DNA of 64,000 nucleotides from an uncultured Cytophagia bacterium (GCA_964436305.1 CAYTCI010000005.1:14629-78628), one strand, 5' to 3'; numbered from the stretch's first letter, positions 1 to 64,000 are shown. The notes: generated by a model from the sequence alone, not told the origin. Made by a program: numbers and translations.

Positions 1-149
1 AGCCAGGCCGGCAATGAGATGCCGAGAGCGAGATCCAGATGGCGCACCTGCAGAGCGATCCAGACCCAAAGCGCGACAAATGCTGTGGCCAGAAGCGCTC
101 CCCTCAAAGCGACAAAACGGCTTTGGCTGCTCATGCCAACCCTCCCGGT

Positions 150-2378
150 TCAGATATTGACTTCCCCCTGCAAGCGGATATCCCCCGCCGAGGCGCCCAC
201 CAGCAGATCGAGACGGCCGTGCTCGAGGGCCCACGCCCGCGCAGCCTCATCCCAATAACGCAATGCCTGGAGGGGCACTGCAAGGGTCACCTGCCGGCTC
301 TCCCCTGCTGCAAGGGCCACCCGTGCAAAGGCCTTCAACTCCTTGTTGGGCCACTCCACTTTGGCATCGCAGCGGTGGACGTAAAGCTGCGCGACCTCCT
401 CGGCCGCCATCCTTCCCTGGTTGCGCAGGATGAAGGTGACCTTGAGGGTGTCGTTGGCGCCATGCCTGATTCGGTCGGTCTTGAGGCCGGAGTAGCCGAA
501 GGCGACATAAGAGAGTCCGTGGCCGAAGGGGTACATCACCGGAATCTTCCGGGTGTCATACCAGCGGTAGCCCACCAGCGACTCCTCCGAGTAGGGGGCA
601 TCCGGCCCCACGCTCCGGGGCATGAAACCCGTCCCTTTGGGCGCCTGCTGCGGATAATTGCCCAGGGCGAAGGCGGGGGCATCCTCCAGTCGCAGCGGCC
701 AGGTCATCGGCAGTTTGCCGGAGGGGGCGATGGTACCGAGGAGGATATCCGCCAGGGCATGTCCGCCCTCAGAACCGTTCCACCAGGCCTGGACGATCGC
801 CGGGGAGAGGGCCTCGACGACGCGCAAATCGACCGGGCCGCCGGAGACGATGATCGTGACCAGCCGGGGATTGGCCGCGGCCAGAGCCCGGGCGATCTCA
901 TCCTGACCGGAGGGCAGACGGATGGAGCTGCGGTCGCGGCTCTCGGTCTCGATCCACTTGTTGGTGCCGGCGAAGAAAAGGACGAGGTCCGCACTGTGCG
1001 CCAGCGCAACCGCCTCCGCCAGCCGTTCCGCATCAGGCCCCTGGCCGACGCTGTCGGGAGTATCCTGGGTGAGTTTTTGGCCCATGGCCGTGATGGCATA
1101 GCTTCGGTAGCCCCGGGCATAGAGCACCTCGGCGCGGCCGTCGATGCGCTCCTGCAGCCCCTGCAGCGGCGTGATCTCGTAGAGCGCCTTGACACCGGCG
1201 CCCCAGCCGCCCAGGGCGGTCTTGAGCACCGCGTTCTCGCCGATCACCGCGATCTTTTTAACCCGGCTGAGGTCGATCGGCAGCAGATCGCCGCGGTTTT
1301 TCAACAACACCACCGAGCGTGCTGCGATCTCCCAGGCGGTTTTTTGCCCCTCCGGCTGCGAGGTCATCACGGTATTGGCCTGCTCCGCCGGCACCGGCGC
1401 CACCGCCAGGCGGACGCGCAGCACATGCCGCACCATCCCGTCGACCACCGCCATCGGCACCGCGCCGCTTTTTACCGAGTCGATCAGGGCCTGATCGAAG
1501 AAGCCGCGTCCCCAACCGCCGCCGCTGCCGGGCATCTCAACATCGAGGCCATGACGCGCCGCCTGGACGGTGCTGTGGGTGCCGCCCCAGTCTGAGACGA
1601 CCATCCCCTGAAATCCCCAATCCTTGCGCAGCACCTCCTGCAGCAGGAAAGCATTCTCCGAACACCACCATCCGTTGGCGGCGTTGTAGGCCGCCATGAT
1701 GCCGAGGGCGCCGCCCTCGCGCACCGTCGCTTCGAAGGGCTTGAGGTAGATCTCGCGCAGTGCGCGTGCGCCGATAAGCACGTTGACGCTGCCGCGCAGG
1801 AGCTCCTGGTTGTTGAGGGCGTAGTGTTTGAGGCAGACCGCGATGCCAGCCGACTGGGCACCGCGTGTATAGGCGGCTGCCAGCGCAGCACTGAGGCAGG
1901 GATCCTCGCTGAGATACTCGTAGGTGCGGCCGCCGACCGGCAGCCGCTGGATGTTGATCGCAGGCCCGAGCAGCATATCCTTGCCGCGCAGGCGGGCCTC
2001 CCGGCCGATCGCGGCGCCGCAGCGGCGGGCGTACTCCGGCGACCAGACCGCCGCCAGCGCCGATCCGGTCGGAAAGTAGGTGGCGGAATCGAGCGTCCAC
2101 CCTGCCGACTCAAAGGCGTGCGGCTTGAGTTCCTGGGTGATGCCAAAGGGACAGTCGGCGTATTTCATCTCGGTAATGCCGAGCCGCGACACACCCGCCG
2201 AAGACATCAGGGTGGCGCCGTGCAGCATAGCGACCTTCTCCTCGAGGCCCATGGCGGCGAGCAGGGTGTCGATGCGGGCGTCAAAGCGCTCGAGCCGCGC
2301 CTGGGCCCTCAGTGGCGATGCCGCCGAGAGGAGCGCGACGACGCAGAACAGGGTGAACGTCTTGCTGATATGAGGCAT
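150..2378 (-). CDS. Glycoside hydrolase family 3 beta-glucosidase, secreted
   Basis: Translation has GH3 hallmarks KHYALNNQE and GMVVSDWGG (nucleophile Asp region) and is about 740 aa. I moved the start to the internal ATG at 2378 (MPHISKTFTLFCVVALLSAASPLRAQA), which gives a clean signal peptide and removes the overlap with the next gene. Confidence 0.85.
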   Translation of the reverse strand: MPHISKTFTLFCVVALLSAASPLRAQARLERFDARIDTLLAAMGLEEKVAMLHGATLMSSAGVSRLGITEMKYADCPFGITQELKPHAFESAGWTLDSATYFPTGSALAAVWSPEYARRCGAAIGREARLRGKDMLLGPAINIQRLPVGGRTYEYLSEDPCLSAALAAAYTRGAQSAGIAVCLKHYALNNQELLRGSVNVLIGARALREIYLKPFEATVREGGALGIMAAYNAANGWWCSENAFLLQEVLRKDWGFQGMVVSDWGGTHSTVQAARHGLDVEMPGSGGGWGRGFFDQALIDSVKSGAVPMAVVDGMVRHVLRVRLAVAPVPAEQANTVMTSQPEGQKTAWEIAARSVVLLKNRGDLLPIDLSRVKKIAVIGENAVLKTALGGWGAGVKALYEITPLQGLQERIDGRAEVLYARGYRSYAITAMGQKLTQDTPDSVGQGPDAERLAEAVALAHSADLVLFFAGTNKWIETESRDRSSIRLPSGQDEIARALAAANPRLVTIIVSGGPVDLRVVEALSPAIVQAWWNGSEGGHALADILLGTIAPSGKLPMTWPLRLEDAPAFALGNYPQQAPKGTGFMPRSVGPDAPYSEESLVGYRWYDTRKIPVMYPFGHGLSYVAFGYSGLKTDRIRHGANDTLKVTFILRNQGRMAAEEVAQLYVHRCDAKVEWPNKELKAFARVALAAGESRQVTLAVPLQALRYWDEAARAWALEHGRLDLLVGASAGDIRLQGEVNI

Positions 2379-2427
2379 GCGAGTCTCCCGAAACGATGGA
2401 TCCAGATCAATGAACAAAGGCATTTGG

Positions 2428-2787
2428 TCACGATTTTTGGACGAGGTCGGCTTCATCGGCATGGAATTTATGCAGGATGCGGTGGGTCACCGGGGCCAGA
2501 ATGATCCCCATCACCGCAACGAAGATGAGGCCGCTGAATAGCGCATAACCGGAAGCGAAAAGCTTGGCGCCGGCAGCTGTCAGGGGGGAGACCGGCCCCA
2601 TCCCCGAGAGGATCATCGAGGCCTCCAGCAGCGAGTCAATCCAGGAAAAGCCGGCCAGCCAGTGATAGCCGCCAATGCCGATACCCAGGGCGAAGGCGAT
2701 CAGGAGAGCGGCGATGCCGGCAGAAGCAGCCATTCTTCTCATGAAGACCGGCAAGGAAGCCAGTTGATCGGATTTGCGCTCGAACAT
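2428..2787 (-). CDS. Small integral membrane protein, unknown function (about 3 TM helices)
   Basis: 119-aa ORF with three hydrophobic stretches (AGIAALLIAFALGIGIGGY, LLEASMILSGMGPV, LFSGLIFVAVMGIILAPV). Same strand as its neighbours. No family motif recognised. Confidence 0.5.
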   Translation of the reverse strand: MFERKSDQLASLPVFMRRMAASAGIAALLIAFALGIGIGGYHWLAGFSWIDSLLEASMILSGMGPVSPLTAAGAKLFASGYALFSGLIFVAVMGIILAPVTHRILHKFHADEADLVQKS

Positions 2788-2856
2788 TTTTACCTCATTG
2801 ATGTTAAGCAGTGCCGTCGTCGTTCACGCCGCCAGTGCGAGAATCCGGCCGAAGGG

Positions 2857-3882
2857 TCATTTCTTCATCTGCTTGAGGGCCTTGTTGATGAAGCGACCGA
2901 ACTCCTTGTCCTTCCGGCGCTTTTCGACGTAGGACATCTCGTAATAGTCCGATTCCTTCTTCAGCTTTAAATAGCTGTTGTAGCGCTCCTGGCTCATCGT
3001 CCCCGCCGCTACGGCCGCCCGCACTGCGCAGCCGGGCTCCTGCACATGGCGGCAGTCCGTATAGCGGCAGCCGGCCGCCAGGCTCTGAATATCGTCGAAG
3101 CCGAGATCCATGCCCTCGCCGGCGCCGAGGAGGCCGAGCTCGCGCATGCCCGGGTTATCGATCACCATGGCGCCGTTCTCGAGGAGGATGAGCTGACGGC
3201 GGGTGGTGGCATGGGTGCCCTCACCGGTTGCGCTGACCTCCTGGGTAGCGAGGGCCTCGCGCCCGAGCAGGCGGTTGATCAGGGTGGTTTTGCCGACGCC
3301 GGAAGAGCCAAGAAGGCAGCAGATGAGGCCGGGTGTGATCAGGGCGCGGAACTCCTCGAGGCCGGCCCCGCTGGTGCTGCTGAGGGGGAGGATGCGGGCG
3401 GTGATGCCGGCCGCGCGGATGGCGTCGATCCTGTGCGCGAGTTCCTCGGGCGTGATCAGATCGGTCTTGGTGAGGAGGAGGAGCGGCTCGACCCCGCCGT
3501 CGGCGGCCATGACCAGATAACGGTCCATGCGGCGGATATTGAAATCGAAATGGAGGGACTGAACGATGAAAGCCAGATCGATATTGGCGGCGATCATCTG
3601 ATACTCCACCCGCTCGCCGGGCTTTCGACGGCGCAAAAAGGTGCGGCGCGGCAGGACACTGTGGATGATGGCGGCGGCGCCCTCGTCGTAATACTGCACC
3701 TCCACCTGATCGCCGACGCAGGGGAGTTCCTCCGGCGTGTCGGCGAGAAAATAGAATTTTCCGGCCAGCTCGGCGAGCACTTCACGCTCGCCGTTCAGGA
3801 TGCGGAAGGCTCCGCGATCAACGGCGGAGACGCGCGCTGGAGAGCGGCCCTCTGGAAGCTGGGTAGTGATTGAGTGGGTCAC
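2857..3882 (-). CDS. rsgA: Ribosome small-subunit-dependent GTPase A
   Basis: Circularly permuted GTPase: LTKTDL (G4) precedes GSSGVGKTTLINRLL (G1). C-terminal zinc knuckle CRYTDCRHVQEPGCAV. GTG start with GAGG Shine-Dalgarno 5-6 nt upstream. Confidence 0.9.
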   Translation of the reverse strand: MTHSITTQLPEGRSPARVSAVDRGAFRILNGEREVLAELAGKFYFLADTPEELPCVGDQVEVQYYDEGAAAIIHSVLPRRTFLRRRKPGERVEYQMIAANIDLAFIVQSLHFDFNIRRMDRYLVMAADGGVEPLLLLTKTDLITPEELAHRIDAIRAAGITARILPLSSTSGAGLEEFRALITPGLICCLLGSSGVGKTTLINRLLGREALATQEVSATGEGTHATTRRQLILLENGAMVIDNPGMRELGLLGAGEGMDLGFDDIQSLAAGCRYTDCRHVQEPGCAVRAAVAAGTMSQERYNSYLKLKKESDYYEMSYVEKRRKDKEFGRFINKALKQMKK

Positions 3883-3910
3883 GGATACCTCGCTGGCTTG
3901 TTACCGTTCT

Positions 3911-3939
3911 ATCTTACAAAGAAGCACGCATTAATGCAA
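3911..3939 (-). promoter_or_regulatory. Candidate sigma70-type promoter for rsgA (TTGCAT-17-TAAGAT)
   Basis: On the minus strand, TTGCAT (3939-3934), an exact 17-nt spacer, then TAAGAT (3916-3911), about 30 nt upstream of the GTG start. Sequence match only. Confidence 0.35.
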
Positions 3940-3954
3940 GGAATTCTTCGCCGC

Positions 3955-4066
3955 GCCAGGGTCGGCACCAGAGTTGGAGGAGCCAGGGTCGGCGCCAGGG
4001 TTCGGGGGAGCCAGGGTCGGCGCCAGGGTTCGGGGGAGCCAGGGTCGGCACCAGAGTTCGGGGGGA
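3955..4066. repeat. Tandem array, 4 copies of a 27-29 bp G-rich unit (consensus GCCAGGGTCGGCRCCAGRGTTCGGGGGA)
   Basis: Units read directly at 3955-3981, 3982-4009, 4010-4037 and 4038-4066. Units 2 and 3 are identical. Lies in the divergent intergenic region between rsgA and the TPR gene. Confidence 0.85.
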
Positions 4067-4208
4067 CAAGGGTTTCTGCGCTGCTGACAGGCTGTAAAAA
4101 GAATGATCCGGATCACAGAAATCGAGACTCCTCTCCGCAAAAGAGCGCTTCGATCCCTATATTACAGCAGAGTGCAACCGGGACAGTCAGCAGGGCGGGC
4201 AGGAAGGG

Positions 4209-4865
4209 ATGCGGATGATGAGGCGGAGCAGCGGTTGGGTGGTGGCCATCTGGGCGGGATTTGTGCCTGCCCTGCTGGCGCAATCCGGGAGCTGGTATTC
4301 AGAAGCCGAGGCGGAACGGCGCCTGGCGCACATCCAGGAGGTCGCCGCCTCCAGCGACGGCAAGATCGAGATCACGGTCATCCGCCTGCCGGGCGAGAAC
4401 GCCGCAACGGCGCCATCCTCCCTGGCCGAAACAGCCGAGCCCGTCGCGCCCGGCGTCCCCTGGGGCGCCGAATTCACCCCGCTGCCGAATCCGGATGCAG
4501 AATGGCAGGAGCAATTCGACCGCGCCCTCGCCCTCGAAACGGAGAAATCCTGGCGCGAGGCCCTGAAAGTCCTGCTGCACCTCTCCGATGATCATCCCGA
4601 CCACCCCCGCCGCGGCGAATGCTATTACGAGATGGGCGAGTGCCTCACCGCGCTGGGAAATTATCCCATGGCCCGGCGGGCCTTCTGCCAGGTGCTGCTA
4701 TACCCCGCCAGTACGGTTTACGACGACGCCCTGATGCGGGTCGCGGCGGCTCTCATCCGCGAAGGCCGGGCCGGCATGGCCCATCCCTACCTCGAGCGTC
4801 TGCTCGCCACCCTGCCCAACAGCGAATTCGCCCCCCTTGCCGAGGAGCTCCTCAGGACAATCTAG
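4209..4865 (+). CDS. Secreted TPR-like repeat protein (YbgF/CpoB-like C-terminal region)
   Basis: N-terminal signal-like segment WVVAIWAGFVPALLAQ. C-terminal helical repeats ECYYEMGECLTALGNYPMARRAFCQVL and DDALMRVAAALIREGRAGMAHPYLERLL resemble TPR pairs. Confidence 0.6.
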   Translation: MRMMRRSSGWVVAIWAGFVPALLAQSGSWYSEAEAERRLAHIQEVAASSDGKIEITVIRLPGENAATAPSSLAETAEPVAPGVPWGAEFTPLPNPDAEWQEQFDRALALETEKSWREALKVLLHLSDDHPDHPRRGECYYEMGECLTALGNYPMARRAFCQVLLYPASTVYDDALMRVAAALIREGRAGMAHPYLERLLATLPNSEFAPLAEELLRTI

Positions 4866-4986
4866 CCCTCCCCCAAAAAAGGCTTGAATCCCACACAAAA
4901 TTGATGTATTCTATGCGGCAGCGCGGACTCCGACCGGTGGAGCCGATGCTGCAGCCGTGAAAAAGCTCAAGCCAACGGGAGCATGC

Positions 4987-6591
4987 ATGAAAAGGATCGT
5001 AGTCGCCCTCATCCTCCTCCTCGCCCTCTTCTCGCTGGCGGGGAACCGCAAATTCACCCTCAAGAAGGTGGTCAGCCTGGAGAGCGGAAAAATCTCGGGC
5101 ACCACCTGCAAGGGCTCCTCCATCACTGTTTTCAAAGGCATCCCCTACGCCCGGCCGCCAATCGGCGCCTTGCGCTGGAAGGCTCCGCAACCGGTCGAGC
5201 CCTGGCAGGGGGTCAGGGTCTGCGACCGCTTCGGACCCAGCGCCATCCAGTCCCCGCAAGCCCCCTTAAGGATGTGGAGCGCCGAGTTCATCGTTGACAC
5301 GACTCTCGGCTACAGCGAGGATTGCCTGACCCTCAACGTCTGGAGCGACGGCCAATCCCGCGACCCCCGGCGGCCGGTGCTGGTCTTCATCCACGGCGGG
5401 GCCTTCACCTCGGGCGGCTCCTCCTGCGAGGTCTATAACGGCGAAGGTCTGGCCAAAAAGGGGCTGGTGGTGGTGACCATCAACTACCGGGTCGGCATCC
5501 TCGGCTTTCTCGCCCATCCGGCGCTCTCGGCGGAATCCGGCAAAGGCGTTTCGGGCAACTATGCCCTGCTCGACATGATCGCTGCCCTGCAGTGGGTCCG
5601 GCGCAACATCGCAGCCTTCGGCGGTGACCCGGAGAATGTCACGATCGAGGGGCAGTCCGCCGGCGCGGCCGCGGTCCATGCCCTGATCCTCTCGCCCCTG
5701 GCCAAAGGGCTCTTTCACAAAGCGATTGCCCAAAGCATCACTCCGCTTGCACTCCATCCGCAAACCCTGGCGGAGGCGGAGCAGGCGGGAGCGGCAGCGG
5801 CCGTCACCGATAAGGGCGGGACGCCCTGGGATCCGCGCGACGACCGGGTGATCGGGCCGTTTGGCAGCCTTTCGCTGGCGGAGATGCGGGCGATGCCGCC
5901 CGCTGAGCTGCTCAAGGTGGCCTGGGCCGGTGGACCGGTCGTCGACGGTTACGTACTGCCGGGCGGGGCCATGGAGGTGCTCAAGGCGGGGAAACAGAAC
6001 GACGTGCCCCTGCTGACCGGTATGGTGGAAGGCGACGCCGACCTTTTCGGCGGCTTCCCAGTCACCCTGGCACAATACCGGGACTATGCCGTGAAGCGCT
6101 TCGGCGAGCAGGCCGGCGAATTTTTGGCTCTTTATCCGGCGGCGAACGATCGGGAGGCTGCGGAACAAAACCGGGCCAGTGCAGTCGATGACAACAACGC
6201 GCAGATCCATGCCCTCGCCCGGATCCGGGCGCTGCACGGGCAGGCGCCCTCCTGGCTCTATTATTTCACCCATGTCCTGCCGGGTCCGGAGAGCGGCCAC
6301 TACGGGGCCTTCCATTCGGCCGATCTGGCCTACGGCTTTAACTATTTTACACCCCAACGGGCCGGCTACTGGAGCGCAGCAGATACGGCCCTGGGCGAGC
6401 TGATCTCCTCGCAATTCGCCTGCTTCGCCCGCAGCGGCGATCCCAACGCGCCCGGTCTGCCGGTGTGGCCGATCTTCGATGCTGGCCGGGTCTGTTTTAT
6501 GGAGTTGGCGGAGCATCCGGGGCTCTACGAGATTGCGCCCGCCAAGGTGGCGTTCTGGTCGCTCTGGTATGCCCGGGCGCTGGGCGTCTAG
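4987..6591 (+). CDS. Type-B carboxylesterase/lipase family enzyme, secreted
   Basis: VLVFIHGGAFTSGG oxyanion-hole region and GQSAGAAAV nucleophile elbow (G-x-S-x-G). Start moved to the ATG at 4987 (MKRIVVALILLLALFSLAG signal). Confidence 0.85.
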   Translation: MKRIVVALILLLALFSLAGNRKFTLKKVVSLESGKISGTTCKGSSITVFKGIPYARPPIGALRWKAPQPVEPWQGVRVCDRFGPSAIQSPQAPLRMWSAEFIVDTTLGYSEDCLTLNVWSDGQSRDPRRPVLVFIHGGAFTSGGSSCEVYNGEGLAKKGLVVVTINYRVGILGFLAHPALSAESGKGVSGNYALLDMIAALQWVRRNIAAFGGDPENVTIEGQSAGAAAVHALILSPLAKGLFHKAIAQSITPLALHPQTLAEAEQAGAAAAVTDKGGTPWDPRDDRVIGPFGSLSLAEMRAMPPAELLKVAWAGGPVVDGYVLPGGAMEVLKAGKQNDVPLLTGMVEGDADLFGGFPVTLAQYRDYAVKRFGEQAGEFLALYPAANDREAAEQNRASAVDDNNAQIHALARIRALHGQAPSWLYYFTHVLPGPESGHYGAFHSADLAYGFNYFTPQRAGYWSAADTALGELISSQFACFARSGDPNAPGLPVWPIFDAGRVCFMELAEHPGLYEIAPAKVAFWSLWYARALGV

Positions 6592-6604
6592 GTAAGCCGC
6601 CTTC

Positions 6605-6625
6605 GGGTCGGCGCCAGAGTTCGAG
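6605..6625. repeat. Solitary copy of the 3955-4066 repeat core (GGGTCGGCGCCAGAGTTCGAG)
   Basis: Matches unit 4 of the tandem array (GGGTCGGCACCAGAGTTCGGG) at 19 of 21 positions. Lies 14 nt after the carboxylesterase stop. Flanks also share a TTTC..GCGCTGC tail with the array flank. Confidence 0.6.
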
Positions 6626-6676
6626 CCGCCGGGTCGCACGAGTTTCGCACGGCGCTGCGTTTAGACAATTTTTCGC

Positions 6677-6705
6677 TTGACATGAATGGAAAAATAGAGT
6701 ATCTT
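6677..6705 (+). promoter_or_regulatory. Candidate sigma70-type promoter (TTGACA-17-TATCTT) upstream of the LacI-family gene
   Basis: Perfect -35 TTGACA at 6677-6682, 17-nt spacer, TATCTT at 6700-6705. The operator palindrome starts 8 nt downstream. Confidence 0.45.
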
Positions 6706-6712
6706 ACAGAGG

Positions 6713-6730
6713 TGTCGAAACGTTTCGACA
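6713..6730. promoter_or_regulatory. LacI/GalR-type operator, perfect 18-bp palindrome TGTCGAAACGTTTCGACA
   Basis: Perfect dyad with a central CG and AAACG/CGTTT arms, as in LacI-family operators. Sits just downstream of the -10 and 76 nt upstream of the LacI-family start. A half-site CGTTTCGA recurs at 6799-6806, overlapping the ATG. Confidence 0.7.
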
Positions 6731-6805
6731 TATCACCATTACAGCGAGGCACCGACAAGATGTAATTTATTGATATTTGACGAATAAATAAAGAAAATCG
6801 TTTCG

Positions 6806-7810
6806 ATGAACGTGACCATTCGTGATGTCGCCCGGACGGCCGGGGTCGCGGTTTCCACCGTCTCCCTGGTCCTCAACCGCAAGGGCCGTGTCAGCCGCGA
6901 AACCGAGCGCAAGGTGCTCGATGCCATCGAAAAACTCCACTACCACCCGCAGCGCTCCGCACGCGGCCTCGTCACCCACCACAGCGGCAACCTCGGCTTC
7001 ATCCTCAGCACCGACCACTTTTCCAACGCCGAACCCTTTTACACCAAGATCTTCCTCGGCACCGAATTCGAAGCCCGCTCCCACGATTATTATGTCCTCC
7101 TGACCACCATCGAACAACAGTTTTCCGAAAAGCAGATCCCGCGATTTTTGCTGGAAAAGAATGTCGACGGCGTCATCCTCGCCGGCACCGTGCCCGGTAA
7201 AATCCTCGAGACCATCCGGGAGAGGGATCTCCCCTGCGTGCTGATCGATTATTATCCCCCCGTGGGCAATTATTCCTCGGTGCTGATCGACAATGCCGAC
7301 GGCATCCGCCAGGCCGTGACCCATCTCATCGGCAAGGGCCATCGCGACCTGCTCTTCGTCGGCGGCGATTTCCAGCATCCGGGCATGCGCGAGCGCCGGG
7401 AGGCCTTTTGCCGGACCATGGCCGATCATGGCCTTGCTGCCGGGGCGGAGCGTCTCTTCGCCGACGCCCTCCTCAGCGGCGCGCAGGAGGGGTTCGAGGC
7501 CGCGGTTCAGGCCCTCGAGAGCGGCATCAAGGCGACCGCCTTTGTTGCGGCCAACGATGCCCTCGCCAGCGGCATCCTGCGCGCCTGCCGCGACCGCAAG
7601 CTGCGCATCCCCGAGGATATCGCGATCACCGGCTTTGATGATGTCGAGACCGCCATCACCGCCCGACCGACCCTGACCACCCTGCATGTTCCCAAGGAGG
7701 AGATGGGCGCCCTGGCGGTACGTTTGCTCGTCCAGCTGATCGCCGGAACGGCATCCCCCGGCACCAAAATCGTCGTGCCGGTCCGGTTGGTCTGCCGGGA
7801 ATCGACCTGA
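6806..7810 (+). CDS. LacI-family transcriptional regulator
   Basis: N-terminal HTH MNVTIRDVARTAGVAVSTVSLVLN. The periplasmic-binding-fold remainder includes the AFVAANDALASGILRAC and ITGFDD motifs typical of the family. Confidence 0.9.
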   Translation: MNVTIRDVARTAGVAVSTVSLVLNRKGRVSRETERKVLDAIEKLHYHPQRSARGLVTHHSGNLGFILSTDHFSNAEPFYTKIFLGTEFEARSHDYYVLLTTIEQQFSEKQIPRFLLEKNVDGVILAGTVPGKILETIRERDLPCVLIDYYPPVGNYSSVLIDNADGIRQAVTHLIGKGHRDLLFVGGDFQHPGMRERREAFCRTMADHGLAAGAERLFADALLSGAQEGFEAAVQALESGIKATAFVAANDALASGILRACRDRKLRIPEDIAITGFDDVETAITARPTLTTLHVPKEEMGALAVRLLVQLIAGTASPGTKIVVPVRLVCREST

Positions 7811-8078
7811 CCGGCGGGCGGCGGCATCCGGAGCGCAGGTCGAGCCGGAGCAACCACGCCGCCGGTCCTTTGAATTATGCCATCGGGTGTAAAGACCCTG
7901 CAAGACGCAACGATAACCAACGAGAGGAGGTGAGACGGCCGGTATTCCGCCCGCAAGACGGAGTCAGGCCGGCAGTCCCGTATTTCCTGCACATCTGAAT
8001 TCATCCCTGCAACGGGCTCGCCTGGCTGGTTTAATGTATGCATTTGCTGCTTACCCTAATCAACCTGGAGGAGTAACC

Positions 8079-11000
8079 ATGACTCTGTGCAAACATGCCC
8101 TTTGGGGCGCATTGATCCTTGGCCTGATGCTGGCCCTGCAGCCCGCCCTCGCCCAGATCAATACGATCAGCAACGGCGATTTCGAGAACGCCGAACTCCC
8201 CGCCAACTGGTACAAGATCGATGCCAACGACGCGGAGGTCGCCTGGGCAACCGATCAGTTCCGCTCCCCGCAGCGCTCACTCAAGATCTCCGAGAGCGGC
8301 GGCGCTGATGCGCCAGCCTGGCAGTCGGCTAACATGGCCAAACTGGAATGGAATCCCACCACCGGCATTCCCGCCAACATCGAAATGGTGATCGGCGGCT
8401 GGGTCAAAACCGAAAATGTCAACGTCTCCCCCGCCGCACCGGCTTCCGAGATCACCCTCAGTTTCACCTTCTATGACAAGTCCAAAGCGATGATCTTCGG
8501 CCAACCGGTCACGATCCAGGTTCCCCAGAGCCAGGCCAGCGCCGGCTGGACGGAGATCAAGAACAGCGCCCCGGTCATTCTGCCGGTGGACGCCGACTCG
8601 ATGATCATCACCTTCGCTTTCGGCGCCAATGCCACCGGCACGGTCTGGCTTGATGATATTTTCATGAAGGTGGCGCCTGGCGCCAGCGGCTGGCTGGGCG
8701 ATCTCTACAATGCCAATTTCGGCGTGCCCGCGGGCTGGTTCTTCTGGAAGGACCGGATGAGTGAGGGCGAGCAGGATTACGGCACGGTCACCATCACCGA
8801 CCAGTATGCCCATCGCGGCCGCTACTCCCTGCTGATCGCCGATGATCCCGCCAATCCCGCTGAGGTGGTTGCGATCTCCGACCGCAACGCAGTCGAACCC
8901 GGCCGCTCCTATGGCCTCTCCGCATGGGTCAAGCTGGAGAATACCACCGTCAATCCCAAACGCGATATCGAGCAGGCGATCTTTTTCACCATCACCTACC
9001 ATTCCGCCGAGGCCGGATGGGCCGAGGTGGGTGGTGAGGATTTTGTCGTGGTCGACCAGTCCAAGGCAAACTCGGATTGGCGGCTCTACTCCTTTACCTT
9101 CAAGGTGCCCGACAATGCCTCGCGGATCTCGGTGCGCGCACGCATGCAGCACCAGGCGACCGGCAATACCTACTGGGATGATATCCGCATCTATCCCCTC
9201 GGGATTGCCAAGGCCAATCTCAACTTTGACGAATCCCAGCAGCCCGCCAACTGGTCCGGCTATGCCCACGGCGATGCGACTGTGGAATGGGCGACCGATG
9301 TCTGGCGTTCGGCCGAACGCTCGCTGAAGATCAGCAAGACGGCCGGCACAGCCGATCCTCTGTGGATCTCGGGCAATATGGCCAAGCTGCAGTGGAATCC
9401 GACCACCGGCACACCTGCCAACATCGAAATGGTGATCGGCGGTTACGTCAAAACGCAGAACGTCAATGTCAATCCCACAGCGGCGAACCAGGAGATCCAG
9501 CTGGCATTCTCCTTCTACGACAAGGACAAGAACCTGATCTTCGGCCAGCCGGTCGTGCTCAAGGCGCCGCAAGCCCAGGCCTCCAGCGACTGGACCGAGA
9601 TCAGGAACGAGGCGCCGATCGTCCTGCCGACCGATGCCGACTCCCTGGTCATCAGCTTCGGTTTCGGCGCGCAGGCCACCGGCACCGCCTGGCTTGATGA
9701 TATTTTCATGAAGGTGGCGCCCGGCGCCAGCGGCTGGCTCGGCGATCTCTACAATGCGAATTTCGGCGTGCCCGAGGGCTGGTTCTTCTGGAAGGGCGGT
9801 ATGTCGGAGGGCATCGGTGATGAAAAGGGCATCGTCACCATCACCAACAAATATGCCCACAGCGGCCTCTACTCCCTGCGCATCTCCGACAATGCCGCCA
9901 ACGGGGATGAGGTGGTGGCCATCTCCAACCGCGATCCGGTGCTGCCCGATACCGAGTATCTGGTCTCGGCCTGGGTCAAGCTGGAGGGAGCGACGGTCAA
10001 TACCACCAAGGATGTCGAAAAGTCGATCTTTTTCACCGTCACGTACCATTCCGACGAGGCCGGCTGGGCCGAGCAGCACGGATCGGACTTTTTCGTCGTC
10101 AACCAGAGCGCGGCCGACCGCGACTGGGCGCTCTACACCTTCCGCATCAGGACCGAGCCCCAGGACCGGCGCATCTCGATCCGCGCCCGGCTGCAGCACC
10201 AGGCGACCGGTGATGTCTACTGGGATGATTTCCAGGTGATGCCGATCGCCCAGGTGGCCAACGGCATGGGCTTCGAAGCCGATCTGCCCGCCTACTGGAC
10301 CAGGGTCAATGAGGGTGGATCGACCCTGGCCTGGACCAGCGACGTCGCGCGTTCACCGCAGCGCAGTCTGATGATCCAGAAGGGTTCGGGCAATGAAACC
10401 CCGGCCTGGCAAACCGACGCCAACATGGCCAAGCTGCAGTGGAATCCGACCACCGGCATTCCCCCCAACATCGAGATGGTGATCGGCGGCTGGGTCAAGA
10501 CCGAGAACGTCAACGTCAATCCGGCGACTGCTGACGGGGAGATCCACCTTGTCTACACCTTCTTCGACCAGAGCAAGGCGGTCATCTTCGGCCAGCCGGT
10601 CGTGCTCAAGATCCCGCAAGGCCAGGGCACCAGTGACTGGACCGAGATCAAGAACGATGCCCCCATCGTCCTGCCGGTTGATGCCGACTCGATGAGTATC
10701 CAGTTCATCTTTGGCCCTGCCGCCACCGGCACGGTCTGGCTGGATGATATCTTTATGAAGGTGGCCCCCGGGGCCAGCGGCTGGCTCGGCGATCTCTACA
10801 ACGCCAACTTCGGCGTCCCGGCGGGCTGGTTCTTCTGGAAGGACCGGATGAGCGAGGGCGAACAGGATTATGGCACCGTCAGCATCACCCGCGATGCCGC
10901 CCATACCGGCGACTACTCGCTGCTCCTCTCCGATGAAGCCGCCAATCCGGCCGAGGTGGTCGCCATCAGCGATCGCAATCCGATCCTGCCCAACCGGCTT

Positions 11001-11612
11001 TACACGGTGCAGGCCTGGGTCAAGACCGAGGGCGTGACCATCAACACCACCCAGGATGTCGAAAAGTCGGTCTTTTTCACCCTGACCTATCATACCAACG
11101 AGGCGGGCTGGGCGGAGGTAGGTGGCACCGATTTCTTCGTGGTCGACCAGAGTGTGGCGGACAAGGACTGGACCCTCTACACCTTCACCGTCGCACCGCC
11201 GGCCAACGCGACGAGGATGTCGATCCGGGCGCGCTTGCAGCATCAGGCCACCGGCAAGGTCTACTGGGATGATTTCGCGGTGGTCGAGGGCAATGTGACG
11301 CGGATTCCCGGCCAGCCGGATGCAACGCTGCCGGCGATTTATCGCCTCGCCCAGAACTATCCCAATCCCTTCAATCCCGAGACGCGGATCAGCTTCTCCC
11401 TGCCGAAGGAAGGCCGGGTCAAGCTGGCGGTCTATGATCTCCTCGGCAACCCCGTGCGCACCCTGATCTCGGCCAAAATGGCCGCGGGTGAACACCAGAT
11501 CCTCTGGGACGGGCGCGACGAGAGCAACCGGCCGGCCGCTTCCGGCATTTACTTCTATATCCTCGAAACCAAAGACGCACGCATGATGCGCAAGATGACC
11601 CTGGTAAAGTAA
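8079..11612 (+). CDS. T9SS-secreted surface protein: three tandem ~350-aa modules, each with two CBM4_9/22-like jelly-roll domains, plus a type-A C-terminal sorting domain
   Basis: ATG at 8079 with GGAGGAG 6 nt upstream and signal peptide ALILGLMLALQPALAQ. Each module begins NGxFE..W and ends YWDD. The C-terminus is YPNPFNPETRISFSLP...VYDLLGNPVRTL...GIYFYIL...KMTLVK. No catalytic motif recognised. Confidence 0.75.
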   Translation: MTLCKHALWGALILGLMLALQPALAQINTISNGDFENAELPANWYKIDANDAEVAWATDQFRSPQRSLKISESGGADAPAWQSANMAKLEWNPTTGIPANIEMVIGGWVKTENVNVSPAAPASEITLSFTFYDKSKAMIFGQPVTIQVPQSQASAGWTEIKNSAPVILPVDADSMIITFAFGANATGTVWLDDIFMKVAPGASGWLGDLYNANFGVPAGWFFWKDRMSEGEQDYGTVTITDQYAHRGRYSLLIADDPANPAEVVAISDRNAVEPGRSYGLSAWVKLENTTVNPKRDIEQAIFFTITYHSAEAGWAEVGGEDFVVVDQSKANSDWRLYSFTFKVPDNASRISVRARMQHQATGNTYWDDIRIYPLGIAKANLNFDESQQPANWSGYAHGDATVEWATDVWRSAERSLKISKTAGTADPLWISGNMAKLQWNPTTGTPANIEMVIGGYVKTQNVNVNPTAANQEIQLAFSFYDKDKNLIFGQPVVLKAPQAQASSDWTEIRNEAPIVLPTDADSLVISFGFGAQATGTAWLDDIFMKVAPGASGWLGDLYNANFGVPEGWFFWKGGMSEGIGDEKGIVTITNKYAHSGLYSLRISDNAANGDEVVAISNRDPVLPDTEYLVSAWVKLEGATVNTTKDVEKSIFFTVTYHSDEAGWAEQHGSDFFVVNQSAADRDWALYTFRIRTEPQDRRISIRARLQHQATGDVYWDDFQVMPIAQVANGMGFEADLPAYWTRVNEGGSTLAWTSDVARSPQRSLMIQKGSGNETPAWQTDANMAKLQWNPTTGIPPNIEMVIGGWVKTENVNVNPATADGEIHLVYTFFDQSKAVIFGQPVVLKIPQGQGTSDWTEIKNDAPIVLPVDADSMSIQFIFGPAATGTVWLDDIFMKVAPGASGWLGDLYNANFGVPAGWFFWKDRMSEGEQDYGTVSITRDAAHTGDYSLLLSDEAANPAEVVAISDRNPILPNRLYTVQAWVKTEGVTINTTQDVEKSVFFTLTYHTNEAGWAEVGGTDFFVVDQSVADKDWTLYTFTVAPPANATRMSIRARLQHQATGKVYWDDFAVVEGNVTRIPGQPDATLPAIYRLAQNYPNPFNPETRISFSLPKEGRVKLAVYDLLGNPVRTLISAKMAAGEHQILWDGRDESNRPAASGIYFYILETKDARMMRKMTLVK
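8172..11290 (+). repeat. Intragenic tandem triplication, period about 1.04-1.05 kb
   Basis: The same landmark (CTTGATGATATTTTCATGAAGGTGGCGCC...GGCGATCTCTACAATGC) recurs at 8647, 9697 and 10741. Copies 1 and 2 differ at only a few bases over more than 80 nt. Module boundaries are near 8172, 9219, 10261 and 11290. Confidence 0.85.
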
Positions 11613-11617
11613 AACCA

Positions 11618-11653
11618 CGTGTGCCACGCATCCATCCGGGTGCGTGGCACACG
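11618..11653 (+). terminator. Strong RNA hairpin (13-bp perfect stem, 10-nt loop) without a U-tract: partial terminator or processing/stability element
   Basis: CGTGTGCCACGCA (11618-11630), loop TCCATCCGGG, TGCGTGGCACACG (11641-11653). Begins 5 nt after the TAA of the repeat protein and ends 19 nt before the TonB-receptor ATG. No T-run follows it. Confidence 0.45.
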
Positions 11654-11672
11654 GTCATAATGGGAGCCACCC

Positions 11673-14387
11673 ATGCGACTTGAACCCGTTCTGAGACTGC
11701 TGGCCACGGCCTGTGCGCTGGCGGTGCCGCTGCTGGCCGGTACGACCGGAAAAATCGTCGGCCGCGCGTCGGATGCCGGAACCCGGGAGGGTTTGCCCGG
11801 CGTCAATGTCATCGTGGAGGGGACCAGCCTCGGCGCCGTCACCGATCTCGAAGGCCAGTACCTGATCCTGCGGGTGCCGCCCGGGATTTATTCCCTGCGC
11901 GCCAAGGTGCTCGGCTATACTGAAATGACCTACGACCGGGTGCAGGTCTCGATCGACAAGACAACCACCGTCGATTTTAGCCTCTCGCAAACTGTGCTGC
12001 AGACCGGCCAGACCATCACGGTCACTGCCACCAAGCCGCTGGTTGAGCGCGACCTCACCTCCACAGTCGCCACCGTCAATTCCGAGATCATCGGCCGCCT
12101 GCCGGTCGACAACATGCAGGATGTCATCAATCTGCAAGCCGGCGTAGTTGACGGTCACTTTCGCGGCGGCCGCAGCGGCGAGGTCGGCTACCTCATCGAC
12201 GGCATCTCGATCAACGATGTCTATTCCGGCAGCTCTGCCGTCCAGGTGGAGAATACCGCCGTGCAGGAGCTGCAGGTGATCAGCGGCACCTTCAATGCCG
12301 AATATGGCCAGGCCATGTCCGGCATCGTCAACGTGGTCACCAAGGAGGGTGGCGACTCTTACCACGGCTCCCTCACCAGCTATGTCGGGGATTATGTCAG
12401 CGCGCACACCGACATCTTCTGGAACGTTGACGCTTTCAATCCGATCACCAACCTCGAGGGCACCCTGAGCGGGCCGGTCCCCGCCCTGCACAACCGTCTG
12501 ACCTTCTTCGCCTCCGGCCGCTTTTATGACAACGAGGGGGCGATCAACGGACGGCGGATCTTTCTCCCCTCCGACTCGGCCAACTTTCCCAGCAGCGATG
12601 TGCGCGACTGGTACATCGAGTCGCACGGCCAGGGCCGCCGCTTCACCTCGCAGCAGGATTTCAGCCACTATGCTGACAGTCTCAGGCAGAGCGCCGATTA
12701 TGTCGCCATGCGCCCGAGCCGGCGCTATACCGGGCAGATCAAGTTGGCCTGGAAGCTCTCGGATGCCAACAAGCTCGAATACGAGGGGCTGGTGCAGCGG
12801 CAGAAATACCGCGAATACGACCATCAGTTCCGATACGATCCGGACGGCGATTTCTGGCGCCATCAGCTCGGCTGGAACAACGGCCTGACCTGGACTTCGG
12901 TGGTGAACCAGCGCAACTTTTTCACCGTCAAAATGGCGCGCTTTTACACCGACTACAAGCAGTATGTCTATGCGGATCCCTACGACACGCGCTATGTCAA
13001 TCCCAAGCTGCTCGACGCGGCCAGCGGCAATGCCTTCCTCACCGGCGGCCAGCAGATGTGGCATTTCCTGCGCAACACCACCACCAGCGTCGGCAAGGTC
13101 GATTTCACCTCGCAGGCGACCAACGAGCACCAGCTCAAGCTGGGCCTCGAGTATCGCCAGCACCGCATGTGGCTGCGTTCCTTCGAGATCCGCCTCAACC
13201 GCGACACCCAGTGGAAGCCCCATGTCCCTTCAGTGACGAAGAACGTCCAGAACAACGATGAGTACCTCCTCCGTCCCCTCGAGGTGTCGGCCTATGTGCA
13301 GGACAAGATCGAGCTGGCCTACATGGTCGTCAATGCAGGGGTGCGCTATGATTATTTCCGGTCGGATGGGGTGGTGCCGCTCGATTTTCTCCAGCCCGCC
13401 GCCTCGCCGCTGCGCACACCCAAAATCAGCCAGCAGCTCAGTCCGCGTTTCGGCCTTTCGTATCCCATCACCGACCGCGGCGCGATCCATATCTCCTACG
13501 GCCATTTCTTCCAGATCCCCAATTTCGAATTCCTCTTCTCCAATCCCGATTTCGAGCTCTATGCCACCGCCGACTATGGCAGCACCTCGCCACCCGAGCG
13601 GGTGCCCAACACCATCGGCAACGCCGAGCTCAAGCCGCAAAAGACCACCATCTATGAGATCGGCCTGCAGCAGCAGCTGGGTGCGGATCTCTCCCTGGAA
13701 GTGACCGCCTACTTCAAGGATATCCGCAATCTGCTCGGCACCGAGATCCTCCACACCACCACCGGCATCCGGTATGCGCGTTTTATCAACCGGGATTACG
13801 GCGGGGTCAAGGGCTTGACCTTTGCCTTTGAGAAGCGGCTGACCGGGGGATTCGGCGCGACCATCGATTACACCTATCAGATCGCGCGCGGGGATGCCTC
13901 CGACCCGGCCTCCGCCTTTCTCGATGCAGAAGCGGGACGCGAACCGCAGAAGCAGCTGGTGCCGCTCAACTGGGACCGCACCCACAGCCTCAATCTCTCC
14001 CTCACGGCCGGGGATGCCCGGGTCTGGTCCGTCAGTCTGATCGGCCGTCTTGGCAGCGGGCTGCCTTATACCCCGACCCAGCAAAATGTGCGCACCGCGG
14101 TGGAGAACAGCGAACGCAAGCCCGCCTTCAGCAATTTTGATTTCTACGCCTACCGTAATTTCAGGGTGGGTGGCCAGAATCTCAATCTCTTTGTCCGGAT
14201 CTACAACCTGCTGGATCAGAAGAACGAGCTGGACGTTTACAGCGATACCGGACGCGCCAATTACACCCTCACGGCGCAGAATTCGGGGACGATCTTCGGC
14301 GTCAACAGCCTCGCCGACTATCTCGCCCGTCCCAACTTTTATTCCGATCCGCGGCAGATCCTGGCGGGTATCGGTCTGGAATTCTGA
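11673..14387 (+). CDS. TonB-dependent outer-membrane receptor with N-terminal carboxypeptidase-regulatory-like domain
   Basis: Signal peptide, then GKIVGRASDAGTREGLPGVNVIVEGT...GIYSLRAKVLGY (CarboxypepD_reg-like). Plug region TVNSEIIGRLPVDNMQDVINLQAGV. Long beta-barrel ending in the terminal aromatic ...GIGLEF. Confidence 0.9.
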   Translation: MRLEPVLRLLATACALAVPLLAGTTGKIVGRASDAGTREGLPGVNVIVEGTSLGAVTDLEGQYLILRVPPGIYSLRAKVLGYTEMTYDRVQVSIDKTTTVDFSLSQTVLQTGQTITVTATKPLVERDLTSTVATVNSEIIGRLPVDNMQDVINLQAGVVDGHFRGGRSGEVGYLIDGISINDVYSGSSAVQVENTAVQELQVISGTFNAEYGQAMSGIVNVVTKEGGDSYHGSLTSYVGDYVSAHTDIFWNVDAFNPITNLEGTLSGPVPALHNRLTFFASGRFYDNEGAINGRRIFLPSDSANFPSSDVRDWYIESHGQGRRFTSQQDFSHYADSLRQSADYVAMRPSRRYTGQIKLAWKLSDANKLEYEGLVQRQKYREYDHQFRYDPDGDFWRHQLGWNNGLTWTSVVNQRNFFTVKMARFYTDYKQYVYADPYDTRYVNPKLLDAASGNAFLTGGQQMWHFLRNTTTSVGKVDFTSQATNEHQLKLGLEYRQHRMWLRSFEIRLNRDTQWKPHVPSVTKNVQNNDEYLLRPLEVSAYVQDKIELAYMVVNAGVRYDYFRSDGVVPLDFLQPAASPLRTPKISQQLSPRFGLSYPITDRGAIHISYGHFFQIPNFEFLFSNPDFELYATADYGSTSPPERVPNTIGNAELKPQKTTIYEIGLQQQLGADLSLEVTAYFKDIRNLLGTEILHTTTGIRYARFINRDYGGVKGLTFAFEKRLTGGFGATIDYTYQIARGDASDPASAFLDAEAGREPQKQLVPLNWDRTHSLNLSLTAGDARVWSVSLIGRLGSGLPYTPTQQNVRTAVENSERKPAFSNFDFYAYRNFRVGGQNLNLFVRIYNLLDQKNELDVYSDTGRANYTLTAQNSGTIFGVNSLADYLARPNFYSDPRQILAGIGLEF

Positions 14388-14410
14388 CCCAAAACGAGAA
14401 AGTGGTGAGT

Positions 14411-17400
14411 ATGAATCGCCTGAAACTCCTCTGCTGCCTGGTCTTGGCCGTTGCGCTGCAGCCCCTCCAGGCGCAGCGCAAGCCCGATCCGCATGTCGGT
14501 GCCCTGGCCAATACGCGCTGGGGCACGATGGACGGCAATGTGGTGCGCACGGTCTTTGCCAACCACGGCGAGATCGCCAACTGGGATGAGCCCGCCTGGC
14601 CCTCCGGCGAGTGGCCCAAGGGCAGCGGCCATACCTACGTCGATGGCGTCGCCCTCATCGTCGCAACCCCCATCGTCGATATTCACGGCAAGCGGTATCA
14701 CGACATCGTCACCCGTTATCGTGAGGATATGTCGACCTCGGCGGAGGGGATCCCCTGGGGCTTTGCCCCCCTGCCGGGCTATTTCAATCCGGATGTCAAG
14801 ACCAATATCCACAATTATCCGGCGATGAGCAATGATCCGACCACCTGGCCCTCCACCTGGCCCGATCAGAACCCGGAGTGGGACGGCCAGTGGAACGGCT
14901 TTTTCGGCCGCGGCAAGACCAACGCCGATCTCGAAACCTATATGGTTTTCGACGACGATCCGGACGAAAAATATCTCTATTACCCCGACCCGGCGGACTC
15001 GTCGCGTCGCGGGCTGGGCATCGAGGTGGCCTCCCGCCTCTTTCAGTGGAACCAGGTGCTCGCCCAGGACTGCCTCTTTTCGATCTATTTCATCACCAAC
15101 GAGGGCAAGAAGGATTACGACAGCACCTATTTCGCCTTCCACATCGACTGGGGCATCGGCGGTCATGATGACTCCGCCGATGATGCCGGCAGCTATGACC
15201 TCGACCTCGACATCGCCTGGGCCTTCGACGGCAATGGCTATGGCAGTCCCAACAACTGGGCGCCCGTCGGCGTGGCCGGCTTCGCCTTCCTCGAGAGCCC
15301 CGGCATCTTTCGCGACAGCCGCGACAACGACCATGACGGTCTGATCAACGAGCGGCGTGACAGCGGGCCCGGGGTTTTCCTCACCACCGCTCCCTACGGG
15401 GTCGATGATCTCAAGGCCTTCCAGGACTTTTATCCCGATCGCGAGATCCGGCCGCACTGGTCCGGGGATGAGAACATCAACTGGGATTCCTATTCGGATC
15501 TGAATGCCAACGGCCAGTGGGACGAAGGCGAGCCCCTGAATGATGATCTCGGCGCCGACGGCCTCGATCCCAACGATAACAACTATCCGGGTCCCGATGC
15601 AGGCGAGGGCGACGGTATGCCTACCGCCGGCGAACCCGATTTCGATTTTCTCGACAAGGACGAGTCCGACCAGATCGGTCTGACCGGCTTTCAGGTCTTT
15701 GTGCTGCACGAATACAAGATGGAGAATGACGAGGCCTACTGGAATGGCCTGAAATCGGCGCCACCGCCGCGCGAAAAGCTGGTGCAGAACACCAATCTGG
15801 GCATGTTCTTCAGTTCCGGACCCTTCGGACTCAAGGCGGGCGATACCCAGTTCTACTCGATGTCGCTCCTCTTCGGCGAGGACCAGGCCCAGCTCGCCCG
15901 TGAGAAAAAGACCGTGCAGCAGATCTACAACGCCACCTACCAGTTCGCCCGGCCCCCGGACAAGTCGCGTCTGACCGCTGTGCCCGGAGATCACAAGGTG
16001 GTACTTTACTGGGATGACACCGCCGAAAAATCGTGGGATCCCTTCCTGCAGGCGCACGATTTCGAGGGCTACCGCATCTATCGCACCACCGACGCGGAAT
16101 TCTCCGAGGCCCAGGTCATCACCGATTCCTACGGCAAGGCGCGCTTCCGCAAGTACATCGCCGAATTCGATGTCAAGAATGGCATCAAGGGACTGCATCC
16201 GATCGACATCGAGGGGATCAAATTCGACCTGGGCGAGGACACCGGTCTGCGCCACTACTTTGTCGATACCGATGTCGAAAACGGCCAGACCTACTACTAC
16301 GCGCTAGTCCCCTACGACCGCGGTCTGACGACCGTCACCTCGACCGGCGAAGTCTCCGGCATCTCACCCTCCGAGGCCTCCAGCGTCATCCGTGTCAGCG
16401 CCGCCGGCGTGGTCGAGTATGTCGATATCAACTGCGCCGTGATCACCCCGCGCGCGCCCGCCGCGGGCTACCAGGCGCCGCAGCTGGCGGGCGGACTGGA
16501 ACACCAGGGTCCCGGCACCGGCCTGCTCGAGGTGGAACTGCTCGACGCCAATGTCCTGCAGGACAACGCCTCCTATGACGTGGTCTTTCACGACACCTCC
16601 GCCTTCGCCCTCAACCGCCGCGCGACCTTTGACTGCAACAATACCACCTCGCAGACCCTGCTGCTTGAAGCAGCGCAGATGGAGGAAGGCCTCGCCACCT
16701 CGCCGGTGCTGGAAGGGCTGGTGCTCCACGTCAACGGCGACACCGCCTGTCAGGTGATCGAGAGCGAGACCGGCTGGGTCAAGGGCAGTCACTCCTGGCT
16801 CTTTCGCGTCGGCAAGAATGCCAGTTTGAGCGGGCGTTTCGTCCCCTATCCTGCCGATTTCGAGATGACCTTTTATGATCACATCGTCGACACCTCGCAG
16901 GCCCTCCTCTTCGGCCAGCAGGCGATCGCTGTGCCCTTTATGATCTACAACACCACCGAAGCGCGGGTGATGGATTTTCTCTTCGGCGACAAGGACAAGG
17001 ACGGCCAGTTCTCGCCCGGAGACTCGGTCACCATCGTCACTGGGGTGCGCCTAGGCGAGCCGCTGCCGACCCCCAAATCCCGTTTCAAGGTGGCCTGGAC
17101 TTTCTTTTACGACCAGGCTGCCGGAGGTAATAACCGGCCGGCCGCCGGCGATATCTTTCGCATCCGCACCACCAAGCCCTTCCGCGACGGCGAGACCTTT
17201 CGTTTTACCGTCCAGGGCGCACGCACCAGCGCCAGCCTGGCGAAGGAGGGCATGGCCGCAATCACGGTGGTCCCCAATCCCTACGTCGCCGCCGCCAGCT
17301 GGGAGCCGCGCAATCCCTTCCGCTTCGGCCGTGGCGAGCGCCGTATCTTTTTCAACCATTTGCCCGCCCGCTGCACCATCCGCATCTATACGGTGCGCGG

Positions 17401-17566
17401 CTATCTGGTCAATACCATCGAGCACGACAGCAGCCTCGACGATGGTTCCGAGAGCTGGGACCTGGTCTCCAAGGACGGGATGGACATCGCCTACGGCATC
17501 TACCTGTTCCAGGTCGATGCCCCCGGCATCGGCACCCATATCGATAAATTCGCAGTCATTAAATGA
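14411..17566 (+). CDS. Large secreted protein of unknown function with Asp-rich Ca-binding-like segment and a divergent T9SS/FlgD-Ig-like C-terminal domain
   Basis: ATG at 14411 with signal LLCCLVLAVALQPLQAQ. DxDxDG motif DNDHDGLINERRD and acidic stretch DLNANGQWDEGEPLNDDLGADGLDPNDNNYPGPDAGEGDG. C-terminus VVPNPYV...RRIFFNHLP..IRIYTVRGYLV...GIYLFQV...FAVIK. No catalytic signature recognised. Confidence 0.8.
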   Translation: MNRLKLLCCLVLAVALQPLQAQRKPDPHVGALANTRWGTMDGNVVRTVFANHGEIANWDEPAWPSGEWPKGSGHTYVDGVALIVATPIVDIHGKRYHDIVTRYREDMSTSAEGIPWGFAPLPGYFNPDVKTNIHNYPAMSNDPTTWPSTWPDQNPEWDGQWNGFFGRGKTNADLETYMVFDDDPDEKYLYYPDPADSSRRGLGIEVASRLFQWNQVLAQDCLFSIYFITNEGKKDYDSTYFAFHIDWGIGGHDDSADDAGSYDLDLDIAWAFDGNGYGSPNNWAPVGVAGFAFLESPGIFRDSRDNDHDGLINERRDSGPGVFLTTAPYGVDDLKAFQDFYPDREIRPHWSGDENINWDSYSDLNANGQWDEGEPLNDDLGADGLDPNDNNYPGPDAGEGDGMPTAGEPDFDFLDKDESDQIGLTGFQVFVLHEYKMENDEAYWNGLKSAPPPREKLVQNTNLGMFFSSGPFGLKAGDTQFYSMSLLFGEDQAQLAREKKTVQQIYNATYQFARPPDKSRLTAVPGDHKVVLYWDDTAEKSWDPFLQAHDFEGYRIYRTTDAEFSEAQVITDSYGKARFRKYIAEFDVKNGIKGLHPIDIEGIKFDLGEDTGLRHYFVDTDVENGQTYYYALVPYDRGLTTVTSTGEVSGISPSEASSVIRVSAAGVVEYVDINCAVITPRAPAAGYQAPQLAGGLEHQGPGTGLLEVELLDANVLQDNASYDVVFHDTSAFALNRRATFDCNNTTSQTLLLEAAQMEEGLATSPVLEGLVLHVNGDTACQVIESETGWVKGSHSWLFRVGKNASLSGRFVPYPADFEMTFYDHIVDTSQALLFGQQAIAVPFMIYNTTEARVMDFLFGDKDKDGQFSPGDSVTIVTGVRLGEPLPTPKSRFKVAWTFFYDQAAGGNNRPAAGDIFRIRTTKPFRDGETFRFTVQGARTSASLAKEGMAAITVVPNPYVAAASWEPRNPFRFGRGERRIFFNHLPARCTIRIYTVRGYLVNTIEHDSSLDDGSESWDLVSKDGMDIAYGIYLFQVDAPGIGTHIDKFAVIK

Positions 17567-17596
17567 ACTGCACCTGAACTTTTTATGGAATCGCTT

Positions 17597-18610
17597 ATGA
17601 AAAAGATCGTCATGATGGCCTATCTGCTGCTGACGGCTGCGGGGCTTCTCGCCGGGGATGTCGCCAAGGTCGGCGTCACCGCCGCCCCTTTCCTTTCGAT
17701 CGGCGTCGGCGCCCGGGCGACCGGCATGGGCGGCGCCTTCGTCGGCACCGCCGACGATGCCAGCGCCCTCTACTGGAATCCCGCCGGCATCGCCCGCAGC
17801 CGGGATATCCAGGTGCTGCTGATGCATACCCGTTGGCTCGCGGATCTGAAATTCAATTTCGCCGGCTTTTCCCTGCCCCTCGGCGGCTTCGGCAGTATCG
17901 GAGCCTCGTTGACCTCGCTCGACTATGGCGATATGCCGGTGCGTACCACCGACCAGCCCGACGGGACCGGCGAGATCTTTTCTTCCAGCGATCTTGCCAT
18001 CGGCCTCAGCTATGCCCGCAGTCTGACCGACCGCTTCTCGATCGGCTTCAACGTCAAATACATCACCCAGAGTATCTGGCATGAGAATGCCGATGGTTTT
18101 GCCATTGATTTCGGCACCCTCTTCATCACCGGACTGTACGGTCTGCGCATCGGCGCCGCATTGAGCAACTTCGGCACCGACATGCACATGGGAGGCAAGG
18201 ATCTCCTCGTCTATCAGGACATCGATCCCAACATCCTCGGCAACAACGACCGGATTCCGGCGGATCTGCAGACCGGTTCGTGGTCGCTGCCGCTGACCTT
18301 TCAGTTCGGCCTGGCGCTGGAGCCCTGGAAGTCGCCGCTGCACCGGCTGACGGTCGCGGCTGACGCCATCCATCCCAGCGACAACACCGAATCGATCAAT
18401 CTCGGTATGGAGTACGGTTTCCGCGAGATACTCTTCCTCCGTGCCGGCTTTCGCGATCTCTTTTTGCGCGACCGCGAGCAGGGTCTCACCCTGGGGGCGG
18501 GCTTGGCCACCCGCAACCTCGGCAATATCCTGATCCAGCTCGACTATGCCTACGCCGATTTCGGCCGTCTCGAGAACGCCCAGCGGTTTTCCTTCAGCAT
18601 GGCTTTTTGA
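17597..18610 (+). CDS. PorV/PorQ-family outer-membrane beta-barrel protein (T9SS-associated)
   Basis: Signal peptide, then the family-typical N-terminal motif PFLSIGVGARATGMGGAFVGTADDASALYWNPAGIA. About 340 aa of alternating beta-strand pattern ending ..RFSFSMAF. Confidence 0.7.
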   Translation: MKKIVMMAYLLLTAAGLLAGDVAKVGVTAAPFLSIGVGARATGMGGAFVGTADDASALYWNPAGIARSRDIQVLLMHTRWLADLKFNFAGFSLPLGGFGSIGASLTSLDYGDMPVRTTDQPDGTGEIFSSSDLAIGLSYARSLTDRFSIGFNVKYITQSIWHENADGFAIDFGTLFITGLYGLRIGAALSNFGTDMHMGGKDLLVYQDIDPNILGNNDRIPADLQTGSWSLPLTFQFGLALEPWKSPLHRLTVAADAIHPSDNTESINLGMEYGFREILFLRAGFRDLFLRDREQGLTLGAGLATRNLGNILIQLDYAYADFGRLENAQRFSFSMAF

Positions 18611-18618
18611 GGCACAGC

Positions 18619-18726
18619 ATGGAGGCCATCGTCATTGAACAACCCGAGGCCGCACAGCTTCGGCGGCTTCCCGAGCCGGAGCCGGGGGCCGGCGAGGCCC
18701 TCGGCAAGGTGCAGGTTCTCCTGTGA
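18619..18726 (+). pseudogene. 35-codon relic resembling the N-terminus of a medium-chain (Zn) alcohol/threonine dehydrogenase
   Basis: MEAIVIEQPEAAQLRRLPEPEPGAGEALGKVQVLL* mirrors the canonical MDR GroES-like start (MKA.v...pg.l.l.evp.PepgpgEvLvkV.a.g). It then stops and overlaps the GTG of the next gene. No SD seen. Confidence 0.35.
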
Positions 18727-21236
18727 TCCGCGCATGCGCAAACCGTCTGGCCGTGGCCGGCCTGCTCCTGACCAGTCTGCTGGCCGCCTGCACGGCCGGC
18801 AACAAGGCTGATCCGCTGCAAGAGCTGGCGGTCGTTTTTACGGAAAATCACGGTCAGCTGGAGGTCGGCGGCCCCTGGGCCGGCGCCGAGTTTCACGCCA
18901 GCCGGCCGCTGCCCGCCCGGATCAGCTTTTATTATCCCGTGGCCAACAGCATCGATCTCAGCACCGACTACTGGCGCCGCGGCGAATCGCGGCCGCTGCG
19001 CTTTGCCCTCAGCCATGATGGCCGCACCGATTCTATCGGCGCCGCACCCTGGGCCTATCGCTACACCCCCTTTCGTGCCGAGTTCCAGCAGCAAATCCCG
19101 GAATACCGCTGTGCCCTCCGCTACCGTTTTTGCCGGACGCTTCCGGTGATGGCCCTGCAGCTCGAGCTGACCAATGCCGGGGACCGGACGCGCTCCTTCC
19201 TCCTCGAGGGTTCCCTGCAGTGGGTGCTGCGCACCTGCCAGACCTATGCCTGGAAACTGCCGACGGTGGTTGCCTGCCCGCCGCAAAACCCCGCCGATCC
19301 CGGCAGTGGCTGTCCTCTGGCCACCGCCGCCTTCACCTGCCCCGAGACCGATTCGGCCCTGGTCTTCGTCGCCAATGCCGGGGCGCTGCCAGCGGCCTGG
19401 GCAACCCGCGAGGCCCTCACTCTCCGCTATGAAAAAACCTTGCAGCCGGATGAGGTGTGGCAGATCACCCTCCTGCTCGGCTCCTGCCGACCGGCCGAAG
19501 CGGCGGAGGTGGCGGCCAGGGCGATGCGGGAATGGCAGGACGAGGCAGATGGGTATGAGGAGGAGGCGCGGGACTATGCTGTGGCCGGCCCCGGGCTGGA
19601 GTTGCCCGATGCCAGACTTGTACAAACCGCGCGCTGGTCGCGGGCGGTAATGGCGGCCAACCGCCATTATCTCGACGGCCGGATGGTGCCCATGCCCTGT
19701 CCGGCGGAATACAATTTCTTTTTCACCCACGATCTGCTGCTGACCGACCTCGGGGCGGTCTTTTTCGACAGCGAGCGTGTGCGCAGCGACCTGCTCTATC
19801 TGCAGAGTCTGGCCCGGGCCGATTCAATCCTGCCACACGCTTACTACTGGCGCGACAGCGGTTTTCAGACCGAGTTCTGTTCCACCGACAACTGGAATCA
19901 TCTCTGGTTCATCCTCCTGAGCGCCTCCTACCTGCGCCACAGCGGCGATGCCGCCACCGTACAGCGGCTGGCGCCGATGCTGGAGAAGAGCCTGCGCATG
20001 ATGCTCGAGAACCGCGGCGAGGATGACCTGATGTACGCCTGGCAGCCCGACTGGTGGGACATCGGTCACTCCTGGGGTGCGCGCAGCTACATCACCATCC
20101 TCACGATCCGCGCCCTGCGCGAATATGCCTTCATGGGCGGGCAGCTGGGGTGGCCGGAGGTGGAGCTTGCGCACCAACTCGCGCTGGCGGAGCGGCTGCA
20201 GCAACGCCTCGGCGAGCGGCTGTGGGACGAGCAGGCCGGTTATCTTTTCAACGGGCTGGCGGGCGGCGCCACCGACCGCCATTATTACGCCGGCTCGCTG
20301 CTGGCCGCCGCCTGGAGGATCCTGGACGAGGAGCGCTCCGCCCGGCTGATGCAGACCGCTGCCGCGGAACTGCTCGACCGCCGCATCGGCATCCGCATCG
20401 CCGCGCCGATGGATTTCGACCAGTACAATCAACTCTACGAATTCCTCCCTGGCGAGGTCGGCGCCCGCGGCCTCTACCTCAACGGCGGGATCTGGCCGCA
20501 CGGCATCGTCTGGTACGCCCTCGGCTGGCTGGCCGCGGCCCAGCCCGATTCAGCCCGCGAGGTGCTGCAGCGCTATCTCACCCTGGCGGGCATCAGCCGT
20601 TCACCCCTGGGCCAGCCGGCCTTCTTCGAATACCGCAACGCCGATCCCGCCTCGCCGCGCTATGGCGAGATCGACAAGCCCACCTTCCTCTGGGCCGGCG
20701 GCTGGTTCCTGCACGCCCTCTATCAGCTGGCCGGGATGCGCGAGAACGAATGGAACCTCGCCTTTGATCCCCGGCTGCCGCAGGGCTGGCGGACCCTCCG
20801 TTACCAGACGATGATCAGCGGGCATGCCGTCGACGTGGTTTGGCGCGGCGAAGGGACCTGGTTCCGCCGGATCGAGGCGGATGGCCAACCCTTGCCCACT
20901 GCGGTCATGCCCGTTGATACCACCGCTTTGCCGCGGCACCAGCTCGCGCTCGAACGCGGCGAGCCGCTTACCCCCTACCTCGCCGGCGCCACCTGCGCGG
21001 TGACGGCGGTGCGCCTCGATGCACGCGAGCGGCGGCTGCAGGTGGCCCTCCGCGGCCAGCCCGGGCAGCGGGTCGAGCTGTCCGTGGTATCGCCCTGGGA
21101 GCCGCTGCGGGAGGGGCGGACGGAGGAGGAGCTGACGATCGTCCACCGGGACCGGGTGTGGGTGATCCGGCTCAGATCCGTGCTTGGCCAGCAGGAGGAG
21201 CTGGTCCATCTTGGCTTCAGCGGTGGAGGAGAGTAG
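18723..21236 (+). CDS. Lipoprotein with C-terminal six-hairpin (alpha/alpha)6 glycosidase-like domain (GDE_C/GH63-like fold)
   Basis: GTG start and lipobox LLTSLLAAC. C-terminal half has the helical-repeat pattern NWNHLWFILLSASYL, ITILTIRAL, YLNGGIWPHGIVWYALGWL, typical of clan GH-G type barrels. Family not assignable by eye. Confidence 0.65.
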   Translation: MIRACANRLAVAGLLLTSLLAACTAGNKADPLQELAVVFTENHGQLEVGGPWAGAEFHASRPLPARISFYYPVANSIDLSTDYWRRGESRPLRFALSHDGRTDSIGAAPWAYRYTPFRAEFQQQIPEYRCALRYRFCRTLPVMALQLELTNAGDRTRSFLLEGSLQWVLRTCQTYAWKLPTVVACPPQNPADPGSGCPLATAAFTCPETDSALVFVANAGALPAAWATREALTLRYEKTLQPDEVWQITLLLGSCRPAEAAEVAARAMREWQDEADGYEEEARDYAVAGPGLELPDARLVQTARWSRAVMAANRHYLDGRMVPMPCPAEYNFFFTHDLLLTDLGAVFFDSERVRSDLLYLQSLARADSILPHAYYWRDSGFQTEFCSTDNWNHLWFILLSASYLRHSGDAATVQRLAPMLEKSLRMMLENRGEDDLMYAWQPDWWDIGHSWGARSYITILTIRALREYAFMGGQLGWPEVELAHQLALAERLQQRLGERLWDEQAGYLFNGLAGGATDRHYYAGSLLAAAWRILDEERSARLMQTAAAELLDRRIGIRIAAPMDFDQYNQLYEFLPGEVGARGLYLNGGIWPHGIVWYALGWLAAAQPDSAREVLQRYLTLAGISRSPLGQPAFFEYRNADPASPRYGEIDKPTFLWAGGWFLHALYQLAGMRENEWNLAFDPRLPQGWRTLRYQTMISGHAVDVVWRGEGTWFRRIEADGQPLPTAVMPVDTTALPRHQLALERGEPLTPYLAGATCAVTAVRLDARERRLQVALRGQPGQRVELSVVSPWEPLREGRTEEELTIVHRDRVWVIRLRSVLGQQEELVHLGFSGGGE

Positions 21237-21242
21237 CGGCAG

Positions 21243-22550
21243 ATGATCAAAACGGATTGCAGATTGGCTCTGACCGCCGCCGTGGTCGTTCTCATGGCGG
21301 CGCTGATGCTGGCCGGCTGCCGGGGCGGGCCGCACGGCAAGAGCGGGCCTGAGGGGCTGGTCTACTGGCCGGCGGCCAACGCCCAGGAGATCGAGCTGGC
21401 CCGGAGCGCCGCGGCGGAATGGAATGCGGCCCATCCGGAGGTGCCGGTGACTGTGCAGCCGATCCCCGAGAGCCAGTCGACCGAGGAGGTGCTGCTGGCG
21501 GCGGTGGTCGGCAAGACCACCCCGGATGTCTGCTCGAACATCTGGCCGGGGGTGGTCGGTCAGTTCGTGCGCGCGGGAGCACTGGTGGCGCTCGATTCCT
21601 TCGCCGATTTCGACTCGGTTGCCACGGCGCGGCTGCCGGAGGGGCAGCGCGAGGCCTTTCAGTACGATGACGGCCGCCTCTACCAGATGCCCTGGAAGAG
21701 CAATCCGATCATGATGGAATACAACGTCCGGCGTCTGCGCGAGGCGGGTTTCGACCATCCACCGGCCACCTATGCCGAATTCATCCGTGCCGGTCAGGCC
21801 CTGACTCGGGATGTGACCGGCGATGGCCAGCCCGACCAGTGGATGCTCTACGTCGACATCAACGTCAAATGGTGGCTGCGCTACTTTGATTTTTACACCT
21901 TTTATCTGGCCGCCTCCGGAGGGCAGACCCTGATCCGCAACCGCCAGGTCGTTTTTGATAATCCGGCCGCGGTCGAGGTCTTTCGCTTCTTCCGCCGCTG
22001 TTTCGAACTGGGCATCTTCCCCAAGGCCACCTTTCAGGGCGATACTTTTCTCGCCGGGCAGGTGGCCACCCACATCACCGGCCCGTGGAACATCGCCCAC
22101 GTCGACAAGTTCAAGCCGGCGGGATTTGAATTCGATTATGCCCCGGTGCCGCTGCCGGACAGCGCCGCGGGGCCGGTGGTGACCTACGGCGATCCCAAGA
22201 ACATCGCCATCTTCACCACCTGCAGGAATCCCCGCGCGGCGTGGGCATTCGTCAAATTCCTGGTCTCCCGCCGCCAGGACCTGGCGCTGCTGCGGATCGC
22301 CAGTCAGCTGCCGATCCGCCGGGATCTCCTGACCGATTCGCTCTACATGCCTTACTTTAACGAGAATCCCAAGATGGTGCACTTTGCCGAACAAGCCCCG
22401 CGGACCCGCGGCGTCGACTCCGCCCCCGAACTGCGCGAGGTCTTCGATGCCCTCTCGCAAGAGTTCGAGGCCTGCTGCGTGCTCGGCCGGAGGACCCCCG
22501 AGGAGGCGGTGCGCCGCGCCGCCGAACGGGCGCGACAGGTGCTGCGATGA
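21243..22550 (+). CDS. Sugar ABC transporter substrate-binding lipoprotein (family 1 SBP)
   Basis: Lipobox LMLAGC. About 435 aa, with a typical SBP_bac_1-like layout (VTVQPIPESQSTEEVLLAAVVGKTTPDV, YQMPWKSNPIMMEYN). Immediately upstream of two MalFG-type permeases. Confidence 0.85.
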   Translation: MIKTDCRLALTAAVVVLMAALMLAGCRGGPHGKSGPEGLVYWPAANAQEIELARSAAAEWNAAHPEVPVTVQPIPESQSTEEVLLAAVVGKTTPDVCSNIWPGVVGQFVRAGALVALDSFADFDSVATARLPEGQREAFQYDDGRLYQMPWKSNPIMMEYNVRRLREAGFDHPPATYAEFIRAGQALTRDVTGDGQPDQWMLYVDINVKWWLRYFDFYTFYLAASGGQTLIRNRQVVFDNPAAVEVFRFFRRCFELGIFPKATFQGDTFLAGQVATHITGPWNIAHVDKFKPAGFEFDYAPVPLPDSAAGPVVTYGDPKNIAIFTTCRNPRAAWAFVKFLVSRRQDLALLRIASQLPIRRDLLTDSLYMPYFNENPKMVHFAEQAPRTRGVDSAPELREVFDALSQEFEACCVLGRRTPEEAVRRAAERARQVLR

Positions 22551-23434
22551 AAACAAAAACCAACCGGCATAAAGCCGGGGAGAGCCGGACCGGGCTGCTT
22601 TTCTCGCTGCCCTACTGGGTCTGGTTCGCCCTCTTCATGGCCTATCCCCTGCTCTTCTCGCTGGTGCTGGTCTTCCACGAATGGGATATCTACACCCCGA
22701 TGCGCTGGGTAGGCCTGGGCAATTTCGCCCGGCTCTTCCAGGACGATCTCTTCTGGCAGGCGATCCTCAACACCCTCTTCTTTCTGGTCATCCACATCCC
22801 ACTGCAGATCGGTATTGCACTGCTCTTCGCCGTGCTGCTCAACGAAAAGATCCGCGGCCGCGGCTTTTTCCGCGCCGCCTGCTTCATGCCGGTGGTGATT
22901 TCCGGCATTGTCATCTCGCTGTTGTGGCAGCAGCTCTTCTCCTACGAGAACGGCATCCTCAATCTCCTCCTCGCCCGCGTCGGCCTCGCCCGGATCCCCT
23001 GGCTGACCAGTCCGGAATGGGCGATGCCCTCGGTGGCGCTGATGGCAACCTGGAAGAATGTCGGCCTCTACATCATCCTCTTCCTCGCCGGGCTGCAGAA
23101 CATCCCGGCCTGGCTTTATGAGGCCGCCGGTCTCGATGGCGCTTCCGCCTGGCAAAAATTCCGGCACATCACCCTGCCGATGCTCAATCCGGCGGTGATC
23201 ATGGTCCTGGTGCTCTCGACCATCGGTGGCTTCAGCCTCTTCATCGAGCCCTATGTCCTGACCGGTGGCGGCCCGATGAACCGCACCCTCTCGGCGATGC
23301 TCTATATCTACAAGCAGGCCTTCTATTTCAACCGCATGGGCTATGCCGCCACCCTCGGATTCTTCTTCGCCTTTGTCATTCTCGCGGTGGTGCTCGTGCA
23401 ACGCAGGGTGGTTGAGCAGGAGACCCTCGAATGA
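22547..23434 (+). CDS. Carbohydrate ABC transporter permease (MalF/UgpA-type)
   Basis: Six predicted TM segments. EAA-loop region YEAAGLDGASAWQKFRHITLPML. 4-nt start/stop overlap with the SBP gene. Confidence 0.9.
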   Translation: MKTKTNRHKAGESRTGLLFSLPYWVWFALFMAYPLLFSLVLVFHEWDIYTPMRWVGLGNFARLFQDDLFWQAILNTLFFLVIHIPLQIGIALLFAVLLNEKIRGRGFFRAACFMPVVISGIVISLLWQQLFSYENGILNLLLARVGLARIPWLTSPEWAMPSVALMATWKNVGLYIILFLAGLQNIPAWLYEAAGLDGASAWQKFRHITLPMLNPAVIMVLVLSTIGGFSLFIEPYVLTGGGPMNRTLSAMLYIYKQAFYFNRMGYAATLGFFFAFVILAVVLVQRRVVEQETLE

Positions 23435-24240
23435 AGCGCACCCTCGTCTATCTCATCCTGATTCTCGGGGCGGTCGTCTTCCTCTATCCCTTTCTCTGGA
23501 TGGTGGCGGCGACCCTCAAGCCGGAGATGGAAATCGCCAGTTTCGGCCTCGTGCCCTCGCGCCTCACTCTGGCCAGCTATGAACAGGTCTTCGCCAAGAT
23601 CCCCCTCCTCCGCGCCCTGCTCAACAGCCTGGTGGTCTCGCTCGCCATCACCGCCTCGGTGCTCTTTTTCGGCTCGATGGTGGGATACGCCCTCTCGCGC
23701 CTGCGCTTCCGCGGCCGCGAGCTCATGGTGATGGCGATCCTTTTCACCATGATGATCCCCTTTCAGCTGACCATGATCCCCCTCTACATCCTCATGGTCA
23801 AACTGCACTGGACCGACACCTATCTGGCCCTGATCGTCCCCGGGATGATGAGCGGTTTCGGCATCCTCCTCTTCCGCCAGTTTTTCCAGTCGGTGCCGCA
23901 ATCGCTGATCGACGCGGCGCGGGTGGACGGTCTCAGCGATCTGCAGATCCTCTTCCGCATCATCTGGCCGCTCTCCCGGCCCATCCTCATCACCGTGGGG
24001 ATCATCACCTTCATGAACACCTGGAACGACGTCCTCTGGCCGCTGATCGTCATCCGCGACCAGTCGATCATGACCATGCCGCAGATGGTGACCATCTTTG
24101 CGGTGAGCGGCATGGCGGAGGCGCAGCTGGGGGTCAAGCTCGCAGCAGCCACCCTGCTGGCCCTGCCGGTCATCGTTGCTTACGCTTTCTTCCAGCGTTA
24201 TTTCATCGAGAGTCTGGCGAGCACGGGGCTGAAGGGATGA
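23431..24240 (+). CDS. Carbohydrate ABC transporter permease (MalG/UgpE-type)
   Basis: EAA loop IDAARVDGLSDLQILFRIIWPLSRP. Six TM pattern. 4-nt overlaps with both neighbours. Confidence 0.9.
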   Translation: MKRTLVYLILILGAVVFLYPFLWMVAATLKPEMEIASFGLVPSRLTLASYEQVFAKIPLLRALLNSLVVSLAITASVLFFGSMVGYALSRLRFRGRELMVMAILFTMMIPFQLTMIPLYILMVKLHWTDTYLALIVPGMMSGFGILLFRQFFQSVPQSLIDAARVDGLSDLQILFRIIWPLSRPILITVGIITFMNTWNDVLWPLIVIRDQSIMTMPQMVTIFAVSGMAEAQLGVKLAAATLLALPVIVAYAFFQRYFIESLASTGLKG

Positions 24241-25595
24241 AGACGCAGATGCAAAACAGGCTTTGGCTGGTGGTGGTGCTGGCGGCGCTGGCGGGCGGCT
24301 GTTCCTCCGCGCCGCGTCGACTGGTGAATTTTGCGCATCTCGACCGGCTCTGCGAGGAGGTGACCATCGCCGGCCGGCCCTGCACCATCGTCCACATTTA
24401 CAGCGACGCCCCGGGCTACGGCTGGACCGATGCCGCCGGTGAGGGCATCGCCTGTGTCGACGATGTCGCCCGCGCCGCGGTGGTCTATATGCGCGCCGGC
24501 GAGGTGCGCCATCTTGAGCGTATCCGCGGCCTCCTCCGTTTCGTCCTGGTCCTGCAGAATGCGGATGGCACCTTTTTCAATTTCGTCCACCGTGACGGCA
24601 CGATCAACCGCGAGGGGCCGACCAGTTTCCGCTCCTTCGGCTTCTGGGCGGCGCGCGGCTACTGGGCGCTGGGCGAGGGTTATGCCTTTTTCCGCGGGCG
24701 GGATCCCGTCTTCGCGGCCGAGCTGCGCACCGCCTTCCGCCGCTGCCTGCCGCAGCTGGACTCCCTGGCCCTCGCCTATGGCCGTTACGAGTCCATCGGT
24801 GGCCAGGCTTGGCCCGGCTGGCTGCTCAACCGCCATGCGGCCGACGCCACCTCCGAGTTTCTCCTCGGCGCCGCCGCGGTCCTCGCGGTCGAGCCGGATT
24901 CAGTCCTGCAGCACCATGCCGCCCGCCTGGCTGAGGGGCTCTGCGCCATGCAGACGGAAAAGTCGACCATGACCGGTGCTTTTTACTCCTGGCCGGGCAT
25001 CTGGCACGGCTGGGGTAACGCCCAGATTCAGGCCCTTGCCCCCCTCGCGGGGCTGCTCGGCGAGCCCCGGATGCTGCAGCGGGCCGAATTCAGCGGCCGC
25101 GCTTTTCTGGGACGGATGCTCGCCGGCGGCTGGCTGCATGAATACGACTTCACCACCGGTCAGGCCGCGGTCTATTCCCAGATCGCCTATGATGTGCGCA
25201 CAACCGCCCTCGGGCTGCTGGCGCTCCATCAGGCGACGGGGAATCCCGAGTACGCCCGGCTGGCGGGCATCGCCGCCTCCTGGCTGACCGGCAATAATAT
25301 AGCCGGCACACCCCTTTACGATCCCGCCAGCGGGCGCGGTTACGACGGCATCGACCGGAAGGGCGTCAACTACAACGCCGGCGCCGAGTCGACCATCGAG
25401 GCTCTGCTGACCCTGACCGAGGTCGAAAAGATACCAGCCGCCGCGGCCTGGCTGCAGGCGCGCTCAATTGAAAAGTGGAACGACACGGCCTGGCTGGCCG
25501 ACCCGGAGCTGCACCGCACCTTTCAATCCGGCCGGGAGCTCCTCCGCCTCACCGCGGGGAGCGGCGATTTCACCCTCGAACGTTTGAACCCCTGA
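24237..25595 (+). CDS. Lipoprotein of unknown function, possibly helical-barrel glycosidase-like
   Basis: Lipobox LAALAGGC. 452 aa with coherent codon usage, translationally coupled to the permease. Motifs GEGIACVDDVARAA and WGNAQIQALAPLAG are not assignable by eye. Confidence 0.55.
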   Translation: MKTQMQNRLWLVVVLAALAGGCSSAPRRLVNFAHLDRLCEEVTIAGRPCTIVHIYSDAPGYGWTDAAGEGIACVDDVARAAVVYMRAGEVRHLERIRGLLRFVLVLQNADGTFFNFVHRDGTINREGPTSFRSFGFWAARGYWALGEGYAFFRGRDPVFAAELRTAFRRCLPQLDSLALAYGRYESIGGQAWPGWLLNRHAADATSEFLLGAAAVLAVEPDSVLQHHAARLAEGLCAMQTEKSTMTGAFYSWPGIWHGWGNAQIQALAPLAGLLGEPRMLQRAEFSGRAFLGRMLAGGWLHEYDFTTGQAAVYSQIAYDVRTTALGLLALHQATGNPEYARLAGIAASWLTGNNIAGTPLYDPASGRGYDGIDRKGVNYNAGAESTIEALLTLTEVEKIPAAAAWLQARSIEKWNDTAWLADPELHRTFQSGRELLRLTAGSGDFTLERLNP

Positions 25596-25605
25596 TCCAA
25601 AGAGG

Positions 25606-28600
25606 ATGCCCCGCATGCCGAACATGGCAAAAATCGGACTTTTCCTGCTGACGCTGCTCGTCAGCCTGCCGCTCTTCGCCCAGGAGGAGCTGATCCTGCA
25701 GCAGGGGCGCAGCGGCTACAGCGGCTGCCAGGATGCGCACATCCATGCCAACAAACCCGACTGGAACACTGGCGGCGAGGAGGGGCTGGAGGCCACCGGC
25801 AACGGCGGCGAGGCGGATGCCAAACATGCGCTGCTTCGCCTTGACCTGAGCACTCTGCCGGCCGAGAGCCGCATCGATTCGGCCTGGCTCGAGCTCTACC
25901 TGGTCAAGCGGCGGACACCTCAGGGTGCGGCCAAGACCCTGGCGGTCTATCGCCTCAACCACGCCTGGACGGAAGGCAGCGGCGACGATGCCAGCGGCTA
26001 CGACGGCCGTCCGGCGGCCACGGGCGAGGTCTGCTGGTCGCACGCGGGTTACCCCGATACCCCCTGGGCGCTCCCCGGCGCCAACGGCGTGCCGCAGGAC
26101 CACGCCGCCCTCGCCGAGGACGACCTGCGGATCGATCCGGCCGACCCGGCCGGGCACTGGTACCGCTGGCAGGTGACCGCGCTGACGCAGGCCTGGCTGA
26201 GCCAGCCGGACAGCAATTTCGGGCTGCTGTTGCGCGAGCCGGCGGTCTCGGCCGCAGCCGGTATCCTCAATTTCGCCTCCGCGCAGTTCGCGGCCGATTC
26301 TCTGCGACCCCGGCTGCGGCTGCTGCTGGCGAGTTCCTCCCCCCAGACCACCGCGCTGACCATGACCGCGGCCGCCGCCTCTGGCGCCCTCACCGTCCAC
26401 TGGCCCTGCCGCGGCGACGCGAACGGCGACGGCTCTGCCGAGATCGCCCTCGCCCGCGCCGGCGACGCTCAGTGGGGCCCGCGGCAGCGGATGGAGAAGA
26501 GCGCCGCTGGCTACAATTATACGTTTACCCCTCTCACCTTCGGCCGTTATCACCTCCGCGGCTGGCTGAGCGATCCCGATGGCATCCAGGGTGAGGCGAC
26601 CCAGACCCTTTTCAATATCGAGCTGGCCGCCAACACCAGCCGCGCCGGCGCGCTCTATGCCACGCTGCTGAACGACAACAGCGTGCAGGTCGAGCTGACC
26701 TTCAGCGACGACGGCGACGCGGACAACTCGGCGCTGCTGGCGCACAAGTCCGCCACTGTGTTGGACTGGCTGGAGGACGGCCCGATGGCGCGCACGCCGG
26801 GGCGCTTCAGCCAACGGCTCACCGGCCTGAGCGGCGGAGAGCAATATGATCTGCGCGTCACCCTCCGCGACCCCGATGGTGTCAGCGGCGATTCGCTCTT
26901 CACCGCCCGCATCACCATTCCATCGGCAACCGGAGCGGTGCGCCTCCTCAGCCAGGGCCCCAAAGCCTTTGAACTCCAGTCCGGCGCTTTCACCGTCCTT
27001 TACGATAGCGCCCGCACCGGCGCCGCCCTCTGGCTCGCCTCCGCCCAGGGCCGGCAGTATGTGGTGCGCAACACCATCGCCAACGGCCTGCCCTTCGCTG
27101 TGCTCGATCCAACCCTCATCGACAGCATCCGGATTGCCACAAGCAGTGAAAGTATCGAGGTAACGATGGAGGGCCACTGGGGCAGTCTGCGTCAGCAGGC
27201 CATTATGACCGCCTACCCCGGCCATCCCGGTCTGCTCCACTGGCAATGCCGCCTGTCCGGTGCGGCGGGCATTACTATCCCCAACGGTGCGGCCGAATGC
27301 ACCTTCTTCGACCGGGAGCGCAATTACGGCGTCAGCTCCAACATCGTCTCCTGGGTGCAGCAGTCGCCCTATGCCGCCGGGGTGACCAGCGGCTACGATC
27401 CTCTCGCCCTCGAGGGTACCCTGCTCTATTTCCAGAATTTCACCGCGCTCAACGACTATTTTGCGCTGCAGCGGACCGCCCCGCGGGAGTGCGTGCGGCT
27501 GACCTCGACGGGATTCGGCTTTGAACGCCCGGGCGGCAGCCGGCCGCTGCGCAGCGAGCCGACCATCCTCAATGACGCCTGGCTCTTCCTGACCCCCGGC
27601 AAACCGGCGGGCGAGAGCGCGATGGCGGAGGGATTCCTCGCGGCGTTAGCCGATATCTATAACGGGATCGACAAGCCCGGCCTCGAGGAGACAGACTGGC
27701 AGGAGACCGCCGGCCGGCTGCTGACCGATCTCGGCGACGTGCGCTGTCAATCCACCGTCGGCGGCCAGACCCTGCTCCGCTCCTACGTCGGGGTGCCGCG
27801 CCTCAACAACGCCGAGGCGATCAGCCAGCTCGATGTGCTCGTCGCCCTGCGCCGCTATGAAGCAGTCCACGGCGAGGTGAGCCCCCTCGACGACCATCTC
27901 GCGGAGAATCTCTGGCAATTCTACAATCTGCGCCTCAACACCATGGTCAACGACGCCCCCAATGAGGGGGTGCAGGAGGGGGACAGCTGGTACGCCCTGC
28001 ACATCCACCTCGGGCTGGCGCGGCTGGCGCGCCTGGGCGACCCCAGCGCTCGCACCCTCCTCTTCCTCTCGCTGCCCAAAGTGATTCGCTTCGCCCGGGC
28101 GGTGAATTATGATTTCCCGGTCTTCTTCCGCTACACCGATGATTCGGCCATCTCGGGGCATGAATACGATGTCACCGGCGGCTACCTCTACCTCATGCTC
28201 GATGCCTGGCAGCTCAGCGGTGAGGATAGCTACCTCGCGGAGGCCAAACTGGCCGCCGAACACATCGCCGGCCACGGCTTTAACTATACCTATGAAGCGC
28301 ACATGACCGCCGCGACCTGTGCTGCCCTCGCCCGGCTCTTTCAGATCACCGGCGAGCGGCGCTACCTCGAGCTGAGCTACATGCCCTTCGCCAACCTGAT
28401 GGCGATCTCCTGGCTGTGGGAGTGCGATTACGGCTACGCGGCGGAGTACCGCACCTTCTTCGGCTTGAGTCCGATGGCCGGGGCTGCAGTGATCACCCCG
28501 ATGGAGCAGCATCAGAGCTGGAGTTATCTGCGTGAATACCGCGAGATTGCGGCCGGCGAGCTGCCCGCGGGGCTGCTGCAACTGCTCGACGGCTTTATCG

Positions 28601-29136
28601 CCTACACGCCGACAGTGATGAAATACAGCCTGCCGCCCTTTCTGCCCGGGGCGGCGCTGGTCACTGGTCCCACAGTCTATGATTCCTGGAACGTCCCGGC
28701 GTTCTATATCCCGCTGGAGGATCTGCGCGAGGGTTGGCAAAAATCGGGTTCACTCGGCCAGCAGATCTACGGCGCCGGTGCGCCCCTGGTCTTTGCGGCC
28801 GAGCTGGCCACTGGAGTCGATGGCGGCGCAAGCGAGCCTGCGCTGCCCCGGCTGGCACTGCTGGAGAACTATCCCAACCCCTTCAACGCCGGCACACGGA
28901 TTCGCTGGCAGCTGCCGGAGGCGGGCCGGGAGAGCAAGAGCGGATACACCTTGACGATTTTCGATATTCTCGGCCGCAAAGTGCGCACCTTGCCGGTAAA
29001 TACAAATTCGGGTCAAGGCGACCTTTTCTGGGACGGCCGGGATGATGCTGCCGGGGCGGTCAGCGGCGGCCTCTACCTGATCGTCCTCGAGGGCAGCGGC
29101 CGGCGGCTGGTGCGCAAGGCGCTGCTGCTGCGCTGA
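25606..29136 (+). CDS. 1176-aa T9SS-secreted protein with N-terminal DNRLRE-type domain and unassigned core
   Basis: Signal peptide LFLLTLLVSLPLFAQ. N-terminal pattern GYSGCQDAHI...KHALLRLDLSTLP...SAWLELYLV...LAVYRLNHAWTEGS matches the DNRLRE accessory domain seen on polysaccharide-active enzymes. C-terminus NYPNPFNAGTRIRWQLP...GLYLIVL...KALLLR is a type-A CTD. Confidence 0.75.
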   Translation: MPRMPNMAKIGLFLLTLLVSLPLFAQEELILQQGRSGYSGCQDAHIHANKPDWNTGGEEGLEATGNGGEADAKHALLRLDLSTLPAESRIDSAWLELYLVKRRTPQGAAKTLAVYRLNHAWTEGSGDDASGYDGRPAATGEVCWSHAGYPDTPWALPGANGVPQDHAALAEDDLRIDPADPAGHWYRWQVTALTQAWLSQPDSNFGLLLREPAVSAAAGILNFASAQFAADSLRPRLRLLLASSSPQTTALTMTAAAASGALTVHWPCRGDANGDGSAEIALARAGDAQWGPRQRMEKSAAGYNYTFTPLTFGRYHLRGWLSDPDGIQGEATQTLFNIELAANTSRAGALYATLLNDNSVQVELTFSDDGDADNSALLAHKSATVLDWLEDGPMARTPGRFSQRLTGLSGGEQYDLRVTLRDPDGVSGDSLFTARITIPSATGAVRLLSQGPKAFELQSGAFTVLYDSARTGAALWLASAQGRQYVVRNTIANGLPFAVLDPTLIDSIRIATSSESIEVTMEGHWGSLRQQAIMTAYPGHPGLLHWQCRLSGAAGITIPNGAAECTFFDRERNYGVSSNIVSWVQQSPYAAGVTSGYDPLALEGTLLYFQNFTALNDYFALQRTAPRECVRLTSTGFGFERPGGSRPLRSEPTILNDAWLFLTPGKPAGESAMAEGFLAALADIYNGIDKPGLEETDWQETAGRLLTDLGDVRCQSTVGGQTLLRSYVGVPRLNNAEAISQLDVLVALRRYEAVHGEVSPLDDHLAENLWQFYNLRLNTMVNDAPNEGVQEGDSWYALHIHLGLARLARLGDPSARTLLFLSLPKVIRFARAVNYDFPVFFRYTDDSAISGHEYDVTGGYLYLMLDAWQLSGEDSYLAEAKLAAEHIAGHGFNYTYEAHMTAATCAALARLFQITGERRYLELSYMPFANLMAISWLWECDYGYAAEYRTFFGLSPMAGAAVITPMEQHQSWSYLREYREIAAGELPAGLLQLLDGFIAYTPTVMKYSLPPFLPGAALVTGPTVYDSWNVPAFYIPLEDLREGWQKSGSLGQQIYGAGAPLVFAAELATGVDGGASEPALPRLALLENYPNPFNAGTRIRWQLPEAGRESKSGYTLTIFDILGRKVRTLPVNTNSGQGDLFWDGRDDAAGAVSGGLYLIVLEGSGRRLVRKALLLR

Positions 29137-29166
29137 GGAGTTGGATAAGGGAGAATCATACTGAAG

Positions 29167-30525
29167 ATGCGCAAGCTCATCTTGCCGGTCCTGCTCGGCC
29201 TGGCGTGTGCCCGGGCGCCGGAGGAGCCGATCCTCGCCCGCGCCGGCGGCCGGGTCATCACCCGCACCGGGTTCGTCGAGCGCGCCGAATTCAGCCCGGA
29301 GGTCCGCTTTCAGGGACCGGAATCGAAGCGGGCCGGCTATCTGCTCGATCTGCTGATTGACGAAAAACTGGCGGCCCAGGCGGCGGAGGCAGCAGGAGCG
29401 GATACCACGACGGCCATCCGGCAACTGGCCGGGTACATCGAGGAGATGGCCATGGCGCGCGAACTCTTCCGCATCGAGGTTCGCGACAAGGTGAAGCTGG
29501 ATCGGGCCGAGGTCGACCGCGCCGTCCAGCGGCAGGCACAGGTCCGCAAGGTGGACTATCTGGTCTTCGAGGATGAAGCGCTGGCGCGCCATTATCAGCA
29601 GCAGCTGGCGGCGGGTGAGCCTTTCAGCGCGGTACTGCATGCTCTCTACGGCGCGCCCGCCGATACCACGGCCAACCGCCGGCTCATCCGCTGGGGGGAA
29701 AATGAGCCGGCCATCGAGGAGGCCGCCTGGTCCCTTGAACCCGGCCGGACCTCCGGCGTCATCGGGATCAACGGTGCCTTTATGGTGCTGCGGCTGGAGG
29801 AGATCACCTCGGCGCCGGCGCTGACCGAGAGCGATCTCGCGCAGCGGACCCGCCGCGCCCGAACGGTGCTGCGCAATCGTCTGGAAGCCGCGGCAAGCGA
29901 CCGTTTTATCGCCGCTTTCGCACTGGAGAAGAAACTGCAGTTCAACCGTCAGCTGGTGGGCCGAGCCGCCGAGGAACTGGCCGGCCTCGAGGCCGCTTCA
30001 GAGGGCGCCGGCAGCGCCCTGCCGGCGGAACGCCCGGCTGCAGCCGAGATCGTCCCCGATGCCCGGCGGAGGCTGGCCGCCGAGCTGACGACGCCGCTGG
30101 CCAGCTGGAACGGCGGATCTATCACCCTCGGAGAGCTGCTGGAACGGTGGCAGGGCGCCGGTTTTACCTCCGGACAGACCACGCTGCCGGCCCGCCGCCG
30201 GGCGATCGTGCGCCGCTTCAGCCTGATCGTGCGCGATACCATGCTGGCGCAGGAGGCACGGCGGCGCGGGCTGGAACAAACACCGGCCGTGCGCGCCGAG
30301 GTGCGCAGCTGGCGCGATCACTACCTCGCCCTGGCCTGGCAGGAGCAATTGGAGAAGCACGGAAAGAGAGCTGCGGCTGAGCTGGGACAGCTGAGGAGAG
30401 AGAATGCCGTTCAGGCCGACAGCGCCATGCTGCGAGGGATCGAGCTCAGTCCCATTCCGCTGCTGGCGCTGCGCCCCGGGCAATACAACGCCCGGGTGAC
30501 GCCGCCATGGATTGTTTTTGAGTGA
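29167..30525 (+). CDS. SurA/PpiD-like periplasmic chaperone lipoprotein with parvulin-type PPIase domain
   Basis: Lipobox LLGLAC. Central segment VDYLVFEDEALARHYQQQLAAGEPFSAVL...AWSLEPGRTSGVIGINGAFMVLRLEEI fits a PpiC/parvulin fold flanked by helical SurA-like regions. Confidence 0.55.
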   Translation: MRKLILPVLLGLACARAPEEPILARAGGRVITRTGFVERAEFSPEVRFQGPESKRAGYLLDLLIDEKLAAQAAEAAGADTTTAIRQLAGYIEEMAMARELFRIEVRDKVKLDRAEVDRAVQRQAQVRKVDYLVFEDEALARHYQQQLAAGEPFSAVLHALYGAPADTTANRRLIRWGENEPAIEEAAWSLEPGRTSGVIGINGAFMVLRLEEITSAPALTESDLAQRTRRARTVLRNRLEAAASDRFIAAFALEKKLQFNRQLVGRAAEELAGLEAASEGAGSALPAERPAAAEIVPDARRRLAAELTTPLASWNGGSITLGELLERWQGAGFTSGQTTLPARRRAIVRRFSLIVRDTMLAQEARRRGLEQTPAVRAEVRSWRDHYLALAWQEQLEKHGKRAAAELGQLRRENAVQADSAMLRGIELSPIPLLALRPGQYNARVTPPWIVFE

Positions 30526-30571
30526 GGATAACCAACATTCAGGTCAAATGGACCTAACAAGAGGCAAGACC

Positions 30572-31513
30572 ATGTCACACGCTGAATTCAAGGAACTCTT
30601 CACCCGCCATCCGCGGAATCCGGTCATCGTCACCGCGGACCTGCCCTACCAGGCCAATACGGTCTTCAATGCCGCGGCGGCGCTGGTCGGCGGCGAAACC
30701 CTGCTGTTGATCCGCATCGAAGACCGGCGCGGCATCTCGCATTTGACAGTGGCCCGCAGCAAGGATGGCATCAGCGACTGGCGGGTCGATCCCCAGCCCA
30801 CCTTTCCGCCCGATCCGGACCATTATCCCGAGGAGCTCTGGGGCGTCGAGGATCCGCGCATCACCTGGATGGAGGAACTCGGCGAGTACTATTTCACCTA
30901 TACTGCCTACTCCCAGGATGGCCCCCTGGTATCACTGGCTCGCACGAAAGATTTCAGGCGCTTTACCCGCCTCGGCGGGGTGCTGCTGCCCGAGAACAAG
31001 GATGCCGCCCTCTTTCCCCGGCGCATCAACGGCCGCTACGCCATGCTCCACCGCCATGTCCTCCACAGCGGCGCCCACATCTGGATCGCCTTCTCTCCCG
31101 ACCTCAAGCATTGGGGCGACCATCAGATCGTCATGCGCGCCCGCTCCGGCGGCTGGTGGGACGCCAACAAGATCGGCCTCTCACCGCAGCCGATCCCCAC
31201 GCCCGAGGGCTGGCTCGTCCTCTATCACGGCGTTCGCGTGACCGGCGGCGGGGTGATCTACCGCCTGGGGCTGGCCCTGCTCGATCTGGAGGATCCGCGG
31301 CGGTTCCTGCGCCGCAGCGAGGAGTGGATCTTCGGCCCGATGGAGAGCTATGAACGCCAGGGGGATGTCGACAATGTCGTTTTTCCCTGCGGCTGGACCC
31401 AGCAGGGCGACGAACTGCGCCTCTATTACGGCGGAGCCGACACCTGCATCGCCCTGGCGACCGCCAGCCTCAGGGAACTGCTCGACTACCTCCGGAGCTG
31501 TCCGGAAAAATGA
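30572..31513 (+). CDS. GH130 family glycoside phosphorylase/hydrolase (beta-mannoside-acting family)
   Basis: NPVI...ANTVFNAAA, GVEDPRITW, YFTYTAYS, NKDAALFPRRINGRYAMLHR and LYYGGADT are GH130 five-bladed propeller hallmarks. No signal peptide. I prefer the ATG at 30572 over 30512, which overlaps the upstream gene. Confidence 0.85.
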   Translation: MSHAEFKELFTRHPRNPVIVTADLPYQANTVFNAAAALVGGETLLLIRIEDRRGISHLTVARSKDGISDWRVDPQPTFPPDPDHYPEELWGVEDPRITWMEELGEYYFTYTAYSQDGPLVSLARTKDFRRFTRLGGVLLPENKDAALFPRRINGRYAMLHRHVLHSGAHIWIAFSPDLKHWGDHQIVMRARSGGWWDANKIGLSPQPIPTPEGWLVLYHGVRVTGGGVIYRLGLALLDLEDPRRFLRRSEEWIFGPMESYERQGDVDNVVFPCGWTQQGDELRLYYGGADTCIALATASLRELLDYLRSCPEK

Positions 31514-31522
31514 GCGCCCGGG

Positions 31523-32740
31523 CTACCGGCCGCCGCTGAACGCCCGGTACAAGCGCACCGCATGGTGCTTCGGCGCCTGATAATAGGCCTCCGGCGTCAT
31601 ATCGAGCGTCACCTGCCGCCGCGCGGGCTGGACGACCGGTCGGGTAGCGGCGAAGCGCCGGATCACCTCCGCATGCGGCTTGAGCGAGCCGTCGGGGCGC
31701 ACCAGGCCGAAAAAGCGCTCATGCCAGGCCTGATCGCAGGGCGGCCGGTCATAAAGCTCGGGGATATAGTCGGCATAACACCAGATCATCGCCCCCAGGG
31801 CGCCCACCTCCACCAGCTTGGGCAGCACCGCTTCGATATAGCCTGCAAGATCCTCTTCAGAGGCCATGAATTGGCGGAAGGGAGTACCGTAGCGACTCCA
31901 TTCGTGGACGAAGGAGGCCTGGCCCGGCGCCGCAGTACAGCCGCCGAACTCCTCCATCAGGGAGGGTTTGCCGCAGAGCGCCGTGGTCAGGGCGCAGAGA
32001 AAGGGGACGAAATCACTGTCGAGCGGGCCATTGGACCAGTCCGCATACATTGGATAGCCGTGCATCACCGGGATGTCGACCTCGCCAAAGACGTCGTGGA
32101 TGCGCAGTCCGTTGTCCTCGAGGAGGCTGGCGACATGCAGGCCGCAGGTGACCGGATGGTTTGGATCGATCTCGCGGATGAGGGCGGTCATCCGCCGGGT
32201 CCACGCCCTTCCTCCGGCAGCATCGTCCGGCCAGGCGAAGATATCCGGCTCGTTGCCGAGGTTCCAGACCTCAATGGCCGGATGCTCGCGGAAGCGCGAG
32301 ACCACGGTGCTCAGCTGCAGTTCCGCTGCGCGCAGGACCAGCGGGTCGGTGAAGGGGTTGCGGTAGCCGCAGTCGACCACACGCCCGCCGCTGACCACCT
32401 GCCAGATGCGCGGCGGCATCGGCTGGCCCGGCTGCAGCATCCAGGCAGGGGTCCAGGAGGGACCGCTCATGTGGCCGGTGAAAAAGGTCACGTTGAGGCG
32501 CAGGCCCTGGCTGCTGGCAATGTCGCAGACCTGCCCGAAATGGTTGAGCGCCGCCGGATCGACAACATCCGGGGCCGGCTGCCAATCCTCCCAGAGGAGG
32601 AAGAGGCGCACCACCTCCAGGCCGATCTCCCGGATAACCGCAAACTCCTCCCGAACCTCCCCGGCATCGAAATCCTGCCACCAGTACATGGCCTTGCGCC
32701 GCGGCCAATAGTTGACGCCCAAACGGAAGGGCTGCTGCAT
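31523..32740 (-). CDS. Clan GH-A (GH5-like) glycoside hydrolase, cytoplasmic
   Basis: TIM-barrel pattern GVNYWP, acid/base VWNLGNEPD and nucleophile LMEEFGG. No signal peptide. Convergent with GH130, with only 9 nt between the stops. Confidence 0.75.
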   Translation of the reverse strand: MQQPFRLGVNYWPRRKAMYWWQDFDAGEVREEFAVIREIGLEVVRLFLLWEDWQPAPDVVDPAALNHFGQVCDIASSQGLRLNVTFFTGHMSGPSWTPAWMLQPGQPMPPRIWQVVSGGRVVDCGYRNPFTDPLVLRAAELQLSTVVSRFREHPAIEVWNLGNEPDIFAWPDDAAGGRAWTRRMTALIREIDPNHPVTCGLHVASLLEDNGLRIHDVFGEVDIPVMHGYPMYADWSNGPLDSDFVPFLCALTTALCGKPSLMEEFGGCTAAPGQASFVHEWSRYGTPFRQFMASEEDLAGYIEAVLPKLVEVGALGAMIWCYADYIPELYDRPPCDQAWHERFFGLVRPDGSLKPHAEVIRRFAATRPVVQPARRQVTLDMTPEAYYQAPKHHAVRLYRAFSGGR

Positions 32741-32826
32741 GGCTCTACCCTCTCTGTTTTTTTTGTGTCAAGCGATGCCGGCGAGGAACCTCTCCGCATC
32801 AACGCGCTGAACTGGTCTAGTCGGGA

Positions 32827-33003
32827 TCCTTGGCGCTGCCTTTTGCTTTTCGATAAATTATAGCACCGATCAGGATTATGGCCACTCCCAGGCTGAAAAA
32901 AACAATCTTGACCCCGAGCAGGGCCACGATCAGGAATAGTGCTCCGGCGATGATCAACATCATTCCGCCGGTTTTTGGATTGGCTGCGGGCATGGATTCC
33001 TCC
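32827..33003 (-). CDS. 58-aa two-TM membrane micro-protein (below the ORF-track length cutoff)
   Basis: My own translation is MPAANPKTGGMMLIIAGALFLIVALLGVKIVFFSLGVAIILIGAIIYRKAKGSAKDPD*. GGAGGA lies 5 nt upstream of the ATG, 22 nt downstream of the methyltransferase stop on the same strand. Confidence 0.5.
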
Positions 33004-33025
33004 GGTTGTCTTGTGAGTAACAGGG

Positions 33026-33622
33026 CTATAATAGAATGAAGAGATAGTCCATGGCAATGGTGATGGGCTCTCCTGCAGGATATTTTTGCGCACGGTCGAT
33101 GGCCACCTGCCCCTGCCCCTTGATCCGTTCTTCCAGCCGGGCCCGGTTGTCGAAGGCCTGAACCGTGTGGAAATCAGCACGGCGCCTGATACCGGCGGTC
33201 GCGAGGGCGGCAAAGCTGCGCTCGATCTTCACCTCTTCGCAGGTATGCCAGGCCCATTCCGAACCCGGTGCGTGATCGAAGATGATGATCTCCGGCGCCA
33301 GCGTGCGGGCGTGCGCGATGGCGGCAGCGGGATCCTCCATCTCATGCAGGCTGAATTCAAAGACCACTACATCAACCTTGCGACGGTGCACCAAAAAATC
33401 CTCGAGAAAAAAGTGCATCCTTTCCTTGAGGGTGTCCTCAACCATTTTTTTCATCAAGGCTTCAAGGGCAGTCGGATCGCTGTCGACCGCCGCGATCTCG
33501 CGAGCCTGGCGATAGAGTTCGATCAACTGTCCCTCTCCAGCGCCAACCAAACAGACGCTTTTGTTGGTAAAAGAGTAACATTCCCGCAAATTGAGCACAA
33601 GCTGTACCAGATCGGTGGCCAT
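33026..33622 (-). CDS. Class I SAM-dependent methyltransferase
   Basis: Motif I-like VCLVGAGEGQLI, acidic loop AAVDSD and motif DVVVFEFSLHEMEDP. GAAGGAG SD upstream. Confidence 0.7.
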   Translation of the reverse strand: MATDLVQLVLNLRECYSFTNKSVCLVGAGEGQLIELYRQAREIAAVDSDPTALEALMKKMVEDTLKERMHFFLEDFLVHRRKVDVVVFEFSLHEMEDPAAAIAHARTLAPEIIIFDHAPGSEWAWHTCEEVKIERSFAALATAGIRRRADFHTVQAFDNRARLEERIKGQGQVAIDRAQKYPAGEPITIAMDYLFILL

Positions 33623-33739
33623 TGACAGGCTCCTTCACCATGTGCGCGACCTTTGGCGCGCCGGGGTCAGATCGGGGGGCTAATCTCCCTCCCGCCGGCG
33701 ACGAGGCGGGATCGGCTCCACGCCAAGCCAAAATACTCC

Positions 33740-33767
33740 TTGCAACTGAGCGGTGGACTCTTAAATT
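33740..33767 (+). promoter_or_regulatory. Candidate promoter TTGCAA-16-TAAATT placing the transcription start at or next to the ATG of the ATL gene (leaderless)
   Basis: TTGCAA at 33740-33745, 16-nt spacer, TAAATT at 33762-33767. The ATG at 33774 is 7 nt after the -10. No SD in between. Confidence 0.35.
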
Positions 33768-33773
33768 TAATAC

Positions 33774-34082
33774 ATGGCAAGCATATTTCAAAGCATCCAC
33801 GAGCTGGTGGCGAAAATTCCTCCAGGCAGAGTGGCCACCTACGGACAGATAGCGGCGATGCTGGGGGTGCCGGGTGGCGCCCGCACCGTCGGCTGGGCGA
33901 TGCATGGTTTGCCGGAGGGCAGTGAAGTGCCCTGGCATCGGGTGATCGGCGTCGGCGGCTGTGTCCGCCTGCCCGAGTACACCGGCAGGGCGGTACAAGT
34001 GATGCTGCTGCGTCAGGAGGGGGTTGAAGTGGATGGCCGCGGGCGGATCGATCTGGAAAAATATCAGTGGGTGGTGGACTGA
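33774..34082 (+). CDS. Alkyltransferase-like (ATL) protein, MGMT-family DNA-binding domain lacking the acceptor cysteine
   Basis: IPPGRVATYGQIA helix-turn-helix region. Active-site motif reads PWHRV (33930-33944) instead of PCHRV, the defining ATL substitution. Only 102 aa. Confidence 0.8.
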   Translation: MASIFQSIHELVAKIPPGRVATYGQIAAMLGVPGGARTVGWAMHGLPEGSEVPWHRVIGVGGCVRLPEYTGRAVQVMLLRQEGVEVDGRGRIDLEKYQWVVD

Positions 34083-34155
34083 GAGAGGTGGTCCGGAGTG
34101 CCCGGGCAATGGATAAATTCCCGGCTGCAAGTAAAACCAATTCAAGGAGGTACCT

Positions 34156-35046
34156 GTGAGCTGTTCCAGATTAATACCCTTGCTCCTGTTGGCGGCGTGG
34201 CTCCCGGCAGCGGGGCAAAAGACGCCGGTTCTTCCGGTAAACTATGAGGAGCTCACCTCGCCGCAATTTGTGCAGGCGGTTACCTCCAGTCACGGCACCT
34301 GCATCATTCCCATCGGCATCCTGGAAAAACATGGGCCGCATCTGCCGCTTGGAACCGATCTGATCGATGCGCGCAAGATTGCCCTGACGGCAGCCGCCCG
34401 CGAGTATGCCGTGGTCTTTCCCCCCTATTATTTTGGCCAGATCAACGAAGCCAAACATCAGCCTGGTACAGTAGCGTACAAACATGAACTCGTCTGGGAT
34501 TTGCTGCAGGCGACGTGCGATGAACTGGCGCGCAACGGCATGAAAAAGATCATCCTGGTCAACGGCCATGGCGGCAACAACTATCTGCTGCGTTACTTCT
34601 GCCAGGCGCAGATGGAGGAGCCGCACGATTATGCGGTCCTCCTGTTTATGCCTGCCGAGGATGCGGCCTTTGCCAGCAAGATCGCCGCGATGAAGAAAAC
34701 GAAAACCGGCGGCCATGCCGATGAGGAAGAGACCGCCATGATGCTGTCGCATCGGCCGGAGCTGGTCCATCTGGATCAGGCCAACACGCAATCCGGCACA
34801 GATCTGGCGCGTCTGGCGGATCTGCCCAACCTCTTCACCGGCATTTGGTGGTTTGCCCGCTTCCCCAATCACTATGCCGGCGATGGTGCCCCCGCGCAGG
34901 CCGAACTGGGCAAGCTGATCATCGAGCACGAGGTGGATCAGCTGGTTAAAATGATCGTCAGTGTCAAGGCGGATAATAAAGTCCTGCAGCTGCAGCAGGA
35001 ATTCTATGACAAGGCGGAGCACCCGCTCGAGACCAGGCCGGAATGA
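34156..35046 (+). CDS. Creatininase-family amidohydrolase with N-terminal signal peptide
   Basis: GILEKHGPHLPLGTDLID and LVNGHGGN family motifs. GTG start with AGGAGG 7 nt upstream. N-terminus LIPLLLLAAWLPAAGQ looks like a Sec signal. Confidence 0.8.
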   Translation: MSCSRLIPLLLLAAWLPAAGQKTPVLPVNYEELTSPQFVQAVTSSHGTCIIPIGILEKHGPHLPLGTDLIDARKIALTAAAREYAVVFPPYYFGQINEAKHQPGTVAYKHELVWDLLQATCDELARNGMKKIILVNGHGGNNYLLRYFCQAQMEEPHDYAVLLFMPAEDAAFASKIAAMKKTKTGGHADEEETAMMLSHRPELVHLDQANTQSGTDLARLADLPNLFTGIWWFARFPNHYAGDGAPAQAELGKLIIEHEVDQLVKMIVSVKADNKVLQLQQEFYDKAEHPLETRPE

Positions 35047-35119
35047 GCGGTAGTACGTCCCGGGTTGCAGCGGTCACCGCTTGCCAAGGTACTATGCTCC
35101 TGGATGGGCCAATTCCTGA

Positions 35120-35587
35120 TCAGGGATGCTTCACCTTCTGCTGGAGCATCCCGATGGTCTTGAGCAACCGCTGGTCGCGGGTCTCCTGCTTTTTCGCCTC
35201 CTCGATCCAGCGCACATACTCTTTCCTGTTGGTATAGGAGAGCCCGTCAAACCAGCGTCCGGCCTCGGGATTTTCATCGAGCAGCCGGCCCAGGTCGGCG
35301 GGGATCGCCACCTCGCGAGGCTCGTCATCCCTCCGCAGCACAACATGGACCTGATCGCCCGGGTTCTTGCCGATGGCAACCCGCATCGCCTGGGTCAATC
35401 CAAGCCAGTGGCAGGGCGAGCCCACCTTCACCAGCGAGCCGCGGTATTCGTGGCCGTCGAAAGTCGCCACCACCTTCACCCGGCCCTTGACGCCGAATTC
35501 CTCTTCCACGTGGTACGGAAATTCGATAAAGGCGGCATCCAGGCCGGGATGCTTCTGGATCACCGCATCAAATTCATAACTCTTCAT
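35120..35587 (-). CDS. YdeI/OmpD-associated family protein (DUF1905 + C-terminal helical domain)
   Basis: FPYHVEEEFGVKGRVKVVATFDGHEYRGSL (DUF1905-like) and LSYTNRKEYVRWIEEAKKQETRDQRL (YdeI tail). I chose the start at the internal ATG 35587 (MKSYEF). Confidence 0.8.
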   Translation of the reverse strand: MKSYEFDAVIQKHPGLDAAFIEFPYHVEEEFGVKGRVKVVATFDGHEYRGSLVKVGSPCHWLGLTQAMRVAIGKNPGDQVHVVLRRDDEPREVAIPADLGRLLDENPEAGRWFDGLSYTNRKEYVRWIEEAKKQETRDQRLLKTIGMLQQKVKHP

Positions 35588-35653
35588 GACATCACTCCGG
35601 TAGTAATCGGCGGTGAATTCGCAGCCCCTGCAGCAGCAGATCATTTCCTGCCG

Positions 35654-37846
35654 TCACCGCAACAGCAGCAGCTTGATCTCCCCCGACCAGTTATCAGATT
35701 CCAGCCGGCAGAAATAGGTGCCGCTGGGCGCTCCTGCTGCATCCCAGTGCACGGAGTGGGAACCTGCTCCCAAAGAGCGTGCCAGCAGCACACTCACCTC
35801 CCGCCCCCGTGCGTCGTAGATTTTCAGCACGACCTTGTCCGGCCGTGGCAGCCTGAAATCGATGCGGGTGGTCGCATTGAAGGGATTGGGATAGTTCTGC
35901 GCCAGGCGGTACGACTCCGGCGCAGAGAGCGGCGGCCCGGTGATAGAGGTCCCGCCAACGACTCCGGCGACTTCAGCAGCTGCTGCCAGCATGAGTTGCG
36001 CACCTTTCCGGAGCATCCCTGGCGATATCTGGCTGATCAAATCCGTTGCCTTATGGTAGTATGGATCCAGCCCGCCCCAAATTTCCTCTGCACGCCCTTC
36101 CTCAACAGAGACAGCGTCATAGCCGGCGGCGGCAAAGGGCCCGTAATCGCTGGCACCCGTGGAATCAACCACCGCATCCAGGGTTGCGCCAAGTTCATAG
36201 CGGGTATTGTAGACCATCGCCGAATCGATCAGGCGGCTGCGGGTGAGATAGCTTCCGATCACAAGCCGCGCCGGGTTACCGGTCAGAGGGTAGCCGATCA
36301 TGTCTCCATTTACCGCCGCCGCAATCTCGCGTTTCTCCTCACGGGCTTGCACAACAAAATGGGTGCTGCCGAGCATGCCGAGTTCTTCACCGGATACGAG
36401 AAGGAACTTGAGGGAGGCGCCGAACTCATAATCCCGGCAGAGCCTTGCGGCCTCCATAACCGCGCTGGTCCCGGAGGCGTTATCGTTGGCGCCGGGGGCG
36501 TGGTTGAGGGGATCGTCGCTGAACGAATCATAATGCGCCACCATCACCACTTCCCGCTGCGGCGCCGCCGCGCCTTTCCGGGCTGCCTGGATGTTACGCG
36601 AGAGGTGGATCAGACTCTCCGGCAGGTGTTCTGCACGGGAGGTCCATACTTCCCCCCCGGAATTGACGAGCAAAGTTCCGCGAGAACCACAGGCCAGCCA
36701 TGATCCATCCCGGGTTCTGTCCATCCGATAGAGATAAGGCCCCCACCCCAGGTTGAGGAGTGAATATTCCTCCTGCCAGCTTGCGCCACCGTCATGGGTG
36801 GCGAGGATCAGCCCGCTGACCGTTACGAGCCGTCCATGCAGGTGATCCGCCATGATGAGGTCGCGGGGCTGATAATCAGCCGGCAAATTCGTCTTGACTA
36901 CTTGCCATGAGTCGCCACCATCGCCGGTGTGGAGGATCAGTCCCCTCTCACCAGCCACCCATCCTTCCATGGGCGAGATAAAAGAGACTACATTCAATCG
37001 GTAGGCGGAATTATTCAGGCGGGAGACCCAGCTCTTGCCGTGATCGCTCGAGGAAAAGAGGGCGCCGTAGTAGCTGCAGAGCCAGACATGATCGTTATCA
37101 ACGACGTGGAGGTTCCAGAAGGCATCGGTGTTGTTCAGGGTAATTTTCTGCCAGACGGTCGTGTCACTTTCTTTGCGATAGAGTCCGCCTCTTTCACCGC
37201 AGGCCAGGATAACTCCGTTCGGCAGAGCGGCGATATCCCAAAGACGGGGCGCGCCGTCCAGCACCGTTTTGGTCCAGGTAGTGCCGCCGTCCTGTGTCCC
37301 GTACAAATTGCCCAGGTAGCTGCAGGCCCATCCCTCGGTACTGGAGAGAAAATCGAGGCCGTAAAGCGGCTCTTTTTCGGGAAGGGTGAGCAGCAGCTGC
37401 CATGTAGCGCCGCGGTCCGTGCTGCGCAGGATGTGGCCGCGCAGGGTGACAGCCCAGAGGGAGTCCGATCCTGCATGCGCCAGATCATAGAGATCGGTCA
37501 AGCCGGTGACATACCAGTCGGATTCGGCCTGGTATCCCAGGGCTCGCAGCCGTTCGAGAAGGTACTCAGCGGCCTGGTCCCGCTGAGGGGCATATTCATA
37601 ACGAGTGCCGAAATCCTGCAGATCCTGGATGGTCCGCAACATGGAATCACTCGATACCTTGCTGACCATCTCCTGGATGAAAGGCGCTGAATCGAGGGCG
37701 GGCGGCAGCGTCGCCGGGGGGTATGGCCGGTTGGCGACGGGCAGGGCTCGCCAGGGTTGGGATGGACGAGGCGGCTGGGCGAGGAGTGATGTGCTGGCCA
37801 GGAAGCCGAGAGTGCAAAGGATGGTGATCTTGACTGTTTTCTGCAT
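35654..37846 (-). CDS. T9SS-secreted M28 aminopeptidase with an inserted Ycf48/BNR-like beta-propeller
   Basis: M28 N-terminal helix (IQDLQDFGTRYEY..AAEYLLERLRALGY) and catalytic core (VVMVAHYDS, PGANDNASGTSAVME, LVSGEELGMLGS, DPYYHKATD). They are separated by about 300 aa of repeats such as STDRGATWQ, TQDGGTTWTK, SSDHGKSWV, TGDGGDSWQ and THDGGASWQ. Type-A CTD NYPNPFNATTRIDFRLP...LLLLR. Confidence 0.85.
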   Translation of the reverse strand: MQKTVKITILCTLGFLASTSLLAQPPRPSQPWRALPVANRPYPPATLPPALDSAPFIQEMVSKVSSDSMLRTIQDLQDFGTRYEYAPQRDQAAEYLLERLRALGYQAESDWYVTGLTDLYDLAHAGSDSLWAVTLRGHILRSTDRGATWQLLLTLPEKEPLYGLDFLSSTEGWACSYLGNLYGTQDGGTTWTKTVLDGAPRLWDIAALPNGVILACGERGGLYRKESDTTVWQKITLNNTDAFWNLHVVDNDHVWLCSYYGALFSSSDHGKSWVSRLNNSAYRLNVVSFISPMEGWVAGERGLILHTGDGGDSWQVVKTNLPADYQPRDLIMADHLHGRLVTVSGLILATHDGGASWQEEYSLLNLGWGPYLYRMDRTRDGSWLACGSRGTLLVNSGGEVWTSRAEHLPESLIHLSRNIQAARKGAAAPQREVVMVAHYDSFSDDPLNHAPGANDNASGTSAVMEAARLCRDYEFGASLKFLLVSGEELGMLGSTHFVVQAREEKREIAAAVNGDMIGYPLTGNPARLVIGSYLTRSRLIDSAMVYNTRYELGATLDAVVDSTGASDYGPFAAAGYDAVSVEEGRAEEIWGGLDPYYHKATDLISQISPGMLRKGAQLMLAAAAEVAGVVGGTSITGPPLSAPESYRLAQNYPNPFNATTRIDFRLPRPDKVVLKIYDARGREVSVLLARSLGAGSHSVHWDAAGAPSGTYFCRLESDNWSGEIKLLLLR

Positions 37847-37993
37847 AAGGCCCCCATCTCAAGAATGCTGCTAAAGCCAGCGGCCGAGCTACTCCGGATG
37901 GCGGTATGCCCGGATCTCGCGGCCATTTTTTGCAGGAGCAAAGGCTCCCCTGTTGTCCTTCGTGCCGGAGAGCTATTCTCCGGTGTGTCCAGG

Positions 37994-38818
37994 CTATACC
38001 TCTTTCCTGGCGACCTCGAGATTGACCATGACGGGCACCTTGAGACGGTTGCCCTGATCACGGATGAGTGCGGCGATGTGCTCGTAAAATGGCGCCATGC
38101 GCTCTTCGGGAAGGCAGGCATTGGATGAGAAGGTGCGCAAAAGCCCCACATAGGCCTCCGCGGTAAAAGAACGCGTAGAATGAAACTCCCTGTGAGCATG
38201 CAAGCTCAAGCCTGGCGCTTGCTCAAATTCGCTTCTTCTTGCCGCGATCCTTTGCCCCTGGATCCCGCGGAGATCATCATGCAGCTCAGGCTGTGGATGA
38301 AATTGTGCATAAATTTCGCGGATGGCATCAAAAACAGGCGCATTGGTCCGGGAGAAATTGCTCCACCAGGCCGCCAAAAAACCACCTGGCTTGAGCAACT
38401 TGCAGACCCTGGCGAACTTGACCGACGGTTCCACCCAATGAAACGAGGTCGCTGCGGCGATCAGATCACACGGCACCGCTGTTGCATACGCTTCAAATGA
38501 GGTGTGGACCAAGTGGATGGCGGGGATGTGACCGAGCCGTTTTTTGGCCTGGGCCAGGAGCGCTGCTCCGGGTTCGAGGGCATAGATGGTTGCATGCCAA
38601 TGGCCGTACATTTGTTCGGTGGCGATGCCGCTGCCGGCACCGATCTCGACGACCACCGAATTCTCATCCACACCCGTCAGGTGCTGCAGTTCGATATAGA
38701 GGTCGTCCGGATAGCCCGTTCTATAGGCGTCATAGAGAGCTGCATTGCGGTTGAAAGACTCCGCCCGCTGGCGGTCAATTCGTCCTTGTTTTCCAGCTGC
38801 GGCAAACTCTGGCTGCAC
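37994..38818 (-). CDS. Class I SAM-dependent methyltransferase
   Basis: Motif I VVEIGAGSGIATEQM, with motif post-I/II spacing (LEPG, DLIAAATSFHW, LKPGGFLAAWW). Confidence 0.75.
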   Translation of the reverse strand: MQPEFAAAGKQGRIDRQRAESFNRNAALYDAYRTGYPDDLYIELQHLTGVDENSVVVEIGAGSGIATEQMYGHWHATIYALEPGAALLAQAKKRLGHIPAIHLVHTSFEAYATAVPCDLIAAATSFHWVEPSVKFARVCKLLKPGGFLAAWWSNFSRTNAPVFDAIREIYAQFHPQPELHDDLRGIQGQRIAARRSEFEQAPGLSLHAHREFHSTRSFTAEAYVGLLRTFSSNACLPEERMAPFYEHIAALIRDQGNRLKVPVMVNLEVARKEV

Positions 38819-38864
38819 AAGCGCTCCTTTGGGGCTGAATGCGATCGTATTCTGCGGGCCCGCG

Positions 38865-39587
38865 CTAGGGCTTTTTATCCCCCGAAATACACTCTACTGT
38901 GATCTTGGTAAAAACCTCCCGGGCGGAATCGATGCCCTCGAGATCGGTCAGCGGCTCGGCGGTGTAGTAGTATTGATGGCTGCGGCCGCTCAGTTCGGGA
39001 GCCGATCGGTCGCCGGGTACGGCGGTGATGGTGCCATGGAAGAGCAGCGACGGCTGCCCGTTGCCATGCTTGTCGTGGCGCTTTTGCGCATTCGCCTTGG
39101 GGAATGTACGGTTGTAATCGCCTGCCACGTTCATCTCGATGTAATAGTCGTAGCTCTTGCCCGCCTCGACGCGGGCGGAGGCGCGGATTTCCGCTTTCTG
39201 TGGCGTGGCGCCGGTGACTGTGTCGTAAAAGGGATCGCGCGGCGTGGGGAAATCGTTGCGCCCGGTTTCCTTGCGGAAGGCCCCGATCCAGAGAGGAAGT
39301 GAGACCGGGCACTCAACCTTGCCGGCGTACTCGCCCCTGGCGGTGCGCCGGGTGACGAAGACCGTGGTGATCCGGCCGTTCTCATGCTCCTGCAGCCAGA
39401 TGGCGAACTGTGGGGGTTCGCCGTAAGAACTGCGTTCATAGATTTCACGGCTCTGGCACAGGCTGAAATACAGCGTCAGTGAATCGGCGGTCTGAGCTGC
39501 TTGTGCACAGACCTGGCTGTTTGCAGCAGCGGCCAGCGCCGCTGCCCAAAGAGCCGCTGTGCGGATGATTTTTCGGGATCGCCCCAT
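38865..39587 (-). CDS. Secreted protein of unknown function
   Basis: Signal peptide AALWAAALAAAANSQVCAQA. 240 aa with good codon coherence. Its start lies 1 nt after the stop of the upstream oxidoreductase gene. No family motif securely recognised. Confidence 0.55.
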   Translation of the reverse strand: MGRSRKIIRTAALWAAALAAAANSQVCAQAAQTADSLTLYFSLCQSREIYERSSYGEPPQFAIWLQEHENGRITTVFVTRRTARGEYAGKVECPVSLPLWIGAFRKETGRNDFPTPRDPFYDTVTGATPQKAEIRASARVEAGKSYDYYIEMNVAGDYNRTFPKANAQKRHDKHGNGQPSLLFHGTITAVPGDRSAPELSGRSHQYYYTAEPLTDLEGIDSAREVFTKITVECISGDKKP

Positions 39588-39588
39588 C

Positions 39589-40908
39589 TCACCAGCCCCC
39601 GGAAAGTCCGAAGATCGGCTTGCGGCTCAGCCAGCGTCCGCGGGTAAAATCGGGAAATTCGACCGGTGCACCGCCGCGGGCTATCGACTCTTCGGTCAGC
39701 GGCGAAATGACAATCCAGGAGGCGGTATCATAGACATCGATGGGCGTCGGGAGCTGACGGCGGGCGCACTCAAGGAAGGCGCGCACCTTGAGGTAGGCCG
39801 GTCCGCCACGCTCCTGCTGCGGATCCTCCTGGAGATACTTTTTCCACAGTGGATGCTCGTATTTCTCCTGATAGGGTGCGAAGGATTCCCAGGTATCCTC
39901 TGGACTGGTCCCCTCCAGATAGATCGAATTGTTATCCTCCATCCACAGCCCGCCGGTGCCCTGAACGCGGTACATGTTGGAGTAGGGGCGTGGCGAATTG
40001 GAATCGTAGTTGACGATGACGCTTTCGCCCTGGGCGCACTTGATCACCGTGGTGACGATATCGCCGAGCGCATATTCGCGGGTGGCGTTATGATGGCCGG
40101 CGCCGAATTTTTTGCGGATATACTCCTTCATGCCGCGCGACTTGCTGGCGGTGGCAGTGAGGGTGAGAAAGCGGTTGCCGCGGTCAATATCGAGACAATT
40201 GGCGATGGGACCGATGCCGTGGGTTGGATAGAGATCACCGTTGCGCTTGAGGGCCTGCTCGCCCCACCAGGTCAGTTCGCCGTCTGGTCCAAAATTGACG
40301 TTGCGGATGTCGTGCTGGTAGCCGCACTGGCAGTGCACCAGTTCGCCGAAGAGGCCCTGGCGAACCATGTTGAGGATAGCCATGCTGTCGCGGTCGTAGC
40401 AGTGGTTCTCGAGCATCATGCAGGGCATGCCCGACTCTTCCGAAGCCCGCACCAGCTGCCAGACCTCATCGATGGAAGCGGCGCCCCAGACTTCAGGAGC
40501 ACAATACTTTTTGGCGCGCATGGTGGCGACAGCCATTGGCGTGTGCCAAACCCACGGGGTGGCGATGATCACGGCGTCGAGGTCGTCCCTTAGCACCATG
40601 TTCTCATAATCGGTCTCGCTCCTGGAATAGCCTTCCGGCCGTTTACGGCCGCTGGCCTCCACCAGGCGCTGGGCGCGCGCAAGGTGCTCCAGGTCGATGT
40701 CGCAGAGGGCGGGGATATCGACCTCCGGCATGGTCAGACACATCTGCAGCAGTTCCGTGCCATAGCTGCCAACCCCGATGATGCCAAGGCGCACCCGGGC
40801 AGCCTCCTTGCCGGCGAGCAAATTCTCCGGAGTCAGGGCAGCCGCCAGGCCGGTTACCGCGGTCGCTTTGAGAAAATCACGGCGTTCGATTTCATGGTTC
40901 ATGATCAA
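39589..40908 (-). CDS. Tat-exported Gfo/Idh/MocA-family NAD oxidoreductase, GH109-like
   Basis: Twin-arginine signal ERRDFLKATAVTGLAAAL. Rossmann VRLGIIGVGSYG. Size and layout resemble NAD-dependent GH109-type glycosidases. Confidence 0.8.
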   Translation of the reverse strand: MIMNHEIERRDFLKATAVTGLAAALTPENLLAGKEAARVRLGIIGVGSYGTELLQMCLTMPEVDIPALCDIDLEHLARAQRLVEASGRKRPEGYSRSETDYENMVLRDDLDAVIIATPWVWHTPMAVATMRAKKYCAPEVWGAASIDEVWQLVRASEESGMPCMMLENHCYDRDSMAILNMVRQGLFGELVHCQCGYQHDIRNVNFGPDGELTWWGEQALKRNGDLYPTHGIGPIANCLDIDRGNRFLTLTATASKSRGMKEYIRKKFGAGHHNATREYALGDIVTTVIKCAQGESVIVNYDSNSPRPYSNMYRVQGTGGLWMEDNNSIYLEGTSPEDTWESFAPYQEKYEHPLWKKYLQEDPQQERGGPAYLKVRAFLECARRQLPTPIDVYDTASWIVISPLTEESIARGGAPVEFPDFTRGRWLSRKPIFGLSGGW

Positions 40909-41287
40909 GTGCTCCTTCGCGAATGGTATCCATCCGGCGCAGTGACTCCGCCGCTGGGGGTTAATAAAACGAGAAACGCATCCTCCGCCAGGTACCTGAG
41001 ATCAGGCCCTTCCCCGCCGTTTAGCGCAACTCTTTATCAGGCGCCCCCAGCGACCTCATGGTCTTTGCCTCCCGGCAAATTACCCAAGATAGGTTTGAAA
41101 AGCAAGCAGAATTGCTAAAAAAACAGGCGAGCAGGCGAAATTGCCGAAGGCTCGATACTGAATTCCGGGTGCGGCCTTCCCCGTATCGATCGTGCCCTAC
41201 TGTCATCGAACTCGTCCTTACGCAGCAGCACCCGCTTTTAATCACAGGCTGGACACCAAAAGTGGTGTCGATTGATGAACTATTTGC

Positions 41288-41316
41288 TTGCACAAATCCT
41301 GCGATAATGGTAAATA
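41288..41316 (+). promoter_or_regulatory. Candidate promoter TTGCAC-17-TAAATA upstream of the secreted esterase gene
   Basis: TTGCAC at 41288-41293, 17-nt spacer, TAAATA at 41311-41316, about 135 nt before the ATG at 41452. Sequence match only. Confidence 0.3.
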
Positions 41317-41451
41317 ATAGCAGGGCGCGAGCCCACGATCTGCATTCCGTTACCACGCCCCGGCCTGCAGCGGCAATGGCCGGCTTGGCAGCGAGATAAT
41401 AATGGCACATCATACCGTTTGAACAACCTGGCCAAAGGGGGAGGTACCGCC

Positions 41452-43920
41452 ATGCGACACAATCCACCGGCAATAGTGCTTCTCGTGATCCTGGCCCTTG
41501 GCCTGGCGGGCAGCGCCCGGCCGCAGCCGGCCATCACCAGCCAATTCGCCTTCCGTACCCACTTTTGGCAGGGAAATCGGATGCCCTATCGTCTTTTCGT
41601 GCCGGAGAGTTATTCGCCGCTGCAGCAATATCCCTTGATGCTGACGCTGCACGGCTCGGGCGAGCGCGGCGCCAATAACAAAGCCCAGATCGATAACTAT
41701 CGCATTGCCACAGTCTGGGCCGATCCGGTGAACCAGGCGATCTATCCCTGCCTGGTCGTTTCGCCGCAGTGTCCCGAAAGCGCCAGCTGGAGCGGCGACA
41801 TGCTGTTGGCGGTGAACGATCTGCTCGATTCCCTGCAGCGCGAGTTCAGCGTCGATCCCAATCGCCTCTATGTCACCGGGCTCTCGATGGGAGGGTTCGG
41901 CGCCTGGGAGCTGATCGATCGATTTCCCGGCCGCTTCGCTGCAGCAGTGCCGATGAGCGGCGGTGGCAATGCGCTCGATGTCGCCCCGATGATGGATCAG
42001 GCAATCTGGAATTTCCATGGTGAGCTCGACACCTCCGTGCCGGTGGAGTTGTCGCGCTTTATGATGCAAGCTTTCGAGGCCGCCGGCCGGCCGGTTCTCT
42101 ACACCGGCTGCGAGTATGGGGATTGCCGCGGAGTGAGCCAGGCGGAGGTGCTGCGGCACGTGCAAAATCACACCGATCTCCTCTATACCGAGGTCGACGA
42201 CGGCGGCCACGTGATGTGGGACCAGGCTTACGATTATCCGCCGCTGCTGCCCTGGGTTTTCAGCCAGGTCCGCCGCGACACCTCCCGTCTGCGGCTGACC
42301 GGCCTCACCACCTGGCAGCGGGTCAGCGGGGAGGTCGGGATCACCTGGCGCTCCAGTATTAGCGCCAGCCGCCTCGAGCTCTGGTTCCACGGTGCCCCGG
42401 CGGCGGAGTGGCAGCGTCTGGCCGAGTTGCCCCAGACCGGCATCTGGCGCTGGAATACTGCCGCCGTCGCCGACGGCGCGCTCGCAAGGCTGCGCCTCTA
42501 TGCCTTCGACGCCGGCGGCCGGATCATCGCCTGGGATCAATCGGCTCCCTTCACCATCGACAATGCTGGCAATGGCCTGCCTTACGCTAACATCAGGACC
42601 CCCATCTGGAGCGATCAGCCGCTGGTTGAGCGCGAGCTGGCACTCGCCTGCGCCATTCTCGACGCCGAGACCGATCCTGTCAACGCTGCGGTCGATTACA
42701 GCAGCGACGACGGCCGCACTTGGCAGCCCGCCGGCAGCGTATACAAGGTGCCGGATACCTCGAGCGTGGTCTTCCCTGTCAACCTCGAGGCCTTGCCCAA
42801 CAGCCTGCATGCACGCCTGCGGCTGCAGGTCAGCGACGGTACCTCCATCGCCATCGCCGCAACCCGCTCCTTCCGCAAGCTGACGCCCCGGCTGGACAGC
42901 CTTAAAGTCCTGCATATCGCCGGTAGCGGCGGCGCGAGCATCCAGGCCATGGTCAGCTCCGGCGCGGAGCTGAACGGCGAGCGCTATCGCATCGAATTCA
43001 GCAATCAAAACGGCGTACTCACCTGGTCGGTCCTCTATAGCAGCAGCGGCGTCCGCATTCTGGAAAACATCCCCGTCGAGGCCACTGCGCTGGAGAGCCC
43101 GCTCTTCGACGGTCTCACGTTGAGAGTAGCCGATGCTAATCCGGCCCGGCCGGATATGGACAATAGCGGCTGGAGCCAGGGTACGGCGACGCTCAGGTTT
43201 AACCTCTACCTGCAGGATTACCGGATCGGCGGTGTGATGCGCAAGAGCAATCCGCAGCCTAGCGACTACCGCATCACCTTCTCGGATCAGTTTATCGACA
43301 CCTCGGCCGCGGCCTTTGGCATTCCCCCGGTCCCCATCCGCTTCAGGGTGCGCGACATCACCCGCGATCGCCCGGTCAAGGTCCTCTTCGTCGATACCAA
43401 CCGCGATCAGATGCTCTCACGCCTGGAGTATATCTACCTGGTCGAGCCCGATTCCAGCGGCCAGCCGCGCATCACCTGGAGCATCGGCTTTACGGGGGAC
43501 AGCACCGCCGTGCTCCCCCGCGGCGGCGACGAGCTCACACTGCGAACCCTCAAGCCCTTGAGCACCGCGGACATCTATGAATTCCGCGCCGTGGCCAGCG
43601 GTGTTGCGGTGAATCAGGCGGGCGTGACGCCTGCTGCACAGGCGGTGGTTCTGCGCGGTACCTATCCGAATCCGTTCAATGCCTCGACCACCATCGTCTA
43701 TGAGCTGGGCAGGGATGAAAAAGAGGTTTGCGTGGAAATTTACAATCTGCTCGGGCAGCGGGTGCGGCTGCTCTTCTCGGGCGGGCAAAAAGCGGGGCGG
43801 CATGAACTGGTGTGGGACGGCCGCGATGCAAGCGGCAGAGTGCTGCCCTCGGGTCTCTACCCCCTAATACTGCGGGCCGGCGGGCTGCGGCAAGTAAAGA
43901 CCATGGTGATGGTCAGATGA
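41452..43920 (+). CDS. T9SS-secreted alpha/beta-hydrolase esterase (CE1/dienelactone-hydrolase-like) with ~430-aa beta-rich extension
   Basis: ATG at 41452 preceded by GGGGGAGG. LTLHGSGERGANN and the nucleophile elbow GLSMGGFGAWE. C-terminal TYPNPFNASTTIVYEL...GLYPLIL...MVMVR CTD. Confidence 0.8.
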   Translation: MRHNPPAIVLLVILALGLAGSARPQPAITSQFAFRTHFWQGNRMPYRLFVPESYSPLQQYPLMLTLHGSGERGANNKAQIDNYRIATVWADPVNQAIYPCLVVSPQCPESASWSGDMLLAVNDLLDSLQREFSVDPNRLYVTGLSMGGFGAWELIDRFPGRFAAAVPMSGGGNALDVAPMMDQAIWNFHGELDTSVPVELSRFMMQAFEAAGRPVLYTGCEYGDCRGVSQAEVLRHVQNHTDLLYTEVDDGGHVMWDQAYDYPPLLPWVFSQVRRDTSRLRLTGLTTWQRVSGEVGITWRSSISASRLELWFHGAPAAEWQRLAELPQTGIWRWNTAAVADGALARLRLYAFDAGGRIIAWDQSAPFTIDNAGNGLPYANIRTPIWSDQPLVERELALACAILDAETDPVNAAVDYSSDDGRTWQPAGSVYKVPDTSSVVFPVNLEALPNSLHARLRLQVSDGTSIAIAATRSFRKLTPRLDSLKVLHIAGSGGASIQAMVSSGAELNGERYRIEFSNQNGVLTWSVLYSSSGVRILENIPVEATALESPLFDGLTLRVADANPARPDMDNSGWSQGTATLRFNLYLQDYRIGGVMRKSNPQPSDYRITFSDQFIDTSAAAFGIPPVPIRFRVRDITRDRPVKVLFVDTNRDQMLSRLEYIYLVEPDSSGQPRITWSIGFTGDSTAVLPRGGDELTLRTLKPLSTADIYEFRAVASGVAVNQAGVTPAAQAVVLRGTYPNPFNASTTIVYELGRDEKEVCVEIYNLLGQRVRLLFSGGQKAGRHELVWDGRDASGRVLPSGLYPLILRAGGLRQVKTMVMVR

Positions 43921-44179
43921 GATCGGCCTGCCCGGACAGAAGATCCGGATCCTTTACGACGGATCGTGGGCTGTCGGCCGCAGCAAAAACGCCGTCGAAT
44001 CCGCTTTCTCGGTCCGGCTGGTCAGGAACCGAAATGGGCATTTTCCGGCTTGAACGTTTATCCTTGACCACTCCCTGTTACCGGGACTGATACCAGGCGC
44101 ATACCTTGACCGAAATACCTGAAACAGACCAGGCAAACGATGCACCGGCAGCTGCCGTTGCGTATGAGGAGATTACCTG

Positions 44180-46099
44180 ATGAAACCAGGGCTTTGGATG
44201 GTTATTTTACTCCTTGCTTTTTCCGTGGGATTTGCCCAGATGGACTCGCTGGTTGTCCAGGAACAGCAGTTGGGTCTCTGCACATTAAATGGTACAATTG
44301 TGACTGCATCGGGCAGCATCAGCGGCTGGACCGGTCCGGGATTCATCGATGTGGAGAACGGTGTCGGCAAGGCGGTGAGCTGGGAAGTTTTCATCCAGAG
44401 TGAGGGGGAGTACCTTTTCACCTGGCGGTATGCCTTCGGCGGGCTCGCGGCCAATATGCGGGATGCCAAACTGATCATCGACGGTAATACAGCTGCCGAT
44501 ACGGTTTTCTTCCCCTACACGACTTCCTGGTCCAACTGGGCCGAGGTTGCACCAGTGCAGGTGCATCTGGCAGCGGGCGATCACAAAATCAGGCTGGAGG
44601 CGGTGCGGAGCGGGGGGCTGGCCAATCTCGACTACCTCAAGGTCTACGGGCACGGCGTAACGGCCTGGGAGTGCACTCCACAATACGCACTAACCGTTGC
44701 GGCCAATGATACTTCGCGGGGTTCGATCTCATACTCCCCGGAGCAATCCCTCTATGACAAGGGCACCCTGATCACCCTCCACGCTGTGGCGAGACCGGGT
44801 TACTTTTTTCAGAGCTGGACCGGGGAGGAGCCAAGCGCCGATAGTGTATGCACCTTTGCGATCAAAAGCGACGTCGCAGCGGTCGCGCGTTTTCTGCCGG
44901 AGACGGTCAGAACACGGATCGACACAACCATCATTGGCTATGCCACAGTGCAGGATGATAAAGGCACCCCCTTTCTGGTTACCGGTGGTTCCGAGGGCGA
45001 GGCTGTCCAGGCGACAACCCTCGAAGAGCTGCAATTCTACCTCGGATCAGAACTTCCTTATGTGGTCGAGTTCATGGGTGAGATTGCTGACAGCACCCAA
45101 CTGATCATCAAGTCGAACAAAACGCTCATCGGTGCCGGTCCTTTGGCCCATCTGCGGGGGGTGGAACTGGCCATAAAAGAGGCGCGAAATGTGGTCATCC
45201 GGAATATAACGATCTCCGGGGTGCGCGATGCCGGAGCGACCAATGATGCGATGAGCATCAACGGGGCCTCGCAGAACATCGTCATCGACCGCTGCGAATT
45301 TTTCTCCGATCGAGATCATGACAAGGATTACTATGACGGACTGCTGGATATTAAAAATCAGTCCAGGTTTATTACCGTTTCGAACTGTTACTTTCACGAC
45401 CACTGGAAGGCCATCTTGATCAGTTCCGGCGATACCCAGTATGCCGATTCCCTGATCCGCATCACCCTGCATCATAACTGGTTTTGTAACATCGGATCCC
45501 GCCTACCCCTCATTCGTTTTGGCAAGGCGCATATTTTCAACAACTATTACCAGAACTGCGATGACGCTATCAACACCCGGATGGGGGCCTGCGTACGGGT
45601 CGAATGCAACTGTTTCGATACTGTTAAAAAAGCGATCTTTTCGGACTATTCCGCCGCAGAAGGCTGTGTCCAGCTGATCGGCAACCAATTCGGCAGTGCC
45701 AGTTATATCACCGCACCTCCCTGCGAGCTGGTGCCGCCCTATCCCTATGCCCACGGGATGCAGGCGGCGGAGCTTTTGCCTGCACTCATCCCGGCCCGTG
45801 CAGGCACCCACGCTCGGGAGCTCCCGGCGGATTTGTCAAATGATTTCACTGCCGGGCAGGTTTTTCCCAATCCCTTCAATTCGGCGACAGTGCTGCGCTA
45901 CTCCTTGCCGGCGAGCGTGATGGTGCGCGCCGAGGTCTATGATCTCCTCGGCCGTAAAGTGGCGACGCTGGTGAATGAAAGGCAGAGAGGCGAACAGCGG
46001 GTTGTTTTTACGGCGGGGGATCTCCCGAGTGGAATCTATATCCTGTCGCTCCGTGCAGGAAATTCTATTGTGACGCGCAAAGCCCTGCTCCTGCGCTAG
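44180..46099 (+). CDS. T9SS-secreted PL1 pectate lyase with N-terminal CBM35/6-like module and InlB B-repeat-like domain
   Basis: The PL1 core reads NDAMSINGASQNIVIDRCEF..YYDGLLDIKNQSRFITVSNCYFHDHWKAILIS...ITLHHNWFCNIGSRLPLIRFGKAHIFNNYY. The N-terminal CBM pattern is ...GEYLFTWRYA...AGDHKIRLEAV..LANLDYLKV. YALTV...GYFFQSWTG is the B-repeat. The CTD is FPNPFNSATVLRYSLP. Confidence 0.85.
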   Translation: MKPGLWMVILLLAFSVGFAQMDSLVVQEQQLGLCTLNGTIVTASGSISGWTGPGFIDVENGVGKAVSWEVFIQSEGEYLFTWRYAFGGLAANMRDAKLIIDGNTAADTVFFPYTTSWSNWAEVAPVQVHLAAGDHKIRLEAVRSGGLANLDYLKVYGHGVTAWECTPQYALTVAANDTSRGSISYSPEQSLYDKGTLITLHAVARPGYFFQSWTGEEPSADSVCTFAIKSDVAAVARFLPETVRTRIDTTIIGYATVQDDKGTPFLVTGGSEGEAVQATTLEELQFYLGSELPYVVEFMGEIADSTQLIIKSNKTLIGAGPLAHLRGVELAIKEARNVVIRNITISGVRDAGATNDAMSINGASQNIVIDRCEFFSDRDHDKDYYDGLLDIKNQSRFITVSNCYFHDHWKAILISSGDTQYADSLIRITLHHNWFCNIGSRLPLIRFGKAHIFNNYYQNCDDAINTRMGACVRVECNCFDTVKKAIFSDYSAAEGCVQLIGNQFGSASYITAPPCELVPPYPYAHGMQAAELLPALIPARAGTHARELPADLSNDFTAGQVFPNPFNSATVLRYSLPASVMVRAEVYDLLGRKVATLVNERQRGEQRVVFTAGDLPSGIYILSLRAGNSIVTRKALLLR

Positions 46100-46320
46100 A
46101 TCCTGGCCATTCTTCCAGAGATCCCCGATCGTGGCGCGTAACCGTGGACCAAATCGTCGGCAAGGTCAAAGAGGCGCTCATGCAGGCAACGCATGAAGCA
46201 CAGTCTGAGGATTTCCAGCGTGAACAAAGATCCAGGGTGTGAAAAAGGAGTGTGACCGTCAAGAGCGGTATCGTTGAAGCCAGAAACTTCTCTGCGCGAG
46301 AATTGGGGTGGGCGCGAGAT

Positions 46321-48963
46321 TCAGGCGCGATAGAGCCGCAGCGAGAAGATCGCGCGGGGGGGCATGGTCACGGCGACCCGACCCTCCGCAACCGGCAGAT
46401 CAGCGAGCTTCTCCTCCAGCACCGTCACCTGCTCGGCGCGCTGCACGCCCGGCACCCTTACTGCTGTCGCCACCTCCTGCTCCGCATAATTCGCTAGCCG
46501 CAGCACAAGCCCCTCCCCATCCGCGGCCCGGCGCGCATGGAGCAGTTGCACCCGCGCGTCGGAGAGCTCGAGCCAGCGTCCCTCCCGCGCCGCCGGCAGC
46601 ACCAGGGCCGGATGCACCTCCACCCCCGCTTTCAATCCTTCGGCTTCTGCTTTTATCGCCCCCGCGTCAAATCCCGCAAAACTCGTCAGGTGCCAGGTCA
46701 GGGCGATGAATCCCGGCTGGGCGGGCCGGAAATTGGTGTCCCAGTAGTTGTTGAGCGGCCAGGCCAGCAGAAGGGGATTCTCCGGCCGTGGAATTGCCCG
46801 GCTCCGTTTGCCGAAATTGAAGCCTCCCGCCTGGATCATCGGGGCGTCCGGGCAGCAGAGCGCCACGCCGTATTCCTTTTCATGCAGGGCCACGAACGAC
46901 TCGACCGTAAACCAGTCTCGGCTCGCCCCCGGCAGCTGCTCCGCATCGAGCTCTACCACCGTCCCGGTGGTGTCGAAATGGCCGCGCCACGCCGGTGCCA
47001 GGCGCAGGGGAAAGGCGAAATAGAGCGACTCCGGGGTGCGCACCTCCTGCTTGTGAAAAGCGGCGGTCAGGGTGATGAGCGGCCTGAGGCTGTTGAGCAG
47101 AATCCGCTGGGAAAAATGTTCCACTCCTGGCGCCGCAAAGCGCAGCAGCAGGCTGATCCCCTCGGCGGTACGCTCGACCTCGAAGCCGAGAAATTTTTCC
47201 GCGGTCTCGAGGCGCCGGCGCCAATCCGGATTCCAGCAGGAGAGGTCATACATCTCCTTTTCCAGTTCGCGGGCGTAATAGGCGCGCCGATCCTCGCGGA
47301 AGAGGGGATCGGTGCGTTCGCGGACGACCTGGAAAAAGGTATAGGGACTGGAGGCGTCGAGCAGCTCGCGCCGGTTGGCCTTGTCGAAAAGCCGGGTGAT
47401 CCGGCCGCTGGCAGGATCGAACTCGAGGCGGTAGAACGCCGATTCGATAAAGCGCATCACCTCGCGCTCGGCGGTTTTCTCGAGGGTATTGAGCCGGCGT
47501 GCCGCGCTTTCATGGACGATCTCCCCCTCCTGCAGGGTTGCCGCAGGCTGCGCTGCGGCGAGCTGATCCAGGGCGATAAAGGCATAACCCCAGGGCGGCA
47601 GCGCCACCGGGCCGTAGAGAGGTGCGGCGGCGGGCTGGTTGGTGCGGGCCTCCCAGCCGAACCGGGCCGTGCGCAGCCGTTTGCCGGCGGCCATCCACGA
47701 CTCGGGGATGCGGACGAAGTGCTGCACCGGCCGCCCGCTGAAGTTGAGGAGGGCGATCCCCTCCTGCCGGTCGGCATCGGCCGGATTTCCCGTGAAAGCC
47801 TCGATACGGTCGACGAGGAGATACTCGGCGATCTCGTGACCCTGCCAGGCAGGGTGGTCCTTGATGGCGGCCTGGGCCTTGGAGAAATCGTTGTCCGGGT
47901 CCATCGAGTTGAAGGAGCCCCAGGTGTGTTCGTCGAAGAGGTTGAGCTGGCGCCAGGCTGCGGCGGCGAGGCCGGGATAGTGCCGGGCGGCCGCCGGGGC
48001 GAAACTCTCGAGCCAATCGGCCTTGAAGAGCTTTTGCTTCGCCCGGCGTGCAATGCGAGTGACATCGGCAGTGCTGGCGCAGCCGAAATTCCAGTAGTCG
48101 GTCCAGTCGCCGCGCAAGAGGTCGTACTCGGCGCGCGGCCGGCGCTGAATCCGCGCCAGCAGATCGTTGGGGGTGATGAAGCGAATCGGGGGCTGCAGGC
48201 CGCGGGCGTTCCACTCCCGGATCAGTTTGGCGACCTCGAGGTAGGGGGGCGAGTTGTCCCAGCAGACCGGGGTAGCCGCGGTGGTCAGGTAGATGAAATC
48301 GTGGTCGTACTCCATGGCGGCGAGGTGGTCGAGATAGCGCGCCAGTCCCTCCTGCATCCGTTCAATCGAGTTCTCCCAGGTAGAGAGGAGCTGGTCGAAC
48401 ATGGTATAGTGGGCGCCGTTCATCACCAGGATCTCGCGGCCGGAGGGCCCCTGCCAGCGGAAGGCCGAGGGGCGTTTGCCGACCGGCCCGCCGAGGTGGA
48501 TATTGACCGCCATGATCAGCAGTTCGATGCCGGCATCGGCGAGGAGATCGACGGCGCTCCAGGGGATGCCGTCGACGTCGTGCTGGTTGGCGGTACGGAT
48601 ATCCGCGCCAAGGAGGCGTCGCAGTTTGATGACCGGTTCGAGCTGTTTGATCAGCTGCTCGGCCGAGCACAGGGGCGTGGTGTTGAACTCGAGGCCGGAG
48701 AGTCCGACCCGGCCCCGGGCGATAAAGCTCTTGAGGCGTTCGACCGCCGCGTTGTCGGCGGTTTCGAGCCAGTTCTCCGCCTGGGCGGTCACCTCGATGG
48801 TCCATTTGGGAGCGGAGCGCTCGTCCCAGCCGGAGGTGGCCTCGAGGAGGTCGAGGGCCTGGTCGATGAACTCGCGGTGCAGTTCCCAGACGATCGGCTG
48901 GCTGTGGGTATAGCCGACATCGAGATGGCTGTGGTGGAGGACGAGAATTTCGTTGATCTTCAT
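46321..48963 (-). CDS. GH38 alpha-mannosidase, cytoplasmic
   Basis: N-terminal metal-site motif LVLHHSHLDVGYTHSQ. 880 aa, consistent with GH38 multi-domain size. No signal peptide. Confidence 0.9.
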   Translation of the reverse strand: MKINEILVLHHSHLDVGYTHSQPIVWELHREFIDQALDLLEATSGWDERSAPKWTIEVTAQAENWLETADNAAVERLKSFIARGRVGLSGLEFNTTPLCSAEQLIKQLEPVIKLRRLLGADIRTANQHDVDGIPWSAVDLLADAGIELLIMAVNIHLGGPVGKRPSAFRWQGPSGREILVMNGAHYTMFDQLLSTWENSIERMQEGLARYLDHLAAMEYDHDFIYLTTAATPVCWDNSPPYLEVAKLIREWNARGLQPPIRFITPNDLLARIQRRPRAEYDLLRGDWTDYWNFGCASTADVTRIARRAKQKLFKADWLESFAPAAARHYPGLAAAAWRQLNLFDEHTWGSFNSMDPDNDFSKAQAAIKDHPAWQGHEIAEYLLVDRIEAFTGNPADADRQEGIALLNFSGRPVQHFVRIPESWMAAGKRLRTARFGWEARTNQPAAAPLYGPVALPPWGYAFIALDQLAAAQPAATLQEGEIVHESAARRLNTLEKTAEREVMRFIESAFYRLEFDPASGRITRLFDKANRRELLDASSPYTFFQVVRERTDPLFREDRRAYYARELEKEMYDLSCWNPDWRRRLETAEKFLGFEVERTAEGISLLLRFAAPGVEHFSQRILLNSLRPLITLTAAFHKQEVRTPESLYFAFPLRLAPAWRGHFDTTGTVVELDAEQLPGASRDWFTVESFVALHEKEYGVALCCPDAPMIQAGGFNFGKRSRAIPRPENPLLLAWPLNNYWDTNFRPAQPGFIALTWHLTSFAGFDAGAIKAEAEGLKAGVEVHPALVLPAAREGRWLELSDARVQLLHARRAADGEGLVLRLANYAEQEVATAVRVPGVQRAEQVTVLEEKLADLPVAEGRVAVTMPPRAIFSLRLYRA

Positions 48964-48985
48964 AGGTGATAGTACTTGCCGCCGG

Positions 48986-50083
48986 TTATTTCGCGGTCAG
49001 GATGGCCACCAGCCTGCTGTCCGGTTCGCCCTTTTTATCCAGGATCGGGAAATCGCCCTTGTAACACCAGTGGCAATAGGAGATGTCATTGGCCCGAAAG
49101 AGGTCGGTGAGATCCTGATAGTAGCGCAGCCGGATTTCGTTGTCGATCGTGGGATAGACGCCGAATTCTCCGCAGTAGAGCGGCAGCTTTTTCTCCCGGG
49201 CATACCGGATGGCCGGCATCATCTCCCGCTCCAGGCGTGCCTTGTCAAAATAGCCGTTGGCATAATTACGCATGGTCGCAGCGGCTTTGGGGGAAAGGTC
49301 ACGGTAAACGAGGGTATCCACAACCTGTCCAGGATAGTTGACCGGCCCGGCATATTCGGAAAAATCGGTCCACCAGGCCTGGTGATGGGTCAGGGCGAAG
49401 GGGGTGTAAAAGTGATAGCTGAGGATGATATGACCATCATTTTCCGGCACGCGCAAATCGGGAAAGGTGTAGGCGGCTTGCCAGCGGTTGGAGCCGATCA
49501 CGATCGTCCGTTCCGGCTCCTCCGCACGGATCTGCCCGATCAGCATGGCGACAAGCGAGTTCCAGTCCGCGGGATTATCCGCCACCGCTTCATTGAGCAG
49601 CTCATAGGCCACCATCGACACCGGGTAGCGGCGCAACTCCGTGGAAAGCTGGCGCCACATATCGGCCAGCTTTTCCTGTTCCCGCGGTTCGGTCCAGAGG
49701 GTGTTGGACTTGGCATTGAAGTAGTGCGAGCGGATGATGTGCAGATCGACGATCACCCGCAGCTTGTTGGCCAGGGCTGCGCTGACGGCCATATGGAGCA
49801 GCTTGAAGGCCTCCTCTTCCCGGTGGCCGGTCGAGTCCCAGAGCTGGACCTCATCGACGGGGATGCGGACATGGTCGAATCCGATGGCCGCGATTTTGGC
49901 GAAATCGGCCTCGGTGATATAGGCGAGCCGTTCCTCTCCCCGCTTTTCGCTCTGCGAGAGCCAATGGCTGACGTTGACGCCGCTCCGGATGGCAAATTTT
50001 TCTGCAGGTTTCCGGGAGGCAAAGGCGATGCAATAAAGTGAGAGCAGGATGAGCAGGATCAATCCAGCGGTTTTTCTCGTCAT
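48986..50083 (-). CDS. GH5 family glycoside hydrolase (cellulase/mannanase type), secreted
   Basis: GVNVSHWLSQ, GFDHVRIPVD, acid/base YELLNEAV and nucleophile LYCGEFGVY. Start moved to the ATG at 50083 (MTRKTAGLILLILLSLYCIAFA signal) with AGGAGA SD. Confidence 0.85.
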   Translation of the reverse strand: MTRKTAGLILLILLSLYCIAFASRKPAEKFAIRSGVNVSHWLSQSEKRGEERLAYITEADFAKIAAIGFDHVRIPVDEVQLWDSTGHREEEAFKLLHMAVSAALANKLRVIVDLHIIRSHYFNAKSNTLWTEPREQEKLADMWRQLSTELRRYPVSMVAYELLNEAVADNPADWNSLVAMLIGQIRAEEPERTIVIGSNRWQAAYTFPDLRVPENDGHIILSYHFYTPFALTHHQAWWTDFSEYAGPVNYPGQVVDTLVYRDLSPKAAATMRNYANGYFDKARLEREMMPAIRYAREKKLPLYCGEFGVYPTIDNEIRLRYYQDLTDLFRANDISYCHWCYKGDFPILDKKGEPDSRLVAILTAK

Positions 50084-50230
50084 TTTTCGGTCTCCTGTTT
50101 TGTGGGAAGGATGGCCAATCAGGGCCGCCGGCAGCCTGGGCGTGCGCGACAGGGTGTTTTGCCTGAAACCCTTTGTCGATACCATTAAGGTCACAGGGAG
50201 GTGCTGCCTGGTCAAGTCGGGCATGGTATC

Positions 50231-50259
50231 AACATAGAAGAACTAAACCAAAAAAGCAA
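50231..50259 (-). promoter_or_regulatory. Candidate promoter TTGCTT-17-TATGTT for the GH5/GH38 operon
   Basis: On the minus strand, TTGCTT (50259-50254), 17-nt spacer, TATGTT (50236-50231), in an AT-richer divergent intergenic region. Confidence 0.3.
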
Positions 50260-50266
50260 CATTTTC

Positions 50267-50295
50267 TTGTTCCAGGCTGCTAATTTTAATATATT
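50267..50295 (+). promoter_or_regulatory. Candidate promoter TTGTTC-17-TATATT for the TolB-like gene
   Basis: TTGTTC at 50267-50272, 17-nt spacer, TATATT at 50290-50295. It is back-to-back with the minus-strand candidate. Confidence 0.3.
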
Positions 50296-50413
50296 CCAGA
50301 TAAGAAAAATCAGCCTGCCGCACCCAAGCCTTGCTCGATGCAGCCGGCAACAGAATTATTGAAGGTGGAAATGATAAGATAGGCATCTGCCCTGTCTGGG
50401 AAGGAACACCAGA

Positions 50414-51931
50414 ATGATCATACCCTTTCGTACCCTGGCCAGCGCACTGGTATTGGCCGGCATGACGCCCCTCCTGCTCCGTGCCCAGATACCGCATTCC
50501 AGGATTGGGCCATTTGACGGCTTTTCTGATGTCGGTTCACCCGGCATCCCGGGCTCCGTCTGCTATCAGGAACCAGGGCAGCAAGTCCGCCTCGCCGGTT
50601 CCGGCGCCAACATCTGGTTCGCCAGGGACAGCTTTTCCTTCCTCTGGAAGCAGATGAAGGGCGATTTCATCGTGCAGACGAGGCTCTCCTGGATCGGCAC
50701 GGGTCATGAACCTCACCGCAAGTCGGGCATCATGATCCGGGACTCGCAGGATGCCAGCGCTGCCATGGTCGCCTGCACCGTGCATGGAGACGGCCTGACC
50801 AGCCTGCAGTACCGTCTAGCCAGGGGCGAAGAGGTTAAAGAGATCCGGTTTTCCGTAAATGCTGCCGATGTGCTCCAGCTAGAAAAGAAGGGCAATCTGT
50901 TGACGATGTCGGCCGCGCGGTTCGGCGACAAGTATGAAGTGCAGCGACTCGAGACGGTGAACCTCCGTGATACCCTGCAGGCCGGCCTTTTCGTCTGCTC
51001 CCACAACGACACGATTTCCGAAGAGGTCGAATTCAGCAATATCCGGATCTTCAATACCGCCCCGGATACCCTGGTGCAGTACAGGGACTATCTGGGCAGT
51101 CTGCTCGAGACCCTGGAGGTCGAGAACGGGAACAGGCAGGTGCTGGCGGGAACAGACAACTCCTGGCAGGCCCCGAACTGGACGCCGGACGGCAGTGCCC
51201 TGATCTACAACTCGGCGGGGCTCCTCTACCATTTCGACATCCGTACCCGGATCTCGACGCTCCTGAACACCGGTTTCGCTAACCGCAACAACAACGACCA
51301 TCTCCTGAGTTTCGACGGCCGGTTCATCGGCATCAGCCATCATGCGGCAGAGAGCGGGGGAGGATCCGTGGTTTACACGCTGCCCGCGACCGGGGGCACG
51401 CCCGCAAGGGTTACGGCGAAAAGCCCGTCGTACCTGCACGGGTGGTCGCCCGACAGCAGGTTTCTGCTCTATACCGGTGAACGGGACGGCGAATTCGACA
51501 TTTATCAAATTCCGGCAGAGGGCGGCCGTGAAATACGGCTGACGACATCCCGAGGCCTCGATGACGGATCAGAATACTCACCCGATGGCAGGTCCATCTT
51601 TTTCTGCTCGAGCCGCACCGGCAAGATGCAGATCTGGCGGATGGATCCGGACGGTAAAAATCAGCGACAACTGACCTTTGATGATCTGAATAACTGGTTT
51701 CCGCACATCTCGCCCGACAACCAGTGGATCGTCTTTCTCTCCTTCCCGCAGGAGGTCCCGGCGGACCAGCACCCCTTTTATCAGAGGGTCTATTTGCGAT
51801 TGATGCCCGTGACAGGCGGGGAACCCCGGGTGATCGCCTATCTCTATGGCGGCCAGGGCTCCATCAACGTTCCGAGCTGGTCTCCGGACAGCCGCAGGAT
51901 CAGCTTCGTCAGCAACGGCCAATTCAACTGA
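50414..51931 (+). CDS. Secreted TolB-like beta-propeller protein with N-terminal concanavalin/DUF1349-like domain
   Basis: Signal ALVLAGMTPLLLRAQ. PD40-type repeats (YSPDGRSIFFCSSRTGKMQIWRMDPDG, ISPDNQWIVFLSF, WSPDSRRISFVS). The N-terminal ~200 aa (GANIWFARDSFSFLWKQMKGDFIV) is jelly-roll-like. Confidence 0.75.
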   Translation: MIIPFRTLASALVLAGMTPLLLRAQIPHSRIGPFDGFSDVGSPGIPGSVCYQEPGQQVRLAGSGANIWFARDSFSFLWKQMKGDFIVQTRLSWIGTGHEPHRKSGIMIRDSQDASAAMVACTVHGDGLTSLQYRLARGEEVKEIRFSVNAADVLQLEKKGNLLTMSAARFGDKYEVQRLETVNLRDTLQAGLFVCSHNDTISEEVEFSNIRIFNTAPDTLVQYRDYLGSLLETLEVENGNRQVLAGTDNSWQAPNWTPDGSALIYNSAGLLYHFDIRTRISTLLNTGFANRNNNDHLLSFDGRFIGISHHAAESGGGSVVYTLPATGGTPARVTAKSPSYLHGWSPDSRFLLYTGERDGEFDIYQIPAEGGREIRLTTSRGLDDGSEYSPDGRSIFFCSSRTGKMQIWRMDPDGKNQRQLTFDDLNNWFPHISPDNQWIVFLSFPQEVPADQHPFYQRVYLRLMPVTGGEPRVIAYLYGGQGSINVPSWSPDSRRISFVSNGQFN

Positions 51932-51939
51932 GGAAAAAC

Positions 51940-52815
51940 ATGCTCGCGCTCAAGGCATCAGTGACAGAGCTCATCCAGCAGCGGCGTTCCTGCCGCACCT
52001 ATCAAAAAAAGCCGATCGCTTCGGAGACCGCCGAACAGCTGGCCGCCTTCGCCGCATCGGTTACAGCCGGCCCCTTCGGCACGCCGTTGCGCTTCGAGCT
52101 CGCGGTGGCGTCAGCGGACGATCCGGGCGCGCTCAGGGGATTGGGCACCTATGGCTTCATCAGGGATCCGGCCGGATTTCTCATCGGTGCGGTTGGCCCA
52201 GGGGAGAAGAATCTGGAGGATTTTGGCTGGGGCATGGAGGCCGTCATTCTGTGTGCGGCCGGACTGGGTTTGGGGAGCTGCTGGCTCGGCGGCAGTTTTT
52301 CCAAAAGCCGCTTCGCCGGCAGAATACAGGCAAGGGCGGCAGAGATCGTACCGGCAGTCGCCTCAGTGGGTTATCCCGCGCAGGAGACCCCCCTGCGCCT
52401 GCTGATGCGCAGCCAGATCAAGGCGGATTCGCGCAAGCCCTGGGAGGCGCTGTTCTTTCGTGACGATTTCAGCACTCCGCTTCCCGAGGCAGAAGCGGGT
52501 GCCTGCAGAATGCCCCTGGCGATGCTTCGACTCGCGCCTTCAGCCAGCAACGGCCAGCCCTGGCGGATCGTGCAGGCGGGAGGCTTTTATCATTTCTATT
52601 TGCAGCGCAAGCCCAGTTACAAGCCCGGCCAATCATCCCTCATTCCTTTCACCATCGCCGATCTTGCCCGCGTCGACCTCGGCATCGCCATGTGCCATTT
52701 CCAGCTCACGGCCGAAGAGCTGGGACTCGAGGGGAAATGGCAAGTGAGGGAGAAAAATCTTCTTCCAAGGGTTGAGCGACTGGAGTACATCGCGAGCTGG
52801 AGCGCAGGGTCCTGA
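51940..52815 (+). CDS. Nitroreductase-family protein (long form)
   Basis: I chose the ATG at 51940, 8 nt after the previous stop. The N-terminus is LIQQRRSCRTY, the classic family start. Also LRLAPSASNGQPWR. Confidence 0.75.
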   Translation: MLALKASVTELIQQRRSCRTYQKKPIASETAEQLAAFAASVTAGPFGTPLRFELAVASADDPGALRGLGTYGFIRDPAGFLIGAVGPGEKNLEDFGWGMEAVILCAAGLGLGSCWLGGSFSKSRFAGRIQARAAEIVPAVASVGYPAQETPLRLLMRSQIKADSRKPWEALFFRDDFSTPLPEAEAGACRMPLAMLRLAPSASNGQPWRIVQAGGFYHFYLQRKPSYKPGQSSLIPFTIADLARVDLGIAMCHFQLTAEELGLEGKWQVREKNLLPRVERLEYIASWSAGS

Positions 52816-52837
52816 TTCCACAGAATAATAGCAGCGC

Positions 52838-53341
52838 TCACCAATAATAGGCCGCCCTGGCGCTAAAAGCGGCGGACTGGGCGAAATTGCCGACTATGGG
52901 TTTGGCCAGCTTGATAAAGTCGCTGGTGGCCATCTGAATGATCTCGTCATGGGTGCCGCTGTTGAAACAGACATTCTTGCCCTGCAGCACCCGGCGAGAA
53001 CAATAAACCTGCAGACCGCGGACCACTCCCAGAGCGGGGATGGCTGTGGTATCACAGCCAGGGAAGAAGCGCTGATATTCGGTCTCCTCCAGCAGCTCCA
53101 CATGGCGATTCTGCAACTGACGGCGCATCTCCTCGATATTGAGATCTTCATCCGAACCCACCGCCACGATGGCCGGTTTGCCGTCGACCCGGACCAGCAA
53201 ACAACGGACGACCTCGTCGACTGCCCCCTCCTGCACCACAGCCTCATCACCGGAAGATTCAGTCGACCAGGAGTCGCCCGTCCAGTAGCGGATACGGCTG
53301 TGATCGAGATACCGTTTGATTTTTTGTGAACTGCTTCTCAT
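52838..53341 (-). CDS. YbaK/EbsC-type aminoacyl-tRNA deacylase domain protein
   Basis: CLLVRVDGKPAIVAV...EETEYQRFFPGCDTTAIPALG...VCFNSGTHDEIIQM follows the YbaK/ProX editing-domain pattern. The ATG at 53341 has GGAGG 4 nt upstream. Confidence 0.75.
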   Translation of the reverse strand: MRSSSQKIKRYLDHSRIRYWTGDSWSTESSGDEAVVQEGAVDEVVRCLLVRVDGKPAIVAVGSDEDLNIEEMRRQLQNRHVELLEETEYQRFFPGCDTTAIPALGVVRGLQVYCSRRVLQGKNVCFNSGTHDEIIQMATSDFIKLAKPIVGNFAQSAAFSARAAYYW

Positions 53342-53687
53342 GAGGCCTCCTTTCGGTTGAAACATCGCCGCGTACTGTGGAGGGACCGCGGCAACGGCAT
53401 GGGTACCTTAAAGATACCATCCCCTGGCCACAAGAACATTGACAGCAATCACATCAGGTGATTGCTGTGCAGGTGATCCCCGGGTGTGACCCATCAGCGA
53501 AAAGGCAGCAGCGGTATCGGCGAGAAATGGTGGCGTTGGCGCGGATTTTGCTTGGTGTACACTCGTAATAACGTTTCGGAATCACGAATTGTTCCCAACG
53601 TCCTGCCCCATGCAGCGCCCACCTGGAATCGCTGAAAGGATAGCAGCAGCGCTGCCTGCCAGGGCCGGAGTGGGTTATCGAATGGTC

Positions 53688-55562
53688 TCAGTCGTTGGGA
53701 TCATTGACCGGCACGGTGAGCCCGGCCTCGGGCTTGACGTAAACAAGGACGAGCCGGCAGGGCCGCTCTCCCCGGTTGACAAAGGTGACCGCCTCCGCAG
53801 CCGCCGGGATGAGCATGGTCTCGAGATAGGCCAGGGCTGCGACGCGGCCGTTGGCGGCATGCACCTCCACCCTTTCGCCCTCGACGAGGTTGACGACGAA
53901 GCCCTTGCCTTCGGTCAACAGGGTATGCCGCTGGCTGAACTCGGCGCGCTGCACGACGTAAAAAGTCCAGGGGTGATTGTAGAGCTCATAGAGACGGCTC
54001 TCGTCTTTCTCCTCGATCAACCGGGGGCGGGCGACCAGGTTTTGGCTAATCCACTTCCCCCGGCGCTCGGGCCGGATATTGGCGAAAGCGCGCTCGATGT
54101 TGATCGGCCTGAGCTTGCCCTCCAGATCCCGCCGCAGATAATCATAGAGCTTCATGGTTAAGATATAGGGGGTGGCGCTGATCTCCAGCACCAGGTTGCC
54201 GCGGCCGCTGCAGTGCACCGTGCCGTTGGGGATGAAAAAGAGGTCGTGCGGCCGGGCGGGCTCGCTGTGGATCCAGGCGTCGACATCCAGTTCCTCGCCG
54301 GAGGCCTCCGAGTGCAGCAGAGCCTGCCTGAAAGCCGCGGGCTCGGTCTCCTCCTGCAGACCGAGATAGACCCGCGCGCCGGGCTGGGCGTTGACGATGT
54401 AGTAGCACTCATCCTGGGTATAGGTCTCTCCGAACTCTTTCTTGATGTACTCCGGCCGGGGATGGACCTGGACGGAGAGATTGCCGCCGTCGATGGTATC
54501 GAGATAGTCGAAGCGGATCGGCCATTCGTGGATGAACTGCGCCGCCGCGCGCGGGCCGAGCAGGTTGCGGTTGTGGGCGAACATCACGAAATCGAAGGAG
54601 CACTCGAGAAAACGGCTGCCGCTCTCGAAAACAACACCGTTTTCCGGGACGATCATCTCGAAAGACCAGGCGTAATTGGGCTTGTTCGGGTCGAGGGCCA
54701 TGTGACCCTTCATGAACTGGCCGCCCCACGGTCCGGGATAGAACCAGGGGCGGACCCGGAAGGGCGAGCGTGAAATCTCCTCCAGGGCGGCGCGGAAAGC
54801 AGCGCCGGTCATCCAGGCGGGATCGCCCTCATCCTGGCCGTCGATGAAAAGGTCGATACGGGGCAGGATAGTGCGCTTTTGGCGGCTGAAGGCGGGCCAC
54901 TCGACGAAATAGCAGCGTTTGTAAAAGGCTTCGAAATTATCGGTCGGATCGCCGATGTTGCCGGCCTGTCCCGCCCTGAATTTTTCCTGAATGAGGTCCT
55001 TGGGCAGGTCGATATACCAGAGTTCGTCCCAGAGTTCGACCAGGGAGGCCCCGCAGCCCGCGATGAGGGTCAGCCGGCCGGCCTGGTCACTGCGCCGAAT
55101 GGAGGCGGTGATGCGCAGTTCCTCCACCCGGACGGGATCGAAAAAGATCTCCGGCCCGTAGGGCCAGTGTTTGCCGAAGAGGCGGTCCTCGCCGCCGAGG
55201 AAGGGCCGGATCGCGGCCTCGCGGCCGGCGGGACCGGCCAATGCAGCATCGAAGCGGAGCAGTTCGGCATTGATCCTCTGCTGGAGCATCCCGGTCTGCA
55301 GCCCCGCGAGAAAAATATCCCAGCCGACGCCGGGAAAGCCGTCGATCACCAGCACGCGCAGCCCCTGCGGGATTTTTTCAGCGATCAGGGCGGCCAGCGC
55401 CGCATAGCCCTTGTCGATCCGCCCCTCCGCGAGGGGAAAAGCCGGCAGGGTATCGTAGAGCCCTTTGGGATAGGCTCCGGCAGCGGCCGGCAAGGGGGCC
55501 GTAAAGGGGGAGGGCCTGCGTTGATGATCCGTCTTCATTACCGATCCTTGAGAGTAGGTCAT
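53688..55562 (-). CDS. manA: Class I mannose-6-phosphate isomerase, long form with ~250-aa N-terminal extension
   Basis: Cupin/zinc-site motifs LSVQVHP, QDECYYIV and GTVHCSGRGNLVLEI. 4-nt overlap with the upstream ROK kinase gene. Confidence 0.8.
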   Translation of the reverse strand: MTYSQGSVMKTDHQRRPSPFTAPLPAAAGAYPKGLYDTLPAFPLAEGRIDKGYAALAALIAEKIPQGLRVLVIDGFPGVGWDIFLAGLQTGMLQQRINAELLRFDAALAGPAGREAAIRPFLGGEDRLFGKHWPYGPEIFFDPVRVEELRITASIRRSDQAGRLTLIAGCGASLVELWDELWYIDLPKDLIQEKFRAGQAGNIGDPTDNFEAFYKRCYFVEWPAFSRQKRTILPRIDLFIDGQDEGDPAWMTGAAFRAALEEISRSPFRVRPWFYPGPWGGQFMKGHMALDPNKPNYAWSFEMIVPENGVVFESGSRFLECSFDFVMFAHNRNLLGPRAAAQFIHEWPIRFDYLDTIDGGNLSVQVHPRPEYIKKEFGETYTQDECYYIVNAQPGARVYLGLQEETEPAAFRQALLHSEASGEELDVDAWIHSEPARPHDLFFIPNGTVHCSGRGNLVLEISATPYILTMKLYDYLRRDLEGKLRPINIERAFANIRPERRGKWISQNLVARPRLIEEKDESRLYELYNHPWTFYVVQRAEFSQRHTLLTEGKGFVVNLVEGERVEVHAANGRVAALAYLETMLIPAAAEAVTFVNRGERPCRLVLVYVKPEAGLTVPVNDPND

Positions 55563-56458
55563 TTATCCAGAAAGGCCGCCCCGAGGCAGGCGGCGCGGTC
55601 CTCGAGCTGTGCCGGGAGGATGCGGACGTTGCCCCTGGGCACCATCCAGGCGCGGCGTTTGACGATCTCGAGCAGGCCTGGGAGGATCGCCGCATGGCTT
55701 TTCATCAGGCCGCCGCCCAGGATGACGGTGTTGACGCCGTAGGCGTGCATGACGTTGATCACGCCGATAGCGAGGTTGTCGATGAATTCCGCTTTCACCG
55801 CAGCCCAGGCGGGATTGGCCCCGGCCCCGGCGAAAAAGGTCTTCAGCGGGAGGGGTTCGGCCGCCAGCTCTGGAAAGGTGGCGAGGAGATGGCTCTCGAA
55901 ATTCACCGCCGAGCAATAGAGTTCGAGGCAGCCCTTGAGGCCGCAGGGACACTCGGGGCCGTGGCGGTCGATGCTCATGTGGCCGCCGAGCAGGCCGCTG
56001 GCGGGGTTGCTGGAACGAAAGAGCCGGCCGTCGATGACCGCGGCGCAGCCGACGCCGGTGCCGAGGGTCATGGCGATGATCGAAGGCCAGCCCCGGCCGG
56101 CGCCGAACTTCCACTCGCCCCAGGCGTAGGCGCGGGCATCGTTGTCGAAGGTGAAGGGCACCTGCAGCCGCGCGGCGAAGGCCGAGCGCAGGTCGATGCC
56201 GGCGAATTCATTGGCAGCGCCGACATCGTTGATCACCCCGCCGGCCTGCACATCGACCATCCCCTTCATGCCGAGGCCGCCGCGGGTCAAGGGTTCACCG
56301 GCGGCAAAACGGGCCGCCGCCGCGAGCAGGGCCTCCAGCAGCGAGCCTGTTGCAGCCAGATCGGCCACCTTTTCGGTTGCGAATTTGCGGGTGTTCCCCT
56401 CTTCATCGAAGAGGCCGAACTTGACATTGGTGCCGCCGAAATCGATGCCGATCCTCAT
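55559..56458 (-). CDS. ROK-family sugar kinase
   Basis: ATP-binding start MRIGIDFGGTNVKFG and the ROK zinc motif CPCGLKGCLELYCS. Confidence 0.9.
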   Translation of the reverse strand: MRIGIDFGGTNVKFGLFDEEGNTRKFATEKVADLAATGSLLEALLAAAARFAAGEPLTRGGLGMKGMVDVQAGGVINDVGAANEFAGIDLRSAFAARLQVPFTFDNDARAYAWGEWKFGAGRGWPSIIAMTLGTGVGCAAVIDGRLFRSSNPASGLLGGHMSIDRHGPECPCGLKGCLELYCSAVNFESHLLATFPELAAEPLPLKTFFAGAGANPAWAAVKAEFIDNLAIGVINVMHAYGVNTVILGGGLMKSHAAILPGLLEIVKRRAWMVPRGNVRILPAQLEDRAACLGAAFLDK

Positions 56459-57702
56459 GACTTCTCCCCCGGGAAAAACCAGATCAGGGCGTCGATGAGG
56501 TGGCGCCGCCAGTTGCCCCAGGTGTGGCCCTCGGGGTACTCGCGGTAGACGAACTCGTAACCGGCTTCCCGCAGCACCGTTGCGAAACGGCGGTTGGCGG
56601 CGATAAAATTGGTCTCCGCCGACGGCAGAAACGAGCCGCCGACGGTCTCTTCATAGGTGCCGCTGTCGACATAGAGACGGATGGGGCGTCTGGGCGTATC
56701 ACGGTAGAGCCCGATCAGGGTATCGCCGCGGAAGGAGAGATACCCGGACTGGCTGTAGCCGTTGCCGAAGACCTCCGGCCGCAGGAAGGGGATATAGGCG
56801 GAGATCAGTCCGCCAAACGAATCGCCCGCCACCAGCCGCGCAGAGGGCTCAGGAGCGGTGGCATAGTGGGCGTCAATATAAGGGACGAGTTCGTCGGTCA
56901 AAAAACGGACATAGGTATCGTTGAGGCCGTACTCGGTCATGCGGTTGGGCATGCCGGGCTGCAGACGGTTGGGCGGTGTGATGAAGACGGCGATGAGTGG
57001 ACGGACCTTGCCGTCACGAATCAACTGGTCGAGCATCTGCGGCACCTGGGCGAACTCGACATAATCGATCCCGTCCTGGAGATAGAGGGTCGGGTATTGG
57101 TTCCGGGCATCGTACCCCGGCGGCAGGTAGACATGAATGGCATGCGGATAGCCCAGCACCTTCGACTCCAGTTCGCGGACCTGCAAGCCGGCGGCGCTCC
57201 CCTTGCGGCCGGAGCGGTACTCGGCAAAGTAGGGATGCTGCCGGTAACCCGGCATCGCCAGTTCGGAGAGCTCGCCAAAGCCATTGAGGGATTTGGCGGG
57301 ATTGAGCGGATCGACGCTCCAGAGGCTGTTCTTGCCAAAGAGGTACCAGTATTCGAGGCGGGCGCCCGCCGGCGCCTTGCCGCGCCAGTAAAAGAGATCG
57401 GTCCCCGCCACGTGTGTCATCCACTCCGCCTGCGTCCAGTTATTCATGTCGCCGAGCACGCCGACCGAATCCTTCATCCCCCGGTAGAGCAGCACGCAGG
57501 TCGAATCGTCCGCGAAGAGGGGATAGCTGCCGGGCTCGAGCGTCCGGAAGAATTCATCCACCTTTTTTTGTTTGGCCTGGGGATCGCCGGTACGGGCGAT
57601 TTGCGTGAGGAGGCGTTCGAAGCGGGCCGCCGGCTTGTTACTGCGCATCACACAACCCGCCAGCATCGTCGCGATCAGGAGCACAACCATCCATTTTCTC
57701 AT
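56455..57702 (-). CDS. Secreted esterase (esterase-D/enterochelin-esterase-like fold) with N-terminal Ig/CBM48-like domain
   Basis: Signal plus possible lipobox LIATMLAGC. YPTLYLQDG and nucleophile elbow AGDSFGGLISAY. 4-nt overlap with the ROK gene. Confidence 0.8.
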   Translation of the reverse strand: MRKWMVVLLIATMLAGCVMRSNKPAARFERLLTQIARTGDPQAKQKKVDEFFRTLEPGSYPLFADDSTCVLLYRGMKDSVGVLGDMNNWTQAEWMTHVAGTDLFYWRGKAPAGARLEYWYLFGKNSLWSVDPLNPAKSLNGFGELSELAMPGYRQHPYFAEYRSGRKGSAAGLQVRELESKVLGYPHAIHVYLPPGYDARNQYPTLYLQDGIDYVEFAQVPQMLDQLIRDGKVRPLIAVFITPPNRLQPGMPNRMTEYGLNDTYVRFLTDELVPYIDAHYATAPEPSARLVAGDSFGGLISAYIPFLRPEVFGNGYSQSGYLSFRGDTLIGLYRDTPRRPIRLYVDSGTYEETVGGSFLPSAETNFIAANRRFATVLREAGYEFVYREYPEGHTWGNWRRHLIDALIWFFPGEKS

Positions 57703-57708
57703 AGAGCG

Positions 57709-59775
57709 TCACCTGGTTTGGATCAATCCCTTTTGTGATACATTATAGAGCCGGCCCTGATACCGCAGGTTATGGAGTTCGGCCCCGGGGTCAAAGCCGG
57801 CGAACTGCGGGGCGGCGCTGATGCCCGCGAAGGCGGTCGCCCGCACGCCAAAGAGCCCCTCGATCACGGTGGTCAGATAGCTGCCGCTGGAAGAGCAGGC
57901 CCAGTCCGCGCCATAGGGCCATTCATAATAGGCCTTGCGTGCCCCGCCGGCATCGGCGGGGACGGCGGATTCAACGAAATGGCACTGGCCGAAGGGGCCC
58001 TGATTGGCCGAGCGCGCCAGGCCCCGCAGCCAGGGGGTCGCCAGATCGCCGCGGCCGATGCGGTAGAGCCCGGCCGCCGCGAGGGCCGGCCAGGCGGTGT
58101 AGGCGCCGTTCCACTGGTGATCCGGCCGCACCGAAAACATTGCGTTGGGGTCCCTTGGCGAGAGCGCGCGCATCCAGACCGGGGTCTGCAGCTCGTCGAC
58201 GAAAAAGCGGACCATTTCCTCCTTCTGCCGGCTGGTCAGGTCGTCGGCGATGGTGGTGAGGATGGTCATAAAGTCATAGCCGTGGCGCACCTCGACCAGC
58301 TCGCCCTCGGGGAAGCGGGCGTTCCAGAAACCGCGGCCGCCGGCGTAGAGCTCGCCCAGCCGGGTGAGCAAGCCAGCGGCCTCGCGGCGGCAGGACTGGG
58401 CCTCCGGGAGCATCCCCCGGTGCTGCAACAGCTCCGCCAGGGCGCGCAGGCTGAACACCGCGCCGGCATTGAGGCTCGCCACTTCATGGATGTAGGTGCT
58501 GACGCACTCGAGCAGGTTGTTGATGCCGCCGTAATCGGCCAGGCCGGAGGGAGTGAGGAACTTGCGGTAGCCGGTGGCGTACTCCTCGAGGTAATCGAAA
58601 ATCCGCCGCCCGGAGGCGGGCAGGGTATGGTCCAGCCAGGCCAGGTCGCCGTTCCAGCGCAGATAATCCTGCGCCAGCCAGGTCAGGGCAAAGTCATTGA
58701 CCGCATACCAGGGGCCGACAGGGCCGCCGGTGAGGTATTCGGTGCCGAAATGGCTGTGGATGTCGGTCCCCATCCACAACTCGATGTATTTGCGCTGGAC
58801 CGCGGGATCGAGCAGGGCGTGGACCTCCGAGCTGAGGAAATAGTCCCAGATGAAGGTGGTCCCCTGCCAGTAGCGCGGCATCAGGGTGTCGTAGGCGCGG
58901 CCATAGACCGAAAAGGGGTTGTCGCGCCGGAAGTAGATGACGCCGAGGGCGGCGGTATAGTAGAGGCGGCGCACCGCCGCATCGCTGGTCTGGAGGAGGG
59001 GCAACGAGCCGGAGTAGTCGGAATTGCCCGGGGTGAAGGCGGCCGCGATCTGACGATCCCAGGCCGCCTCATGCTCGACGAAAGCCTCCTCGAGCCCGGC
59101 GTTGGCGAGCCGGTCATACTGGCGCAGGAGCTCGTCCACTTCGCCGCCGATGAGGTTGAGATAACAGAGCGTCACCGTGCCGCCGGCGGGGAGGGTGACC
59201 CTTTTCTCCAGCCCGAATCCGCTCGCCTGATCCGGCGCCGGCCACAGGCCCTGGAGCGAACAGGCCTCGCTGTGGCGCGCCTCAAAGAGCACCACCCGGC
59301 GGGAGGGCTCGACGCTGATCCGGTTATCCTCTTCCAGCGGCGGCAGATAGCCTTTGCCGGTGCCCGAATTTTTCGTGATCGCGGCCGAGGTGCCGAACTT
59401 GAGCTGGAGCTCCCGCGCCGCACCGCCGGTATTACAGATCTCCAGGCGGAGGATCAGGGCGCTGGCGCCGAAGGGCAGGATCGTGGTCGAACGCAGCTCG
59501 AGGGCTTCGAACGTGGTCTCGCGCACGATCTTGTCCGGATACCAGGTATAGGCGATGGGGCGATTGTGCGCCGCGAAATAACAGCCATCCAGGAAGAGCG
59601 ACCCGGTCACCTTGTCCGAATTGGTGAAAGGCGGAAAGTTGAGGCTGCGCACGCCGGTGATGTCGTGGTCCGCCTGGCAACAGCCCCAGAAATTGGTCAG
59701 ACCCGGAGGGCTGAAGAGATCGCCGAAGGAGTGAACCAGCCGGTCGCTGGCCAGCTCTTTGCAGGTGGGTATCAA
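57709..59775 (-). CDS. 688-aa cytoplasmic protein, unknown family, probable beta-sandwich + (alpha/alpha)6 glycosidase-like architecture
   Basis: Long ORF in an operon with GH38, esterase, ROK and PMI. The C-terminal half has helical-barrel-like repeats (YYTAALGVIYF, FIWDYFLSSEVHALL, WYAVNDFALTWLAQDYL, NGAYTAWPALAAAGLYRIG). No known catalytic motif recognised. Confidence 0.6.
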   Translation of the reverse strand: MIPTCKELASDRLVHSFGDLFSPPGLTNFWGCCQADHDITGVRSLNFPPFTNSDKVTGSLFLDGCYFAAHNRPIAYTWYPDKIVRETTFEALELRSTTILPFGASALILRLEICNTGGAARELQLKFGTSAAITKNSGTGKGYLPPLEEDNRISVEPSRRVVLFEARHSEACSLQGLWPAPDQASGFGLEKRVTLPAGGTVTLCYLNLIGGEVDELLRQYDRLANAGLEEAFVEHEAAWDRQIAAAFTPGNSDYSGSLPLLQTSDAAVRRLYYTAALGVIYFRRDNPFSVYGRAYDTLMPRYWQGTTFIWDYFLSSEVHALLDPAVQRKYIELWMGTDIHSHFGTEYLTGGPVGPWYAVNDFALTWLAQDYLRWNGDLAWLDHTLPASGRRIFDYLEEYATGYRKFLTPSGLADYGGINNLLECVSTYIHEVASLNAGAVFSLRALAELLQHRGMLPEAQSCRREAAGLLTRLGELYAGGRGFWNARFPEGELVEVRHGYDFMTILTTIADDLTSRQKEEMVRFFVDELQTPVWMRALSPRDPNAMFSVRPDHQWNGAYTAWPALAAAGLYRIGRGDLATPWLRGLARSANQGPFGQCHFVESAVPADAGGARKAYYEWPYGADWACSSSGSYLTTVIEGLFGVRATAFAGISAAPQFAGFDPGAELHNLRYQGRLYNVSQKGLIQTR

Positions 59776-59787
59776 CAGGGCCTCTTG

Positions 59788-60882
59788 CTATGCGAAGGTG
59801 ATTTCAATGAGGTGAGGAAAGTACTCCTCAAACTCGATGTAGGTGATATAGATCGTCCGTCCCCCCTCTTTGGCCAGCGCCGGATGCTCCTTGGCGGCAT
59901 AGATCAGCTGCGGGTAGGGCAGATTCACCATGCGGGGCATCCGGATCTGAAAGAGATCGACAGGATCGCTCCAGGGGCCCCAGGGCTCAGGGGCGGTATG
60001 GGCGACGATCCGGCCGGTGAGATCGAGGGAATGGACAGCGAGATAGCAGCCCAGATACTCATTCCAGGAAACCGATTGCTCGTTGGGCATGCCTTCGAAA
60101 AGGGGGACGGCCGCGCCGACATGGCGCGACCACTGCGGCTCCCCGTGGCTCTGCCCCTCTGCTGTTTCGACGCCGCAAAGATAGTCGTATTGCTCGCGAC
60201 GCTTGATCTCCTCCTTGCGTACACGCGCGAGATAGCAGCGCTGTACCTGGTCCGCGCCCTGCAAGGCGCCGTAGAGATAAAGGTACGCTCCCGGCGGATT
60301 GAGGACGGCGGAGGCGAAATGGGGCTGGTCCGCCCGCCACCAGAGGTCGCTGCCCTGACTGAGGATGCGGTTGAATTCCCAGTTCTCGGCATCGCCGATG
60401 GCGACCCCGGAGCCAAGGATGCGGAAATTGACCGGAAAAATCCCCTCAGCGATCGTTGTCACCTTGACGAAATAGAGATAGATCCAGCCGTCGATCTCGA
60501 CGCCGTGCAGGCACCAGACCCGGATGCGGTTGGGGTCTTCATCGGCCTCGAGCGGGATCAGGGATTTGATCTCGCCGCGCTCGTCAAGGATGTAGCGGAA
60601 CTCCTCCACTCCGCCGGGGCCGACGCGGCCGGAGCTGAGCAGGCCGGAATTGTTCACCATCCGGTCGATCCCCGCCTTGCCGCTCATGTCAAGGGGCCCG
60701 ACCGGCTGGCCGTCGGGATACCAGAGGCTGCCGTTCGGCGGCCGCGAGCCGATCAGGGTGTCGCCGAAAAACCAGAGGAGCCCGGCACTGGTCGGAATCG
60801 TGAAGGCTCCGTCCTGCCCCACCATGCGGTGGGGATTATTTCTGAACTGAATGCCAAGATCGCGCTGCGATCTGATTTTCAT
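59788..60882 (-). CDS. 364-aa cytoplasmic protein, DUF4185-like beta-propeller (putative glycosidase)
   Basis: GLLWFFGDTLIGS and MVNNSGLL resemble the DUF4185 family signature. 4-nt overlap with the upstream GH38-like gene. Assignment from memory only. Confidence 0.5.
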   Translation of the reverse strand: MKIRSQRDLGIQFRNNPHRMVGQDGAFTIPTSAGLLWFFGDTLIGSRPPNGSLWYPDGQPVGPLDMSGKAGIDRMVNNSGLLSSGRVGPGGVEEFRYILDERGEIKSLIPLEADEDPNRIRVWCLHGVEIDGWIYLYFVKVTTIAEGIFPVNFRILGSGVAIGDAENWEFNRILSQGSDLWWRADQPHFASAVLNPPGAYLYLYGALQGADQVQRCYLARVRKEEIKRREQYDYLCGVETAEGQSHGEPQWSRHVGAAVPLFEGMPNEQSVSWNEYLGCYLAVHSLDLTGRIVAHTAPEPWGPWSDPVDLFQIRMPRMVNLPYPQLIYAAKEHPALAKEGGRTIYITYIEFEEYFPHLIEITFA

Positions 60883-63800
60883 CGCGTGCTCCTTGATGGT
60901 TCTCCCCGCTCAATACACAGGCGCACGAATTCATTCGCCCCCAGCGACAGGGTGAGGCTGCCCCCGGACACCGGGTGGGATCCCTGCGGCCGGCCGAGCA
61001 GGTCCAGGTGCCGAACCCTCGCCCCGGCGAAAAGCAGCTCCGAGTGCAGGGTCGCCTCCTGGCGGCCGCCCGGATCGCTGTTGCGTATCAGCAGCTCATA
61101 GCGGCCCGGCTCCCCTGCCGGCCGCAGGGAGATAAGCTGAAGACGGGGATTGGAAAGGGTGAGAAAGGTCTGGAGCGGCTCGCTGCGGGTATAGTAGCTG
61201 CGGCGGACCAGGGGTGCGCACGCGGCCTCCCAGCCAAAGGCACCGGCGTCGGCGATGGCGCTGTCGGCGCGAGCGAGCGAAAAGCGCCAGGTCACCAATC
61301 CCTGCTTCTCTTCGTTGCGGTTCCAGGATTCGGGAAAGGTATTGAGCAGGTTGGCGATCAGAGTGGTGCTGCCGCGCAGGGTATCGAGGGCGAAGACCCG
61401 ACAGTCGGGCGAGGCGAGCATGAAGCGGCTGCTCGCCGATTCGATTTCCGTGGCGCGGCGGATCGAGAAACTGGTATGACCGGCGCCGGCAAAGCGGTCC
61501 GCCAGTCCGGTCCAGCCCCCCAGGGTCTCGCAGCGGATGGTCCCGCCAGGGGCATTGAAGGCAAAAGCAAGACCATACTCTTCCGTATGCTCCACCGCTT
61601 TCTGCCCGGACAGGTCGAGCTCCACAGCGACATCAATGCGGTCGAGGTCGTGCCAGAGACGCAATCGGAGGGAACGGAAGAGGGGATCCGCCCAGGAGGA
61701 GGTGATCTCTTCATAGACCGGATTGCGTTCCACCTGCAGGGCACCGCGGCGCAGGTCGAGCGGCGCGAAGGATTCGCCGAGCTGGAAACGCTTGCGCAGC
61801 GGGACGAGCGAGGGCAGGAGGGCCGCAGGATCGAGGAGGAGTGCGCCATTCCGCTTGTCGAGGATCAGCCAGCCTTGCTCACTGCGGCTGACGCGGTAGG
61901 TGGCGTTCTCGATCGTCGCGGTGGAATCCGGGCGGGCACTGGGCTCTTCGCCAGGAGCGGGCACCAGCTCGAACTGCCGGCGGCCGACGCCCGGCACCTC
62001 GGGGGCGATAAAGCAAAGCTGTGCACCGTTCTGGTGGACGGGTAGCGGCTTCCCGCTGGCGAGATCGACCACCCCATAACGGCTGCGGTCGCTCTCGGGG
62101 AAAGCGATCTCCACCGGCACCGAGCGGCTCCAGCCCAGGGTATTGTAAACCATCACGCCATGGGAATCAAAACTCTCCTTTGGTGCCGTGAGGCGATAGA
62201 GCAGGCGTTCGCGCAGCGCCCGGGTGCGCATCCAGGCGCCGTGCACCGCCTCAGCGCGAACCGCATCGGTGTAGAGATTCTCCTCCCGCGAGCCAAGGCC
62301 GTACTCGAGCCCGCTGCCATGGCCGGAAAAATTGAGCAGATCCGTATAGATCGCGTTGATCTCCTCCGCCCCGCTGATTGTCTCGGGATAGAGCGCGCTC
62401 GCAAGGGTCGCGAGCATCTCGACGCCGGGCAGCTGGTTCTGCACCTCGCGGTACTCGATCATCCGCCGGGTCTCCCCCTGATACAGAATATCCCAGTCGG
62501 AGGTCCAGTCGCCGCGGACGGTCCTGAGCGAACGCTGATCCTGGGCCGCCACCGCGCGTCCGAAATCGTTGAGGGTGGCGATGACGAAGCGCGGCCAGGC
62601 ATAGTGCCGGTTCCACTCCCGGGCCTGTTCGTACTGGTTCAGGGCGATACCGCTGTTGTCGGAAAAGGCGGCGCTGATGAGGATTTTGTTCCAGGGATAG
62701 CCGCGCTGCAGCAGGTTGTTCACCCGGTGCCAGATCCGGTTGGCGACGGCCGTGGTGTCGCGTTCGAGGCCATAGCGGGCGCCCTCGACGTAGGCTTCGG
62801 TCAGGTAGAGCAGCACGGTATCGCGGCTGGCGCCGGCCCACCTGAATACCTTGGGCAGGTGCTTCTGATATTTATAATCCGAAAAGAGCTCATTGATGCC
62901 GTCGACCAGCACCCGCACGCCTGCCTGGCGCAGGTATTGGGGCAGGGCCCACGACTGCCCCGGCACGTCGTTATAGACCGCGGTAAAGTAGTCGAGGCCA
63001 TAGCGCTGATGATAGATCTCCGCCAGGCGGAAGGCGGCGGCCATCTCCGCCTCGCTCACCCAGCCGGTATAGGGATTGGTGTAGATCGGCGAGACAGCGA
63101 TCCGGCCCGCCTTGATCAGGGCGATCAGTTTGTCAAAGGCGGCCGGGGTGCGCGCAAGCCGGTAGTTCTCCAGCTGCCAGAGGGTCTCGATGGTCCAGCA
63201 GAAATCGGGATCCGCTGTACATTTGGCGATCGCCTGGTCGAGGGTCTGCAACTGGCGTTCGACAACCACCGGTTGGGGATTGGTATAGCCGATGTCCATG
63301 TGGGTCATCGGCATGAAATAGAGCTCAAAGTGGGGCAAGGGCTTGAGCTCGACGCTCCTTTCCAGCGCCGCCTCGCGCCACTGCAACCGGGCGGTCGTCT
63401 GCAGTGGTCCGGTGCGTTCAGGCAGCCAGATGGCATGGCTGGTGATGCCCGCCGCCACATTCCCCAACCTGATCGTCTCTTTCAAAGCCGGCAGGCTCAG
63501 GCGGGCTTCCGGCATCCCGGTCAGGCCAGCCCTGATCTCCAGGAGATACTTTTGCCGCAGCCGGCCGTCCTTCTGCCGATAGAAGAAGGTGGGGGTGAGC
63601 GAGAAATCCGCAGAAATCCGTTCCAGCTCGGCCTGCAGGGTAACCCCGGGGAGCACCCCATCGGCAGGGCTGGTGATCCGGCAATAAAAGCCCCAATCGA
63701 AGCGGATGGGTTCAAAAAAGGCGGCGGCGATGTTGCGGTACGAGGTGGCGGTGACCACCAGCAGGCGATTGAGCCCTTTCCGGAGGGTCACCTCAGCTGA

Positions 63801-64000
63801 CAAGCCGTCGCGCACCGCATTGATTTCGTGCAGCGAGCGATAGGCCGTTGAATCATTCAAGAGGATCCGCACGATGGTATTGCCGCCGAAACGCAACCGC
63901 ACCGGCTGTTCGCGGTCGCTGTTGATGGTGGCCCAGCTGTAGACGATCCGCGCGTACCAGACCTTCTCCGTCGTCGTCAGGATCTTCCAGCCGTACCAGG
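60879..64000 (-). CDS. GH38-like alpha-mannosidase with long N-terminal extension (5' end beyond the window)
   Basis: GH38 metal motif YFMPMTHMDIGYTNPQ about 190 aa into the listed ORF. The frame stays open upstream of the track's GVG-type start at 63902 (GTG) to the window edge (...WYGWKILTTTEKVWYARIVYSWATINSDREQP), so the gene is probably truncated by the window. Confidence 0.8.
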   Translation of the reverse strand, partial: WYGWKILTTTEKVWYARIVYSWATINSDREQPVRLRFGGNTIVRILLNDSTAYRSLHEINAVRDGLSAEVTLRKGLNRLLVVTATSYRNIAAAFFEPIRFDWGFYCRITSPADGVLPGVTLQAELERISADFSLTPTFFYRQKDGRLRQKYLLEIRAGLTGMPEARLSLPALKETIRLGNVAAGITSHAIWLPERTGPLQTTARLQWREAALERSVELKPLPHFELYFMPMTHMDIGYTNPQPVVVERQLQTLDQAIAKCTADPDFCWTIETLWQLENYRLARTPAAFDKLIALIKAGRIAVSPIYTNPYTGWVSEAEMAAAFRLAEIYHQRYGLDYFTAVYNDVPGQSWALPQYLRQAGVRVLVDGINELFSDYKYQKHLPKVFRWAGASRDTVLLYLTEAYVEGARYGLERDTTAVANRIWHRVNNLLQRGYPWNKILISAAFSDNSGIALNQYEQAREWNRHYAWPRFVIATLNDFGRAVAAQDQRSLRTVRGDWTSDWDILYQGETRRMIEYREVQNQLPGVEMLATLASALYPETISGAEEINAIYTDLLNFSGHGSGLEYGLGSREENLYTDAVRAEAVHGAWMRTRALRERLLYRLTAPKESFDSHGVMVYNTLGWSRSVPVEIAFPESDRSRYGVVDLASGKPLPVHQNGAQLCFIAPEVPGVGRRQFELVPAPGEEPSARPDSTATIENATYRVSRSEQGWLILDKRNGALLLDPAALLPSLVPLRKRFQLGESFAPLDLRRGALQVERNPVYEEITSSWADPLFRSLRLRLWHDLDRIDVAVELDLSGQKAVEHTEEYGLAFAFNAPGGTIRCETLGGWTGLADRFAGAGHTSFSIRRATEIESASSRFMLASPDCRVFALDTLRGSTTLIANLLNTFPESWNRNEEKQGLVTWRFSLARADSAIADAGAFGWEAACAPLVRRSYYTRSEPLQTFLTLSNPRLQLISLRPAGEPGRYELLIRNSDPGGRQEATLHSELLFAGARVRHLDLLGRPQGSHPVSGGSLTLSLGANEFVRLCIERGEPSRSTR

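Follow-up and report, generated by a model that had tools for sequence, protein, structure and literature searches.

Positions 11,673-18,610 of the DNA that we analysed, a window of 64 kb, hold three adjoining genes on the + strand. They encode a TonB-dependent transporter (TBDT), a large protein called X hereafter, and an outer-membrane barrel of the PorV/PorQ family. We regard it as an even bet that this trio forms a single outer-membrane uptake module, in which X would be the surface partner of the TBDT by way of a C-terminal domain (CTD) held by the barrel. The TBDT gene lies directly 5' of X in every trio locus examined, and the barrel gene directly 3' of X in all 28 loci where the contig allows the whole order to be read (17 of 17 complete genome loci and 11 of 11 further ones; three truncated genome loci are consistent with it). 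All the related loci examined repeat this order, so the trio is not a chance arrangement. The labelled sources include KSB1, Kryptoniota, Calditrichia, Fidelibacterota and Roseithermus, so the neighbourhood check proposed in the initial annotation, co-occurrence across FCB genomes, comes out positive in several differently labelled lineages.

The gaps within the trio are small, or its genes overlap (L023, L028 and L030 are examples). Those of the window had been described as closely spaced with no hairpin between them, and this holds: the first gap (14388-14410) measures 23 nt and the second 18 nt, or 30 nt with ATG 17597 as the start of the barrel, and a search of both revealed no terminator-like site. 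The first and last genes encode 904 and 341 aa. X probably starts at ATG 14411, which gives 1051 aa, and its database copy (P0001) has this length with 100% identity; the 1054 aa first proposed would correspond to the alternative start GTG 14402. A strong hairpin lies just 5' of the trio, and one is found at the same place, with a changed sequence, in L001, L002, L006, L003 and L012. Further upstream, the LacI-family regulator and the CBM-repeat surface protein noted at the outset were both recovered (Table 1).

Table 1. Features of the glycan locus and of protein X (window coordinates)
Feature	Position	Strand	Basis or remark
LacI-family regulator	6806..7810	+	Pfam LacI, Peripla_BP_1, Peripla_BP_3
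1192-aa T9SS cargo with CBM_4_9	8034..11612	+	3 stretches, E 2e-25; TIGR04183 29.4 bits (cutoff 23)
Hairpin, 16-bp, GC-rich	11618..11653	+	between CBM gene and TBDT gene
TBDT: CarboxypepD_reg-like N-domain, plug, barrel	11673..14387	+	Pfam
Protein X, 1051 aa	14411..17566	+	all-beta with a Sec signal peptide; founding member of a family so far unannotated
X residues 25-300, beta-supersandwich domain, WPxxWP motif	14483..15310	+	AF2 pLDDT ~90
X residues 301-425, DxDxDG and Asp-rich loops	15311..15685	+	low model confidence
X residues 516-660, FN3-like domain	15956..16390	+	fibronectin-type matches
X residues 661-945, beta-sandwich stalk	16391..17245	+	most variable region; pLDDT 83-92
X residues 950-1051, probable type-A T9SS CTD, divergent, with ~18-aa conserved insertion	17258..17563	+	hhalign, identity
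PorV/PorQ-family outer-membrane barrel, dedicated paralogue	17585..18610	+	NF033709
Remote GH94/GH65-like (alpha/alpha)6 enzyme	18723..21236	+	weak Pfam matches; cellobiose phosphorylase E 7e-5
ABC sugar importer: solute-binding protein and two permeases	21243..24240	+	SBP_bac_1/8, two BPD_transp_1; syntenic
YPO2471-like protein, no assigned function	24237..25595	+	7tem_A E 2e-59
1176-aa T9SS cargo with CBM96	25606..29136	+	CBM96, FlgD_ig; CTD similar to that of the CBM_4_9 protein
PpiC-type rotamase-like protein	29167..30525	+	Rotamase_2 E 1.8e-5, 26.0 bits, just below the 27-bit Pfam cutoff
GH130 beta-mannoside phosphorylase-like enzyme	30512..31513	+	PF04041 E 8e-63

The domain order first assigned to the TBDT was confirmed, with a CarboxypepD_reg-like N-domain (CarbopepD_reg_2, E 2.5e-14) and a plug (PF07715, 25.5 bits for a cutoff of 23.9) preceding a TonB_dep_Rec barrel (PF00593, 106.8 bits for a cutoff of 27). 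Membership of the SusC/RagA family was ruled out: TIGR04056 requires 368.25 bits and the transporter scores 39.5, with the similarity confined to its N-terminal part (residues 28-153 for the best stretch). The PDB contained no sequence relative of this transporter. The reported lack of SusD in the window also stands. A Pfam scan of 38 ORFs of the window (200 aa or longer, opposite-strand ORFs inside recognised genes excepted) detected no SusD/RagB family member at E <= 0.001, and neither the gene tables nor the ORFs scanned in L018-L032 yielded a SusD. The adjacent SusD/RagB lipoprotein gene that defines a SusC/SusD-type PUL was thus not detected among these ORFs.

The family of X comprises 4507 clusters at 50% identity, and we found no description of it in the searchable literature. 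No match to X was obtained in Pfam or among PDB sequences, and in NCBIfam the only one was to the tail of PorZ (E 0.037); the profile searches suggested initially therefore assign it to no characterised enzyme family. In AF2 models the protein is nearly all-beta, almost without helices. Foldseek relates residues 24-520 to structures of GH94, GH149, GH161 and GH116 (probability 1.0, TMq ~0.35, 6-9% identity), a match that we take to concern the non-catalytic N-terminal supersandwich of GH94-type enzymes. In this domain, W146, P147 and W150 are invariant and P151 nearly so (>=90%; 36-sequence alignment A3). The DxDxDG motif (D305-N-D307-H-D309-G310) and the Asp-rich stretch (about residues 353-420) that had been pointed out are both present, as are the CTD landmarks. 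The Asp and Gly positions of this region are invariant in 37 homologues, and the loops probably bind calcium; conservation of the region is poor in the distant subfamily, and the L028 paralogue has gaps there. The FN3-like domain is well conserved family-wide, with 38% identity even in the distant subfamily and with L532, W534, F551, G553, Y554 and Y628/Y630 invariant. Identity in the stalk is 40% in the close group and 18% in the distant group, and residues 739-963 share 26% identity with the pre-CTD part of an esterase cargo encoded at 41419-43920.

X is conserved at least as well as the TBDT. SusD and surface glycan-binding proteins, in contrast, diverge quickly, so that a structural or an enzymatic role of X may be envisaged. 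X could, for instance, be a surface-anchored enzyme of a new family, such as an endo-glycanase or a lyase, cutting polymers next to the transporter; the TBDT would then only import the products, and the barrel only anchor or shuttle X. The fold of its N-domain is elsewhere found in carbohydrate-active enzymes, it combines invariant or nearly invariant aromatic residues and calcium-type loops with acidic residues that are invariant or nearly so (E67, E175, D182, D254, D273, E295) and could be catalytic, and no secreted endo-enzyme was recognised in the window locus, where neither the CBM_4_9 nor the CBM96 cargo showed a recognisable catalytic domain. However, the matched fold would correspond to the non-catalytic part of those enzymes, and the catalytic (alpha/alpha)6 domain is absent from the model, which, together with the lack of a sequence match, led us to reject a GH94-type glycoside phosphorylase. 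Moreover, two other trios have secreted enzymes of their own alongside (a T9SS CBM30 + PF10091 enzyme in L018; a T9SS Amidase_2 protein, with NamZ nearby, in L020), and still others stand outside any carbohydrate context. We therefore consider an enzymatic X unlikely. As to the uptake module, the one functional hint that X might capture a substrate or act as a SusD-like lid is the weak fold match of its modelled N-domain, and for glycan capture the upstream CBM_4_9 protein is at least as good a candidate.

The genomic surroundings of the trio are diverse. In 8 of the 11 contexts with full gene tables, as well as in the Roseithermus locus, it stands alone amid housekeeping genes (L019, L022-L024 and L027-L031). 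Hence, the trio does not in itself constitute a glycan system, and X may not bind glycans. The initial proposal of an undescribed PUL architecture agrees with the searchable literature, in which no description was found, but not with the occurrence of the trio outside glycan loci. Stand-alone trios raise another question, namely whether the trio serves envelope biogenesis, secretion or a surface layer, either with the TBDT engaged in export or with X as a structural protein whose assembly needs both barrels. Oar, a TBDT of Myxococcus, acts in PopC export. The CarboxypepD_reg N-domain seen here is common to Oar-type TBDTs (PMC6434023). The trio directly follows sprA in L027 and adjoins TPR, DUF4292 and M23 genes in L019, and X is unusually conserved for a surface protein. 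Against this, the sprA link was seen once in 31 loci, the best-conserved clade sits in regulated catabolic loci (LacI, ABC importer, GH130), and other trios adjoin secreted degradative enzymes. At least one contig (L028) carries two TBDT-X pairs, and related clades occupy different catabolic contexts, a distribution that resembles that of substrate-specific uptake systems. A role in biogenesis or export therefore seems to us improbable, and we retain the uptake module.

The CTD of X gives no match to the T9SS type-A models TIGR04183 and PF18962 at E <= 0.1. It nevertheless ends with the landmarks of this type (PNPY, CTIRIYTVRGYLV, GIYLF and a terminal K), aligns with the window's other CTDs (hhalign probability 83% over 52 columns), and matches PorZ and PorU structures in addition to the PorZ tail. 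Some relatives of X have precomputed PF18962 or PF13585 matches, or bear the NCBI name 'T9SS type A sorting domain'. Its insertion (residues 959-976, pLDDT < 50) is predicted to be disordered. Within X, conservation is highest in the CTD, with 72% identity against 67% for the N-domain among close relatives, and 43% against 23% among distant ones. In the same loci, the CTD of the neighbouring CBM_4_9 cargo, which is of the ordinary type A, is less conserved than the body of that protein (for example, 53% against 70%). Such conservation, from which we argue that the CTD would be retained rather than cleaved, fits a dedicated anchor partner, and so does the presence of the barrel in every complete trio; the dedicated pairing first suggested for X and the barrel is in keeping with both. 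A single natural contrast is provided by P0351, which is related to X, has an ordinary CTD and is not preceded by a TBDT.

The third gene had been assigned to the PorV/PorQ family, and the barrel indeed passes NF033709 over its full length (residues 32-341; 234.3 bits for a cutoff of 90). It aligns with Flavobacterium johnsoniae PorV (6h3i_F, E 1.2e-13), and is some 60 residues shorter. It scores below the equivalog cutoffs of housekeeping PorV (NF033710, 83.8 against 250 bits), PorQ (NF033711, 99.2 against 220) and PorV2 (NF052325, 99.7 against 325), and neither a housekeeping porV nor T9SS core genes were seen in the window. A FadL/TodX channel, which would have contradicted the initial reading, is rejected on the Toluene_X score (PF03349, 17.1 bits against a gathering threshold of 29.7). 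That there is no dedicated complex, X being an ordinary T9SS cargo and the barrel a shuttle of the general PorV type (or a channel of the FadL type), both co-transcribed with the TBDT for regulatory convenience, is the least probable scenario: in the T9SS characterised so far, PorV acts as a general shuttle (PMC10202324), the barrel has weak Toluene_X similarity and the other CTD cargos of these loci would also need a shuttle, but in stand-alone trios X is the only CTD protein and the barrel is always kept, the barrel departs from PorV in score and length, the three-gene order is invariant over deep divergence, and the CTD of X is constrained far more than an ordinary sorting signal.

How might the uptake module work? 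The TBDT would be the TonB-energised channel, with a SusC-like domain order outside the SusC family. X would reach the periplasm through Sec and cross the outer membrane through the T9SS; its CTD would then remain bound to the barrel encoded alongside, tethering X at the cell surface beside the TBDT, as in PorQ-PorZ and PorV-PorU, where it could serve as an extracellular ligand-binding platform or lid. In Bacteroidia, this job is done by lipoproteins such as SusD, RagB and BtuG. Likewise, in BtuB-BtuG of Bacteroides and TbpA-TbpB of Neisseria, a surface partner captures the ligand and hands it to the TonB-dependent barrel encoded alongside; BtuG and TbpB, however, are lipid-anchored lipoproteins, whereas X is proposed to be exported by the T9SS and anchored by a separate barrel. 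T9SS substrates that keep their CTD and are anchored at the surface by a cognate PorV-like barrel have been reviewed (PMC10202324). The X-barrel pair, whose genes are always adjacent and whose CTD is unusually conserved, is comparable to PorZ-PorQ, PorU-PorV and the SprB-SprF (PorP-type) pairs, but it is coupled to a TBDT gene, and X is unrelated to PorZ, PorU and SprB outside the CTD.

A further parallel is with SusC/SusD and RagA/RagB, which share with the trio a TBDT of the same domain order and an adjoining gene for a large extracellular partner. SusC/SusD modules, too, lie in regulated loci, together with genes for degradative enzymes, surface glycan-binding proteins and inner-membrane importers, and recur in loci for different substrates. 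The differences are that SusD is a TPR-like lipoprotein of ~550 aa and X a 1051-aa all-beta T9SS substrate for which the lid role would be by analogy, that the trio always includes the PorV-like barrel, and that it occurs in labelled lineages outside Bacteroidia and also alone outside catabolic loci. SusD is likewise missing from the carbohydrate utilisation (CUT) loci of Xanthomonas and marine Gammaproteobacteria, in which a TBDT is combined with glycoside hydrolases, an inner-membrane transporter and a regulator of the LacI type (PMC1790865; PMC13543919); these loci have no T9SS, X-like partner or PorV-like barrel.

The glycan locus of the window is conserved in related genomes. The LacI gene is syntenic in L001-L003, L005-L007, L012, L015, L017, L021, L025 and L026, the CBM_4_9 cargo gene is syntenic 5' of the TBDT in glycan-type loci, and the GH94/GH65-like gene is syntenic in several loci. 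The LacI / CTD protein / trio / ABC / GH130 arrangement is orthologous in the window, L021, L025 and L026, with the GH130 gene syntenic in all three of the latter. In L025, an unannotated 438-aa protein precedes GH130 at the position of the YPO2471-like protein, and in L026 the rotamase-like gene is again paired with a CTD protein gene. The GH130 enzyme matches TM1225, UhgbMP and beta-1,2- and beta-1,4-mannoside phosphorylases with E values of 1e-47 to 1e-65. The trio may form the core of import in this locus, which would be under LacI control and serve a glycan that contains beta-mannosides. The T9SS-anchored CBM proteins, among them the CBM_4_9 cargo as a candidate surface glycan-binding protein, would bind the extracellular polymer, oligosaccharides would pass through the trio to the periplasm and through the ABC system to the cytoplasm, and the GH130 and GH94-like enzymes would split them. 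In this organism, the trio probably serves sugar import in place of the usual SusC/SusD pair; more generally, it is apparently a widespread and not yet described module of Bacteroidota relatives.

A TonB-dependent transporter (TBDT), a large secreted protein (here called X) and a barrel of the PorV/PorQ family, which the initial annotation had proposed as a cassette, do remain neighbours. Across 20 loci from reference genomes, the order TBDT-X-barrel is kept in each of the 17 that are complete enough on their contig to show it, and the 3 truncated loci are consistent with it. The trio is also present in 11 of 11 further loci chosen via diverse members of the X family, its genes often overlapping by a few bases. 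This invariant order, tight spacing and deep conservation show that the three proteins work together. A mirror-tree comparison has no discriminating power here, because the identities of TBDT, X and barrel track phylogeny equally, and no X-barrel or X-TBDT fusion was found among 390 family proteins.

Three genomic contexts are found. In orthologous glycan loci (the window, L001-L017, L021, L025 from Calditrichia, and L026), the genes run LacI regulator, T9SS protein with C-terminal sorting domain (CTD), trio, ABC importer and GH130, and X identity ranges from 50 to 94%. A second context comprises trios followed by other secreted enzymes. In L018 (134-11427), a paralogous trio from KSB1, a T9SS protein combining CBM30 with a PF10091 enzyme ('putative glucoamylase') lies directly 3' of the barrel; PF10091 covers GH144 beta-1,2-glucanases, and the same core would stand here in a different glycan context. 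In L020 (1450-14500), a paralogous trio with an X of 1175 aa, a T9SS Amidase_2 (N-acetylmuramoyl-L-alanine amidase) is encoded 3' of the barrel and a NamZ exo-muramidase adjoins, which suggests a version of the module for scavenging peptidoglycan fragments; an FG-GAP T9SS protein also flanks this trio. In the third context, the trio stands alone among housekeeping genes (L019 from Roseithermus, L022, L023 from Fidelibacterota, L024 and L027-L031), and we therefore reject a restriction of the module to glycan loci. One stand-alone trio among the 31 loci (L027, 433-14080) is situated directly 3' of sprA, encoding the T9SS translocon (2180 aa), and 5' of an M14 peptidase gene. L028 (1-14373) carries two TBDT-X pairs, head to head, on one contig; of its two X proteins, the second is a far-diverged paralogue that shares 22% identity with the window's X and lacks the Asp-rich insert.

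In the window, the locus genes (6806-31513) form one run on the forward strand, in a region of about 62% GC. The initial description of the locus was accurate, as the gene run and the small gaps are confirmed and none of the 38 ORFs of 200 aa or more that were scanned in the window matches SusD/RagB. Two details needed adjustment. The gaps within the trio had been given as 23 and 30 nt; the first stands, and the second is 18 nt, 30 nt being obtained only from an alternative ATG. X had been given 1054 aa; its likeliest start is the ATG at 14411, so that it has 1051 aa, and the database copy is of that length with 100% identity.

Features of the window locus (nucleotide positions) and of protein X (residues)
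Feature	Position	Strand
LacI regulator	6806-7810	+
1192-aa protein, three CBM_4_9 stretches, ordinary T9SS type-A CTD (CBM cargo)	8034-11612	+
TBDT: CarboxypepD_reg-like N-domain, plug, barrel	11673-14387	+
X, 1051 aa	14411-17566	+
PorV/PorQ-family barrel, 341 aa	17585-18610	+
Remote GH94/GH65-like enzyme	18723-21236	+
ABC sugar importer	21243-24240	+
YPO2471-like protein, 452 aa	24237-25595	+
CBM96 T9SS cargo	25606-29136	+
PpiC-like protein	29167-30525	+
GH130	30512-31513	+
X signal peptide	residues 1-22	
X supersandwich, invariant WPxxWP motif	residues 25-300	
X DxDxDG / Asp-rich loops	residues 301-425	
X conserved FN3-like domain	residues 516-660	
X variable beta-sandwich region	residues 661-945	
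X CTD	residues 950-1051	

A terminator scan of the window found no terminator-like site in either gap of the trio. Such sites are commoner in the window than in shuffled sequence (28 versus 11.4), and the count of sigma-70 promoters is not above that of shuffled sequence. A strong 16-bp GC-rich hairpin (11618-11653) lies between the stop codon of the CBM cargo gene and the TBDT start. L001, L002 and L006 have a hairpin of variant sequence at the equivalent position, L003 and L012 one of unrelated sequence, sometimes with a T-run behind it. The hairpin may terminate transcription in part or be an RNA-processing site, and so set how strongly the surface binding protein is expressed relative to the trio. 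Further downstream, the YPO2471-like protein has no Pfam match and is a clear homologue of the Yersinia 'putative exported protein' YPO2471 (PDB 7tem_A, E 2e-59); an unannotated 438-aa protein precedes GH130 at the same position in L025. A gene for a large T9SS CTD protein with a PpiC/Rotamase_2-like gene next to it downstream is a recurring pair, seen at 25606-30525 in the window and 14324-18896 in L026.

The two outer proteins of the trio belong to recognizable families. The domain order of the TBDT is SusC-like, but the protein is not a member of SusC/RagA (TIGR04056, 39.5 bits against a cutoff of 368), and we found no close solved relative. The barrel is a genuine PorV homologue (NF033709, 234 bits versus 90), matched by F. 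johnsoniae PorV (6h3i_F, E 1.2e-13). It scores under the equivalog cutoffs of PorV, PorQ and PorV2, so that its membership of PorV/PorQ holds at the subfamily level only, and far under the FadL threshold. Its score under the equivalog cutoff led us to reject the possibility that it is the housekeeping PorV.

X carries a Sec signal peptide. Sequence searches of Pfam, NCBIfam and the PDB yielded nothing useful, be the query X itself, each of 37 homologues or a 37-sequence profile. Its family is large, with more than 2147 matches in a 90%-clustered database and, in a 50%-clustered library, 4507 representatives at E <= 1e-3 and 641 at E <= 1e-30, named "hypothetical" almost throughout. Labelled homologues come from KSB1, Calditrichota, Ignavibacteriales, "Bacteroidota" MAGs, Kryptoniota, Rhodothermaceae and Fidelibacterota/Marinimicrobia. 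One homologue (P0289) is labelled 'Candidatus Odinarchaeota archaeon' at NCBI and is probably from a misbinned bacterial contig. Two loci (L004, L005) bear the label 'uncultured Cytophagia bacterium' and encode an X 71% identical to that of the window; this label looks doubtful, since every other labelled relative that is at least as similar goes under KSB1 (P0014, P0030) or the name of a candidate species (L007).

A full-length AF2 model of X, built on an alignment of 37 close homologues, is good for residues 670-950 and the CTD and poor for the first 660 residues; Foldseek returned only generic matches to FN3 chains, PorZ and PorU (TM < 0.2). A second model, of residues 24-520, built on 80 sequences from both subfamilies including the distant one, reached pLDDT 80 and pTM 0.79, and matched GH94, GH149, GH161, GH116 and GH15-like enzymes with a Foldseek probability of 1.0, at a TMq of only about 0.35 and 6-9% identity. 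As X is nearly all-beta, we infer that the modelled match must be to the N-terminal beta-supersandwich domains of these enzymes rather than to their catalytic (alpha/alpha)6 barrels. We reject X as a SusD homologue, since it is all-beta and has no TPR-like helices. The predicted supersandwich and the calcium-type loops are compatible with carbohydrate binding, and the part played by X at the surface could be that of lid, ligand-binding platform, scaffold or enzyme. That some trios stand alone and that X is so well conserved argues for protein-protein contacts, rather than one ligand, as its main constraints. Part of the variable region recurs in another T9SS cargo of the window: residues 739-963, the membrane-proximal part of X, resemble the pre-CTD region (~535-760) of the esterase T9SS cargo at 41419-43920 (26% identity, E 5e-14), which may represent a 'stalk' module common to T9SS cargos of this organism.

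The CTD of X keeps the type-A landmarks and aligns with the five ordinary CTDs of the window at an hhalign probability of 83%; a conserved insertion of about 18 residues, disordered in AF2, follows the PNPY motif. It is the best-conserved segment of the protein: identity is 72% among close relatives and falls to 43% for the distant subfamily, compared with 67% and 23% for the N-domain. The CBM cargo of the same loci, used as a control, has the opposite pattern (CTD 53-58%, body 61-70%). In a protein of 1051 aa, a signal that serves export in the ordinary way would not be expected to surpass all other segments in conservation, and the pattern therefore points to a conserved binding partner. Together with the always adjacent PorV paralogue, it supports a putative tethering of X to the barrel. 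Such an arrangement has precedents: PorZ retains its CTD for binding to PorQ and PorU retains its CTD on PorV, and cognate PorV-like barrels were suggested to shield such CTDs from cleavage (PMC10202324). Five homologues (P0173, P0201, P0237, P0264, P0351) combine an X-type N-domain with an ordinary type-A CTD. Relatives of this kind may serve as a natural control for the pairing of CTD and barrel; in the sole context available, a single case (L032), no TBDT lies upstream.

PorZ-PorQ and PorU-PorV are closest to the X-barrel pair; the whole trio is functionally closest to SusC/SusD-type pairs and other systems of a TBDT plus surface partner. Tests for the features that define SusC and SusD gave negative results. 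The recurrence nearby of T9SS-secreted binding proteins or enzymes, regulators and inner-membrane importers, and the two pairs on one contig, support a role of the trio as an uptake core analogous to SusC/SusD. A beta-mannoside-containing glycan is the probable substrate in the window, as GH130 is closest to beta-1,4-/beta-1,2-mannoside phosphorylases and genes for two GH38, GH5, GH3 and DUF4185 are present. The segment 31523-63902 is dense in carbohydrate-active and T9SS-secreted genes. Outside the locus, the window encodes these two GH38, the GH5, the GH3 (150-2462) and DUF4185, along with GH109, esterases, a ROK kinase, a PL1 with CBM6/35 and CTD, and an M28 peptidase with CTD; this rest of the window may be a mannan- or N-glycan-oriented island.

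As a conserved module the trio is well supported; its mechanism is hypothetical. We tentatively propose, at rather less than even chances, that FCB lineages outside Bacteroidia possess an ancient, unrecognised alternative to SusC/SusD. A TBDT would work with a T9SS-secreted, all-beta lid or platform of ~1000 aa, whose uncleaved CTD would be permanently tethered to a dedicated PorV-like barrel, and this three-protein 'T9SS-tethered utilisome core' would have diversified into many substrate-specific paralogues (for beta-mannosides, beta-glucans, peptidoglycan fragments and unknown housekeeping substrates). We found no description of the trio in full-text searches or in a review on the glycoside transporters of bacteria (September 2026), where T9SS, PorV, Ignavibacteria and Rhodothermia go unmentioned.

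How TonB-dependent systems capture glycans in the FCB superphylum is at present modelled on SusC/SusD pairs and surface lipoproteins. If our proposal is true, there would be a second, widespread architecture, in which T9SS supplies the surface partner of the transporter and a PorV paralogue anchors it. Roseithermus sacchariphilus, a cultured organism with a stand-alone trio, makes the module testable. "Extra" PorV/PorQ paralogues would be given a role, as would a large unannotated family of ~1000-aa proteins (4507 clusters at 50% identity), and PUL prediction would improve in genomes of KSB1, Calditrichota, Ignavibacteria, Rhodothermia and Fidelibacterota, in which a search by SusD draws a blank. 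Protein secretion would then be tied directly to nutrient import.
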